The notes below the pieces were generated by a model. That model had not been told where the DNA came from. It ran no database searches and worked only from the letters and a program-made list of their open reading frames with translations. Positions 1-52,250 of a stretch of 52,250 nucleotides of DNA are shown in pieces; position 1 is the first letter of the stretch; each line of letters starts with the position of its first letter. A program made the position numbers and the translations under genes. This DNA comes from a virus. Its lineage: Duplodnaviria; Caudoviricetes. Where the stretch lies: positions 1 through 52,250 of IMG/VR virus record IMGVR_UViG_3300037961_002566. One strand, 5' to 3'.

Positions 1-447
1 GGAGGACAGACAGCAGATGGTACTAATAGGTATGTGGTGCAAATAAAAGAAACGTCATTGTCCTCTGATTTTACTGTTAATAGCACGAGTGAAGCTGAAG
101 TTTTGTCTTTGGCTATTACACCTCAATTATCTACTAATAAGGTTCTTGTGATGGCTTATTTTGGAATGTACCTAGATGGTGGTGCTAGTACAAGTAGAGG
201 AGATTTTGTTTTAAAAAGAGATAGTACGCAAATACACACTACAGATGATGGTTTAGGTGGCTATGGATTTTTTAGAGAAGGAAGTGGTCATTTTAAAGCA
301 AATAATAACTTTTTATCTGTAATAGACAGCCCTAGCACTACGAGTAGCGTGACATATAAAATGTTTGTAGATGGACATACATTAGATTCTAATGGTTCTC
401 TTGGGGCAGGTATTACTAGATTAACCCTCATGGAGATTGCCCAATGA
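1..447 (+). CDS. Tail fibre/adhesin module protein, 5'-truncated
   Basis: Frame is open from base 1 (GGQTADGTNRYVVQIKET...). Shares ITP..STNKVLV, DSPSTTSSVTY and C-terminal TLMEIAQ motifs with neighbouring paralogues. Confidence 0.7.
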   Translation, partial: GGQTADGTNRYVVQIKETSLSSDFTVNSTSEAEVLSLAITPQLSTNKVLVMAYFGMYLDGGASTSRGDFVLKRDSTQIHTTDDGLGGYGFFREGSGHFKANNNFLSVIDSPSTTSSVTYKMFVDGHTLDSNGSLGAGITRLTLMEIAQ

Positions 448-953
448 GTACACTATCAGTAGACACAATACAGGGCAAGACTACAGCAGGAACAGTGGCT
501 ATGCCTAGTGGCACTCCAGTACAGCTACAAACTACACAAGGTAATTTTAGCTATCAAGAAATAAGTTCAACAAGCATGGTTGAAGTTACAGATATGAACG
601 TAACAATCACTCCAAAATTTTCAAGCAGTAAAATATTAGTTTCTCTTCAAACTGCTTGGTGGCTTACTACTGATGCAAATAATTACATGATTACAACCAT
701 ATACAGAAGCATTGGTGGAGGGTCTTTTTCAAATCTTGCTGTAGATAATACTTATGATGCACTAAGATTTCATGCTCCTGCTAGAAATGCAACTTTGACA
801 GACGTTTGTAATATAGATTATATAGACACCCCAAACACTACGAGTGCAGTAGTATATAAATTGTACGCAAGGAGATATGATAGTTCAAATAATGTTAGAA
901 TTAAATATGCACAAACATCAAGTTTTATTATGGCAACGGAGGTAGCACAATGA
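444..953 (+). CDS. Tail fibre/adhesin module protein
   Basis: N-terminal MSTLSVDTIQGKT, TITPKFSSSKILV, DTPNTTSAVVYK and C-terminal EVAQ; ATGA overlap with the previous gene. Confidence 0.7.
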   Translation: MSTLSVDTIQGKTTAGTVAMPSGTPVQLQTTQGNFSYQEISSTSMVEVTDMNVTITPKFSSSKILVSLQTAWWLTTDANNYMITTIYRSIGGGSFSNLAVDNTYDALRFHAPARNATLTDVCNIDYIDTPNTTSAVVYKLYARRYDSSNNVRIKYAQTSSFIMATEVAQ

Positions 954-1363
954 CAACAATAGCCAACGCATTAACAAGTTTAGGAGTTACAGAGTGGGTT
1001 CTTAGAGGAGAGCCTACAAATGAAGAAGAGTTTAACCAGATGTTTCGTAAGGTTACTGGAGCAGATAAAAATGGTTCAGCAATAGAAAGTGCAGACCCAA
1101 AGGACTGGGGTGTAACATATGCACAGGTAGCAGGAGAAAAGACGTTACTGCAAAGCCGTGAGCCAATGCGATTGCTTCGTGTAGAACGAGACAGATTACT
1201 GGCAGAAACAGATTGGACTGCGTTAGGTGATGTAACTATGTCGAGTGCCATGAAAACTTATAGACAAGAGCTTAGAGACTTACCTGCAAACTCTGATCCA
1301 AAGCTAGATAGTAATGGTGGATTAGACATGAGCAGTGTAAAGTTTCCAACTAAACCAAGCTAG
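950..1363 (+). CDS. Tail fibre assembly chaperone-like protein
   Basis: LRVERDRLLAETDW...YRQELRDLP...FPTKP is typical of phage tail assembly chaperone domains. Confidence 0.75.
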   Translation: MTTIANALTSLGVTEWVLRGEPTNEEEFNQMFRKVTGADKNGSAIESADPKDWGVTYAQVAGEKTLLQSREPMRLLRVERDRLLAETDWTALGDVTMSSAMKTYRQELRDLPANSDPKLDSNGGLDMSSVKFPTKPS

Positions 1364-1372
1364 GAGTAGGAA

Positions 1373-2047
1373 GTGGGATTAACTAAAGTCGTAGGAAGTG
1401 GTTTGAGTGGTGCTACTGTTAGTTCTAGCAACGTAGTAAGCATTCCAAAACAAGCAGGTATGTATGAACATATTATGTCAAAGGTTAGCACTTCAGATGG
1501 ACAATTAGCTCCGTCAGCAGGTATACGTTTTAATAGTGTGTTTTCGTCAGATTACATTACTTATAAAGTGGTTATTGGTTATCTCAACTTTACTGGTGGA
1601 AGTGGAGACGATTTAACATTTAGGTTTCTTACAGGTACAGACACTGATATTAGCTCAAGTGATTACCAATACACTCTTACAAATCAAAGACATAATAATG
1701 ACAGTTATCTTGCTATATCTGGTAATAACCAATCAACAGCTATAATATACAAAGACCTTTGGAATAATCTAGCAGGTGGTGTTCATGGGGAGTTAAATAT
1801 TTACAATGTGGTTGCTCCAGTAATTGATGGTGCAAATACAGATAAAGGTACTTATTACAGACCTATGGTAATAAATGATCTGGTTGGGTATGCAGATGGA
1901 ATAGATCATTATACAAGACAATCTGGAATGGTTCGTTACAACCCAAACAATCAAGACACACATTATACTGGGTTTACGTTACAATTTGGTCAAGAGGAAA
2001 GAGCAACCACGCACATTCAAGTTTACGGATTAAGGGTACACGCATAA
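1373..2047 (+). CDS. Putative tail fibre/virion protein
   Basis: GTG start after GGAGTAGGA; beta-rich S/T/G composition; FSSDYITYKVVI and C-terminal IQVYGL; lies in the tail-fibre cluster. Confidence 0.6.
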   Translation: MGLTKVVGSGLSGATVSSSNVVSIPKQAGMYEHIMSKVSTSDGQLAPSAGIRFNSVFSSDYITYKVVIGYLNFTGGSGDDLTFRFLTGTDTDISSSDYQYTLTNQRHNNDSYLAISGNNQSTAIIYKDLWNNLAGGVHGELNIYNVVAPVIDGANTDKGTYYRPMVINDLVGYADGIDHYTRQSGMVRYNPNNQDTHYTGFTLQFGQEERATTHIQVYGLRVHA

Positions 2048-2508
2048 TGCCATACATAGGAAAAGCACCAAACCAAGGGGTTAGAACACGCTTCATATAC
2101 CAAGCCACAGCAGGGCAGACATCGTTTAGTGGTTCAGATGCCAATGCAAACGTATTGAGCTACAGCGATGGTGAGTATGTAGATGTCTATCAGAATGGTG
2201 TTTTACTGAAACCTGCTACAGATTACACAGCTACATCAGGCACTACGGCTGTCCTAGTAACAGGAGCATCTCTGAATGATGTGATCGAGATTATAGTGTA
2301 TGACGCTTTTTCCATAGCTAACAGCTACACCAAAGCAGAATCAGATACACGCTATCCTTTTCTTGGAAACGACAGTATAATACGAACCAACGGCAACAGT
2401 ATCACGGCAGACATAACAATACCTAGTGGTACAAACGGATTGTCAGCAGGACCTATAACAGTTACAAATGCTACAATCACAGTTAACGGAGTGTATACAA
2501 TAGTATGA
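2047..2508 (+). CDS. Tail fibre protein
   Basis: MPYIGKAP...ATAGQTSFSG...VDVYQNGVLL and C-terminal NGLSAGPITV, a common marine phage fibre architecture. Confidence 0.65.
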   Translation: MPYIGKAPNQGVRTRFIYQATAGQTSFSGSDANANVLSYSDGEYVDVYQNGVLLKPATDYTATSGTTAVLVTGASLNDVIEIIVYDAFSIANSYTKAESDTRYPFLGNDSIIRTNGNSITADITIPSGTNGLSAGPITVTNATITVNGVYTIV

Positions 2509-2984
2509 CCAGTCGATTATTAGTAGATAAGATTGAGGGTAAGAGTACGTCTGGTACTGTGCAGATGCCTCAAGGTCATGTCATTCAAACTCAAAGCTCT
2601 GTAATTACCTCTGAAGTTCAAACAAGCTCTACATCTTATACGGACACTGGTCACAGCGTAACCATAACTCCAAAGTTTAGCTCCTCAAAAATATTTATTT
2701 TGTTTTTAGGGGGAAGAATAACTTATGGAACTTCAACAGCAAGTAGAATATCAGTACAACTTCATGCAGATAGTGTAAATATTGCTCAAGTGGTAGAAGA
2801 ACTTCAACAAGGCTCAAGTAATGTAGCTTATGGTTTTAATATGGCAAATAGTTTCACTCATTCACCTAACACAACGAGTGCAGTGGTTTACAAAACAGTA
2901 TTTAAATCGATTGGTGGAAATGCAATCTATTATAACTCCCAAGGAGTGCCTATTAATTTAATAGCACAGGAGATAGCACAGTAA
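2505..2984 (+). CDS. Tail fibre/adhesin module protein
   Basis: Paralogue of 444-953 (VDKIEGKST, TITPKFSSSKI, SPNTTSAVVYK, QEIAQ). Confidence 0.7.
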   Translation: MTSRLLVDKIEGKSTSGTVQMPQGHVIQTQSSVITSEVQTSSTSYTDTGHSVTITPKFSSSKIFILFLGGRITYGTSTASRISVQLHADSVNIAQVVEELQQGSSNVAYGFNMANSFTHSPNTTSAVVYKTVFKSIGGNAIYYNSQGVPINLIAQEIAQ

Positions 2985-3526
2985 TGGCAAGTGAACTTCA
3001 TGTCGATGCAATAAAACATTCTGGTGGCACAAGTGCCTTGACGATAGATAGTAGTGGTAACATAGTTACTAATGCAAAGTTGCGAAGCACAGGTCATGTT
3101 ATACAAACAGTGGTAGGGTCAACAAGTAATAATAATACAGGTAGTGCTACTTTTTCTTCAATAGGGTCAGGTACAATAACTCCAGTAAGCACATCCAGTA
3201 AAATACTTTTGATAGCACAAATACACGTTTATGTTCGTGGTTATGCTAGTAACGCTTGGAGAGGAGGACAAATTAGATTTAAAAGAGATTCTACTGCTAT
3301 CTTTGGTGACATAGGTGCAGACCCTTATGGAAATGCAGGGCATTTTGACAATGATAATGATAGATACATGGAATATTCTACAAGAGTTTATTTAGATAGC
3401 CCTTCTACAACCAGTTCAGTAACTTATACAATAGAAGGTGCTTCCAGAGGAGGTCTTATAAATATTGAATTTAACAGTGGTGATTATGGAAGTAGTTCGT
3501 TTTATCTACAGGAGATTGCAGGATAA
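2984..3526 (+). CDS. Tail fibre/adhesin module protein
   Basis: Paralogue (GHVIQTV, TITPVSTSSKILL, DSPSTTSSVTY, QEIAG). Confidence 0.7.
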   Translation: MASELHVDAIKHSGGTSALTIDSSGNIVTNAKLRSTGHVIQTVVGSTSNNNTGSATFSSIGSGTITPVSTSSKILLIAQIHVYVRGYASNAWRGGQIRFKRDSTAIFGDIGADPYGNAGHFDNDNDRYMEYSTRVYLDSPSTTSSVTYTIEGASRGGLINIEFNSGDYGSSSFYLQEIAG

Positions 3527-4044
3527 TGGCATCAATACTTAAAGTAAATACCATACAAGACGCAACGAACTCTACAACGGCTATGAGTGTGGATACAGCA
3601 GGGCGAGTAAATTTTCCTACCTTACCAAGAGTAAGTGTTACACATAGCACAAATGGCACTGTAACTTATAGTGCTAATGACCACTATGTAACGGACTCAA
3701 CTATACAACATAGAATTACTATGGTGGGAATTACCTTTGGTGGAAGTAATGGTCGTTTTACTGTGCCTGTATCTGGTGATTATGCTATATCCTACTTTAA
3801 TATGATTAATGGTGCAGCATCTGGAACTGGGGTTGTGGAATGGAATATAAAAAAGAATGGGTCAGACAATTTGCTTAGAGCATATGCATCAGCAGATGGG
3901 AGTTATTGGAGTAATATGGGCTGTTCTGGAATTGTATCGCTTTCAGCAAGTGACTATATAACTATTGAATGTGGAGCTGCAAACGCAAGTTATGATGGTC
4001 ATGGAGGGCATTACTCTGGTTTTTCAATGCATTTATTAGGATAA
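3526..4044 (+). CDS. Tail fibre protein with C1q-like domain
   Basis: NGRFTVPVSGDY...VSLSASDYI...FSMHLLG resembles the C1q/TNF-like beta-sandwich signature. Confidence 0.6.
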   Translation: MASILKVNTIQDATNSTTAMSVDTAGRVNFPTLPRVSVTHSTNGTVTYSANDHYVTDSTIQHRITMVGITFGGSNGRFTVPVSGDYAISYFNMINGAASGTGVVEWNIKKNGSDNLLRAYASADGSYWSNMGCSGIVSLSASDYITIECGAANASYDGHGGHYSGFSMHLLG

Positions 4045-4048
4045 CACC

Positions 4049-5113
4049 ATGAGCAAAGCAGCAGATTTAGCAAACCTTATAGGCAACATCAACGCAGGGG
4101 GTGGTGGAGTAAATAAAAATGTCATAATTAATGGCGATTTTAAAATTAAGCAAAGAGCAGGAACAGGGACTCAATCCACAGATTTAGGTGCTAGTAGTGG
4201 CTATCATTTACATGATAGATGGAACTTAGATTTTAGTTCAACAGCAGGACGTTTAACCATGTCACATGATAGCTCTGCACCTAGTGGATTTGCAAATAGT
4301 ATGAAACTTGCGTGTACTACAGCAGATACATCTATAGCGTCAGGAGAGTTTTTTCAGTTTGAACAACTTATAGAAGGTCAAAATCTACAAGCTTTTGCCA
4401 AAGGAACATCAGATGCTAAACCATTTGCTGTATCATTTTATGTAAAAGGTAATGCTAGTGCTACTTACATTTGTGAATTGTTTGATTCAGATAACAGTAG
4501 ACAAGTATCTAAAACATTTAATGTTACAACAGATTGGACACGAGTAAAATTAAATTTTCCTGCTGATACAACTGGTGCATTTAATAATGATAATGCAAGT
4601 AGCTTGGCTTTTATTATACACTTACACGCAGGTTCAAATTACACAAGTGGAACTCTCAATACTACTTGGGATAGTGTAACACAAGCAAATAGAGCCGTAG
4701 GTATATCCTCATTCTTTGACAGCACAGACAGAACCTTCTTCATCACAGGTATTCAGTTAGAAGTAGGGCAGAATCCAACAGAGTTTGAGCATGAGACTTT
4801 TGAGAAGACGTTGCATAAATGTTATAGATATTATTATAGGGAATCTTTAGGGGGTTTAGGAATTGGAAGCTCATATGCAAATGGTGCGTGGAATTATGTT
4901 GGAATGATAATGCCTGTTACTATGAGAGCAGACCCAACAGCATCATACTCTGGGGGTACTTCAAGTGGTACTTGGCACTCATCTGCTACTTCTAAGGGAG
5001 TAAGTGCTAAAAAAGGTGTTATGACAGTTTATCAAAAATGTAATGGAACAAACCTTGATATTTATATTGGTGGTTCAGACCCCTTAATCCCTATATTAGA
5101 TGCAGAGCTTTAA
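4049..5113 (+). CDS. Tail fibre protein with carbohydrate-binding-like domain
   Basis: KNVIINGDFKIKQR...DRW...ITGIQLEVG..PTEFEH...CYRYY pattern of phage fibre proteins. Confidence 0.7.
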   Translation: MSKAADLANLIGNINAGGGGVNKNVIINGDFKIKQRAGTGTQSTDLGASSGYHLHDRWNLDFSSTAGRLTMSHDSSAPSGFANSMKLACTTADTSIASGEFFQFEQLIEGQNLQAFAKGTSDAKPFAVSFYVKGNASATYICELFDSDNSRQVSKTFNVTTDWTRVKLNFPADTTGAFNNDNASSLAFIIHLHAGSNYTSGTLNTTWDSVTQANRAVGISSFFDSTDRTFFITGIQLEVGQNPTEFEHETFEKTLHKCYRYYYRESLGGLGIGSSYANGAWNYVGMIMPVTMRADPTASYSGGTSSGTWHSSATSKGVSAKKGVMTVYQKCNGTNLDIYIGGSDPLIPILDAEL

Positions 5114-5115
5114 AA

Positions 5116-5283
5116 ATGAATATTACACAAGCACAATATTTTGATTTACTAGGGGAAACATACATAATTGCAACTATTGATGGTCAAGAAGTAACAGTGC
5201 CGTCAGACCCTGACAACAGACACTACGCAGAAATACTAAAACAAGTAAAGGAAGGCACCCTGACAATTAAGGAAGCTGACTAA
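5116..5283 (+). CDS. Small tail-fibre-associated protein (55 aa; not in ORF track)
   Basis: Hand translation MNITQAQYFDLLGETYIIATIDGQEVTVPSDPDNRHYAEILKQVKEGTLTIKEAD*. Fills the gap exactly, with TAATG coupling to the next gene. Confidence 0.75.
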   Translation: MNITQAQYFDLLGETYIIATIDGQEVTVPSDPDNRHYAEILKQVKEGTLTIKEAD

Positions 5284-5642
5284 TGCTTGGCTTTGGGGCA
5301 ATATCGGAAGTCTCTATTGCGGAACTTCCTGGTGCTTTTGTACCAGTATCAGGACAGGTAGGAACGTCAGCTTTAGGTAGTGTTGGGGTCACAAGTTTTG
5401 GCGCAGCCGATGCTATAGGCGTATCAGCTACAATGGCTCTGGGTAATATATCCGTCACAGGAACAGCCAACATATCAATCACAGGATTATCAGCTATAGG
5501 TGAATTAGGAAACGAAACAGTGTGGGGATTAATTATTCCAGACGTAGGAAACACATACACAAACATAACAACAGGTGCTTCACAGACATGGACAGAGATA
5601 ACTACAGGAGCATCTCAAACATGGACAGATGTCATACAATAA
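5283..5642 (+). CDS. Virion structural protein (hypothetical)
   Basis: MLGFGAISE start; G/S/T/A-rich; C-terminal ITTGASQTWT repeated twice. Confidence 0.6.
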   Translation: MLGFGAISEVSIAELPGAFVPVSGQVGTSALGSVGVTSFGAADAIGVSATMALGNISVTGTANISITGLSAIGELGNETVWGLIIPDVGNTYTNITTGASQTWTEITTGASQTWTDVIQ

Positions 5643-5647
5643 GGTAT

Positions 5648-5667
5648 AAAAGTACCATAGAACTTTT
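5648..5667. promoter_or_regulatory. 20-bp palindromic motif copy
   Basis: AAAAGTACCATAGAACTTTT, intergenic, just upstream of the GAGGAG RBS of 5680. Confidence 0.75.
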
Positions 5668-5679
5668 TGAGGAGAAGCA

Positions 5680-6843
5680 ATGCCAAGTACATATACAAGC
5701 AACGGTGGTATAGAAAAGATCGGTCTTGGCGAAAAGGCAGGAGCTTGGGGAACCACCACAAATAACAACTTTGATATTATAGATAGGTTAACTAATGGTG
5801 TTGTTGATATAACGCTATCAGGCACAACGCACACACTCACAACTAGTGATGGCTCAGTTTCTGATGGTATGTCAAAAGTTTTAGTTTTAGGAGGATCGCC
5901 TTCTGGAACAAACACAATAACAATCAGCCCTAGTGATGCAGATAAGTTATATTTTGTGCAAAATGGTACAAGTCAAACAGCTACATTTACACAAGGCTCT
6001 GGTGCTAACGTAAGCGTAGCAGCAGGAAAGCAAGCTATAATATATGCAGATGGTAAAGGTTCAACAGCAGCAGTAATAGAAATCAAGCCAAATACTGCTG
6101 ATGCAAGTGTAGTAACAGCAACCCTAGCAGATGATGCAGTAACGGCTGCTAAAATAGCAGATGATGCCGTTGGTGCTGATGCTGTTGCTGACAATTCTAT
6201 TGGAGCAGCAGCGATAAACATATCAGGAAACGGAACATCTGGTCAGGCTGTGGTTTCTGATGGAGATGGTAGTTTTAGTTACACATCTAATATTGTTCCA
6301 TCTGGTGCGTTGATGCCTTTTGCAGGAACTTCTGCCCCAACAGGATATTTATTATGTGATGGCTCTGCTGTTTCACGAAGTACTTATGCAACTCTTTTTG
6401 CAGCTCTTGATAACGGAAATATATATGGAGCAGGTGATGGTTCATCGACATTTAATCTTCCAGATTTGAGAGGAAGAGTTATTGCAGGTCAAGATGATAT
6501 GGGAGGTTCGTCAGCCAATAGACTTACCAATCAAACTGGTGGTCTTAACGGTGATGATTTAGGTGCAACAGGTGGTTCAGAAACGCATACATTGACGACA
6601 GCACAGTTAGCGTCACACACGCACAGTTTTAGTGATACAGATACTGTAAGCCCTGTTTCTATACCCAGAACTTTGATTGTAGGTGCTGCTGCTAATTCTG
6701 TAAACGTAGACGGTAGTGGAGTTCGTTCCGATTCTGGTTCTATAACTGTTTCAATTAGTGGAACTACAGGTAGTGCAGGTAGTGGTTCGGCACACAACAA
6801 CGTACAGCCTACAATAATCTTGAACTACATTATAAAAACATAA
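5680..6843 (+). CDS. Tail fibre with phage tail-collar domain
   Basis: SGALMPFAGTSAPTGYLLCDGSAVSRSTYATLF...FNLPDLRGR and C-terminal HNNVQPTIILNYIIKT. Confidence 0.85.
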   Translation: MPSTYTSNGGIEKIGLGEKAGAWGTTTNNNFDIIDRLTNGVVDITLSGTTHTLTTSDGSVSDGMSKVLVLGGSPSGTNTITISPSDADKLYFVQNGTSQTATFTQGSGANVSVAAGKQAIIYADGKGSTAAVIEIKPNTADASVVTATLADDAVTAAKIADDAVGADAVADNSIGAAAINISGNGTSGQAVVSDGDGSFSYTSNIVPSGALMPFAGTSAPTGYLLCDGSAVSRSTYATLFAALDNGNIYGAGDGSSTFNLPDLRGRVIAGQDDMGGSSANRLTNQTGGLNGDDLGATGGSETHTLTTAQLASHTHSFSDTDTVSPVSIPRTLIVGAAANSVNVDGSGVRSDSGSITVSISGTTGSAGSGSAHNNVQPTIILNYIIKT

Positions 6844-6852
6844 GAGAATATT

Positions 6853-9177
6853 ATGGCTTTAACTAAATTACAGTTTAGAGCAGGAATAAACAGAGATTCA
6901 ACATCATACACCAACGAAGGTGGATGGTTTGACGGAGACAAAGTACGTTTTAGAAATGGCTTGCCTGAGAAGATAGGTGGTTGGACAAAGTATTCTGATA
7001 CACAGTTTGTAGGAACCTGTCGTGCCTTGCACACATGGACAGCACTAGATAACACAAATTTCATAGGCATAGGTACAAGTCAAAAGTATTATCTCAATGC
7101 AGGTGGTACTTACTATGACATAACGCCTCTAAGGCTTCCATCAACATCGGCAGGCGATGTTACGTTCTCTGCAACCAACGGAAGCTCTACTATAACTGTT
7201 ACAGACACAGATCACGGAGCAAACCTAAATGACTTTGTTACATTTTCAGGTGCAGTGACATTGGGTGCTAACGTAACAGCGAGTGTTTTAAACCAAGAAC
7301 ATCAGATAACATCCATAACAAGTAGCAGTCAATATGTCATTGACGTAATAAGTTTGTTAGACACAACGGCTATTAACGATACAAATGGTATAAACGAATC
7401 TGTTACTTCTGTAACTGTAGATGATACTAGCTCTTTTGCTTCATCTGGAACTATAAAGATAGATGACGAGTTAATCACTTACTCTGGCAAAACGTCAACC
7501 ACTCTTACAGGTCTTACTAGAGGTGCATTAAGCACTAGCGCAGCTACTCATGCCGATGATGCCACCGTAACGGAGATGCCCAATGCGTCAGATTCTGGGA
7601 ATGGTGGAAGCTCTACAGTGGGAGAGTATCAGATAAATGTAGGACTAGAAGATAACTCCTACGGAAATGGTTGGGGTGCAGGTATATGGGGTGGTATATC
7701 TGGTTCAGCAGCAACCACAGCCGTAAATGATGGAAGTGGTATGACAGCTTCAGACACTAGCGTAACAGTGGATTCATCAGCTAACTTTGAAACAACAGGA
7801 TACTTGTTAATAGATAGTGAGATAATTCAGTACACAGGAAAAACATCTACTACATTTACTGGATTAACTAGAGGATTATTTGGAACAACGGCAGCTACTC
7901 ATGCAGATAACGCTACAGTCACAGAGGCATTAGGGGGTTGGGGTGTGCCTGCCACTACAAACATAGCAGGAGCCTTGCTGAGACATTGGTCACATGACAA
8001 CTTTGGTGAAGACTTAATAATGAATGTAAGAGATGGTGCGATATACTATTGGGATAGATCAGGTGGCACATCAGCAAGAGCCGTAGAGATTACAACACTA
8101 GCAGGGTCTACCAACGCACCAACAATAGCCAAGAAGGTTATAGTCTCTGAAAGAGACAGACACGTTTTAGCTTTTGGTTGTGATAGTGAAACAGCAAGTG
8201 GTACACAAGACCCATTACTGATTCGGTTTGCATCTCAGGAAAGTCTCACAGCGTGGAACGCTTTACCAACAAATACGGCAGGGGAGTTGCGTATTGGTAC
8301 AGGATCAGAGATAGTTACAGCCATACAAACAAAGCAACAGACACTCGTTATTACAGATGTATCCGTACACGCTTTACAGTTTATCGGACCTCCGTTTACA
8401 TTTGGTATTACAGAGGTTGGTAGAAACACCACAATAATATCTGAGAATGCTGCCGTGGCTGTAGAGGAATCTGTGTACTGGATGGGATACAGAGAGTTCT
8501 ATGTGTACAATGGTAGAACACAAAAGCTCGTGTGTCCTGTGCAAGACTTTGTGTTTAGTGATTTAAACAGAGATCAGGATACTAAGATTGTGGCAGGTCA
8601 GAATAGTGCATACTCTGAGGTATGGTGGTTTTATCCATCATCAAGTGCAACAGCTAACGATAGATATGTAGTATACAACTACGAGCAAAACATTTGGTAT
8701 TATGGCACTCTTGCAAGAACAGCATGGGTGGACAGAGGTGTGTTATTGTATCCCATAGCTGCCTCGACAGATAACTATCTTTATTATCAAGAGTTTGGTT
8801 TCGATGATGGATCGCAGTCTCCTGCATCAGGAATTACATCATTTATAGAATCAAGTCAGGTAACAATAGGAGATGGAGACAATTTCTTTTTTGCAAGTAG
8901 AGTTATTCCTGATGTAACTTTTAGAAACAGCACAAGCACATCGCCACAGGTAAACTTAACGCTAAAGGCAAGACGATTTCCTGGTACTACATACGATCAA
9001 ACAGAGACAAGTTCTGTTACGCAGTCAGCAAGTACTCCTATAGAGTTATTTACTGAGAAGGCTGATATACGCCTTAGAGGTCGTTCTTTTGCTGTTAGGT
9101 TAGAAAGTACAGCAACAGGTGTTACATGGCGTTTAGGAACCACTAGAGTTGATCTGAGGCAGGATGGTAGGCGATAA
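6853..9177 (+). CDS. Tail hub/packaged-DNA stabilisation protein (P22 gp10-like)
   Basis: Size, position before the ejection genes, and beta-propeller-like motifs (DKVRFRNGLPEKIGGW, EVWWFYPS, G.L.RTAW.D). Confidence 0.65.
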   Translation: MALTKLQFRAGINRDSTSYTNEGGWFDGDKVRFRNGLPEKIGGWTKYSDTQFVGTCRALHTWTALDNTNFIGIGTSQKYYLNAGGTYYDITPLRLPSTSAGDVTFSATNGSSTITVTDTDHGANLNDFVTFSGAVTLGANVTASVLNQEHQITSITSSSQYVIDVISLLDTTAINDTNGINESVTSVTVDDTSSFASSGTIKIDDELITYSGKTSTTLTGLTRGALSTSAATHADDATVTEMPNASDSGNGGSSTVGEYQINVGLEDNSYGNGWGAGIWGGISGSAATTAVNDGSGMTASDTSVTVDSSANFETTGYLLIDSEIIQYTGKTSTTFTGLTRGLFGTTAATHADNATVTEALGGWGVPATTNIAGALLRHWSHDNFGEDLIMNVRDGAIYYWDRSGGTSARAVEITTLAGSTNAPTIAKKVIVSERDRHVLAFGCDSETASGTQDPLLIRFASQESLTAWNALPTNTAGELRIGTGSEIVTAIQTKQQTLVITDVSVHALQFIGPPFTFGITEVGRNTTIISENAAVAVEESVYWMGYREFYVYNGRTQKLVCPVQDFVFSDLNRDQDTKIVAGQNSAYSEVWWFYPSSSATANDRYVVYNYEQNIWYYGTLARTAWVDRGVLLYPIAASTDNYLYYQEFGFDDGSQSPASGITSFIESSQVTIGDGDNFFFASRVIPDVTFRNSTSTSPQVNLTLKARRFPGTTYDQTETSSVTQSASTPIELFTEKADIRLRGRSFAVRLESTATGVTWRLGTTRVDLRQDGRR
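7363..7926 (+). repeat. Two 71-aa internal repeats (7363-7575 and 7714-7926)
   Basis: TTAIND...ID.E.I.Y.GKTSTT.TGLTRG...AATHAD.ATVTE occurs twice; each copy is 213 nt. Confidence 0.9.
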
Positions 9178-9473
9178 TGTCCACAAAAGTACCCATACCG
9201 TTCTTTCCATCGGCTCCAAACGAGTATGATGCAAACTACATAACACAGATCGTAAGAGCCTTTGCGATATATACAGAGCAACAAAACGCAGGGGGAGAGG
9301 GCAGAAACACAGGTCTAGTCTTAACTAATCTACAGGCACATGACGATAACCTAGAAGTGGGATCATTGTTTGACCACGATGGGTTTGTGAAAATAAGTAG
9401 AGCAGATAGACCACATCCAAGAGGCAGTTTGGGAACGACAGGACTAGGGTCGGTAACCATAACATTACCATAA
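9177..9473 (+). CDS. Hypothetical virion-associated protein
   Basis: Coupled ORF (TAATG) after the tail hub gene; P.AP.EYD motif. Confidence 0.6.
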   Translation: MSTKVPIPFFPSAPNEYDANYITQIVRAFAIYTEQQNAGGEGRNTGLVLTNLQAHDDNLEVGSLFDHDGFVKISRADRPHPRGSLGTTGLGSVTITLP

Positions 9474-9474
9474 A

Positions 9475-10032
9475 ATGGGCAAGAGAAGTAATTTTGTCAG
9501 GTTTGACAGAGACTATTATACAACTCCAGTAGAGGGAGTTACACCTTTGTTACCGCATATAATGGGAAAGATACAAAGATTTGCAGAGCCGTGTGCAGGT
9601 AATGGTGCTTTGATAGATCACATAGAGGGGCATGACTTTTTTTCTCTTGAAAAAAACAATCCTGTTTGTGTTTACGCATCAGACATAGAGCCACAACGAA
9701 AAGACATAATTAAGAAAAATGCCCTTAAATTAACTAGGAATGATGCAGTAGGAGCAGAAGTGTTTATAACAAACCCACCTTGGGATAGAAGCATACTTCA
9801 TCCTTTAATATTTCATTTAACAGCCTTTAAACCAACGTGGCTTTTGTTTGACGCTGATTGGATGCATACTAAACAAAGCTCTATTTTTCAGAAAATGTTG
9901 AAGAAAGTAGTAAGTGTTGGTAGAATCAAATGGATTAAAGACAGTAAAAGCACAGGCAAAGATAATTGTTGTTGGTATTTGTTTGATAAATATTTTGATG
10001 GGAACACAGAATTTTATGGAAGAATAGAATGA
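9475..10032 (+). CDS. Small DNA amino-methyltransferase (N6-adenine-like)
   Basis: DYYTTP, SAM-binding FAEPCAGNG, catalytic ITNPPW. Confidence 0.75.
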   Translation: MGKRSNFVRFDRDYYTTPVEGVTPLLPHIMGKIQRFAEPCAGNGALIDHIEGHDFFSLEKNNPVCVYASDIEPQRKDIIKKNALKLTRNDAVGAEVFITNPPWDRSILHPLIFHLTAFKPTWLLFDADWMHTKQSSIFQKMLKKVVSVGRIKWIKDSKSTGKDNCCWYLFDKYFDGNTEFYGRIE

Positions 10033-10370
10033 AACAAAAGAAATTAGAAAAAGGTTCTGTGTGGGAAAAAGCTGATGCAAACGGTGATGGTGTGGTCACA
10101 GATCAAGAGATGGCTATGCGAGAGCGTATGGTTCTTTTGGAAAATAGAGACAAAAAAGAGGATCAACAAAGACACCTTGTTTGGTTTTCAGCATTAACGG
10201 TTACAGCTTTTATAGTTGTGTTGATGACACCATTAGTTCCTGTTGATAGAATTTCGCACCTTTCAGGAATCGCTGAAATTTGGGTATTATCTAACATGGG
10301 CGTTTTGGCGAGTTTTATAGGATTTAATCAGCTTGCAAAAAGAGGAGCAAAAGATGACAACAAGAGCTAA
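10029..10370 (+). CDS. Membrane protein with EF-hand-like loop
   Basis: DANGDGVVTDQE loop followed by two hydrophobic segments. Confidence 0.65.
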   Translation: MKQKKLEKGSVWEKADANGDGVVTDQEMAMRERMVLLENRDKKEDQQRHLVWFSALTVTAFIVVLMTPLVPVDRISHLSGIAEIWVLSNMGVLASFIGFNQLAKRGAKDDNKS

Positions 10371-10644
10371 GAAAACTATTAAGAAAGTAGCTAGTAAGCT
10401 TACTAAAGCTAGTAAAGCACACGCAGGACAAGCAAAAGCATTGTCTGCAATTAAGTTAAAAAAAGGCGGTAAGGCAAAATCTAGAGTAAACGAAGCAGGC
10501 AACTATACAAAACCAGAGATGAGAAAAAGAATGTTTTCAGCAATAAAAGCAGGTTCTAAGGGGGGCAAGCCTGGTCAGTGGTCTGCTAGAAAAGCACAAC
10601 TACTAGCATCTCGTTACAAGAAAGCAGGTGGTGGTTATCGCTAA
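10354..10644 (+). CDS. Small basic protein (DUF5872-like N-terminal part)
   Basis: Start moved to ATG 10354 (GAGGAG RBS). NYTKPEMR...GSKGGKPGQWSARKAQLLA..YKKAGGGY; family name from memory. Confidence 0.6.
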   Translation: MTTRAKKTIKKVASKLTKASKAHAGQAKALSAIKLKKGGKAKSRVNEAGNYTKPEMRKRMFSAIKAGSKGGKPGQWSARKAQLLASRYKKAGGGYR

Positions 10645-10957
10645 AGACCCAAAAATAGGAACAGGAAAGAAACCAAAAGGTTCTGGAAGGAGGCTATATA
10701 CAGATGAAAACCCCAAAGATACAGTCACTATTAAATTTGCCACTGTGGCAGATGCCCAAGCAACTGCTCGTAAGGTTAAACGTGTTAATAAGCCGTTTGC
10801 TAGGAAAATACAAATCCTCACCGTCCTTGAGCAAAGAGCCAAAGTTGCAGGAAAAAACAAACAAGCCCAAATCGCAAAGAGGGCGAAAGAAGAAATCAGA
10901 GCCAAGCATAGAGGAAATCAAGCAACAGCTAAAACCAAAAAAAAGAGGAAGACCTAG
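10628..10957 (+). CDS. Small basic hypothetical protein
   Basis: KDPKIGTGKKPKGSGRRLYTDENPKDTV; Lys/Arg-rich; overlaps the previous stop. Confidence 0.65.
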   Translation: MVVIAKDPKIGTGKKPKGSGRRLYTDENPKDTVTIKFATVADAQATARKVKRVNKPFARKIQILTVLEQRAKVAGKNKQAQIAKRAKEEIRAKHRGNQATAKTKKKRKT

Positions 10958-10962
10958 AAAAA

Positions 10963-11196
10963 ATGAAGGAAAGTCAAAAAAGTCTTAAACGGTGGACGCA
11001 ACAGAAATGGCGAACAAAATCAGGTAAGAAGTCTGGTAAAACAGGAGAGCGTTATTTACCAGAAGCCGCTATCAAAGCGTTGTCACCACAGGAATACGCA
11101 GCCACAACAAGAGCTAAACGCAAAGGCACAAAGCAAGGCAAGCAGTTTGTTAAGCAACCTAAGAGCATAGCTAAGAAAGTCAGGAAGTATAGATAA
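10963..11196 (+). CDS. Small basic protein (DUF5872-like C-terminal part)
   Basis: QKSLKRWTQQKWRTKSGK...RYLPEAAIKALS..EYAATTRAKR...QFVKQP. Confidence 0.6.
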   Translation: MKESQKSLKRWTQQKWRTKSGKKSGKTGERYLPEAAIKALSPQEYAATTRAKRKGTKQGKQFVKQPKSIAKKVRKYR

Positions 11197-11591
11197 TGTT
11201 ACAGAACTTGATAGGACCTGTTACAGGTCTGTTAGATAAATTTATAGAGGACAAAGATCAAAAGGCAGCTCTCGCCCATGAGATAGCCACTATGAGCCAG
11301 AAACACGCTCAAGAACTAAGTCTTGCTCAAATAGAAGTAAACAAGGCTGAAGCACAGTCAGGGTCACTGTTTAAGGGCGGTTGGCGACCAGCAGTTGGGT
11401 GGGTCTGTGCGATTGCCTTCCTATATCATTTTCTCTTAAAAGACATAATTATATTCGTATGTGCATTTGCAGGTGTAGAAGTGCCAGACCTACCAGAGTT
11501 TGACATGAGTACGTTGCTTACAGTTCTAGGTGGTATGTTAGGAATTGGTGGACTACGCACATACGAAAAGCAAAAAGGATTAACAAAATGA
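11196..11591 (+). CDS. Holin (3TM, GTA-holin-like)
   Basis: EVNKAEA...F..GWRPAVGWVC...LGGMLGIGGLRTYEK; upstream of the endolysin. Confidence 0.85.
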   Translation: MLQNLIGPVTGLLDKFIEDKDQKAALAHEIATMSQKHAQELSLAQIEVNKAEAQSGSLFKGGWRPAVGWVCAIAFLYHFLLKDIIIFVCAFAGVEVPDLPEFDMSTLLTVLGGMLGIGGLRTYEKQKGLTK

Positions 11592-11755
11592 ATTGTTGGC
11601 ATTGTAATAAAGAGTTAATATGGGGTGGTGACCATGATATTGAAGACAATGAAGAATATACAATGGTTACAAATTTATCCTGTCCACAATGTAATTCCTA
11701 TGTGGAAGTTTATCTTCCAAAGGATAAAAAGAATAATAACGCCACCATCAATTAG
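11588..11755 (+). CDS. Zinc-ribbon protein (55 aa; not in ORF track)
   Basis: Hand translation MNCWHCNKELIWGGDHDIEDNEEYTMVTNLSCPQCNSYVEVYLPKDKKNNNATIN*. Two CxxC pairs; ATGA overlap with the holin stop. Confidence 0.8.
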   Translation: MNCWHCNKELIWGGDHDIEDNEEYTMVTNLSCPQCNSYVEVYLPKDKKNNNATIN

Positions 11756-11909
11756 ATGTGATGTCTGTGGTCACGATATGGAAAACGTAGAGGGAAGTAT
11801 GCGTTGTAAATACTGTCAATACTTCTATGATATGAACAAAGAGTGGATAGATTTTGTTCACAAGAGATCGACTATAATAAAAAAGGAGGAGGAAGACGAT
11901 GGAAGATAA
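11700..11909 (+). CDS. Second zinc-ribbon protein
   Basis: CDVC...CKYC. Start probably at ATG 11700 or later rather than 11625, because the upstream part overlaps the 11588 gene. Confidence 0.55.
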   Translation: MWKFIFQRIKRIITPPSIRCDVCGHDMENVEGSMRCKYCQYFYDMNKEWIDFVHKRSTIIKKEEEDDGR

Positions 11910-12423
11910 TTATCACGATAGTTTAATAGCATTACTGCATCACGAAGGGGGATATGTAAATCACCCAAAAGACCCTGGCGGTGAAACTAATTTGGGAGTT
12001 ACTAAGAGAGTTTACGAGGAGTATCTGGGCAGAGAGGTTACTAGTGACGAGATGAAGAACCTTCAGCCATCAGATGTAAAGCCATTATACAAAAAACTAT
12101 ACTGGGATCGCTGTAAATGTGATGATTTACCTAGTGGTCTTGATTGGGCGGTTTTCGATTGGGCTGTTAATAGTGGTACAGGTAGAGCCGCTAAAGCAGT
12201 GCAAAAGATATGCGGTGCAGCTCAAGATGGAGCCATAGGACCTAAGACATTAGCCTTAGTAAACGGTCAGAACACAGAGTACATGATAGAGGAATTGGGT
12301 AAGATACGACAAGAGTTCTATGAATCTCTTAAAACATTTGATACATTTGGTAAAGGTTGGACAAGACGTAATAAAGAAACGACTGAGAAAGCCTTAATAA
12401 TGGTTGAGGAAGATGACGACTAA
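11899..12423 (+). CDS. Endolysin, glycoside hydrolase family 108 with peptidoglycan-binding domain
   Basis: HEGGYVNHPKDPGGETNLGVT, FDWAVNSG, DGAIGPKTL, FGKGWTRR. Confidence 0.9.
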   Translation: MEDNYHDSLIALLHHEGGYVNHPKDPGGETNLGVTKRVYEEYLGREVTSDEMKNLQPSDVKPLYKKLYWDRCKCDDLPSGLDWAVFDWAVNSGTGRAAKAVQKICGAAQDGAIGPKTLALVNGQNTEYMIEELGKIRQEFYESLKTFDTFGKGWTRRNKETTEKALIMVEEDDD

Positions 12424-12721
12424 AAAAGACCCAAGGTTAGCTAGAGCAGGGGTTAGTGGGTATAACAAACCTAAACGAACCCCTAATCACCCCAAGAAAT
12501 CACATATCGTGGTTGCAAAAGAGGGTGACAAAGTAAAAACCATACGCTTTGGTCAGCAGGGTAAGAAAGTTGGCACTGTAAAAGGCACAGCAGGCAAGCC
12601 TAAAGCAGGTGAATCTCAGAGAATGAAGAATAAACGCAAAAGTTTTAAGGCTAGACATGGTAAAAACATTGCCAAAGGCAAGATGTCAGCCGCATATTGG
12701 GCAGATAAAGTCAAATGGTAA
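12413..12721 (+). CDS. Small basic hypothetical protein
   Basis: ATG 12413 with GAGGA RBS; KTIRFGQQG...RKSFKARH...SAAYWA motif. Confidence 0.7.
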   Translation: MTTKKDPRLARAGVSGYNKPKRTPNHPKKSHIVVAKEGDKVKTIRFGQQGKKVGTVKGTAGKPKAGESQRMKNKRKSFKARHGKNIAKGKMSAAYWADKVKW

Positions 12722-12760
12722 AAGGCATAAAATTCTTTTTATTCTTTAATTTATTCTATT

Positions 12761-12790
12761 TTGAACTTTTAGCTTACGAATTTATATGAT
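12761..12790 (+). promoter_or_regulatory. Putative sigma70-type promoter for the ejection-protein operon
   Basis: TTGAAC-N18-TATGAT in an AT-rich intergenic gap, immediately followed by the palindrome. Confidence 0.45.
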
Positions 12791-12810
12791 AAAAGTACTA
12801 TAGTACTTTT
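12791..12810. promoter_or_regulatory. 20-bp palindromic motif, perfect copy
   Basis: AAAAGTACTATAGTACTTTT is a perfect inverted repeat. Confidence 0.85.
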
Positions 12811-12822
12811 GAAAGGTTATGA

Positions 12823-14130
12823 ATGGCACTTCCTTTAATTTTAGGTCTACTAGGGTCAACGCTTGGAACAACAGGGGCGTTGGGTACAGCTATAGGGGCT
12901 ATAGGGGGTGGAGCTTTAGGCTCTGGTATCGGTAGATTTTTAGAGACAGGCGATTTAGAAGAGGGTTTAAAGACAGGAGCTACTAGTCTTATAGGGGGTA
13001 AAGCACTAGGTGCAGTCTTTGGAGGTATGGGAGGTCAAGCAGCTACAGAAGGGGCAAAAGCAGTTCCCACGTTTGGTCAAGCAATAGCTCAAGACCCAAC
13101 TAAAACATTTGGTAGTTCTTTAATGCAGGTAGCACAAAACCCTATAACACAAGGACAGGCTATTCTGGCACAAGGTACAGTGCCACCACCTATGCCAAAG
13201 AAACCAGACCCTGTAGAGTTTGAGAACAGGCAGGCAGGCATACCAAGAAACGTAGATAGAAGACCTCCATCAGACTACAGACCAGGCTATGATGGTGAGT
13301 TTGACTACGGTATAACACCTAACTTTGGTGTTGGCTTGATGAGTGAAGATGATCCAAGATATATGAATATGGGAGGACTGGTTGGTCTTTTGGGCAATCA
13401 AAAAGTACAAGACGCTTTAAGTAATGTTGTGGGCATTTCTTTAAATCCTGCCATGCAAAGAGAAGCTAATAAGCTAATGACTGGAGAATTTACTCCAGAG
13501 GGCTACTCGCCATTAACTATGGCAGATGTAGGAATGAAAGAGGGTGGAGAGTTAAAACCAATACCAGAGGGTAACAAAGGCTTACCGAACCTACCTAAAG
13601 ATGTAAGAAACAAAATGGGTTTTATGCAAGAGGGCGGTGTGGCAGAGATCATGGCTCCTAATGTGGAAGACTCAAAAGAACTACAAACAATAATAATAAG
13701 GGCAGCCAGAGCGTTGCAAGGTGCTACAGAAAACCCAGAGAAAGATATTCAAGTGTTTGTTGAGAAGTTCGGTATGCAGGCACTAAACGATCTACGACAG
13801 AGGGTAGCGTCTGGAGAACTTAGTTTTGGTAGAGATGGTGGCATTAGAGGTATGATTAGTGGCGAAGGTGATGGTATGAGTGACTCTATAGAAGCAGAGA
13901 TAGTAGAGAGTGCAGGAGACCCATCAGGATCAGGAAGACCGCTACAGGTTGCTAACAACGAGTATGTTGTGGCAGCAGACGTAGTGTCAGACATAGGTAA
14001 CGGATCATCAGAAGCAGGAGCAGCGAAGCTAGATAGACTAATGAAAGATGTAAGATTAGCAAGGCATGGCACAACAGAACAACCTGATGAGAAAGATATG
14101 ATGAGTGTTATGAAAAAGGCAATATCATGA
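12823..14130 (+). CDS. Putative DNA ejection/internal virion protein
   Basis: Gly/Ala-rich hydrophobic N-terminus; several xxGG motifs; GDGMSDSI...EYVVAADVVSDIGNGSSEAGA. Confidence 0.6.
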   Translation: MALPLILGLLGSTLGTTGALGTAIGAIGGGALGSGIGRFLETGDLEEGLKTGATSLIGGKALGAVFGGMGGQAATEGAKAVPTFGQAIAQDPTKTFGSSLMQVAQNPITQGQAILAQGTVPPPMPKKPDPVEFENRQAGIPRNVDRRPPSDYRPGYDGEFDYGITPNFGVGLMSEDDPRYMNMGGLVGLLGNQKVQDALSNVVGISLNPAMQREANKLMTGEFTPEGYSPLTMADVGMKEGGELKPIPEGNKGLPNLPKDVRNKMGFMQEGGVAEIMAPNVEDSKELQTIIIRAARALQGATENPEKDIQVFVEKFGMQALNDLRQRVASGELSFGRDGGIRGMISGEGDGMSDSIEAEIVESAGDPSGSGRPLQVANNEYVVAADVVSDIGNGSSEAGAAKLDRLMKDVRLARHGTTEQPDEKDMMSVMKKAIS

Positions 14131-14543
14131 TGTTTAGTGCCGTACCAAAGCAAGTTATAGATATTGTGTGGGATGATGTAGTCAAAGTATTAAAGCCTGC
14201 TGTGGATACAGCAAAAGGTAAGCTAGGTATAAATGACATAAAAGATTATTTGTCTAAGGGTTTGTATGAATTATGGGTTGTTATGGACGGAACAAAGATT
14301 ATAGCAGCAATTACAACTAGGATTATAGAGTATCCAGAGCGTAGAGCATTGGCGATGGATTTTATAGGTGGTACTAGAATGAAAGAGTGGTTACCAGAAG
14401 CTCAAAGTACCATAGTACAATTTGCAAATGACAACAATTGCAGTCATCTAGAGGGCTACGGTAGAAAAGCGTGGAGTAGATGGTTAAAAAAGTATGGTTG
14501 GAAGCCAGATTACATAGCATACAGGATGGAAATAAATGGGTAA
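14127..14543 (+). CDS. GNAT-like protein
   Basis: FIGG..MKEW...FA..NNCSHLEGYGRKAW.R; GNAT-like genes commonly sit among podovirus ejection genes. Confidence 0.55.
   Translation: MMFSAVPKQVIDIVWDDVVKVLKPAVDTAKGKLGINDIKDYLSKGLYELWVVMDGTKIIAAITTRIIEYPERRALAMDFIGGTRMKEWLPEAQSTIVQFANDNNCSHLEGYGRKAWSRWLKKYGWKPDYIAYRMEING
14403..14422. promoter_or_regulatory. Palindromic motif copy (intragenic)
   Basis: CAAAGTACCATAGTACAATT; core intact, flanks degenerate. Confidence 0.6.
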
Positions 14544-15426
14544 AGGATCAGCACCTACAGAGACAAAGTCAACGGTTACGCAAACTAACCTGCCAGAGTA
14601 TGTACGTCCATATTTTGAAAGACTTTTGCAAAGAACAGAGGCAGAGTCACAAAGACCCTATCAGCCTTTTGAGGGTCAAAGGATTGCGGATGTTAGTCAA
14701 GATTTATTAACATCAGAAGATAGAATTAGAGGTATTGCAGACCAAGGTTTGCCTGGCATGACAGATGCTATGGATCGTGTAAGGCAAGGAATGGATTTTA
14801 AGGCTCGTCAGTTTACAGGTGATGAGGTTAGCAAGTATATGTCGCCTTATATGGATCAGGTTGTAGCAAGACAAAAGCAGTCAGCTATAGATGATTACAG
14901 ACAGCAACTAGCAGGTGGTAGGGCTGACGCTATATCCGCAGGAGCATTTGGGGGTTCTAGAGAAGGTGTACAGAGAGCATTAGGAGAAGAAGCTTTATAT
15001 GATAGACTAGCCGATATAGATGCTACAGGAAGACAAAGAGCGTTTGATCAAGCAACAAGCGCATTCCAAGCCGATAGAGCGGCGGATGTAGACGCTGAGA
15101 GAATAGGTTTAGGTGCTGCAGGAAACTTGGCAGGTCTATCAGAGAGAGCAAGAGCAGGAGATGTAGAGGCAGCCAGATTGTTGGAAACTATAGGTAAGGC
15201 AGGTATGTCTAGAGACCAAGCAGGATTAGACTTAGCTTATAGTGATTTTAACAGACAGAGAGCGTATCCACAGGAGAAGCTTGGATTGTTTTCATCTGTT
15301 CTTAGAGGTATACCAGTGCAACCATCTACAACCGCAACACAATATGAGCCTTTTGATCCACTAGGTAGAGCATTAGGGTATGGTCTTACAGCACTAGGTG
15401 CATCTAGATACGGAAGAAGAATGTAA
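14536..15426 (+). CDS. DNA ejection protein
   Basis: MGKGS..T.T.S, YMSPY..QVV, AGAFGGSR; Q/A-rich helical; hydrophobic C-terminus. Confidence 0.65.
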   Translation: MGKGSAPTETKSTVTQTNLPEYVRPYFERLLQRTEAESQRPYQPFEGQRIADVSQDLLTSEDRIRGIADQGLPGMTDAMDRVRQGMDFKARQFTGDEVSKYMSPYMDQVVARQKQSAIDDYRQQLAGGRADAISAGAFGGSREGVQRALGEEALYDRLADIDATGRQRAFDQATSAFQADRAADVDAERIGLGAAGNLAGLSERARAGDVEAARLLETIGKAGMSRDQAGLDLAYSDFNRQRAYPQEKLGLFSSVLRGIPVQPSTTATQYEPFDPLGRALGYGLTALGASRYGRRM

Positions 15427-16664
15427 TGCTTAATATTTTACAGATAGAAGATCGTTTAAAAGATATGTCACAAGATGCTGTTATGGAAGCATTAAATAAC
15501 CCTAACCCTGTTATACCTCCTTTTATGGCTTTAGCTGAACTCAACAGGCGTAAAAGAATGAATGATGATTTAGCGATGAGGCAGGCACAAAATCAACAGA
15601 CAGTTAAAGATCAGGTAATAGCAGGGGCAGGTATGCCTATGGAAATGGCATCAGACATGGCTACAGCTATGGCTCCTAAATCAGATATAGCAGGTAATAC
15701 AGGATTAGAAGCAATGATGCAGAGCAACACTCTGCCATCAGAATATAATGATGATATAGCCATGATGGACACAGAGTTTGAAGATGAGCCTATGGAGATG
15801 GCATCAGGCGGTCTTGTTGCAGGGGGTATGAACAAAGCAGGTGCAGGAGCATTTTTAAGAGGATTAACTTCTTTTTTAAAGCCAAAGCCAAGTCCATCAA
15901 CAGGCACGAGTTTAGTGCCTAAAAGCACAGAGGTCGGACCTTACCTAGGTCCGAAAAAACCACCTAGTTTTAATGCTAAAGACCTAATGAGAAAGACAGG
16001 TATATTAGGGCTTGGTGGTTTATTTGCAGGCGATGATGATGAGGAGGATGAAATAGGTCCTGAACAAGGTCCTCCGTTTATGGAGCCAGAAGAGGATGAT
16101 AATCCAGTAGTTGATCCTGATCCAGACCCAACATATGCTCCAAGTTATATACCACAGCTTATGAAACAGTTGCAGGAAGATAGAGAAGCACTAAGAGCAG
16201 GTAGAGATCAGGACATGGGTCTAGCATTAATGACCGCAGGATTAAACATAGCAGACAGAGGTCAGCTATCAGCAGGTGTTGCAGGTGTAGAACAACTAGC
16301 ACAGGCTAATCAAGCATACAGAGAGAACCTCAGAAACCTATCTGGTCTAGGTGTACAGGCAGGTGTAGCAGGAGATACATTAATGCAGAAAGCAATGCAG
16401 GCTAGAATGAGCTACGACAAGTCCATAGAGCTTGCTAAGATGCTAGGAGCAGGAGATTTGATAAAAGGTATCGGAACAATAGGTGATCAGTTGGCTTTAA
16501 TAGAGCAGTCAATACAACTTGGTGTAGATGAAAACGAAATGCCCTTGTCACCAGAAAAAACAGCAATGCTAAATGCAAAGAAAGATGCTCTATCAGAAAT
16601 TTACAGTATGTTGATAGCAAGGACACAAGGAGAACTTGGTAAAAACGTGATTGCGAGTCCGTAA
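15426..16664 (+). CDS. DNA ejection/internal virion protein
   Basis: ALAELNRRKRM N-terminal motif and MASGGLV; coupled to the giant gene. Confidence 0.55.
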   Translation: MLNILQIEDRLKDMSQDAVMEALNNPNPVIPPFMALAELNRRKRMNDDLAMRQAQNQQTVKDQVIAGAGMPMEMASDMATAMAPKSDIAGNTGLEAMMQSNTLPSEYNDDIAMMDTEFEDEPMEMASGGLVAGGMNKAGAGAFLRGLTSFLKPKPSPSTGTSLVPKSTEVGPYLGPKKPPSFNAKDLMRKTGILGLGGLFAGDDDEEDEIGPEQGPPFMEPEEDDNPVVDPDPDPTYAPSYIPQLMKQLQEDREALRAGRDQDMGLALMTAGLNIADRGQLSAGVAGVEQLAQANQAYRENLRNLSGLGVQAGVAGDTLMQKAMQARMSYDKSIELAKMLGAGDLIKGIGTIGDQLALIEQSIQLGVDENEMPLSPEKTAMLNAKKDALSEIYSMLIARTQGELGKNVIASP

Positions 16665-19600
16665 TGCCGTTAAAGTTAATTAGAAGCCCTGTGACTGGAG
16701 AATACTATCCAGTAAATATTGCAGGTGATACACCCACACCAGAAGAAAAAGAAAGAATAAGGCAATATCTTCTTATGAAAGAAAGAGAAGTGCCTGCCGT
16801 TCAAGAGGAGATACAGAAGAACTACGCTCCTAAATCTGGTTTTGGTGCTTTAGGTGTAGGTGTAGATCAGGCAAAACATCTTGGTTTAAGCTTCCTGCAA
16901 GGCGTGAATAGGATGGTGGGCGATGACGAAGATGCTGACGAATATCAAGAAATGCTAAATAAATTAGGCAGAAAGATACGTCAGGAAAGTGCAGGATTAC
17001 AGAAATTTAAAGAGATAGACAGCATTGGTGATGCGGCTCGATTTGCAGGTGAAACAATCTTGCAAACAATACCATCTACAGCCGTAGCTCTAACAGGTGC
17101 TGCAGCAGGTGTAGCAACATTACCTTTTTCAGGAACAGTATTGGGTGTTGGTGTAAGCGGTGCGTTGGGTGGTGCAGCAGCAAGTCTACCTTTATTTATG
17201 GGTGGAAATAGAGAAGCACAAAAAGAAAGTTTAAGAAGACAAGGTAAACCAGTAGAAGTCGATGAAGGGGCTGCGTTCTTTACTGCCTTACCCCAAGCAT
17301 TACTAGAATCTTGGGGAACAATTTTCATAACATCTATAAAAAAAGCAGGATTAAAAGTAAATCCACAGGCTTTTGAGAGCGGTGGTCTGTTTACTAGATT
17401 AGTGGATAAAGCTACAGGCACAGCACCAAGACGGATAGGTGGTGCTATCGGTACAGGTGCAGTAGCAGAATCAGTAACAGAAGTAGGGCAGTTGCTATTA
17501 GAAAGAAAGCAAGCAGGTATGTCTATAGATTTTAATAACCCAGAGGTATTAGACCAGGTGATAGAGGCAGCCGTAGCAGGGGGTCTAGTTGGTGGTGTGT
17601 TCAAAGGCGGTGTTACAGGCGTTAGTGAGTTTAGCGAAAGAAAGAAGAAAGCAGACAAGCAAACAGAGCTAAACAATGACCTAGAAGAAGAGTATAGACA
17701 AAATGTGGAAATGCAAAAAAATGCACAGCAATCATTTACAAATAACCCTGCATTACTTATGGCGGAAGAAGGATCACCGATCACCGATGGTCTTACCAAA
17801 GCAGGAGATGTACTGGCATCAGAAACGAGAGAGCCTAGACCTGTAAGACCAGACGAGCTAACAGCAAAACAATTAGCAGTCATAAGAAATGAGAGAACAA
17901 AGAAGGGTGTATCTCTGGATGAAACGCAGTTTCCTATTACACTAGAGGAGATAAGAGCAACGCTAGGACCTAGAGAAGCAAGGAGACTAGCATCAAAACA
18001 AGGCATACCAGTAAAAGATATTAACACTGCTACAGTTAATAAGTTTAGCTATGATCAATATAAGAAAGTATTAGAAAGCATCAGAAAAAATAAAGACAGA
18101 GATTTTTCTGAAAACAAAATTAACGCAATCATACAAAAGGCAACAGGATTTAAGTCAGGAGAACTGACACAAGCTATAAGAAACGAGCTTGTTGGTAGAG
18201 GTCATTTAAGAGCTACACAGGATCGTGCTTACCGAATGGAGACAGGTATGTCTATCCCTGTTGGTGAGGTCGAGTTCCAGAAAGCCAGAGAGTTTACAGA
18301 GGGAAGACTAGCAAAAGAATCCAAACAGCTAGACGACAGAATAATAGAAGCAGAAAAGCAACTAGAGACAGGTCAGGTAGAGGGCAGAAAAGAAAGAGGT
18401 AAGAAAAGATTTACCATGCCAACTCTGGCACAACAGTTACAGGACAAGATAGAGCTAGCTAACAAGCTAGAAACTATGAAGGACAATGTTACAGAGTCTG
18501 TAGTGCCTGCCATAAACAAACTTATAAAACCCTACATAGCAAACAAGACAGTCAAGCCTTTCAAGACACCGCTAGATGTGTTCAAGGGCATAAATACAAT
18601 ATTAGGTAGTGCTACAAGCAATAACACAAGAGGTGTACCCTATGGTCTTAGAAAAGAGATAAGAGACCTACAGGAAGAAGTTGCAAGAACAGAAAGAGGT
18701 ATAGAAGCAGATAAGCAAGCACATATGTTCTTACAGACAAGTGATTTTAGTGCTGACAATGTGAAGTTTGGAATGCGAGGGTCAACTCAAGCTAATGATC
18801 CAGAGATGTTGTTTGCAAGACAAAGACAAAAAGAAGAACAACTAAGAAGAAAAGAACAAGAATTAGAAACAGAGCAAGCGACCGCAAGAGAGTTAAAGAA
18901 AAACGTCAGAGTTCTAGCAGATCAAGAAGCATACGAAAAACAAGTAGATAAAATTAAAGGTATTCAAGAAGAAATACAAAAACTAAAAAGAGATGCAAAA
19001 GAGCTAGAAGACATTAGAAGGAAGCCAACAGCTAGTGTCACGCAAAATCAAGGTCAGAACCAATCAAACCAGATGAATGCCACAGCTAATCTGGGTGCAA
19101 AAAATCCTTTTGTTAATGAGTATCAACAGAACCTAAATGAGGTAGGCGATAGATTAAGAAGCTATCTAAAAGATGATCTAAAGCTAAACCCAGACAGGGT
19201 AGAGCTTATAACAAAGAACTACATACAGAAAGATGGCTTTGTCTTTGGTCAGGAACAGAGAGCAGGACACAACAAGAGAGCTATAACCCTAGCCATGCAG
19301 TTGTTTGATCGTGATACGATTGCTGATCCTACAAAGCAAGACATGATCCTAGACAGGATTAAAGGTACGCTAAATCACGAAGTGCTACACTCTCTCAGAG
19401 CGTTAGGATTGTTTACAGAACAGGAGTTCCAAACTCTTGTAAAGGCAGCCAACACAAGAAAGAAAGTCCTATGGCGTGAGGGCAAGGTTGTAGAAAGACA
19501 GTATACATATCTCGACAGAGTAAAAAGAATATACAGAAGAGATAGATTTCCTGACATGGACGAGAAAGCTTTCAACGACATGGTGCAGGAAGAGGCAGTG

Positions 19601-22600
19601 GCTGATCTATTCCAAGATGCTATGGATGGCAAGCTAAAGCTAGGTGGCGTACAAAAGACATTACTACAGAGAATAATAGATTTCTTCAAAGCTATATACA
19701 AAGCCAACATTGACAATGAGTTTGATGATATTAGCCAGATTATAGAGGACGTTAAGTCTGGTAAGATAGGCATGAGAAAACCACAAGAACTTAGCTCTGA
19801 TGATCAGGTTAGGTTCTCACTTGGAGAAGACGTATATAACAATGCCCGAAAAGAAAAAATAAAAATTGATGAGCTTGATGTTTATTCAAGGGTAGAAGGT
19901 GTAAATGCCAACAAGCCAGATACAGAATTTCTAGCTAACTATAAAACCAGAGTAGGTCCTTTGGGTCGTGATATCAGTAAGGTAGGTCATAATCCTGTAG
20001 GCTACAGACCTATCTACGAAGATGAATATGTAAAGACAATATTAGTTCCTACAGATCAAGCCGCTAAGTTGCTTGCCCCAATAGACATAGGAAGTGAGAC
20101 AATCGACTCTATAGCAGAGGGTATAGAGAAATACGATGTAAAGATAAATCCTCCTCAAATATCCGTTGAATTGTCAGAGGACGGAAAGTCCTTACTTGTT
20201 ACTTCAGGAGAAGGAAGGAAAAGAATACAAGCCTTAAAAAAGCTAGGATACAAAAATGTAGCTGTAGACCTTATGTCTAGAAAAGGAAAGGCTTACAAGT
20301 CAGAGTTAGAGGCTTATGCAAAGCCTAAAATACTTATAAACAGAATTGGGTATGACCCTACCAATCCAGACAAAGGTTCTAGAGGTGTAGTCTATAGTAT
20401 AAATGACAACAACTATGCCACCATAACTCAAGAAAGAGACATAGATAAGCTAGGTTTTTACTCCAAAGCCTTGGAAGTCATAGAGAAAATGCCACAGAAA
20501 AAAGGAACAGGAGAGCAGTTCCTTAAATATCTGGAGGGTAAAGTTAAGAAAGATGAGTTGTTGTGGACAGGAGTTCAGGATTATTTAGAGAATACAGATA
20601 AGGTTACTAAAGACGAACTATTAGCTCTTATGAGTTCTAACAGAATATATGTTGAAGAAACAGAATTGCTTGCTTTTGGTAAATCAGAACAGAAGAAAGA
20701 TTTAATCGATTTACCTAGAACGAACATGGAAAGAAATAATGCTACAGAAGATGTGATAGCAGATCGCATGGCATTTGGGCAAAAAAACTATAGAATATCT
20801 AAGAAAAATCTAAGATATCCTGACGAGTTATCAAGTAAAATAGAGCAGGGATCAGTCAGAGTATATGAAGGGGATGTCATATCTATTGCTGACCTTGTTA
20901 ATAACAGAAAATTGAATAATGAAACTTTGATGTTATTAGGTGATGCCGATATAGGATTTATAGAATCAGAGCAAGAAATAGACAAACTTTCAAAACAAGC
21001 AGGACTTAAATACCAAATAATAGAAGTAAGAGATGAAGCAGGTGCAAGAGATTTTGTAGAACGGGAGAAAATAAAATTAAGAGACAATAAAGAAGAGCTA
21101 GAAGAAAGAGAGGAGAGCGGTGGATTTATCCCTGAAGGTGTTAGGTATGAGATTGAAGACTTAGAAAACTCAGTAGCAGGATACGAAGACTTTTATGGTA
21201 ATTTAACTGGTGATGCGTTTGATGCATATGAAGACAAAGTAGAAGGAGTAGTAGGAAACAAGTTTTATGTATTACGATTTGAGGGAAACACAGAAGAAGA
21301 AATATTAGAGGACAGAAGTAAACAAAAATATGATCAAACAACACTAGAGAGACACGGCATAATTAAAAGAGAAGGAGAATCATATGAGCGTCAGACTCCA
21401 ATTATTGTGGAACTAACAGAGGATATAAGAGTTAATTCAGTTAAAAGAGGTGACTTTGGAACTGACGAGGATGTAAAGGCGTATCAAGAATTAAGAGAAA
21501 AACAAAATAATATAATACTCACAGAAAATTTTAAAATAAGAAAGAAACAAGAAGAAATTGATGCACAAAACAGTGAAATTAGAAGATTTAATCAAACATT
21601 ACTTCCTGCTGATAACGAAGCATCGACTGCAGCGGGTGGAACAAATTACAGAGTTTTTGAGATTGAACTGCCTGCTGAAGCGTTCCCAAAATTAAAATAT
21701 AATCCTGTACATTTTAAAGGTGAGAGACAATTAGTGTTTGCTTTGGCTAAAGACAGGATCATGCCTGATGGAAGAAAAGCGTTAACTATTCAAGATTTTC
21801 AAAGTGACTGGGGTCAGAGAGGAAGGAAGCTGGGATTTACAGAGCCAGTATTAAGACAGGATGTAGATTACAGTGTAAGACAGATAAGAGATATTATTAA
21901 AGGTCTTAGGGCATTGTTTCAACAAAGGTTAGACCAGTTGGCAGAGGGAATAAATGTAACCAAAGCAAGTGATCAATATTTAGAGAAGATAGTTAAAAAA
22001 CGGCAACAACAATTAGATGAATTTGAAAAAAACATAGAGGAGAATATAAAGCAAGTATATAAACGTGGCTTTCCTCTCAAAGAAGGCACAAAAAATATAG
22101 AGATGATTAATAAGGCAGGCTCTGAATTAGACAGGTTAACACAAATCTCCTCTTACGATTCGATATTTCCTGAGTTAGATGATGCAATGGAACCTGTTAA
22201 TGTTAGTTTTAGAAATCTTTCAACATCTAAACTAGATAGATTTAAGGGATTTGGTAAATATCCTAATGCTCCTTTTATAACACAGACACAGCACTGGTCT
22301 AAGTTGATGATCAAGCGTCTTCTAAAAAGAGCATCAGATGAGGGATATGACTATTTAGTATTTTCAGGTGGTGATGTGCTTGTTAATCAGTTGGGTCAGC
22401 CAGAAGGCAATAATAGTTTTTATGATGATCAATTACCAGGATTCGTAAGAGATGTATTAAAGCCTCTGGACAAAGAAGCTTTTATAGGAAGATACCAAGA
22501 TCAACTTAGAAAATTAATTAATAGGGGTATGGCAGAGCTAACTCAACAAGAGAGAGAAAGCATATTAAATGTTTACGATGGAATGAAATCAGATGTTAGT

Positions 22601-25600
22601 ATAGAAAGAGAAGACAGTTTTTCTAATTATACTCCAGAACAACGTCAAGAGATGGTTGATGCAATAGTCAAGTTAAGGCAAACCAATGGGGCTACTCAGG
22701 CTTTAGTGCTAAACGCAATTCAGCGTGATCAATTTGGAAAAATAAAACTACAGTACATGGCACGAACTATAAGAAATAGTAAGCCTCCACCCGATGCAGA
22801 CAGACTAGCTAAACTAAAAGCAGCTAACATAGATGTTACGGCTATGTTATCAAGACCATTAGCTGAAATATTTCAAAAGAGGTTGCCAACAGGTGAAGCG
22901 ATCCCTGTAACCCAAGAACAATTAGAAAAAGAATACAAAGCAATAATGTCACAAACGGTGTCATTTCCTAGGTATGATGGAGAAACAAATCCAAGAGGAG
23001 AAGTTCTTTCTACAACATCAAGATCATACAAAAAGTACTATGATACTTTTATAAGTCATGACGAAAACGGAAAACCCAGAGAAGGAACAGACCTTGGCTT
23101 AATGTATTATGATAATATAAATGATAAACCCTCTGCATTCAACTCACACGACACGGTTAAACAGGAAGCCAGGCGTGACTATAGAGCGTTACATAAAAGC
23201 TATGCCATAAGACTAACAAAAAAACTAAAAGAACAGTTAGAGTTAGGTCAGGAGTTATTTTCTCTTGGATACACACCTGAAGGAGACAAGGTTACTGGGA
23301 TAGATAAGACTCTTATGGAGAGAGTTATATCAACTCTTACAGAGAACCAGTATCTCATATCCTCACTGCCAGAACTAGAGGATGACCCAAAGGGCGATCC
23401 GACACTTAACTTTAGAAATCTAATACCGTCCACAGGAAGAAGAGATGTGGCTGTGGTCATGAGAGATTATCTCTCACACAGACAGAACAGAGCAGGTGAC
23501 TTTAGAATAAACCTAGATGACGTAACGGATGCAGATAAAGAAAGCATCGCTACGATAATGGCAGCCGAAGCAGAGGTTGCATTAGCCAGAGATGGCAATG
23601 CTCTTGGTTGGTATGACGCTAAGTTTAGAGCGGCTAAAAGTCTAATCGGTCTTATACGCCCAGAGATACTCAATAATCCTGAACACGATGCAGTGTTTGA
23701 TTATGCTTTGGCAGTTACATCCAATGGTGTAGCAGTAATGCAGAACTTTGAATATGCGTTGAAGCAATATGATTATTGGGTTGAAAACGGCAAGTTTGAT
23801 GAAATAGGGTATGGAAAATCAAAAGGAGCTATGGAAGCTCACTTTGCATTGTATAACGCTCTTACAGATATGATGAAGTCTGGTGACTATAAGAGACCAA
23901 AGAGACTAGACAACTACCCACCAGAAGCCATAGGCGTGGACATTGAGCATTTCTTAGACAGAGATATAAAAATAAGAGACCTGATAAATGACCCTGTGTT
24001 GAGTGGTATTGCAGAGAAGAGTGGCGTAAGTCTTGAATCTTTAGGATCACAGGAAAAGAAAGATACTGTGGTCAAGATGTCTACCATCATAGGATCGAAG
24101 ATAGGTGGTGGGTTCTATCAGAACCTCAGAGGTAACTACGATACCCTAACTATGGATATGTGGTGGATGAGGTTCTTTAATAGAATTACAGGAAACCCAT
24201 TTAAAACACCTCAAGACAAAACTCAGTTAAAAAATTACAACCAATTTCTTGAAGAAATTACAGTAAACAGAGCAAATCTTACAGATATAGAGAAGAGACT
24301 TCTAAAAGAAGCTAGAGACAACATAGGTAATGTTCCTCTGCGTAGAGACATGGTGGCAAGAACAACGCAAAGAATGGATCAAAGAATAATTGATCTGGCA
24401 AAAGAATACTCAGTAATACGAAATCGTTATTATAATTCTGTATCTAATCAGGGAGTGGTGGATGGTATGACAGCAGAGGAAAGGGCTGTCATAAGAAGAA
24501 GAAATAGAGAGCAAAACAATCTTCTTGTTAAGCCAAGGTCTGTTTTGTTAGCCGATAGCATAAAGAGAAACTTTGTTGACATTGGTCAAGACACCCCAAG
24601 AAGTGCCACTGATCGTGAGTTGATGAGAGAAACCACACAGATGGCTATAAGAAAATTAGAGCAACGTGGCGTAGTGCCAAAAGGAGCATTGACTAATGCT
24701 GATTTCCAAGCTGTTATGTGGTTCCACGAAAAGGAACTCTTAGATAAGCTAGGAGCAAGAAAAGGGAACGGACAACAAAATGATTTTGTAGACAGTGCTA
24801 TAGAAGCACTAAGAAAGGAAGGTATAGACGATGACACGATTGCGAAAACACTCCCCAATGCAGAGCGAGGCAGGATCATTCGTGGAGCAGATTCCGAAAG
24901 AAGAGTTGCCGAACCTAGCGAAGGCTCTATTGCGGCTAGGCAACAACTCGCAGCTTTCAAAAGCGTTAAAGAAAAGAACGACATCACAAGAAAACAAGCA
25001 GAAGACATCAAGAAAGAGCTAGATCAAGATCGACAGAAGTACTACAGCTTGGGATACATCCCAGAAGAAAGAGAAAGAGACAGAGCAAACTTTGAAAGCA
25101 CACTGAGAGCTAACGTGCAGGACTTCCAACACAAATGGAACTACAGTGCATCATCAGACTTTGTAGCTAAAATACTAGGTGGCATCAAGATAGGTCAAAG
25201 CTTTCAGCTAGGATACAGTGATGAAAAAGCCAAAGCATTATCTGATCTGTTTATTAGAAAGTTCCAAGACAGAATGATACCTGTGTCTAGAATGGTGGAT
25301 GAGTTACAGGAAAAAGGCTTTAAACTAACAGATGCTCTCAATCCTATCATGCAAGCTAGACTATCACAGGGTAAAGCAAATGAAGAAATACGAGACAAGA
25401 GAGAGACAATCCACAAGGATGTGGTCGAAGCTGTAGCAAAGCTTAACTTTACAGATGCAGAGTTTGAGCAACTCAAGAGCGTATCGAATGCTGCCACTGA
25501 CCCTGACCAAGGAGGTGAGGGCTACATAGAGGTGGTCATGAAAGATTTCATGCCATCGTTCTGGAGAAGGATGTTGTTTGGCACACCAAGCAAGAAGTTG

Positions 25601-28153
25601 GTCATGGCAGAAACATATCTCTATGCTCTACACGCTAAAGAGAGAAACAACTATGTCAGAGAGATTGATGTAAACAACATCAATCAATTTAAGGACAGAG
25701 GTTCTGGTATGTCTGACAGAGAAGCAGATGCCATATTGAACTGGTTTAGAAACCAGGAGAGAGAACTAGAAAACTTAAACGACATACGCACAAAGATACA
25801 AAGAGTAATAGACGATACCAACGAAGTGAGAAGAAACTCTGGTTTACAGGCTATGTTCTTACGAGGGTCAAACTGGACGAACTATATACCTTTGAGAGGT
25901 GCTTTCGATCCAGAAGATGAGACCGTTGACTTTAACAATGCAGGTCAGCGTAAAGCCCCACTGTTTGGTAGTAAAGGTAGAGAAGACCCTGTAGTCAAAG
26001 GTAGAATAGATTATGCTCCAAATCTAATTGTAAACACATTAACACAGAACGCTAATTCCATCATGAGAGCGGCTCAGAATAACGTAGGTCGTGTGGTGTT
26101 GGACATGATCAGAGAAGACCCTGTGATGCTCCAAGAGTTTGCAACCATACAGGACACAGTTCCAGAAAGAATGTTTGTGGATGCACGAACAGGGGTTCTA
26201 AGCAAGAGACCTGCCACAAGGGATGATGTTGCTAAAGACAAGCACATATTGATTGTGAAAGAAAACGGCAACGAAGTTGTCATACGGTTTAATAGTGCTG
26301 TGGTTGCAGGGGCGTTCAGAGGTGATACTGGTGCAGGAGATGCAGCAAGCAACTCTTACTTGATGATGGCTAACAAGTTTAACAGATACTTGTCTAGTAT
26401 TAACACCACGTTTAACCCAGAATTTATTATTCCGAACTTTGTCCGTGACATACAAACAGCGGCGGTCAACATCGATCAGTACGAGGGTGAGAGACTAAAA
26501 AGAATAGTTGTCAAAAGATCATTTGCTATGGCTAGGGGTATATATAGTGCTGTGCAGAAGAACGATATGTCCTCACCAGAGGCACAGATGTACGATGCTT
26601 TTGTAAAAGCAGGAGGTAAGAACGTAACCAACCAGATGACGACACTTGGTGATCAGGTTGCTGATATACAAAACACCTTGAATGCCATATCTGAAGGCGG
26701 AGCTAGGGGTGGGTTAGCCAAAATGAAAGACAACTTTGTAGGTAAAAAAGTTACATCGTTAATAAACTGGATAGAGAATACCAACACTGCTATGGAGAAC
26801 GCAGTTCGTGTATCCACATTTGAAGCTTTGTTAAATACAGGTCGATACACAGAGCAACAGGCAGCCCTAGCCGCCAGAGAGATTACAGTAAACTTTGCTA
26901 GAGGTGGTGAGTATAAAACATTCCTAAACTCTTTGTATCTGTTCTTCAACGCATCATTACAGGGAACATTCGCCCTAGCAGAAGCCGCCACACGATCAAA
27001 GAATGTAAGACGTTTGTGGGTGGGCATAGTTGTAGCAGGTATATTGTCTGATCAAATCAATGCATTCTTTTCTGATGAAGATGAAGATGGCATTCTTATT
27101 TACGATAAAACAACAGACTTTACATTAGAGCATAATTTTCTCATACCTAATTTAGCAGGTAAGGCTATGGATGCTGTAAGAGATGAAGAAGATAATGTAC
27201 TCCAGAAGAACTCTTTCTCTATCCCACTGCCCTACGGAATAAACTTAGCGTTTAATGTGGGTCGGTCTCTCAGCAGAAGAATGAGAGGGGCATACACTCC
27301 TGCACAGGCTACAAGTTCTATAATGTCAACAACATTGGAAGCTCTTAATCCTTTAGGTGGTTCCGAAAGCATTGCTAACATGGCAGCTCCTACGATTGGT
27401 GACCCATTAGTTAGTCTTTGGCAAAACATAAATTACGATAAAACACCCATAACAAAACAAGTATCGCAGTTTGCGGTGGGTACGCCAGATAGTCAGACAT
27501 ACTGGAATAGTGCAAGTCCTATGTCTATAAGCATCGCTCAGTTTTTAAACAGAGCATTAGGTGGGAACGAAGTAAAGAGCGGAATGATAGATGTCAGTCC
27601 AGATACGTTGGACTTCCTGTTCAACTATTTTACAGGTGGTGCAGGTATGTTTGTCCAAAGGACAGCCACATTTGGATATGACTTGTCTACAGGGAATGTC
27701 TTTGAAGCATTTGAAGATGGTCTCACGGGAGAAGCGGTTAGGGAACAGATTAGGAAAACACCAATACTTAGAAAAGCTATTACGTCCGTATCAGAAAGAG
27801 AAGATACAGGTAAGTTTATACAGAAAAGAAACGTCATATTCGGTGCGAAGAAAGAACTAAAAGAAGCCATAGCTAGTAGAGATATGGACGAGATTAGAAG
27901 AGTTAGAAATAAGTTTCCTAAAGAGTTAAGGATATATGGAATAATCAGAGCCATAAACACCAAGAGACAGAAGCTTACATCACTCAGAAACAAACTGATC
28001 AGAGCAGAAAAGACAGCCAAGAACAAAGATGTATACGAAGCTAGGATAAAGAGATTAGATAAGCAGATACAGGCTTTGATAGGCAGAGGTAATTCTCTAA
28101 TGAAGAATATCGAACTCGATTTCTTTACAGAGTATGGCTTAACAGGGTATTGA
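16664..28153 (+). CDS. Large polyvalent protein (3829 aa) with zincin metallopeptidase, ParB-like, HhH-glycosylase-like and LPD38-like regions
   Basis: HEVLH + EEAVAD (from 19376); GEGRKRIQALKKLG (20207); GSKIGGGFYQNLRG..TMDMW..R...QAVMW (23.6-24.7 kb); ITVNFARGG...LFFNASLQG...IPLPYG at the C-terminus. Confidence 0.8.
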   Translation: MPLKLIRSPVTGEYYPVNIAGDTPTPEEKERIRQYLLMKEREVPAVQEEIQKNYAPKSGFGALGVGVDQAKHLGLSFLQGVNRMVGDDEDADEYQEMLNKLGRKIRQESAGLQKFKEIDSIGDAARFAGETILQTIPSTAVALTGAAAGVATLPFSGTVLGVGVSGALGGAAASLPLFMGGNREAQKESLRRQGKPVEVDEGAAFFTALPQALLESWGTIFITSIKKAGLKVNPQAFESGGLFTRLVDKATGTAPRRIGGAIGTGAVAESVTEVGQLLLERKQAGMSIDFNNPEVLDQVIEAAVAGGLVGGVFKGGVTGVSEFSERKKKADKQTELNNDLEEEYRQNVEMQKNAQQSFTNNPALLMAEEGSPITDGLTKAGDVLASETREPRPVRPDELTAKQLAVIRNERTKKGVSLDETQFPITLEEIRATLGPREARRLASKQGIPVKDINTATVNKFSYDQYKKVLESIRKNKDRDFSENKINAIIQKATGFKSGELTQAIRNELVGRGHLRATQDRAYRMETGMSIPVGEVEFQKAREFTEGRLAKESKQLDDRIIEAEKQLETGQVEGRKERGKKRFTMPTLAQQLQDKIELANKLETMKDNVTESVVPAINKLIKPYIANKTVKPFKTPLDVFKGINTILGSATSNNTRGVPYGLRKEIRDLQEEVARTERGIEADKQAHMFLQTSDFSADNVKFGMRGSTQANDPEMLFARQRQKEEQLRRKEQELETEQATARELKKNVRVLADQEAYEKQVDKIKGIQEEIQKLKRDAKELEDIRRKPTASVTQNQGQNQSNQMNATANLGAKNPFVNEYQQNLNEVGDRLRSYLKDDLKLNPDRVELITKNYIQKDGFVFGQEQRAGHNKRAITLAMQLFDRDTIADPTKQDMILDRIKGTLNHEVLHSLRALGLFTEQEFQTLVKAANTRKKVLWREGKVVERQYTYLDRVKRIYRRDRFPDMDEKAFNDMVQEEAVADLFQDAMDGKLKLGGVQKTLLQRIIDFFKAIYKANIDNEFDDISQIIEDVKSGKIGMRKPQELSSDDQVRFSLGEDVYNNARKEKIKIDELDVYSRVEGVNANKPDTEFLANYKTRVGPLGRDISKVGHNPVGYRPIYEDEYVKTILVPTDQAAKLLAPIDIGSETIDSIAEGIEKYDVKINPPQISVELSEDGKSLLVTSGEGRKRIQALKKLGYKNVAVDLMSRKGKAYKSELEAYAKPKILINRIGYDPTNPDKGSRGVVYSINDNNYATITQERDIDKLGFYSKALEVIEKMPQKKGTGEQFLKYLEGKVKKDELLWTGVQDYLENTDKVTKDELLALMSSNRIYVEETELLAFGKSEQKKDLIDLPRTNMERNNATEDVIADRMAFGQKNYRISKKNLRYPDELSSKIEQGSVRVYEGDVISIADLVNNRKLNNETLMLLGDADIGFIESEQEIDKLSKQAGLKYQIIEVRDEAGARDFVEREKIKLRDNKEELEEREESGGFIPEGVRYEIEDLENSVAGYEDFYGNLTGDAFDAYEDKVEGVVGNKFYVLRFEGNTEEEILEDRSKQKYDQTTLERHGIIKREGESYERQTPIIVELTEDIRVNSVKRGDFGTDEDVKAYQELREKQNNIILTENFKIRKKQEEIDAQNSEIRRFNQTLLPADNEASTAAGGTNYRVFEIELPAEAFPKLKYNPVHFKGERQLVFALAKDRIMPDGRKALTIQDFQSDWGQRGRKLGFTEPVLRQDVDYSVRQIRDIIKGLRALFQQRLDQLAEGINVTKASDQYLEKIVKKRQQQLDEFEKNIEENIKQVYKRGFPLKEGTKNIEMINKAGSELDRLTQISSYDSIFPELDDAMEPVNVSFRNLSTSKLDRFKGFGKYPNAPFITQTQHWSKLMIKRLLKRASDEGYDYLVFSGGDVLVNQLGQPEGNNSFYDDQLPGFVRDVLKPLDKEAFIGRYQDQLRKLINRGMAELTQQERESILNVYDGMKSDVSIEREDSFSNYTPEQRQEMVDAIVKLRQTNGATQALVLNAIQRDQFGKIKLQYMARTIRNSKPPPDADRLAKLKAANIDVTAMLSRPLAEIFQKRLPTGEAIPVTQEQLEKEYKAIMSQTVSFPRYDGETNPRGEVLSTTSRSYKKYYDTFISHDENGKPREGTDLGLMYYDNINDKPSAFNSHDTVKQEARRDYRALHKSYAIRLTKKLKEQLELGQELFSLGYTPEGDKVTGIDKTLMERVISTLTENQYLISSLPELEDDPKGDPTLNFRNLIPSTGRRDVAVVMRDYLSHRQNRAGDFRINLDDVTDADKESIATIMAAEAEVALARDGNALGWYDAKFRAAKSLIGLIRPEILNNPEHDAVFDYALAVTSNGVAVMQNFEYALKQYDYWVENGKFDEIGYGKSKGAMEAHFALYNALTDMMKSGDYKRPKRLDNYPPEAIGVDIEHFLDRDIKIRDLINDPVLSGIAEKSGVSLESLGSQEKKDTVVKMSTIIGSKIGGGFYQNLRGNYDTLTMDMWWMRFFNRITGNPFKTPQDKTQLKNYNQFLEEITVNRANLTDIEKRLLKEARDNIGNVPLRRDMVARTTQRMDQRIIDLAKEYSVIRNRYYNSVSNQGVVDGMTAEERAVIRRRNREQNNLLVKPRSVLLADSIKRNFVDIGQDTPRSATDRELMRETTQMAIRKLEQRGVVPKGALTNADFQAVMWFHEKELLDKLGARKGNGQQNDFVDSAIEALRKEGIDDDTIAKTLPNAERGRIIRGADSERRVAEPSEGSIAARQQLAAFKSVKEKNDITRKQAEDIKKELDQDRQKYYSLGYIPEERERDRANFESTLRANVQDFQHKWNYSASSDFVAKILGGIKIGQSFQLGYSDEKAKALSDLFIRKFQDRMIPVSRMVDELQEKGFKLTDALNPIMQARLSQGKANEEIRDKRETIHKDVVEAVAKLNFTDAEFEQLKSVSNAATDPDQGGEGYIEVVMKDFMPSFWRRMLFGTPSKKLVMAETYLYALHAKERNNYVREIDVNNINQFKDRGSGMSDREADAILNWFRNQERELENLNDIRTKIQRVIDDTNEVRRNSGLQAMFLRGSNWTNYIPLRGAFDPEDETVDFNNAGQRKAPLFGSKGREDPVVKGRIDYAPNLIVNTLTQNANSIMRAAQNNVGRVVLDMIREDPVMLQEFATIQDTVPERMFVDARTGVLSKRPATRDDVAKDKHILIVKENGNEVVIRFNSAVVAGAFRGDTGAGDAASNSYLMMANKFNRYLSSINTTFNPEFIIPNFVRDIQTAAVNIDQYEGERLKRIVVKRSFAMARGIYSAVQKNDMSSPEAQMYDAFVKAGGKNVTNQMTTLGDQVADIQNTLNAISEGGARGGLAKMKDNFVGKKVTSLINWIENTNTAMENAVRVSTFEALLNTGRYTEQQAALAAREITVNFARGGEYKTFLNSLYLFFNASLQGTFALAEAATRSKNVRRLWVGIVVAGILSDQINAFFSDEDEDGILIYDKTTDFTLEHNFLIPNLAGKAMDAVRDEEDNVLQKNSFSIPLPYGINLAFNVGRSLSRRMRGAYTPAQATSSIMSTTLEALNPLGGSESIANMAAPTIGDPLVSLWQNINYDKTPITKQVSQFAVGTPDSQTYWNSASPMSISIAQFLNRALGGNEVKSGMIDVSPDTLDFLFNYFTGGAGMFVQRTATFGYDLSTGNVFEAFEDGLTGEAVREQIRKTPILRKAITSVSEREDTGKFIQKRNVIFGAKKELKEAIASRDMDEIRRVRNKFPKELRIYGIIRAINTKRQKLTSLRNKLIRAEKTAKNKDVYEARIKRLDKQIQALIGRGNSLMKNIELDFFTEYGLTGY
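23031..23050. promoter_or_regulatory. Palindromic motif copy (intragenic)
   Basis: AAAAGTACTATGATACTTTT inside the giant gene. Confidence 0.7.
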
Positions 28154-28178
28154 TATGCTTGATATGATTGATATATCA

Positions 28179-28198
28179 AAAAGCACTATAGTACTTTT
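28179..28198. promoter_or_regulatory. Palindromic motif copy at an operon convergence
   Basis: AAAAGCACTATAGTACTTTT; contains the MTase stop codon. Confidence 0.75.
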
Positions 28199-29286
28199 AC
28201 CTTTGTAAACAGAGGTGTCTCTCCCATAAGTCTGTCTTCAGCTATCTCAACATAGTCTTTATTAAGTTCTATAATAGTAGCGTTCCTATTTAATCTGTCT
28301 GCCACTAACCCTGTGGTTCCCGATCCGCCAAAGGGGTCAAGAACGTGTCCGTCTTTTGGACATCCTGCTTTGATACAGGGTTCTATTAGATCAGTAGGGA
28401 AAACAGCAAAGTGTGCTTCCTTGTAGGGTTTAGTGTTTACTGTCCAGACAGACCTTTTGTTTTTAGTCTCTGGCATCATGTCACGCTCTCTTGTTAGACC
28501 ATTAAATACATTCTCTTTGTCTTTAGAGTTATCTACGTTGATAGGTGTCTTGCCACCCCATCGGTTTTGACTAGCCTCTTCTTGTATAGCTTCATGGTCA
28601 AAGTAGTAATGTGAGTTCTTGCTCAATAGAAAGATATACTCATGTGCTTTAGTGCATCTATCTTTTACTGATTCGGGCATAGGGTTTGGCTTATGCCATA
28701 TGATATCCTGCCGTAGATACCATCCGTCTTCCTGTAGAGCGAATGCCACTCGCCAAGGTATGCCCATCAAATCTTTCTCTTTTAGTCCTTGTATCTTGTT
28801 TGCCCTGTTAGGACTCACTTCTGGTTGATCATGTTTGTCTTTATGGAGTGTTTGCTTAACATTCATCCCATCTGCACGATAGTTGTGATATGTGTCGCCC
28901 AAATTTAGCCATACAGTGCCGTCTTCTTTTAGGGTATCTCTTACCCCACGGAACACCTCTACAAGCCGTCTGACGTAATCCTGAGGGGTCAATTCTAAGC
29001 CAATTTGCGAATCTTTACGCTCTGCACCGCATATTGGACACTTTTGCCTGTAAATGGCATCTCCGACTACATCTCCGTGGTCATACATATTTGCATGACC
29101 TGTAGCTGTATCTTTGGATATCTTAGTTAGTCTTTTGTGAGGACAGTTTGGGTCACCACCCACCCACGTTCCTGTATTGTAATCACGGAGTCCGTAGTAG
29201 GGCGGTGAAGTAACAACAGTATCAAAGTGATTCTTTGGTAATGTCTTTAGAACCTCTAGACAATCACCTATCTTTATGTTGATCAT
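28186..29286 (-). CDS. DNA methyltransferase, N4-cytosine/N6-adenine (beta class)
   Basis: VTSPPY catalytic motif precedes VLDPFGGSGTT; IIWHKPNPMPESVKDR..KAHEYIF; Cys/His-containing insertion. Confidence 0.9.
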   Translation of the reverse strand: MINIKIGDCLEVLKTLPKNHFDTVVTSPPYYGLRDYNTGTWVGGDPNCPHKRLTKISKDTATGHANMYDHGDVVGDAIYRQKCPICGAERKDSQIGLELTPQDYVRRLVEVFRGVRDTLKEDGTVWLNLGDTYHNYRADGMNVKQTLHKDKHDQPEVSPNRANKIQGLKEKDLMGIPWRVAFALQEDGWYLRQDIIWHKPNPMPESVKDRCTKAHEYIFLLSKNSHYYFDHEAIQEEASQNRWGGKTPINVDNSKDKENVFNGLTRERDMMPETKNKRSVWTVNTKPYKEAHFAVFPTDLIEPCIKAGCPKDGHVLDPFGGSGTTGLVADRLNRNATIIELNKDYVEIAEDRLMGETPLFTKVKVL

Positions 29287-29758
29287 TCTTTAGCTCCCAA
29301 GCTTTCTTTCGTAAGTTTTTAAACTTTGCCTGTGCCACTTCATTCGTTGCTAACTCTTTTCTTGATTCTATGTTAAGAAAACCTTTCAAAGCTTGAATGC
29401 AGTTTTTTTCATTATCTATATTATCTGTGAACAAATAGTAACTAGACTCAGAGAGGAAGTGATTAGACTCACCTATCTCATCCATCAACACTTCCCAAAA
29501 CTCTGGCTCTTTGCAAGACATGATAGCACTCTTAACAAGACGTTGACCCTCTAGTTCGGTTGGTTTTATGTCTACCTCTTCATGCTCGTTTATCCTAACC
29601 ATAGCTACACCATATCTAGAACCCACCCAATCTCTGAGCAATCCGTCTGGAACATCATCAGGGTGTATGCACAAGCGTAAGTTAAAACCATTCTTATCTT
29701 TGTTCATTGACACCTGTACAGCTTCAAACTGATACGCTACATCTTTTACATTAGTCAT
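29264..29758 (-). CDS. Hypothetical protein
   Basis: 164-aa ORF in a tightly coupled leftward operon, with RBS. Confidence 0.7.
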   Translation of the reverse strand: MTNVKDVAYQFEAVQVSMNKDKNGFNLRLCIHPDDVPDGLLRDWVGSRYGVAMVRINEHEEVDIKPTELEGQRLVKSAIMSCKEPEFWEVLMDEIGESNHFLSESSYYLFTDNIDNEKNCIQALKGFLNIESRKELATNEVAQAKFKNLRKKAWELKNDQHKDR

Positions 29759-29996
29759 TTGCTTTCTCCCCAGATGGTGTGGCTTTTATTGCACTAACAT
29801 TCTTAACTTCATACGCTATCTTATTCATCTTATCGTATCGTTTGCTTGCAACATTTAACTCTCTATCTCTTGCCATCTCTTTGGCTTCAAGTTTGTTCCT
29901 TGCTCTGATTCGTCTTGTTCTTCGATATACAACTTCGACAACGACATCAAACGACATCGCTCTAAGATAATCAGTTGTTCCTCTGTCTAGTTTCAT
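29751..29996 (-). CDS. Hypothetical protein
   Basis: Start moved to ATG 29996 (MKLDRG), which has a GGAGAAAG RBS and avoids a long overlap. Confidence 0.6.
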   Translation of the reverse strand: MKLDRGTTDYLRAMSFDVVVEVVYRRTRRIRARNKLEAKEMARDRELNVASKRYDKMNKIAYEVKNVSAIKATPSGEKAND

Positions 29997-30252
29997 TGTA
30001 CTTTCTCCAATTTTCTTCTGCCCATTCGATTGGGTCAACTCCTTGGAATATCCACCATCGTTTCTCGTTGCCGTCATGATGTATTTCCATATGGTGGGTA
30101 TGGCAGATAGGCACTACCCAATTGTCGCCCACTTTCAATGCAACACCTCTAGGTTCTGCATACATAATGTGATGAGCCTCACTCTCTCTTCCACAGATCA
30201 AGCAAGGCTCTTTTCTAACTAAGGATAAATATTTTTTATCCCTTATCTTCAA
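29971..30252 (-). CDS. DUF968-like HNH/zinc-binding protein
   Basis: YL..VRKEPCLICG...EAHH...VGDNWVVPICHTHHMEIH. Confidence 0.75.
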   Translation of the reverse strand: MKIRDKKYLSLVRKEPCLICGRESEAHHIMYAEPRGVALKVGDNWVVPICHTHHMEIHHDGNEKRWWIFQGVDPIEWAEENWRKYNETRQRNN

Positions 30253-30593
30253 GACAACAAGTCATCCAGAGTTGTTGTTTGTTGTGCAGGTTTACTTGGG
30301 ATAGGCTGTTCGCCATCTTTCCTATCTTTGTGAACACTCGCCCTAACCGTGATGTACTTCTGCTGTTTAGAGCCATCATCCCTTGGCTTGCTGAGATTAA
30401 CCCACCCTGCAATGCTGATCTTAGGCTTTGGGTCATCATTGCTGTGTATGTTATCTTTGTATAAAAGATACTGCTTGTGGATATTCTCACACAAATCTAA
30501 GGGAAGTTCCAAGTCACCAATCATATCTGGTTGACCGTCTTTCTGCTTAAACCTGTTTGAGTTTAAGATACCATTGAAATAGATTTTATTCAT
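30249..30593 (-). CDS. Putative ssDNA-binding protein (DUF736-like)
   Basis: G.L..N..K....QPDMIG...ISIAGW...KYITVRAS with an acidic tail; adjacent to ERF. Confidence 0.55.
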   Translation of the reverse strand: MNKIYFNGILNSNRFKQKDGQPDMIGDLELPLDLCENIHKQYLLYKDNIHSNDDPKPKISIAGWVNLSKPRDDGSKQQKYITVRASVHKDRKDGEQPIPSKPAQQTTTLDDLLS

Positions 30594-31321
30594 TAGCTTG
30601 CTCCTTGTAAGTTATCTAATTTGGTTTTGGTTTCTTGTTTAAATTTAGCCATCAAATCTGCATCGTCTTTGAATGTGTTTATGGCTTCTTGGTTTACCGA
30701 AATAAACTCCTTTAGATGGTTCACAGACCCTTGATCTTGCATGAAGTGTTTTAGTATTCTAAACACCGCTTGCGGATGGGTCTCACCCTCATTCTTCTTT
30801 ACTTGGTTATTCTTACCAGACAATTCTTTCACCACAGTTTTAATCTCTTCCTGTTTGCTGCCTGGCGGCGGATTAGTTCCATTTTGTACCATAGTACTTT
30901 TTGGTTCTACCGTGGTAGAATTACCATCGTCATCTGTTTCTGGATCGCATTCTAGGTTCAACATGGATTGAAGTAGATATCTCCTCATGTAGGTGATGCC
31001 ACTACCGATTGCTTGGCTACCCTTTTTCGTATCGTCAAGACAACTAACCTTGCTTTCTAGTTTCTCCCCAGAGGGCAGGTGGTACAAGGTACAAACCAAT
31101 AGGTTTTCTATTCTGTCATTCATATTCAGTACTTCCGTAGTAAAAGATATATGAACACCATTCTCTTCTAATGGCTTTTTACAAGCTTCAAAAACATCCA
31201 TAAGGGTAGAGTATTTACTACCGATATGAGGATTTCTCCCAGACTTTTTTAATTCTGAGAAGCCTTGCCCTCTTGCTTTCTCTATAGCTTCAAATATTTT
31301 TTCTTTAAGTGGCTCAACCAT
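30593..31321 (-). CDS. erf: ERF-family single-strand annealing protein
   Basis: NPH..SKYSTL.DV, QAIGSGITYMRRY.L, DDDGN. Confidence 0.85.
   Translation of the reverse strand: MVEPLKEKIFEAIEKARGQGFSELKKSGRNPHIGSKYSTLMDVFEACKKPLEENGVHISFTTEVLNMNDRIENLLVCTLYHLPSGEKLESKVSCLDDTKKGSQAIGSGITYMRRYLLQSMLNLECDPETDDDGNSTTVEPKSTMVQNGTNPPPGSKQEEIKTVVKELSGKNNQVKKNEGETHPQAVFRILKHFMQDQGSVNHLKEFISVNQEAINTFKDDADLMAKFKQETKTKLDNLQGAS
30882..30901. promoter_or_regulatory. Palindromic motif copy (intragenic)
   Basis: TTTTGTACCATAGTACTTTT in the erf linker region. Confidence 0.65.
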
Positions 31322-31499
31322 TTTCTTTTCCTTTCATGTATGATTCAAATATCGAGTCTATTACTGCTTTGTATTGGCTCTGTGTTGTGAACTGAGAAAT
31401 CATTAATTCACCTACCAATTTCTGAAGATGCTTCACATCTTTCTGACTTATATTCCACATTATCTTATCGCTATAAGGGAATGTTTTTTTCTCACTCAT
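31314..31499 (-). CDS. Hypothetical protein
   Basis: Start moved to ATG 31499 (MSEKK), GGAGAG RBS. Confidence 0.55.
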   Translation of the reverse strand: MSEKKTFPYSDKIMWNISQKDVKHLQKLVGELMISQFTTQSQYKAVIDSIFESYMKGKENG

Positions 31500-31800
31500 G
31501 ATTCTCTCCATATATAGTTTTGGTTTTGAAAAACCCCTTATGTTGGGGGTATCTATGCATGAAGTACCTTGCATACATAGAAATAAAATCGTTACTAATC
31601 TTAAATGGGTTGCCGTAAGTCACTACGCTAGTCTCCCATCTCACTCTATTTATAATCATCCACGCTGACATCTTCTTGTGACCTCTCTTGATTGCATGGA
31701 AAGTAAACTTGTCAAACAACTCACATACCTCTGGATTTTTTAAATGCCATGCCCACCACTTTTCTTTGAGGTGTTCGTAATGATTAAAATATTCGGTCAT
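31492..31800 (-). CDS. Conserved phage hypothetical protein
   Basis: H..NP.V...F...IINRVRWET....FKISNDF...YAR.F...P...GFF pattern. Confidence 0.7.
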   Translation of the reverse strand: MTEYFNHYEHLKEKWWAWHLKNPEVCELFDKFTFHAIKRGHKKMSAWMIINRVRWETSVVTYGNPFKISNDFISMYARYFMHRYPQHKGFFKTKTIYGENHE

Positions 31801-31994
31801 CGCTTTCTGCCCTTATTGTTAAAAAGGTCTGGCTTTATAAAACTTTTGCTCATGTCTTCATGTATTTCTTTCATGATCTTTGCCTTACGCTTTCCTATCG
31901 CAGAAAGTTTCTGACTTTTCTTCTGCTCTGGTGTGATTGGCTTTAGTTTTAATGCATCCCAATCTATGTAAACTGACTTCTTCTTATCGCTCAT
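31797..31994 (-). CDS. Hypothetical protein
   Basis: Coupled small ORF with GAGGG RBS. Confidence 0.55.
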   Translation of the reverse strand: MSDKKKSVYIDWDALKLKPITPEQKKSQKLSAIGKRKAKIMKEIHEDMSKSFIKPDLFNNKGRKR

Positions 31995-32221
31995 AGCATC
32001 CCCTCTGGTTTTCTAAGTGGTATTCTTACTTGTATGTCAAAGTTTTCTACTTCAACACAGTTAGGCTTGCCAATAATTGGGTCTCTCAGTTGGCTAAGTG
32101 CTTGAGCAAACTCAATGCAATCCTGTTTGTAGCTGAAGACCATCCTGTGTACAGCATGATCATCTTTTTGAATGTCTGGTAAAGTTATTAGAAACAATAC
32201 GAAATACGTCACGGGGTTCAT
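31991..32221 (-). CDS. Hypothetical protein with hydrophobic N-terminus
   Basis: AAAGGAG RBS; signal-like N-terminus; two Cys. Confidence 0.65.
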   Translation of the reverse strand: MNPVTYFVLFLITLPDIQKDDHAVHRMVFSYKQDCIEFAQALSQLRDPIIGKPNCVEVENFDIQVRIPLRKPEGML

Positions 32222-32229
32222 AGGTTCTC

Positions 32230-32249
32230 CTTTGTACTATGGTACTTTT
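32230..32249. promoter_or_regulatory. Palindromic motif copy
   Basis: CTTTGTACTATGGTACTTTT, between the nuclease stop and the next RBS. Confidence 0.7.
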
Positions 32250-33136
32250 TAGTTATCGTTGTATTGGGAACAGAAATCAGCGACAGCACAATAATTTGAT
32301 TTACATCGTGTGTACTCACCCTTACGAAACTCAATGTCGTGATTTCTTTTATGTACGTCTGCGTCTATCTTATCTGACAGATCGTAAACTAAATCTTCTG
32401 CATCTTGTTTATTGTCGAAAACTCTAAATGCTTTCTTGTTACCCTTTTTAATTACTGCCCACTTATCTTCCTTTGCCCATCTCTCTTTGTCTGTGCATAA
32501 GACAAACTGATCTTCTAGATCAAACAACTGTCGAGCATCTTGATGCACAGTAACTCTCTCGTTTACATACTTGATTCGCTCTTTCATAGACCACAAAGGT
32601 ATGTCTATGTAGGCAACAGGATGCTGTGGATAGTCTGGTTTTAATTTAGCTTGTGTCCTGTTCCAATCTCTAAGTATTGCACATATCTTTATGTTTGTTA
32701 CAGGTCTCTTCTTGTTCTTCTCAAGCAGGTAAGCATACACATTTAACTGATTAACCCACTCTTGCTTATCAAACATTACTGACCAAACAGAAGTAACCTT
32801 GTAATCCGTAATTATTAATTGATCATCTTTTGATTCGTATTGATCTATTGCACCAGATATTTTCCAACCTCTCACCGTGTCATACAATCTTTGCTCTTTG
32901 GTTACGTTCTCAGACTCGCCACTCTCCAAAACAGAGTGAACTGCCGTACCAAACAAAGCAAAAGTCATGTCCATAACATCTGTGGATATCTCTTCCTTAT
33001 GTTGCTCTCGTAACAAAAGAACTCTGGGTGAATCAATAAGCTGAGTAACTGATATATCAGCATCACCTCTACTATATTTATCTGATGTTGCGTAATTTAA
33101 AAAAGAGTCTGGAAGACCATATTTATTAGTAATCAT
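32249..33136 (-). CDS. PD-(D/E)XK (Cas4-like) exonuclease
   Basis: ISVTQL, FGTAVH, ISGAID...ITDYK, QLNVYAYL, C-terminal RC..YC.VADFC.QY; lies in the erf operon. Confidence 0.8.
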   Translation of the reverse strand: MITNKYGLPDSFLNYATSDKYSRGDADISVTQLIDSPRVLLLREQHKEEISTDVMDMTFALFGTAVHSVLESGESENVTKEQRLYDTVRGWKISGAIDQYESKDDQLIITDYKVTSVWSVMFDKQEWVNQLNVYAYLLEKNKKRPVTNIKICAILRDWNRTQAKLKPDYPQHPVAYIDIPLWSMKERIKYVNERVTVHQDARQLFDLEDQFVLCTDKERWAKEDKWAVIKKGNKKAFRVFDNKQDAEDLVYDLSDKIDADVHKRNHDIEFRKGEYTRCKSNYCAVADFCSQYNDN

Positions 33137-33219
33137 TTTATACCTATGCTTTATTATTATTATATTACTATAATATTATTATTGATTATTTTTTAATTAT
33201 ATAATAATTAATACAATAT

Positions 33220-33630
33220 ATGTCAACTCAAAATAGAATAAAAGTTTTGTTTAATATAATTTTTACAATCGAGGGCGAACCTGCAAGCAAAGCGAATCAG
33301 CGAAAATTAGTGTTGATTAAAGGTCGAATGGTTCCAATAAAGTCTAAGAAAGCATTGGATTATGTGAAAGAATTTCAGAGACAAATTCCAAAGATTGACC
33401 CTCTCACAGAGGACTATGTCAAGGTGGAGATGATGATCTACTACGCATCCAGAAGACCAGACTTGGACGAATCACTAATCTTAGATTGTATGCAAAATTA
33501 TGTGTACTACAACGACAGGCAAGTAAAAGAGAAGCATATTTATTGGGGTCTAGATAAAGAAAGACCTCGTACAATAATTAGAGTGTCTGAGTATAGAAAG
33601 GAGGATACGCCAGACTACTTGACAAACTAA
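33220..33630 (+). CDS. rusA: RusA-like Holliday junction resolvase
   Basis: GEPASKAN, RRPDLDESLILD, NDRQVKEK. Confidence 0.75.
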   Translation: MSTQNRIKVLFNIIFTIEGEPASKANQRKLVLIKGRMVPIKSKKALDYVKEFQRQIPKIDPLTEDYVKVEMMIYYASRRPDLDESLILDCMQNYVYYNDRQVKEKHIYWGLDKERPRTIIRVSEYRKEDTPDYLTN

Positions 33631-33647
33631 CTAAATAAAAAAATAAT
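33619..33647 (+). promoter_or_regulatory. Putative sigma70 promoter for primase-helicase
   Basis: TTGACA-N17-AATAAT. Confidence 0.55.
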
Positions 33648-33670
33648 ACAAACTTCATAGTGGAGATATC

Positions 33671-35419
33671 ATGCTAAACTCAAACATGAGCAACATGGTA
33701 CTCAGTTTAGGTAAAGGGCAACATAAACTACAATGCCCATCGACAGAGTGCCAACAGCGAAAAAAGAAAAATCTTAAAACATTATCCGTTAAGGTGGATA
33801 TGGATGGGGCAGTTTACTATTGCCACCATTGTAACCTTAGTGGTCAAGAATTTTATAATAAACATAGGGAAACTAAAATGACTTCAATACCAAAGATAGA
33901 GAAAAAACCATTGAGTATCAATGGGTTACAGTGGCTTAACAAAAGAGGTATCAGCGAATCAACTGCCGATAAGTTGGGCATTACCACTTGCACACATTAC
34001 ATTCAAGGAGTTGGAAGCGAGACCGAATGTGTGATGTTTCCCTACACAAACAGAGGTCAGGTATACGCATCTAAAATTAGATCGATAACTGAAAAAGGGT
34101 TTGCTTGTTCTGGCTCACCACAAAGCTTTTTTAACTTGGATAGGGTGGACACTACCAAGCCACTAATAATATGTGAGGGCGAGTTGGATGCTCTGTCATT
34201 TATTGAATGTGGTGCAGAGGATGTTGCTTCCGTTGTCAGCGTACCGAATGGAGCGGTGATGAAAGTAGTTGATGAGGAGTTTGCAAAGAAAGACGATAGT
34301 AAGTTCCGTTTCCTGACCAACGCAGAAGAGATGCTAGAAGAGGTGGAGAAAGTAATCATAGCAACTGATTCGGATACAGCAGGACAGGCTATGGCAGAGG
34401 AAATGGCTAGAAGAATAGGTAAGCATAAATGTTTTAAGATAAACTATCCGAAGGATTGCAAGGATGCTAACGATGTTATTCTTAAAAAAAGTACCATAGC
34501 ACTTTTTGAATTGATCGATCTTGCCTCCGCCTATCCAGTATCAGGATTGTATGATGCATCTCAGTTTTACAAAAACTTAGATAGTTTATATTCAGACGGC
34601 TTTGGGAAGGGGGAAAGCACAGGGTTTGATAATGTGGATGAGTTATACACAGTTGTTAAGTCGCAACTCACTATAGTTACAGGTCATCCGTCAAGTGGCA
34701 AATCAGAGTTCATAGATCAGCTCATGGTAAACCTTGCCGTCAATAAGGGATGGAAGTTTGCTGTTGCAAGTTTTGAGAATCAACCAGAGATACATCTAGC
34801 TAAGATTATATCCAAGTATAAAAAGAAACCTTTCTTTGATGGACTGAACCCAAGACTTACAAAAGAGGAATTGGATGATGGTAAGGACTTTATAAAGAAG
34901 CACTTCTACTTTGTGCATCAGCGAGATGGTAGCTTGAGTTCAATTGATTCCCTGCTAGAAAGGATCAGGATTAGTGTATTACGTTATGGTACAAACGCTG
35001 TCGTCATAGACCCATACAACTATATTATGCGACCAACAGATGAACAGGAGACAGCATTTGTGTCTAGCCTGCTTAGTAAGATACGAGTGTTTGCCCAGAC
35101 TTATGATATCCACGTTTGGCTCGTTGCTCATCCGACCAAGATGATGCGAGATAGTTCTGGTAAAGTGCCACCACCTATGGCTTACGATATCTCTGGCTCT
35201 GCTCACTTCTTCTCTAAGACAGATTGTGGTCTAACTATACACAGACCAGACCCTGCAAACAGTAATATCACAGAGGTGCATTGTTGGAAGTGTCGCTACT
35301 CATGGGTGGGTAAGCAAGGACAAACCATACTAAGCTACGATGGATTAACATCTACATACAAACCTTTTGAGCCTTACAAGGGCATAGACGAGTTGTTTTC
35401 TGATGCTCCAGACTTTTAG
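33671..35419 (+). CDS. Primase-helicase (T7 gp4/Twinkle-like)
   Basis: Zn-binding CPSTEC/YCHHC; TOPRIM ICEGELDALS and ATDSDTAG; Walker A TGHPSSGKS; VIDPY; VAHPTK; ISGS. Confidence 0.9.
   Translation: MLNSNMSNMVLSLGKGQHKLQCPSTECQQRKKKNLKTLSVKVDMDGAVYYCHHCNLSGQEFYNKHRETKMTSIPKIEKKPLSINGLQWLNKRGISESTADKLGITTCTHYIQGVGSETECVMFPYTNRGQVYASKIRSITEKGFACSGSPQSFFNLDRVDTTKPLIICEGELDALSFIECGAEDVASVVSVPNGAVMKVVDEEFAKKDDSKFRFLTNAEEMLEEVEKVIIATDSDTAGQAMAEEMARRIGKHKCFKINYPKDCKDANDVILKKSTIALFELIDLASAYPVSGLYDASQFYKNLDSLYSDGFGKGESTGFDNVDELYTVVKSQLTIVTGHPSSGKSEFIDQLMVNLAVNKGWKFAVASFENQPEIHLAKIISKYKKKPFFDGLNPRLTKEELDDGKDFIKKHFYFVHQRDGSLSSIDSLLERIRISVLRYGTNAVVIDPYNYIMRPTDEQETAFVSSLLSKIRVFAQTYDIHVWLVAHPTKMMRDSSGKVPPPMAYDISGSAHFFSKTDCGLTIHRPDPANSNITEVHCWKCRYSWVGKQGQTILSYDGLTSTYKPFEPYKGIDELFSDAPDF
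34487..34506. promoter_or_regulatory. Palindromic motif copy (intragenic)
   Basis: AAAAGTACCATAGCACTTTT near the primase/helicase junction. Confidence 0.75.
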
Positions 35420-35490
35420 TTGGACATGGTGGACATGATGATAAGTGGCATATCCTGTGGCGGAAAAACCACAAACCACAAAATATAGCA

Positions 35491-35520
35491 TTGACAACAA
35501 ACCAAAATCGTCCGTATATT
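35491..35520 (+). promoter_or_regulatory. Putative sigma70 promoter
   Basis: TTGACA-N18-TATATT with no protein-sized ORF before the next terminator. Confidence 0.55.
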
Positions 35521-35526
35521 ATCGAA

Positions 35527-35597
35527 TGTGAATAGCACTACCTATGCGAAATCACTTCACTATGACAAACTTGGGTCTCTTCGGAGACCCTTTTTTT
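35527..35597 (+). ncRNA. Candidate ~70-nt sRNA
   Basis: Lies between the promoter and an intrinsic terminator; GTGAA/TTCAC stem; no coding potential seen. Confidence 0.45.
35573..35597 (+). terminator. Intrinsic terminator
   Basis: GGGTCTC-TTCG-GAGACCC followed by T7. Confidence 0.9.
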
Positions 35598-35650
35598 ACA
35601 TCAGCAAAAAATAAACCGCTGGCTTTCACTTCCTGGGAGTCCATGTTTCA

Positions 35651-35670
35651 AAAAGTATCATGGTACTTTT
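35651..35670. promoter_or_regulatory. Palindromic motif copy
   Basis: AAAAGTATCATGGTACTTTT between two convergent terminators. Confidence 0.75.
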
Positions 35671-35717
35671 TATGAGATGAGATTTAAATGCTGATTTAAA
35701 TCCTGTTTCGATTAAGC

Positions 35718-35750
35718 AAAAAAAAACCCCCAGACATTTCTGTCTAGGGG
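35718..35750 (-). terminator. Intrinsic terminator of the leftward operon
   Basis: Minus strand CCCCTAGACA-GAAA-TGTCTGGGGG followed by T9. Confidence 0.9.
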
Positions 35751-35850
35751 CTGAGTTGGGAGGAAAGACCTGTTAAAGAATGGGGCGGTGAAAGGAATAT
35801 AAAACCGCCCCAAGTACACAATAACCCACAGGTAAAGGTTATTGGTATTC
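35718..35850 (-). ncRNA. Candidate three-hairpin sRNA / 3' UTR RNA with anti-Shine-Dalgarno segments
   Basis: Hairpins at 35819-35844 and 35781-35812 plus the terminator; unpaired parts read UUUAUAUUCCUUUC and UUCCUCCC. Confidence 0.45.
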
Positions 35851-35858
35851 ATGTTAGA

Positions 35859-36053
35859 TTATTCTTCTAATAATCCAAGAATTTTTAATACTGCCTTTGC
35901 TAATTCCTTTCTGCCGTAATGAATAAAATCATCACCATTATTACAAAGAATAGTATCGTTTAATTCTGTGTTTTCCACTTCATGTTTACACAGGTCAATG
36001 ATCTCACCTAACTTAGATGTATCTTCGATGACCTCATCTTTTAATCTAGTCAT
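35859..36053 (-). CDS. Hypothetical protein
   Basis: AAAGGA RBS; last gene of the leftward operon. Confidence 0.65.
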   Translation of the reverse strand: MTRLKDEVIEDTSKLGEIIDLCKHEVENTELNDTILCNNGDDFIHYGRKELAKAVLKILGLLEE

Positions 36054-36055
36054 AT

Positions 36056-36253
36056 CTAATCCTTTCTATCTAAAATATAACCAACGATAATTCCAAATGT
36101 CGCTACTGACATAAGGGATGAATATGCGGATAATAATTCTTTGTCATTATCCGCAACAGCGGATGTACTCAGTAAGCAGAGTACACCCATAAAAATTGAT
36201 GAGCCTATGAATAAAATTCTCATGGTGCATACCATAAAACTACAAGTATCCAT
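36056..36253 (-). CDS. Small membrane protein (start uncertain)
   Basis: Two hydrophobic segments; sits within the operon. Confidence 0.45.
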   Translation of the reverse strand: MDTCSFMVCTMRILFIGSSIFMGVLCLLSTSAVADNDKELLSAYSSLMSVATFGIIVGYILDRKD

Positions 36254-36332
36254 AAACCCACGATGCCACCTAAAAGAAGTACAAGTGATACCGCATCAAC
36301 AATTGTCTTTAAGACTTCTAACCAATTGATCT

Positions 36333-37613
36333 TCATGACGTTATCTCCAACTCGTTAGCAATCCTAGTGACAAGCTTCTTGTCTAGGTCTCTGTTAGCCT
36401 TACCTATGTCCTCATGAACTGCGTGAAGAACATCACCGCTTGGCAAAGTCTTAGCCATGAGGAAAAGATTAGGTATCACATTGGGAGTAAACTCATAACC
36501 TATAGGCATTCCATCTTTGTTAGTATACCCATTGGCTTCAGTTCTTTTAGTGAAAGCAAAGTCAACAAAGTCACCCTTGTATAACTTCTTGCCCTCTTTC
36601 TTGACCCAATCCAATTCAACATAAGAGTCTTTCTTTTCATCGTATCTTTTGTAGACACTTAGGCTCATAGGAAATAAATACCTATTACCCATTTGTGATT
36701 TGACAAAAGGAAGGCAACGTCTTTCCCACATAGGTGATACCTGCAATCTCCATTCTTTTCCCCCATCTGACTTAGTTGTCATTTGGCAGGTACGCTTCAA
36801 GAATGCTCTAGTAGAGTACTTGACCTTATCCTCTGGGTTCCAATAATACTTTTCGTTATAATGAGAAAAAGACATAGGCAATTCACGTTGCAAGTCTGAA
36901 TCGTTTTTAGCATCCTCTAAAAGACCCTCAGACTTTCTCAACAAATGAACATACTTTGCACCACTCTCAGATTGTATGTAAGTGTCACACTGAACATCTA
37001 GATGTTCATATGCTTTAGGAAAGTTAGTTGCTAATCCTCTATCAGCAGAATACTTGGCATCATATAAAAGACTATCAATTTTAGAAAAGTGTGAGGTGTA
37101 TCGCTCATCGAATCTAAGGTCTTTCAAAGAGTCTAACTGATGAACAAAACCCATAAGGTTATCCCCAACATTGTTACTAGAATATCCTTGAGAAAAGTCC
37201 TTAAAGTTTTTAGAGAAAACAAAAGATTGTCTAAGGACTCCGCCCTCAGTGGCTTCTCTAATATTTACTGATTTAGTGCCATCTTTTCCGCCATTACGAT
37301 GATAGTAATAGGTTCTGTTCTTTTCATTTGAAACATCAGCAATAAAATCTTTTGGAATATCTAATGTTTCTCTCTGAAAATTTATGCATTGTGCAAGCTT
37401 GATCTTAGCCATGTATTTCTTAACGGCTGTTTCTCTTTCTCTATCTGCTTTATCAAGGGCGGTCTTCCAGTACCATCTGGGTCTTCTGCTGTAGATATAG
37501 TCTTTAGCTTCCTGCTTAGTGTCAAATATCATTCCATCTGGCATAACCGTATAGGTATATTCTGGCGGTTCGCCTACAGACGTAGCCTGCTTTATGATTG
37601 TATATTTTTCCAT
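36333..37613 (-). CDS. Hypothetical protein (426 aa)
   Basis: Start moved to ATG 37613 (MEKY), AAAAGGAA RBS; no recognisable motif. Confidence 0.75.
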   Translation of the reverse strand: MEKYTIIKQATSVGEPPEYTYTVMPDGMIFDTKQEAKDYIYSRRPRWYWKTALDKADRERETAVKKYMAKIKLAQCINFQRETLDIPKDFIADVSNEKNRTYYYHRNGGKDGTKSVNIREATEGGVLRQSFVFSKNFKDFSQGYSSNNVGDNLMGFVHQLDSLKDLRFDERYTSHFSKIDSLLYDAKYSADRGLATNFPKAYEHLDVQCDTYIQSESGAKYVHLLRKSEGLLEDAKNDSDLQRELPMSFSHYNEKYYWNPEDKVKYSTRAFLKRTCQMTTKSDGGKEWRLQVSPMWERRCLPFVKSQMGNRYLFPMSLSVYKRYDEKKDSYVELDWVKKEGKKLYKGDFVDFAFTKRTEANGYTNKDGMPIGYEFTPNVIPNLFLMAKTLPSGDVLHAVHEDIGKANRDLDKKLVTRIANELEITS

Positions 37614-37667
37614 TTCGATTCCTTTTCTTAAATGGTGTTTCTCTAGGGCAACCCTAAAGAGAATACA

Positions 37668-37687
37668 AAAAGTACCATAGTATTTTT
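37668..37687. promoter_or_regulatory. Palindromic motif copy
   Basis: AAAAGTACCATAGTATTTTT, intergenic, between two hairpins. Confidence 0.75.
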
Positions 37688-37727
37688 GCATTCTCACAAA
37701 GGTTGCAGGGGGCAATGCCCCCTACAA

Positions 37728-38969
37728 TTAGTCATCGATGAATATTGTTGTGCCATAAGGTGGCAGGTAATAACTGCCAAGCTTTTCTTTAGATTGGCAA
37801 CATACCCAGATAATGTCACAAGGCTCATCGAACTGCGGTTCGTCACCGTAGTCACTAATCTCGCAATCAGTAAAGATCACAAGCTTCTTGAAATTAAAGT
37901 CCTGCCAATTCTCATCGATGTATTTGAAAGCAGGTCTAATTCTAGTACCGCCTGTACCATTGATCTTGAGAGACTCAATCTCCTCACCCTTGTCAAACCG
38001 CTTGATACCATCAACGTCAACTCTGGATGTAAAGGGTATAACAGTAATGGAGTCTGGCTTGATATCTTTAGATAAAGCATTCATCTCTGAGAAACCTCTA
38101 TCTCTTTGCTTCTTATCGACAGAAGCAGAGGTATCTTGAAGCACTCCAATATCACCGCATGACATACCCACGATTGTAGGTGTAATGGCATTCCAAGTAA
38201 GATGCTTTTTGTTAAGCTTCTTATATGTGTAGGTAGAGTCATTGTCACCGCCCTGCCATGCAAAGGTAAAGGCTTCCTGCCATTCAACCTTAGACTCTTC
38301 AACCCTGTTCAGAACGTCTTGAATCTCTTGGTTGATCGCACCTACCTGCTTTGCTTTGATACCTGCTTGAACGATCTTTCTGTCAATAGACTTGCTAAGT
38401 TTTTCTAACTGCTCTTGGTTCATCTCAGAGCCGTCTTCATTGGTAGGCTTCTCAATCTCACCGCCCCATGATTGTTGCGGTTTATCTTTGACAGCGTCCT
38501 TGTTCTGCTCAAGCACCGCATATATTTCTTCTGCGGTCATCTTCCTGCACTTGTCTCTGGTGAGACCAAAGTCTGGCATTTCAACAAGACCGCCTTTAGG
38601 TAGCTGTAACCGTAGGTCTGGTTTACGAAACGATGCCATGCCAAAGAAACGGTCTCTCTGATAGTCGTAGGTCTCTATCGTATTGTTGACCTTTAGGTCA
38701 CAGGCAAAGTTCCATAACTTAGGGTCTCTGTTTCCCATGCGGATATGGTGCTTGTCTACTATGTGCATAATCTCATGCACAAGTACGGTTGCATTTTCTA
38801 TAACAGTTAAGGTCTCAACAAACGGTAAAGAATAGAAAATGTTTTTGCCATCAGTACACATTGTCTCAATGTCATTGCGTTCTGTTGGGTTGCCTGCAAT
38901 CATCACTCCACCATAGAAGGTGAAGTGATTTGATACGATTGACTTGGCTAATGCTATTTTGTTTTCCAT
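37728..38969 (-). CDS. Metallopeptidase-like + vWA domain protein (DUF2201-type)
   Basis: TMCTDG, VLVHEIMH, WNFACDLKVN; MIDAS-like DTSASV, GTGGT, VIFTD. Confidence 0.85.
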   Translation of the reverse strand: MENKIALAKSIVSNHFTFYGGVMIAGNPTERNDIETMCTDGKNIFYSLPFVETLTVIENATVLVHEIMHIVDKHHIRMGNRDPKLWNFACDLKVNNTIETYDYQRDRFFGMASFRKPDLRLQLPKGGLVEMPDFGLTRDKCRKMTAEEIYAVLEQNKDAVKDKPQQSWGGEIEKPTNEDGSEMNQEQLEKLSKSIDRKIVQAGIKAKQVGAINQEIQDVLNRVEESKVEWQEAFTFAWQGGDNDSTYTYKKLNKKHLTWNAITPTIVGMSCGDIGVLQDTSASVDKKQRDRGFSEMNALSKDIKPDSITVIPFTSRVDVDGIKRFDKGEEIESLKINGTGGTRIRPAFKYIDENWQDFNFKKLVIFTDCEISDYGDEPQFDEPCDIIWVCCQSKEKLGSYYLPPYGTTIFIDD

Positions 38970-38977
38970 GTTAACTC

Positions 38978-40078
38978 CTAAACATAAATATCATTTAAAT
39001 GTCCATCAGCGACTAACTGCTTGAAAGTATCTGATGATCGAACACCGCTACAAACTGCCATGCAATCCTGCATACAAACCTGCAATAGGTCTCTGTTATC
39101 TAATCGCACACAATATTCCGCAATAGCAGGGAACGTGTCCAATGTGCAACGTGCAGACAAAGAGCCTAACAATACGAACAGGATATCCGCTCTATCGCAT
39201 ATCGGAGCATTAGCAGGGTCATCCAGAATAGCATCCAAGTTAGTTAACTCTGGAGCGGTCTGAACTACCTCTAGAAATGCCATGAAGCTGTTAGTCGTAG
39301 CTTCCCCTAGTGTTCCAGATAGCAAAGCCTGTAAGCAGGTTAGATCGCCCTCAAGACCCATATCCAATATGGTGTTTGCTCTTTGCCATGCTCTGGGTGT
39401 AGAGGTTGAGTCCTGCGTAGGGTCTGAATGACAAAAGACCGTAGGGTCTTCCTTACCTTTGAACCGCATAAAAGCAGGAATATAGGGAGACCATCCGCTC
39501 TTAGTCGCATAGTCACAAAAGTCATCTAGGTCTGGTTCAACATAGATGAAAGTCACCCTGTCCTTAATATGCGTAGGAATGCGGTTAGTACCTGCCTTAT
39601 CTTTTAGGCGGTTACCTGCACACATAAAGAACCAACCGTCTGGAAGCTTGTATTCACCAACCATTCCATCATTCATGATAGGAGCGATAGCGTTCTGAGT
39701 AGGAACAGGTGCTTGCGGAAATTCATCACCAAACACCCAACCTATTTCGATACCTGCGGTCTTCTTAGCGACTACCTCTAGATACCAATGTGCCTTTAGG
39801 TTCTTAGTCTGATCATTAGCTAAGTCTGGCATTTGAATACCGTTAACCTCTGTAGGGTCTTTCTGTGCTAGAGCAACCTCAACCATACCCATATCCATAT
39901 CGTTGTAAGGCTCTTGAACTGATTGCCTACCGCAATCGGTCTTACCGATACCCTGCATTCCCATGAGCATAGGAACAATAGGTTTTGCTCCTGTACCTGC
40001 TTTCTGGTTTTCGTAGTTAGAAATTAGGCAATGTCTTAATATCTTGCCTGCTTGTCTTATGTTAACTGTTTGTGTCAT
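38978..40078 (-). CDS. MoxR-like AAA+ ATPase
   Basis: Walker A GMQGIGKT, Walker B VFGDEF, CAGNR, STPRAW; adjacent to the vWA gene. Confidence 0.85.
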   Translation of the reverse strand: MTQTVNIRQAGKILRHCLISNYENQKAGTGAKPIVPMLMGMQGIGKTDCGRQSVQEPYNDMDMGMVEVALAQKDPTEVNGIQMPDLANDQTKNLKAHWYLEVVAKKTAGIEIGWVFGDEFPQAPVPTQNAIAPIMNDGMVGEYKLPDGWFFMCAGNRLKDKAGTNRIPTHIKDRVTFIYVEPDLDDFCDYATKSGWSPYIPAFMRFKGKEDPTVFCHSDPTQDSTSTPRAWQRANTILDMGLEGDLTCLQALLSGTLGEATTNSFMAFLEVVQTAPELTNLDAILDDPANAPICDRADILFVLLGSLSARCTLDTFPAIAEYCVRLDNRDLLQVCMQDCMAVCSGVRSSDTFKQLVADGHLNDIYV

Positions 40079-40140
40079 TTTTTATTCCTTTCATAATGAC
40101 TTCATAAACTCACCATTAAGTTTATGAGTAGGGAGTCTCG

Positions 40141-40160
40141 AAAAATACTATGGTACTTTT
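40141..40160. promoter_or_regulatory. Palindromic motif copy within a larger inverted repeat
   Basis: AAAAATACTATGGTACTTTT flanked by GGAGTCT / AGACTCC. Confidence 0.75.
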
Positions 40161-40182
40161 GAAGACTCCTAACTGATAAACT

Positions 40183-40887
40183 TTAGAACGATATCTTCTT
40201 TTGACCTGCAACATCGGATACAGGTGCTAGAGCATCAGCAATTGCGGTAACCTTATTGTTAAGCTTCTTAACTTCCGCTCCTGCTTTCTTAGCCTTAGAC
40301 ATTTTCTTTTTGGCTTGATCTTCAAAAGATTGTCTAGTCGCTATGGCTTCTTCTAGCCTGCTCTTTAGATCAAGAACAACATCCATATCTTTACCGCCCT
40401 TGTATTTAGTTCCGCACTTGGCAGGAACACCAACAACAGAGTCGATAACTTTCTGGACAAAGTCTCTGTTAGCTTCCTTGTTAGGGTTGCATATGTCCAT
40501 CAACTTAGCTTCAGAAGTGATCTTGTACCGCTCCATCACGTTTACGATATGGTCTACACTTGTATCGTTTTGACCTGCGAAAGCATCATTCTTGAGTACT
40601 AAGAACTGATGTAACCAACTAAGCTTTTCAGCTTTCTTCTTTTGTTGATTATCGTTTAAGCCTGCTTCCATGAGACCTTCTCTAATAGTCGCAAGATCGT
40701 CAGACTTTAGTTCTGTCTTCCTGCTTATGATCGCAGAGGTTGAAAGCATAGTCGCATAGGTCTGGCAATTTGAAAGATTGATCTTCTCAGAGTTCTTCTT
40801 GTTGTTGCCCTTTAGTCTATTGATTGAAAGATCAAGAGACTTGATAGAGGATATAGCATCCTGTGTAAGATTGATTTTAGTGTTCAT
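40183..40887 (-). CDS. Hypothetical basic protein, first gene of the leftward operon
   Basis: 234 aa; GAAAGGAA RBS; Lys-rich helical C-terminus. Confidence 0.75.
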   Translation of the reverse strand: MNTKINLTQDAISSIKSLDLSINRLKGNNKKNSEKINLSNCQTYATMLSTSAIISRKTELKSDDLATIREGLMEAGLNDNQQKKKAEKLSWLHQFLVLKNDAFAGQNDTSVDHIVNVMERYKITSEAKLMDICNPNKEANRDFVQKVIDSVVGVPAKCGTKYKGGKDMDVVLDLKSRLEEAIATRQSFEDQAKKKMSKAKKAGAEVKKLNNKVTAIADALAPVSDVAGQKKISF

Positions 40888-40922
40888 GATTAAGTTCCTT
40901 TCATAAATGTTAACACTATAAA

Positions 40923-41187
40923 CAAAGCAGGTTCATCCTGCTTTGATCACAGTGTTACCTGTGATGCGCTGATAAAGATTTACGACTCTGTAAGTATTCC
41001 AACCTACTAAGCTACCACCATTATTTTAGACTAGGTGTTTAGATCAGCTATGGTCTCCACGTTAAAGGTCTGGATATCGTCAGTACGTTTTGCATCTAGG
41101 CTACGAGGGTCACAGGTGAGAACCAGAATTCCCCTAAAAGGGGAAGAGCGAATTCAACCCTTGTGCGTTCCGCATTGAACGTCACCT
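40923..41187 (+). ncRNA. Candidate structured RNA with pseudoknot
   Basis: Seven or more stems in a 600-bp non-coding gap; mismatches read as G-U on the + strand. Confidence 0.45.
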
Positions 41188-41336
41188 TATGTCTAATCTG
41201 AATTAATCCATGTGAACTCCTTTCTAAAAAATCATAAGTAAAATTATATATGTAAGTACTTTTTCAAGAATTACAATAGTAGTACAAAAAAAATATTCAA
41301 TAAAAGTAAACTTAATTATCTGATATCAAAAGGTTA

Positions 41337-41356
41337 AAAAGTACTATGGTATTTTT
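41337..41356. promoter_or_regulatory. Palindromic motif copy
   Basis: AAAAGTACTATGGTATTTTT in the divergent promoter region. Confidence 0.75.
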
Positions 41357-41427
41357 CCCAGATGCAAATCTCACCTATGCCAACGGGAACGCCTGTAAGG
41401 GCTTGTAAGTGTGTCAGGTATATTGGG

Positions 41428-41457
41428 TTGAAAAATGTGCTAATGCCCTGTTATAAC
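41428..41457 (+). promoter_or_regulatory. Putative promoter for terS
   Basis: TTGAAA-N18-TATAAC with extended -10 TG. Confidence 0.45.
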
Positions 41458-41493
41458 TAATTCTGAGAGGTCAATTTTTTTGGAGTTATTAAA

Positions 41494-41988
41494 ATGTCAG
41501 GTAAGAAACCGCCCAAGTTAACATTAGTGAAAGGTCAAGAAAAAGGAAAAGACCGCCCCTTAACTGCGAAGCAGTCTAGCTTCTGCGAAAGTATAGTAGG
41601 CATTAATGAGGATGAACCCTTAACAATAGTAGATGCATATAGAAAACATTACAGTACTGAGAATATGTCTATAGATGCTCAATATGTAGAGAGTAGCAGA
41701 TTATTTAATCACCCTAAGATTTCCCTTAGAATAGAACAGCTAAGAACTGAGCAGGAGAAAAGAAACATTGCACGAAACCAATCGAGAAAAGAGAGGGTAA
41801 TATTTAATCTGGAGTCACTTGCCTATGATAAAACTAATACAGGACATACAAGAGTTAAGAGTCTGGAACTGCTTGGACGTATGGCAGGAGTCGATCTGTT
41901 TAGAGATAACCATGTGATAGAAGATAATAGAAACTCACAGGATATTAAGGAAGAATTAGAGAAGAAGCTAAAATCTCTATTGTCATGA
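41494..41988 (+). CDS. terS: Terminase small subunit
   Basis: LTAKQ..FC, DAYR..Y, SRL..HPKI..RIEQLR, R.KSLELLGR; upstream of terL. Confidence 0.75.
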   Translation: MSGKKPPKLTLVKGQEKGKDRPLTAKQSSFCESIVGINEDEPLTIVDAYRKHYSTENMSIDAQYVESSRLFNHPKISLRIEQLRTEQEKRNIARNQSRKERVIFNLESLAYDKTNTGHTRVKSLELLGRMAGVDLFRDNHVIEDNRNSQDIKEELEKKLKSLLS

Positions 41989-42222
41989 CCCCACCTACCC
42001 CCACCCCCCATGATAACAGCGTTGCGTTGGTCATGACTATATATAGTAATCCACACAAATAATTCTATGGAATTTCTATCAAGGCTCAAAGTGGGTGAAT
42101 GGATGTGGTTTAGTGTTGTATTCTCTTATGTCATGGAGAGGCTTATAGAAGGCGATATAGAGGGTCTAATGGTTTGGTGGTACTTTGTGTTATATCTGGG
42201 TTCTATGTCCTCTGAGTGAGGC

Positions 42223-42453
42223 TTATTTTTGGGCTATGAGGCTATCAAGCTTTTGTTCAAGTCTCACTAAGTGTTCGACTACCCTGTCAATGTCATCTTT
42301 ATGGTCATTCTTATGAACATATTGTTCTCTGGTTTTATTAAGAAGTATCTGAACTCTTTTGAGTTCATCATTTTGAGATTTGATATACCATGCTATTGGT
42401 GCTACTATGACCGTGAGAATGATATTCCAGATGGTTGAGAGTTCTAAGATCAT
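42223..42453 (-). CDS. Small membrane-anchored coiled-coil protein
   Basis: WNIILTVIVAPIAWYIK TM segment followed by ILLNKTRE...RLEQKLD. Confidence 0.65.
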   Translation of the reverse strand: MILELSTIWNIILTVIVAPIAWYIKSQNDELKRVQILLNKTREQYVHKNDHKDDIDRVVEHLVRLEQKLDSLIAQK

Positions 42454-42536
42454 CTTATAATGATTCTTTTTATTTTATTATAAATATATATTATTATAAT
42501 ACTAATATTATTATAATAACAAATGTAAAGGTAAAA

Positions 42537-43445
42537 ATGGCGAAAAGAAAATCAGGTGCATTGAAGACTGCCAAGATACCCACCCCCTTCCCCAGTGAGC
42601 TTCAGCCATATAACAAACCTTATAGTTTGGGTGATATAGAGTATTTGGCATTTTTAAAAAACTTAGCACAGAGAAGAGTGCCAGGTGGAAGCAAGACAAC
42701 AGAGCTTGCTATAGATGATATCGAAAGAGAGACAGGCGGTGACTTTGGTAAAGTCATACAAATGGTCACAAGTGACAAAGCACCCTCAAAAGCAGAAAAA
42801 GATTTTGTAGAGTATTACAAACACTTGGAGAGTATTGGGGCAGTAGAGCTTCCAAAAGATTTTAAAAGCATTTACGGAACTAATTTAAGAGGAACATTTT
42901 TTCCAAAATCAAGTGATGAAAGAAAGGTGTACAAAAGCAAGACGGATGAACCTCAAATACTTGTTCAAGATTTAGATAAGATAGAAAGGTTTGGTGCGAA
43001 ATACGATAAAAGAGATATAGACAGCAGAAGTTTTTTAGAAAGATTTAAAGCACTATTTGGATATGACAGAGATGATTTTAGTTTAGCTGAAGAAAGGGAA
43101 GAAGGAACTTTCCCCACAGCAGAAGATATGGAAAAACTAAAAATGATGCAAGGAATGGAGAGAACAAAAGGAGAGGAGCTTGACCACTATGCGATAAATC
43201 TTCTTAGAAACCTTGGTTACAAAACACCAGAGTCAATAGATAGACTAGGCAGTAAAGGTACAGGCGGTGAAGAGGGGTATATGGGAGAAATAAACGCACT
43301 TAGATACGGAAAAAAGTTAGAAGACTTTAGTGAAAAAGATTTTAAAACTCTTGTAGAGTTAGAAAATATGGCGGAAAAAGAGCTAAAGAAAAGGCGTGGA
43401 TATAAAGAAGGTGGCGTTGTTAATATGCTAAAGAGTTTTAAATGA
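42537..43445 (+). CDS. Hypothetical protein with C-terminal YKEGG motif
   Basis: Start moved to ATG 42537 (AAGGT RBS); the upstream extension is low-complexity AT DNA. Confidence 0.7.
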   Translation: MAKRKSGALKTAKIPTPFPSELQPYNKPYSLGDIEYLAFLKNLAQRRVPGGSKTTELAIDDIERETGGDFGKVIQMVTSDKAPSKAEKDFVEYYKHLESIGAVELPKDFKSIYGTNLRGTFFPKSSDERKVYKSKTDEPQILVQDLDKIERFGAKYDKRDIDSRSFLERFKALFGYDRDDFSLAEEREEGTFPTAEDMEKLKMMQGMERTKGEELDHYAINLLRNLGYKTPESIDRLGSKGTGGEEGYMGEINALRYGKKLEDFSEKDFKTLVELENMAEKELKKRRGYKEGGVVNMLKSFK

Positions 43446-43648
43446 GCCAATACAGAAAATACCATGCTTCTAAAAAGATGAAGCAAGAGAGAGCTATGCG
43501 AAACAAGAACCGCAGGACGGCTTTGAAGAATGGTATTGTTAAGAAGGGTGACAAGAAACACATAGACCACAAGGATGGTAACCCCAGAAATAACAAATCA
43601 AAAAACCTGCGTGTTATCTCTGCCAAGAAAAACAGAAAAAAACAGTGA
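43442..43648 (+). CDS. Small HNH-motif protein
   Basis: IDHKDGNPRNNKSKNLRVISAKKNR directly before terL. Confidence 0.75.
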   Translation: MSQYRKYHASKKMKQERAMRNKNRRTALKNGIVKKGDKKHIDHKDGNPRNNKSKNLRVISAKKNRKKQ

Positions 43649-45156
43649 ACCTCCAATCAAAAGATATCAAAAAGAAGATAGGTATGCTCCCATTGGAGCA
43701 ACAAAAAGAAGTACTAGCTCTCCTAGAACAATACGAGCAGGTTAAAAGCAAAGAAGAATCACAAAAAGAGTTTATTCCTTTTGTTCGGGCTATGTGGTCA
43801 GAGTTCATAGGGGGAGAGCATCATGAGATTATGGCAGAAGCTTTTGAGAAAGTGGCAAACGGTGAACTAAAAAGACTGATAATCAATATGCCACCCCGTC
43901 ATACCAAGTCAGAATTTGCATCGTATCTCTTTCCTGCGTGGTTTTTAGGACAATATCCAGAAAAGAAAGTGATTCAGACAGCCCACACTGCGGAGTTGGC
44001 AGTTGGTTTTGGCAGAAAAGTGCGTAATCTCATACAGTCGGAGGAGTATCAAAAGGTATTTAGCGGTATAGAACTGTCCACAGACAGTAAGGCTGCAGGT
44101 AGATGGAACACAAACAAGGGCGGAGACTACTTTGCTATCGGTGTCGGTGGGGCAGTTACAGGAAAAGGTGCGGATGTTTTGATAATCGATGACCCACACT
44201 CCGAACAGGACGCACAGGCAGGGCAGTATAACCCAGAAGTATTCGATAAAGTGTACGAATGGTACACATCAGGACCTCGTCAGCGTCTACAACCAGGAGG
44301 GGCTATCATACTTGTGATGACCAGATGGGCAAAAAGAGACCTAACAGGTCAAATTTTAAAAAGTATGACCGAAAGAGAGGGTGCAGATGACTGGGAAGTC
44401 ATACAATTACCTGCAATTATGCCCTCTGGCAGCCCATTATGGGGCGAATATTGGCGATTAGAGGAATTAGAGAGCCTAAAAGCGGAATTACCCCTGTCAA
44501 AATGGAATGCACAGTACCAACAAGACCCCACATCGGAAGAAGGAGCGTTAATTAAGCGTGAATGGTGGCAAGAATGGACAGAACACGAGCTACCACCTTG
44601 TGAATGCATTATTCAATCATGGGATACAGCGTTTTTAAAGACACAAAGGAGCGATTACAGTGCCTGCACCACATGGGGCGTGTTCTATCACGCCAGAGAT
44701 GTGGATCAAAGCCGTCCTCACCTGATTCTTTTAGATGCATACAAGGAAAAACTAGAGTTTCCAGAGCTAAAACGTGCGGCATACGACAAATACTGGGAAT
44801 GGGAGCCAGATCAGATGATCGTAGAAGCAAAAGCATCGGGTGCGCCGCTTGTATTTGAGCTTAGAGCTATGGGAATACCTGTTACAGAGTTTACCCCCAC
44901 TAGGGGTAACGACAAAATTGCTAGGGTCAACGCAGTTACGGACTTGTTTTCTAGTGGAAGTGTATGGTACTATTCCTCTAGATGGTCTGAAGAGGTGATT
45001 GAAGAATGTGCATCATTTCCCACAGGTGATCATGACGACTTAGTAGATAGTACAACCCAAGCTCTTTTAAGGTTTCGTCAAGGGGGTTGGGTCAGAGCAG
45101 AAAGAGATGATTGGGATGACGAACCTAAATACAGAAGACCAGTGGAGTATTACTAA
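43645..45156 (+). CDS. terL: Terminase large subunit
   Basis: INMPPRHTKS, LIIDDPH, VMTRW, QSWDTA, VEAKASG, HDDLVDSTTQAL. Confidence 0.95.
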   Translation: MNLQSKDIKKKIGMLPLEQQKEVLALLEQYEQVKSKEESQKEFIPFVRAMWSEFIGGEHHEIMAEAFEKVANGELKRLIINMPPRHTKSEFASYLFPAWFLGQYPEKKVIQTAHTAELAVGFGRKVRNLIQSEEYQKVFSGIELSTDSKAAGRWNTNKGGDYFAIGVGGAVTGKGADVLIIDDPHSEQDAQAGQYNPEVFDKVYEWYTSGPRQRLQPGGAIILVMTRWAKRDLTGQILKSMTEREGADDWEVIQLPAIMPSGSPLWGEYWRLEELESLKAELPLSKWNAQYQQDPTSEEGALIKREWWQEWTEHELPPCECIIQSWDTAFLKTQRSDYSACTTWGVFYHARDVDQSRPHLILLDAYKEKLEFPELKRAAYDKYWEWEPDQMIVEAKASGAPLVFELRAMGIPVTEFTPTRGNDKIARVNAVTDLFSSGSVWYYSSRWSEEVIEECASFPTGDHDDLVDSTTQALLRFRQGGWVRAERDDWDDEPKYRRPVEYY

Positions 45157-45383
45157 TGCCTAAATACAGAAAAAAAGACGGAACAATAGTATCATTTACA
45201 AAACCTGTTCCTAAAATAACACAAAGAATGTTAGGACTAAGACCTGCTAGAAAAACAATAACAGTAAAAGATATTGAGATGGCAGGTAAAAGAAGAAAGA
45301 AAGCAGGCGGTGTTATAAAAATGCGTGGTGGTGGAATAGCAAAAAAAGGAACTGCCAGTCTATCAGGTTATAAAGTCGTATGA
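45156..45383 (+). CDS. Small basic protein with GG motifs
   Basis: KKAGGVIKMRGGGIAKKG. Confidence 0.7.
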   Translation: MPKYRKKDGTIVSFTKPVPKITQRMLGLRPARKTITVKDIEMAGKRRKKAGGVIKMRGGGIAKKGTASLSGYKVV

Positions 45384-45478
45384 CCATATCTAGAGCCAGT
45401 ATGAAATCACAACTGGTTAGAGGTAAGAAGAAGTTCGTAAAAGCTAAAAAGAAAAAATATAAAAAGAAGAAAAAATAA
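45380..45478 (+). CDS. 32-aa poly-lysine peptide (not in ORF track)
   Basis: MTISRASMKSQLVRGKKKFVKAKKKKYKKKKK*; ATGA and TAATG overlaps couple it on both sides. Confidence 0.7.
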   Translation: MTISRASMKSQLVRGKKKFVKAKKKKYKKKKK

Positions 45479-45720
45479 TGGCAGCCTTTAGCTCAGATGA
45501 ACTTAAATACATGAAAGCCATAGCTGACTATAGAGCAAAGAAGATAAGCTATTCAGAGTTTCTAGATAAAACTATTAAGCTTAGAGATATAAGAAGACAC
45601 ATTAAAGATAGCCACACTATGACAGGCAGAAAGTTTTCTCCTGGCTACAAAAAGGGTGGTAGAATAAAAATGCGTGGGGGCGGTGCTGTCCAAAAACAAT
45701 TGACATACAGGATTCGATAA
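45478..45720 (+). CDS. Small basic protein with GG motifs
   Basis: YKKGGRIKMRGGGAVQK. Confidence 0.7.
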   Translation: MAAFSSDELKYMKAIADYRAKKISYSEFLDKTIKLRDIRRHIKDSHTMTGRKFSPGYKKGGRIKMRGGGAVQKQLTYRIR

Positions 45721-45747
45721 ACATAATAACTTTAGAGGAGTACAGCT

Positions 45748-46590
45748 ATGGCAGAAGATAAAGACAAGAAACGAAAAGAAATTCGTGAAAGACTTGAGAA
45801 GTCTAAAAAGAGCGGTGGAATAGATCGGAGTATAAACCGACTTACTGTTAGTTCGCCAGGTGGTGACCCAACCAATAGAAACAAAGACGGCAGTATCAAA
45901 AGAACAAAACAAATAAGAAAAGAATTTTCTACGAAAGAAGGTGTTCTTCCTAAGAAGAGAGTTGTTAAGAAAACAACAGTTACGGCAGACCCTGCTAAAA
46001 AGACACCAAAGAAATCAGCACCAAAAGGTCAGGCAGAAAAGGGTGCAAGTCCTTTGGCAGGAAAGCCAAGAAGCATAGCAGAAGCCAAGAGAAGAGGTGA
46101 AGTATACTTCTTTGATAGCAAGGGTGTTAAGAAGATAGCGGCTACTGCTGCAGACTTGAAAAGAACAGGACTAACACTTAGACAGTACGCTAATAAGTTT
46201 GCTCCTAAAAAACAAACTAAGAAACACGCAGAATCATTAAAAGGTTTTGCTGCCATTAAAAAGAAAAGAGCAGGCGGCATGATGAAGAAAAAAGGCATGG
46301 CTCGTGGTGGCATGATGATGAAAAAGAAAGGCATGGCTAAAGGCGGTAAGCTTAAAATGGTCATGAAAGATGGTAAGAAAGTACCTTTCTTTGCCGCAGA
46401 CGGTAAAGGTAAAATGCGTGGCGGTGGCATGATGAAGAAGAAGGGTTACGCTATGGGTGGAGCCATGAAGAAAAAAGGTATGGCAAAAGGCGGAGCCATG
46501 AAAAAGAAGGGCTACAAAAAAGGCGGTAAAGTTCTTAAAATGAGAGGTGGAGGTCTAGCCACAAGAGGTACGAGCTTCACAATTAAATAA
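45748..46590 (+). CDS. Highly basic protein with tandem MKKKG(M/Y)AxGG repeats
   Basis: GAGGAG RBS; Lys-rich; C-terminal repeats. Confidence 0.75.
   Translation: MAEDKDKKRKEIRERLEKSKKSGGIDRSINRLTVSSPGGDPTNRNKDGSIKRTKQIRKEFSTKEGVLPKKRVVKKTTVTADPAKKTPKKSAPKGQAEKGASPLAGKPRSIAEAKRRGEVYFFDSKGVKKIAATAADLKRTGLTLRQYANKFAPKKQTKKHAESLKGFAAIKKKRAGGMMKKKGMARGGMMMKKKGMAKGGKLKMVMKDGKKVPFFAADGKGKMRGGGMMKKKGYAMGGAMKKKGMAKGGAMKKKGYKKGGKVLKMRGGGLATRGTSFTIK
46270..46560 (+). repeat. Imperfect ~30-nt tandem coding repeats
   Basis: About five MKKKG(M/Y)xxGG units plus two MRGGG units. Confidence 0.8.
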
Positions 46591-48998
46591 TGGCAGTAGA
46601 CAAAACTCTAGAACCCTTTGAAGTAGAAGCAGAGGGTAACCCAGAAGAATCAGAACTTAAAGTATCTGTAGTAAATCCTGATGCTGTTGCAGTTGAGACA
46701 GAGGACGGAAGTGTTGTGGTTGATTTCGATGGGGGCATCACACAGGATGCAGAGGGTATAGGTCACAATGATAATCTAGCAGAGCATATAGAGGAACAAG
46801 ACCTAGAGGAGATGGCATCAAATCTAGTCGATGACTTTGAGTCTGATAGAACATCTAGAAAAGAATGGTCACGATCTTACATGAAAGGTCTTGATTTGCT
46901 TGGCATGAAGATAGAAGAAAGAACGCAACCTTGGGAGGGTGCGTCAGGTGTATTCCATCCTTTATTGTCAGAAGCCATTGTACGATTTCAAGCACAAGCT
47001 ATGGGAGAGATATTTCCTGCATCAGGTCCTGTTAGGACAAAAGTTGTTGGAAAAATGTCAAAAGAAAAGACAGCACAGTCTCAGCGTGTAGAGAACGAGA
47101 TGAACTATATGCTGACAGAGGAGATGACAGAATACCGTGACGAGATGGAGCAAATGTTGTTCCGACTCCCCCTTGCAGGATCAGCGTTTAAAAAGGTGTA
47201 TTACGATCCGATCATGGAAAGACCATGTTCGATGTTTGTGCCTGCTGAAGATTTTGTAGTGTCCTACGGTGCTTCTGATCTCATGTCTTGTTCACGGTAT
47301 ACACATATTATGAAGAAGACAGAAAACCAGATTAGAGAGTTAATGGTTAATGGTTTCTACAGTGACGTTGATTTGCCAGAACCTCATCAAGATCAGTCAG
47401 AGATACAAGAAAAGTATGATGAGATGGAGGGAAACGAATCAGTTTATGAAGACGATGAGAGATATACAATCTTAGAGATGCACGTTGATCTGGAAATGCC
47501 AGAGCCTTTTAACGATAAAGATGGTTTGGCAAGACCATACATTGTGACGATAGATAAGTCGTCAAAGACAATTTTATCAATAAGAAAGAACTGGTACGAG
47601 AATGATGAAAAGAAAACTAAAAGACAGCACTTTGTTCATTATAGATATCTTCCTAGCCTTGGCTTTTATGGTACAGGACTTATTCATCTTATTGGTGGGT
47701 TGGCTAAATCGGCTACGTCTATACTGCGTCAGCTTATTGATGCAGGTACTTTATCGAATCTTCCTGCTGGTCTTAAAGCTCGTGGTCTTAGGATTAAAGG
47801 GGATGAGTCGCCTCTCATGCCTGGTGAGTTCAGAGATGTCGATGTGCCTGGTGGTGCGATACGAGATTCCATTACGTTTATACCTTATAAAGAACCATCC
47901 TCAGTATTGTACCAGTTGTTGGGAAATATTGTCGAAGAGGGCAGACGAATTGGGTCGATAGCAGATGTGCAAGTGGGTAACATGAACCCTAACGCTCCAG
48001 TGGGTACAACCCTAGCGTTATTAGAGCGATCCATGAAAGTGATGTCTGGTGTTCAGGCTAGACTACACGCATCTCTTAAAAAAGAATTACGCATATTAGC
48101 TAAATGTATTCACGACTTTATGCCTGCACAATATTCCTATGAAATGGATGGTGAGTTTTCACGAACAAAAGATTTTGATAATAGGGTGGATGTTATACCT
48201 GTATCTGATCCTAACGCTGCAACGATGGCACAAAGAGTAACGCAGTACCAGTCAGCGTTACAGTTAGCTCAACAAGCACCACAGTTGTACGATATGGGCA
48301 AACTACACAGACAAATGTTAGAAGTGTTAGGAATACAAGATGCTGAAAGCATAATAAAACTACCAGACGACATAGCCCCTAAAGACCCTGTAACGGAAAA
48401 TATGGCTATAATGAAACAAGAACCTGTCAAGGCGTTCAAGTACCAAGACCATGAGGCTCACATTGCTGTACATACTGCTGCTGCCCAAGACCCGAAGATA
48501 CAGCAAATCATTGGTCAATCGCCATTTGCGTCTGCTATCCAGAATGCCTTGGCAGCCCACATCACGGAACACGTTGCCTTCCAGTATAGAAAAGAGATAG
48601 AAGACAGGTTGGGTGTTCCTATGCCTAATGAGGATGAGCCTTTGCCAGATGATGTGGAGGAGCAGTTGTCTAAGTTGACAGCACAGGCAGCAGGACAGGT
48701 TTTGACAAAGAGTCAGGCAGAGATGGCAGAACAAGAAGCACAAAAGAAAGCACAAGACCCACTTACACAGCTTCAGCAAAGAGAGATGGCTTTAAAAGAA
48801 GCAGAGTTTGAGCATAAGAAACAAATGGATATGGCAAAGATACAGGTAGATACTGATCTGAAAAAGAAAGACCAAGAGATAGAAGTTACCAAGGTAGCAA
48901 CAAATGCTATTCTTAGTGAGGCAAAATCTAAAAGAGATGAAAAAAGAAAAGGCTTTCAGGATGGTGTTAATCTAGCAAGAGAGTTTGTAGATGAGTGA
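46590..48998 (+). CDS. Portal protein
   Basis: 802 aa after terL; PWEGASGVFHPLL, LPLAGSAFKKVYYD, GFYG.GLIH.IGG, RQLIDAGTLSNLPAG. Confidence 0.9.
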   Translation: MAVDKTLEPFEVEAEGNPEESELKVSVVNPDAVAVETEDGSVVVDFDGGITQDAEGIGHNDNLAEHIEEQDLEEMASNLVDDFESDRTSRKEWSRSYMKGLDLLGMKIEERTQPWEGASGVFHPLLSEAIVRFQAQAMGEIFPASGPVRTKVVGKMSKEKTAQSQRVENEMNYMLTEEMTEYRDEMEQMLFRLPLAGSAFKKVYYDPIMERPCSMFVPAEDFVVSYGASDLMSCSRYTHIMKKTENQIRELMVNGFYSDVDLPEPHQDQSEIQEKYDEMEGNESVYEDDERYTILEMHVDLEMPEPFNDKDGLARPYIVTIDKSSKTILSIRKNWYENDEKKTKRQHFVHYRYLPSLGFYGTGLIHLIGGLAKSATSILRQLIDAGTLSNLPAGLKARGLRIKGDESPLMPGEFRDVDVPGGAIRDSITFIPYKEPSSVLYQLLGNIVEEGRRIGSIADVQVGNMNPNAPVGTTLALLERSMKVMSGVQARLHASLKKELRILAKCIHDFMPAQYSYEMDGEFSRTKDFDNRVDVIPVSDPNAATMAQRVTQYQSALQLAQQAPQLYDMGKLHRQMLEVLGIQDAESIIKLPDDIAPKDPVTENMAIMKQEPVKAFKYQDHEAHIAVHTAAAQDPKIQQIIGQSPFASAIQNALAAHITEHVAFQYRKEIEDRLGVPMPNEDEPLPDDVEEQLSKLTAQAAGQVLTKSQAEMAEQEAQKKAQDPLTQLQQREMALKEAEFEHKKQMDMAKIQVDTDLKKKDQEIEVTKVATNAILSEAKSKRDEKRKGFQDGVNLAREFVDE

Positions 48999-49179
48999 GA
49001 CAGCCTACACTCCCATATTAAAAAGAATTACAGATTATAAAGAAGACCTAAAAGAACACCTTGCAGGAGGTGGGGCTAAAACTATAGAGGAGTATGCTCG
49101 TTGTGTAGGTGAGTATAAGTGTCTCAAGAAATTACAGGAGGATATACTTGACATAGAGAAAAGATTTATAGATGATTAA
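48991..49179 (+). CDS. Conserved small hypothetical protein
   Basis: LAGGGAK..EEY...VG; sits between portal and GroES. Confidence 0.7.
   Translation: MSETAYTPILKRITDYKEDLKEHLAGGGAKTIEEYARCVGEYKCLKKLQEDILDIEKRFIDD
49148..49176 (+). promoter_or_regulatory. Putative promoter for the head-gene operon
   Basis: TTGACA-N17-GATGAT, followed 4 bp later by the palindrome. Confidence 0.4.
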
Positions 49180-49180
49180 A

Positions 49181-49200
49181 AAAAGTACTATGGTGCTTTT
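49181..49200. promoter_or_regulatory. Palindromic motif copy
   Basis: AAAAGTACTATGGTGCTTTT upstream of groES. Confidence 0.75.
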
Positions 49201-49248
49201 CGTATTAACGCAAGGAACTGTGATCCTTAATCACTGCATGAGGTAAAA

Positions 49249-49620
49249 ATGTATCAAGCTGTAAAGAAGGAAGGAGACCCAAAGGTCGCTTCCAAAATGC
49301 CCGAACCAAAGGGCTACAAACTCCTAATATCCCCAGTAGAAGTAGACGAGAAAACAGAAGGCGGTCTGTATATGCCTGACCAGATAAGAGATGCTGAAGG
49401 TATAGCGTCCATTATAGGGTTTGTGGTTAGTATGGGTGCTGATGCCTATAAGGATAAAGACAAGTTTCCAAATGGTGCGTACTGCAAAGTAGGTGACTTT
49501 GTGATATTTCGATCCTACTCAGGAACTCGTTTTAAAATACACACACAGGAATTTAGATTAATTAACGATGACACGGTTGAAGCCGTTGTCGATGACCCAA
49601 GAGGATATAAGAGAATATGA
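49249..49620 (+). CDS. groES: Co-chaperonin GroES-like
   Basis: P.GYKLLI....EKTEGGLYMPD...G.VVSMG...CKVGDFVIF..YSGT......EFRLINDD.V.AVV. Confidence 0.85.
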   Translation: MYQAVKKEGDPKVASKMPEPKGYKLLISPVEVDEKTEGGLYMPDQIRDAEGIASIIGFVVSMGADAYKDKDKFPNGAYCKVGDFVIFRSYSGTRFKIHTQEFRLINDDTVEAVVDDPRGYKRI

Positions 49621-50543
49621 ACGATACAGCAGAAAAGTTAGAAGAGAACATCGAAGACAGCAATCAAGCAGTTGAGCAAGATGATTTTGAAGTAGAAGTG
49701 GTTGATGACAGACCAGAAGAAGACAGGGTGGCAAAAAGAAACGAATCAGTAGAAACTCCTGTTGACGATGAAAGCCAAGAGGAAGTCAGAAACTATAGTC
49801 AGAACGCCCAAAAAAGAATATCTCAATTAAAATATGAGTATCATGAGGAGCGTAGAGCTAAAGAAGAAGCTGCTAGATTAAGGGAAGAGGCGTTAAAATA
49901 CGCAGAAAACCTTAAAAAAGATAACGAAAAGCTAAGAAAAACCCTAGCTGAAGGTGAAAATATGCTGATAGATCAAGCCAAAGGCAGGGTCGATGCACAG
50001 CTAGAGCAGGCTAAAAGTGATTACAAAGAGGCTTATGAGTCAGGTGATCCAGATAAATTAGTAGAAGCTCAAGAAAAATTATCACAGTTACACAATGAAA
50101 AATTTAGAGTGTCTGAGTATCAGCCCAAGAAAGAAGAGATACAAGAGACGCAAGCTCCACAGCCACAAAAACAACAGCCCTCTTTGTCAGACAGAGGTAT
50201 AGAGTGGCAAAAAAAGAACGATTGGTTTGATAAAGATATGCGTATGACAGGATTTGCTTTAGGTCTGCATGAAGAATTAAAGCGAAAAGGTGTTGTACCA
50301 GACAGCGAACAGTATTATAAAGAGATAGATGAGGAAATGCGTAGAGCTTTCCCTGACAAGTTTGAGACTGAGACAGAAGCACCTCAGTTACAAAATGGAA
50401 CCGTGGTAGCCCCCGTTGAAAGAAGCGGAAAAAAATCACGCACAGTGCGTCTAACAAGAACCCAAGTGGCACTCGCAAAGCGACTTGGACTCAGCAATGA
50501 GCAGTATGCAGCGCAATTAATGAAGGAACAATCCAATGGCTAA
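49617..50543 (+). CDS. Capsid scaffolding protein
   Basis: Acidic N-terminus, long coiled coil, W...N.WF, C-terminal VRLTRTQVALAKRLGLS.EQYA. Confidence 0.7.
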   Translation: MNDTAEKLEENIEDSNQAVEQDDFEVEVVDDRPEEDRVAKRNESVETPVDDESQEEVRNYSQNAQKRISQLKYEYHEERRAKEEAARLREEALKYAENLKKDNEKLRKTLAEGENMLIDQAKGRVDAQLEQAKSDYKEAYESGDPDKLVEAQEKLSQLHNEKFRVSEYQPKKEEIQETQAPQPQKQQPSLSDRGIEWQKKNDWFDKDMRMTGFALGLHEELKRKGVVPDSEQYYKEIDEEMRRAFPDKFETETEAPQLQNGTVVAPVERSGKKSRTVRLTRTQVALAKRLGLSNEQYAAQLMKEQSNG

Positions 50544-50970
50544 TAGAGAACCAAGAGACACGCAAACTCGTGAAACAGAGATGAAGAAGAAAACGTGGGA
50601 AAGACCTACTCTTCTTCCTACACCGACTCCAAGGGAAGGTGTTAAGTTTCGTTGGATAGCGACAGCAGTTATGGGGCAACCTATGACTCCTAACGTATCC
50701 TCAAAATTCCGTGAAGGTTGGACTCCCGTATTGGCTAAAGATCACCCAGAGTTGCACGTTATGCCCGATATCGATTCTAAGTGGTCTGAAAATATAGAGG
50801 TTGGTGGGTTACTTTTATGTAGCAACGCAACCGAAACAGTAGAAGCCCGTAAGGAGTATCACAAAGAGCAGTCACAACGACAGATTGAGAGTGTTGATAA
50901 TTCTTACTTGAGAACCAATGATCCACGGATGCCAGTTCTGAAACCAGAGCGAAGCACCCGTACAACTTAA
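50536..50970 (+). CDS. Conserved head-module protein
   Basis: G.KFRWI...NVSSKFREGW.PV...IEVGGLLL; between scaffold and capsid genes. Confidence 0.65.
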   Translation: MANREPRDTQTRETEMKKKTWERPTLLPTPTPREGVKFRWIATAVMGQPMTPNVSSKFREGWTPVLAKDHPELHVMPDIDSKWSENIEVGGLLLCSNATETVEARKEYHKEQSQRQIESVDNSYLRTNDPRMPVLKPERSTRTT

Positions 50971-50983
50971 TGGAGGTAGACAT

Positions 50984-51586
50984 ATGTCTAGCACATCTGC
51001 TCCTTTTGGTTTGCGACCCGTAGGTACTTTGGGCGGCGAATACACTGGTGGTTTTCGTCAATACCCAATCCTATCCTCGTATTCCACAAGGATTTGTATG
51101 GGAGATGTCGTCAAGTTAAATGACGATGGCTCCACAGTCACCATCCAGAAAGATACAGGCACAAGTGCGTGTACACCTATAGGTATTTTTCTAGGATGTC
51201 GTTTCATCGATGTAAGCACCAGTCAGCTTACATTTTCACAACAATGGTCAGGTGCAGCCCACACAAGTGGGATGGCTTATGTAGCTGATGATCCAAACAT
51301 TCTGTTTGCTATACAGGCAGACGGAACAGTAAATGATGATGATTTGGGTGCTAACGTAGAGTTAGAGCAAACAGCATCAAGTGCTACGTTTGGTATCTCT
51401 CGTGTTAGTCTCGACATTAGCACGACAGCAGTTACTGCAGCCCTACCAGTTAGGATTGTAGATTTTCTTGGAGGTCACGATGGTGACGAAAGAGGATCAA
51501 ACTTTCCAATAATGGTCTGTAAATTTAACACAGGTCATCAATTAGGTGTCGGTGTTGTTTCTGGCAACGCACCAGGAGGTGGTTAA
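50984..51586 (+). CDS. Putative capsid decoration/minor head protein
   Basis: SAPFGLRPV, GDVVKL, AYVADDPNILFAIQAD; directly before the major capsid gene. Confidence 0.6.
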   Translation: MSSTSAPFGLRPVGTLGGEYTGGFRQYPILSSYSTRICMGDVVKLNDDGSTVTIQKDTGTSACTPIGIFLGCRFIDVSTSQLTFSQQWSGAAHTSGMAYVADDPNILFAIQADGTVNDDDLGANVELEQTASSATFGISRVSLDISTTAVTAALPVRIVDFLGGHDGDERGSNFPIMVCKFNTGHQLGVGVVSGNAPGGG

Positions 51587-51588
51587 TC

Positions 51589-52250
51589 ATGGCAGTTATG
51601 AGTAGAGCAAATCTCTTAAAAGAGTTACTACCAGGTCTAAACGCATTGTTTGGATTGGAGTATGACGGCTATGAGAATGAACACGCTGAGATTTATGAAA
51701 CTGAAAACTCCGATAGAAGTTTTGAGGAAGAAGTAAAGCTCTCAGGGTTCGGTGCAGCACCTGTTAAGCAGGAAGGTGCATCCATCTCCTACGACTCAGC
51801 ACAAGAGTCATTCACTGCTCGTTTTAACCACGAGACAGTGGCTATGGGTTTCTCTATTACAGAGGAAGCTATGGAAGACAATTTGTATGACAGCTTATCC
51901 GCACGTTATACAAAGGCTCTTGCTAGAGCGATGGCTTACACAAAACAAACAAAGGCAGCGTCACTTCTGAACACTGGTTTTGATACGTTCACCTCTGGTG
52001 ATGGAGCGTTTTTATTTAGTGCTTCCCACGGTACTGTGGCAGGTGGTAATAACAGAAACCAACCATCAACAGCGGCTGACCTCAACGAAACATCTCTTGA
52101 GCAGGCAGTGATTGACATTGCGGCTTTCGTAGATGAAAGAGGTCTATTGATCGCAGCGAAGCCAAGGAAGCTGATTGTTCCACCTGCATTGATGTTTACA
52201 GCAACTAGATTGCTACAAACAGATTTGAGAGTGGGAACTTCTGACAATGA
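51589..52250 (+). CDS. Major capsid protein, 3'-truncated (not in ORF track)
   Basis: GGAGG RBS. MAVMSRANLLKELLPGLNALFGLEY...SDRSFEEEVKLSGFGAAPVKQEG; appears open to the window end. Confidence 0.85.
   Translation, partial: MAVMSRANLLKELLPGLNALFGLEYDGYENEHAEIYETENSDRSFEEEVKLSGFGAAPVKQEGASISYDSAQESFTARFNHETVAMGFSITEEAMEDNLYDSLSARYTKALARAMAYTKQTKAASLLNTGFDTFTSGDGAFLFSASHGTVAGGNNRNQPSTAADLNETSLEQAVIDIAAFVDERGLLIAAKPRKLIVPPALMFTATRLLQTDLRVGTSDN

Follow-up and report, generated by a model that had tools for sequence, protein, structure and literature searches.

Classic same-strand antisense RNAs of phages are, to our knowledge, few. The mechanism of C4 was reportedly set out by Citron and Schuster in 1990, and C4 is said to lie upstream of its targets and to be cut out of the leader. 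In Staphylococcus aureus, a bacterial example, the 3' UTR of the monocistronic icaR mRNA pairs with the Shine-Dalgarno (SD) region of the same mRNA. C4 is named as the antisense RNA of the immI operon of P1 and P7 in PMC8201110. OppZ and CarZ of Vibrio cholerae are autoregulatory sRNAs derived from the 3' UTRs of two operons, according to the review PMC9438474, which describes Hoyos et al. 2020. Among the papers listed by a literature search, titles and the beginnings of abstracts named no phage-encoded operon-end RNA directed against ribosome-binding sites (RBSs), which is not proof of absence.

The element compared here with these systems lies in a 52,250-bp linear IMG/VR record of an uncultured marine phage (completeness estimate 88%), and this whole stretch is called the window below. 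The autoregulation by 3' UTRs outlined for OppZ and CarZ appears to be the nearest known logic. As with those two sRNAs, the element stands at the 3' end of a polycistronic operon, here between the stop of the last gene (35859) and the terminator, which is shared, and it has no coding capacity. Its putative seed, the loop of a hairpin named HP2, is complementary to the RBS of an internal gene (14 of 15 nt at a PHROG 'ATPase' gene, with a 9-mer in common with the gene that starts at 40887), and feedback would be possible only after the whole operon has been transcribed. Differences from OppZ and CarZ, as that review describes them, are that the window element is phage-borne, that the putative seed sits in a hairpin loop, and that the RBS cassette recurs at several genes, one of them in another operon, so that several targets are possible.

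The earlier note had likened the element to P1 C4. Both would be phage RNAs on the same strand and transcript as their targets, with loops complementary to the RBS region of genes of their own operon. C4 lies upstream of its targets, however, whereas the window element is 3' of all operon genes; the two are alike neither in sequence nor in structure, the window shows no evident immunity context, and the element does not belong to the C4 family. An Rfam scan of the window at gathering scores gave 0 matches; at E up to 5, 14 matches were obtained in 35380-35900, none of them to C4. It is the terminator on which the weak Rfam matches, to His_leader, Spot_42, suhB and others, are based. For MmgR/suhB (RF00519), the full model length is matched and a single-stranded UUUCCUCCC stands directly 5' of a Rho-independent terminator, but this is a resemblance only: at 24.4 bits the match falls well short of the gathering value of 41, the window tract is within an mRNA 3' UTR and not an independent gene, and the sister lineage G001 (a contig of locus L004) gives no match at the same place and 18.5 bits at a non-equivalent one. 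With icaR the element shares a C/U-rich anti-SD motif in the 3' UTR, by which the mRNA could pair in cis with one of its own RBSs; unlike the monocistronic, bacterial icaR, the window operon is ~5 kb long with several candidate sites.

A folded, non-coding 3' UTR at an operon end

The window is arranged as follows.

1 to 28153, plus strand: rightward genes, including a 3,829-codon frame
33136 to 28186, minus strand: leftward genes (Erf-like, exonuclease, methyltransferase)
33220 to 35419, plus strand: rightward genes (RusA, primase/helicase)
35420-35858: convergent intergenic region of 439 bp that holds the studied element
40887 to 35859, minus strand: second leftward operon (234-aa protein of unknown function, PHROG 'ATPase', DUF2201/VWA, 460-aa protein, two small proteins)
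35859..36053, minus strand: last gene of this operon, 64 aa, no family; its RBS has GAAAGGA (36060-36066)
41494 on, plus strand: rightward genes (terminase, portal, GroES)

By primase, the nearest isolates are only 33% identical, the best match being to cyanophage records, and blastn of 35400-36100 against 50,697 phage records gave no match and no near relative. Gene 38978-40078 matches phrog_1297 'ATPase' and no Pfam family; the Erf-like gene (30593-31321, phrog_155) belongs to the separate leftward operon, and GroES (Cpn10) is encoded at 49249-49620. The 3,829-codon frame is a single open frame in the structural block (16664-28153, plus strand), and its counterpart in G001 has 3,043 codons. 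A palindromic motif, AAAAGTACCATAGTACTTTT, recurs in the window, where GTACCATAGTA is found five times, and is also present in G001. Its sites are at 14407, 30886, 32235, 37672 and 40146, with similar ones at 23036, 41342 and 49186; some lie just upstream of gene SDs and others within genes. This palindrome may act as a phage promoter or regulator site, or it may form a weak bidirectional hairpin.

The 3' UTR of the second leftward operon is composed of the following parts.

35716-35858, minus strand: 3' UTR with two hairpins (HP1, HP2), a single-stranded CUUUCCUCCC tract and an intrinsic terminator
35819..35844, minus strand: HP1, 8-bp stem (35819-35826/35837-35844) and 10-nt loop UUUACCUGUG
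35781..35812, minus strand: HP2, GC-rich 9-bp stem (35781-35789/35804-35812, 100% complementary) and 14-nt loop UUUAUAUUCCUUUC (35803-35790)
35753..35780, minus strand: single-stranded spacer with the anti-SD-like, CCUCCC-containing CUUUCCUCCC tract at 35767-35758
35716..35752, minus strand: intrinsic terminator, 12-pair stem (35752-35725), 4-nt loop and a run of 9 U

This confirms the coordinates that had been proposed for HP2, with its 9-bp GC-rich stem and 14-nt loop, and the order in which the CUUUCCUCCC tract and the terminator stand 3' of it on the leftward transcript. The terminator has the GC-rich stem-loop followed by a U run on the transcribed strand that characterizes a Rho-independent terminator, and its stem is retained in G001 and in a further sister locus, L287, with one pair changed on both sides. 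Folding of a 161-nt stretch was compared with that of shuffled sequences and gave z = -4.73, with 0 of 200 shuffles as good; for the G001 UTR z = -6.30. A 46-codon minus-strand frame (35712-35852) runs through the element, is without an SD-like RBS, and is frameshifted in five of nine close relatives (L007 and L083 by +1; L003, L082 and L091 by +2). Because these indels break the sole minus-strand frame through the element and no SD precedes that frame, the sequence is to be read as RNA and not as protein: 35716-35858 is a 3' UTR that does not code for protein, folds strongly and has a terminator at its end.

Assembled contigs of three RNA runs and one probable DNA run were also placed on 34800-36800. 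RNA contigs cover 35463-35612 (one, of 151 nt), 35980-36182 and 36011-36124; none lies over 35718-35850, and such contigs show presence only. A sponge for the CsrA protein, of the CsrB/RsmZ kind, was considered and rejected, because the GGA strings are on the plus strand only, whereas the operon and its terminator place the minus strand in the transcript.

Complementarity of the hairpin loops to ribosome-binding sites

Three leftward genes share the RBS cassette UGAAAGGAA, to which the HP2 loop is exactly antisense; these genes are the candidate targets.

40079..40093, minus strand: UGAAAGGAAUAAAAA, RBS region of the ATPase gene 38978-40078, antisense to the HP2 loop in 14 of 15 nt
40895..40903, minus strand: UGAAAGGAA in the RBS of the 234-aa gene 40183-40887
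31328..31336, minus strand: UGAAAGGAA in the RBS of the erf-like gene 30593-31321, in another leftward operon

Both similarities that the earlier note had described are borne out. Read on the plus strand, TGAAAGGAATATAAA (35789-35803) differs from 40079-40093 (minus strand), directly 5' of the ATG at 40078, by a single mismatch, and this is its sole other match at one mismatch or fewer in the window. The string common to the loop and to the RBSs of the 40887 gene and erf is TGAAAGGAA, of which four copies are found in 104.5 kb (both strands). Three, at 31328-31336, 40085-40093 and 40895-40903 on the minus strand, each lie just 5' of a minus-strand start codon, and the fourth, at 35789 on the plus strand, is in the HP2 loop. 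Shuffled sequences hold 0.86 copies on average, and 2 of 100 reach four.

Several statistics were used to ask whether this complementarity exceeds chance, and they give mixed answers. When the loop 15-mer was compared with 64 start regions, its best match, the ATPase site, was equalled by shuffled 15-mers with P = 0.0013, and the three best-matching regions all belong to minus-strand genes. With the 8-nt core GAAAGGAA fixed and the flanks alone shuffled, P for the ATPase match is 0.14. A 9-mer shared with at least three start regions is found in 13 of 10,422 windows of 140 nt (0.0012). At eighteen separate non-start places in the window, of which the HP2 site is one, a 15-mer comes within one mismatch of a start region, and therefore ~0.02 would be expected in a 135-nt UTR read on one strand. 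The statistical weight is moderate. A 12-nt match of an HP2 arm to 38458-38469 was set aside as chance, since ~0.8 such matches are expected per UTR.

Duplex energies of the HP2 loop are -11.5 kcal/mol for the ATPase site, -9.9 for the 40887 gene, -9.5 for the last gene and -9.1 for erf, and these four best partners are all leftward genes. After correction for accessibility, the ATPase site gives -9.7 kcal/mol and the other three targets -4.3 to -7.1; the duplex has a high AU content and, at three of the four sites, is weak. Against 300 shuffled loops and the same 64 start regions, the HP2 loop is no better than chance, either in minimum (P = 0.38) or in mean hybrid energy (P = 0.22), and neither the HP1 loop nor the CU tract has duplex energies better than 300 shuffles each. 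The proposal of an antisense RNA against several RBSs is partly supported: a loop antisense to the cassette of three genes exists, but the hybrid energies lend no support.

A second pairing had been suggested, between the HP1 loop and AGGUAAA in the RBSs of groES and the 42537 gene. The hairpin exists and AGGTAAA does precede the ATG of both genes, but AGGTAAA occurs 13 times in the window and the pairing is at chance level. The accompanying statement that no start codon stands at RBS distance from such strings on the plus strand is not strictly true, because a TTG at 35842 lies 5 nt 3' of the plus-strand AGGTAAA. This TTG opens a 25-codon frame (35842-35918, plus strand) that overlaps the end of the last leftward gene in antisense and has no promoter-like site upstream, none being present on the plus strand between 35521 and 36046.

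Spacers of ~100 nt 5' of cassette-bearing genes (40079-40182 in the window, and the G001 leaders) hold hairpins and ACUCCC(C)U strings, and GGAGUCU...AGACUCC precedes the ATPase gene. These leader hairpins could sequester SDs in cis.

Cassette and antisense change together between lineages

The window has nine near-identical loci among its close relatives, and HP2 is invariant in all ten sequences. The ATPase site is altered at position -3 in five of seven relatives, and in L082 also at the first base, which leaves a match of 13/15 or 12/15 to the loop with no compensating loop change. Joint selection on the complementarity that extends beyond GAAAGGAAUA is thus not visible.

Sister lineages are more distant. 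The ATPase as a single query retrieved close relatives only, and a two-sequence profile added L285-L287. The primase of G001 is 64% and its ATPase 34% identical to that of the window, and the layout is the same: last gene, HP1, HP2, CU tract and terminator. Here the cassette is GGAGUGAA, found at five gene starts, and the UTR bears its antisense instead. The string GGAGTGAA occurs seven times in G001 (103.5 kb); five copies, mostly as GGAGUGAAAAAAUG, are at gene starts of the minus-strand operon, the ATPase gene included, and of the other two, one is an antisense copy within the apical HP1 loop. The window has no GGAGTGAA at all, nor does any G001 gene start have GAAAGGAA; own-cassette matches number 3 and 5 against 0 and 0 for the crossed comparisons (window and G001, respectively). 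With 8-mers, 109 of 10,422 windows in the window and 101 of 10,326 in G001 do as well, or ~0.01 each; this word length was picked after looking, and 9-mers give 0.0012 for the window and 0.48 for G001. In L287/L297, whose UTR is ~73% identical to that of G001, the cassette at 4-5 starts and the AGGGUUCACUCCC antisense in HP1 are retained; G001 and L287 are of shared ancestry. Joint variation of antisense and target, the kind of test that the earlier note had named, is seen across lineages, where cassette and antisense are swapped together, and is not seen at the ATPase site in close relatives. The antisense is in HP2 in the window and in HP1 in G001/L287, and therefore the two positions are not homologous.

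The arms of HP1, paired by reading the sequences directly, are given below.

Window: 5' arm CAAUAACC, 3' arm GGUUAUUG
L084/85: 5' arm CCAAUAGCC, 3' arm GGUUAUUGG, including a G-U pair
G001: 5' arm CCGAUAGGC, 3' arm GCCUAUCGG
L287: 5' arm CCAAUGGGC, 3' arm GCCCAUUGG

The HP1 helix is homologous across the window, G001 and L287 lineages, and four of nine pairs are changed compensatorily; HP1 is therefore a selected RNA helix. Its antisense-bearing apical loop is conserved between G001 and L287 while the stem covaries. The UTR hairpins are absent in the 55% (L088-90) and 45% primase relatives, and more distant relatives have a single bidirectional terminator instead; in the automatic screen of 91 loci, several intergenic bounds were mis-set by spurious small ORFs. 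Many of the 45% primase relatives reuse one RBS string, for example GAGGCTTA at nine gene starts in L053.

Competing explanations and the convergent primase unit

The main alternative is that the operon end is passive. HP2 and the final hairpin would be tandem intrinsic terminators and HP1 a stabilizing or processing hairpin, and the antisense resemblance would have no regulatory role and would have arisen by chance, which purine-rich RBS strings of low complexity make easier. This is a possibility to be taken seriously. The HP2 of G001/L287/L297 is an ordinary terminator hairpin followed by 8 U, and its loop varies freely, by flipping (AAAAA/UUUUU; it is inverted between L004 and L005 in the G001 lineage) or by expansion. 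HP2 may simply be a first terminator, because its sister-lineage form is a canonical terminator with a variable loop; in the window it could be a weak one, because AUUCUUU comes directly 3' of it on the minus-strand RNA. The ordinary hybrid energies, the 18 near-matches at non-start places, the lack of compensation in close relatives and the single bidirectional terminator with which distant relatives manage are all consistent with this reading. A 14-nt loop is, however, unusual for a terminator, and the terminator scan, defined for loops of 3-8 nt only, did not call HP2. Passivity also leaves aside that each of two lineages whose cassettes differ has the antisense of its own cassette, at the frequency of ~0.01 each and with the own-versus-cross counts given above, and that the antisense-bearing loop of HP1 is kept in G001 and L287 over a covarying stem.

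It is improbable, though conceivable, that the functional seed is the single-stranded CUUUCCUCCC tract and not the HP2 loop, which would make the element a general anti-SD RNA, like MmgR or the RsaE-type C-rich sRNAs, that damps strong-SD genes on either strand. The tract and the 5' arm of the terminator are the best conserved part between the window and L287/L297, in which the spacer sequence CUUUCCUCCCAA(A)CUCAGCCC is identical, and the full-length, sub-threshold suhB/mmgR match (E = 0.0026-0.0076) covers UUUCCUCCC and the terminator. Co-folding pairs the tract best with the strongest SDs (-16.2 and -14.9 kcal/mol), by a dimer method that cannot place a partner inside a hairpin loop and scored the CU tract only. 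Shuffled tracts nevertheless reach equal energies (P = 0.70-0.76), none of the tract's 9-mers is found again at a start region, the G001 tract differs (AACUCCCCCAUAU), and the suhB match in G001 is elsewhere and weaker. When genome contigs were scanned for the CU tract, one match was obtained, in a Sphingomonas MAG; it is without terminator context and was judged chance.

The inverted RBS-like strings, and the whole intergenic region, might instead be protein-binding sites in DNA (an origin, operator or partition site beside the primase gene), and not RNA signals. An inverted repeat, GATTTAAAT-GCTG-ATTTAAATC (35681-35704), does stand in the non-transcribed stretch that separates the two convergent terminators; it is also conserved in G001, is present in unrelated viral contigs, and may itself be an operator, origin or partition site. 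Among the relatives with 45% primase identity (L008-L160), GTTTAAAC / CGTTTAAACG palindromes occur on both sides of the primase gene, ~20 nt upstream of its start and 1-3 times downstream. Covariation of two inverted copies alone cannot separate RNA pairing from a shared protein site. We nevertheless consider a DNA-level account very improbable for the UTR element: the cassettes are exactly at SD distance from start codons, their antisense copies are in hairpin loops of a transcribed UTR, and the covariation of HP1 keeps pairing, with the G-U of L084/L085 as an RNA-level signature. The gap repeat appears as GGATTTAAATGCTGATTTAAATCC in the otherwise unrelated viral contigs L219, L183, L167 and L191, beside promoter-like sites and terminators. 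The pattern TTTAAATGCTGATTTAA proved too unspecific, with at least 118 stretches matched, of which 80 were screened.

That the region encodes a 46-aa small hydrophobic protein (35712-35852, minus strand) is refuted as far as sequence allows, since an ATG-initiated open frame exists but is not kept in the close relatives, lacks an SD-like RBS, crosses the terminator stem and U run, has no PHROG match and is absent in G001.

The explanation that we tentatively prefer, and that may quite well be correct, is that 35716-35858 on the minus strand is an OppZ-like autoregulatory 3' UTR whose RNA feeds back on RBSs. The HP2 loop would base-pair with the UGAAAGGAA cassette of the ATPase gene, and more weakly with the 40887, erf and last-gene sites. 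Pairing could take place within the full-length mRNA or after a 3' piece has been cut off. Ribosome access would be blocked when transcription of the operon is complete, which would amount to OppZ/CarZ-like negative feedback. Accumulation of the RNA, pairing in vivo and repression are the steps that we infer; the fold, the lack of coding, the complementarity, the lineage-matched swap of cassette and antisense and the covariation of HP1 are seen in the sequences.

A second 3' unit, on the plus strand, converges on this UTR from the primase side.

35491-35520, plus strand: promoter-like site after the primase gene, TTGACA-18-TATATT, 11 of 12
35527..35597, plus strand: 3' unit after the primase/helicase gene, with seed CACUAUGA at 35558-35565 and a UUCG-loop terminator at 35573-35597
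33655..33662, plus strand: seed partner UCAUAGUG, immediately 5' of GGAG at the primase/helicase start (ATG 33671)

The 8-nt seed before the terminator has a perfect complement in the primase start region of 15 of 15 sequences and of L287, which makes 16 of 16 from four lineages, with two compensatory double changes.

Window group: seed CACUAUGA, primase start region UCAUAGUG
G001 and L287: seed CACUCUGA, primase start region UCAGAGUG
L088 group: seed UACUCUGA(UC), primase start region (GA)UCAGAGUA

The target 8/9-mer has only two copies each in G001 and L089, and four in the window. In a set of 126 unique loci, the more distant relatives have 5-9-nt chance matches only, or the CGTTTAAACG palindrome flanking the gene. 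The plus-strand unit of G001 also has a complement of the cassette, UUUUUUCACUCU, and the four best partners of this RNA all bear the cassette. In the window, the 151-nt contig from an RNA run (35463-35612) spans the unit. Directly 3' of the primase stop, tandem TGGACATGG / TGGACATGA stand at 35421-35438, and similar TTGGACAC repeats are in the same place in G001 and L287.

The plus-strand unit is a candidate autoregulatory RNA of the primase gene, and its seed and start site form a pair that is better supported than the minus-strand UTR element. Two copies of a protein site in DNA may also explain this pair, because the CGTTTAAACG palindrome flanks the gene in relatives. The primase pair makes it more probable from the outset that operon-end anti-RBS RNAs are in use in this phage group.

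A wider view, which we hold to be rather unlikely on present evidence, is that the intergenic region that separates the ATPase/VWA operon from the replication genes is a hub of post-transcriptional control. Two convergent 3'-end RNAs would each carry an anti-RBS seed against their own operon, the plus-strand one against the primase start and the minus-strand one against the lineage-specific cassette, which would serve as a co-evolving address label that wires a small regulon. If true, uncultured marine phages would use logic of the OppZ/CarZ type through RBS cassettes that change together with the RNA. For metagenomic phages without a cultured host, it would further provide a search rule, namely the antisense of a recurrent RBS string in an operon-end hairpin loop.
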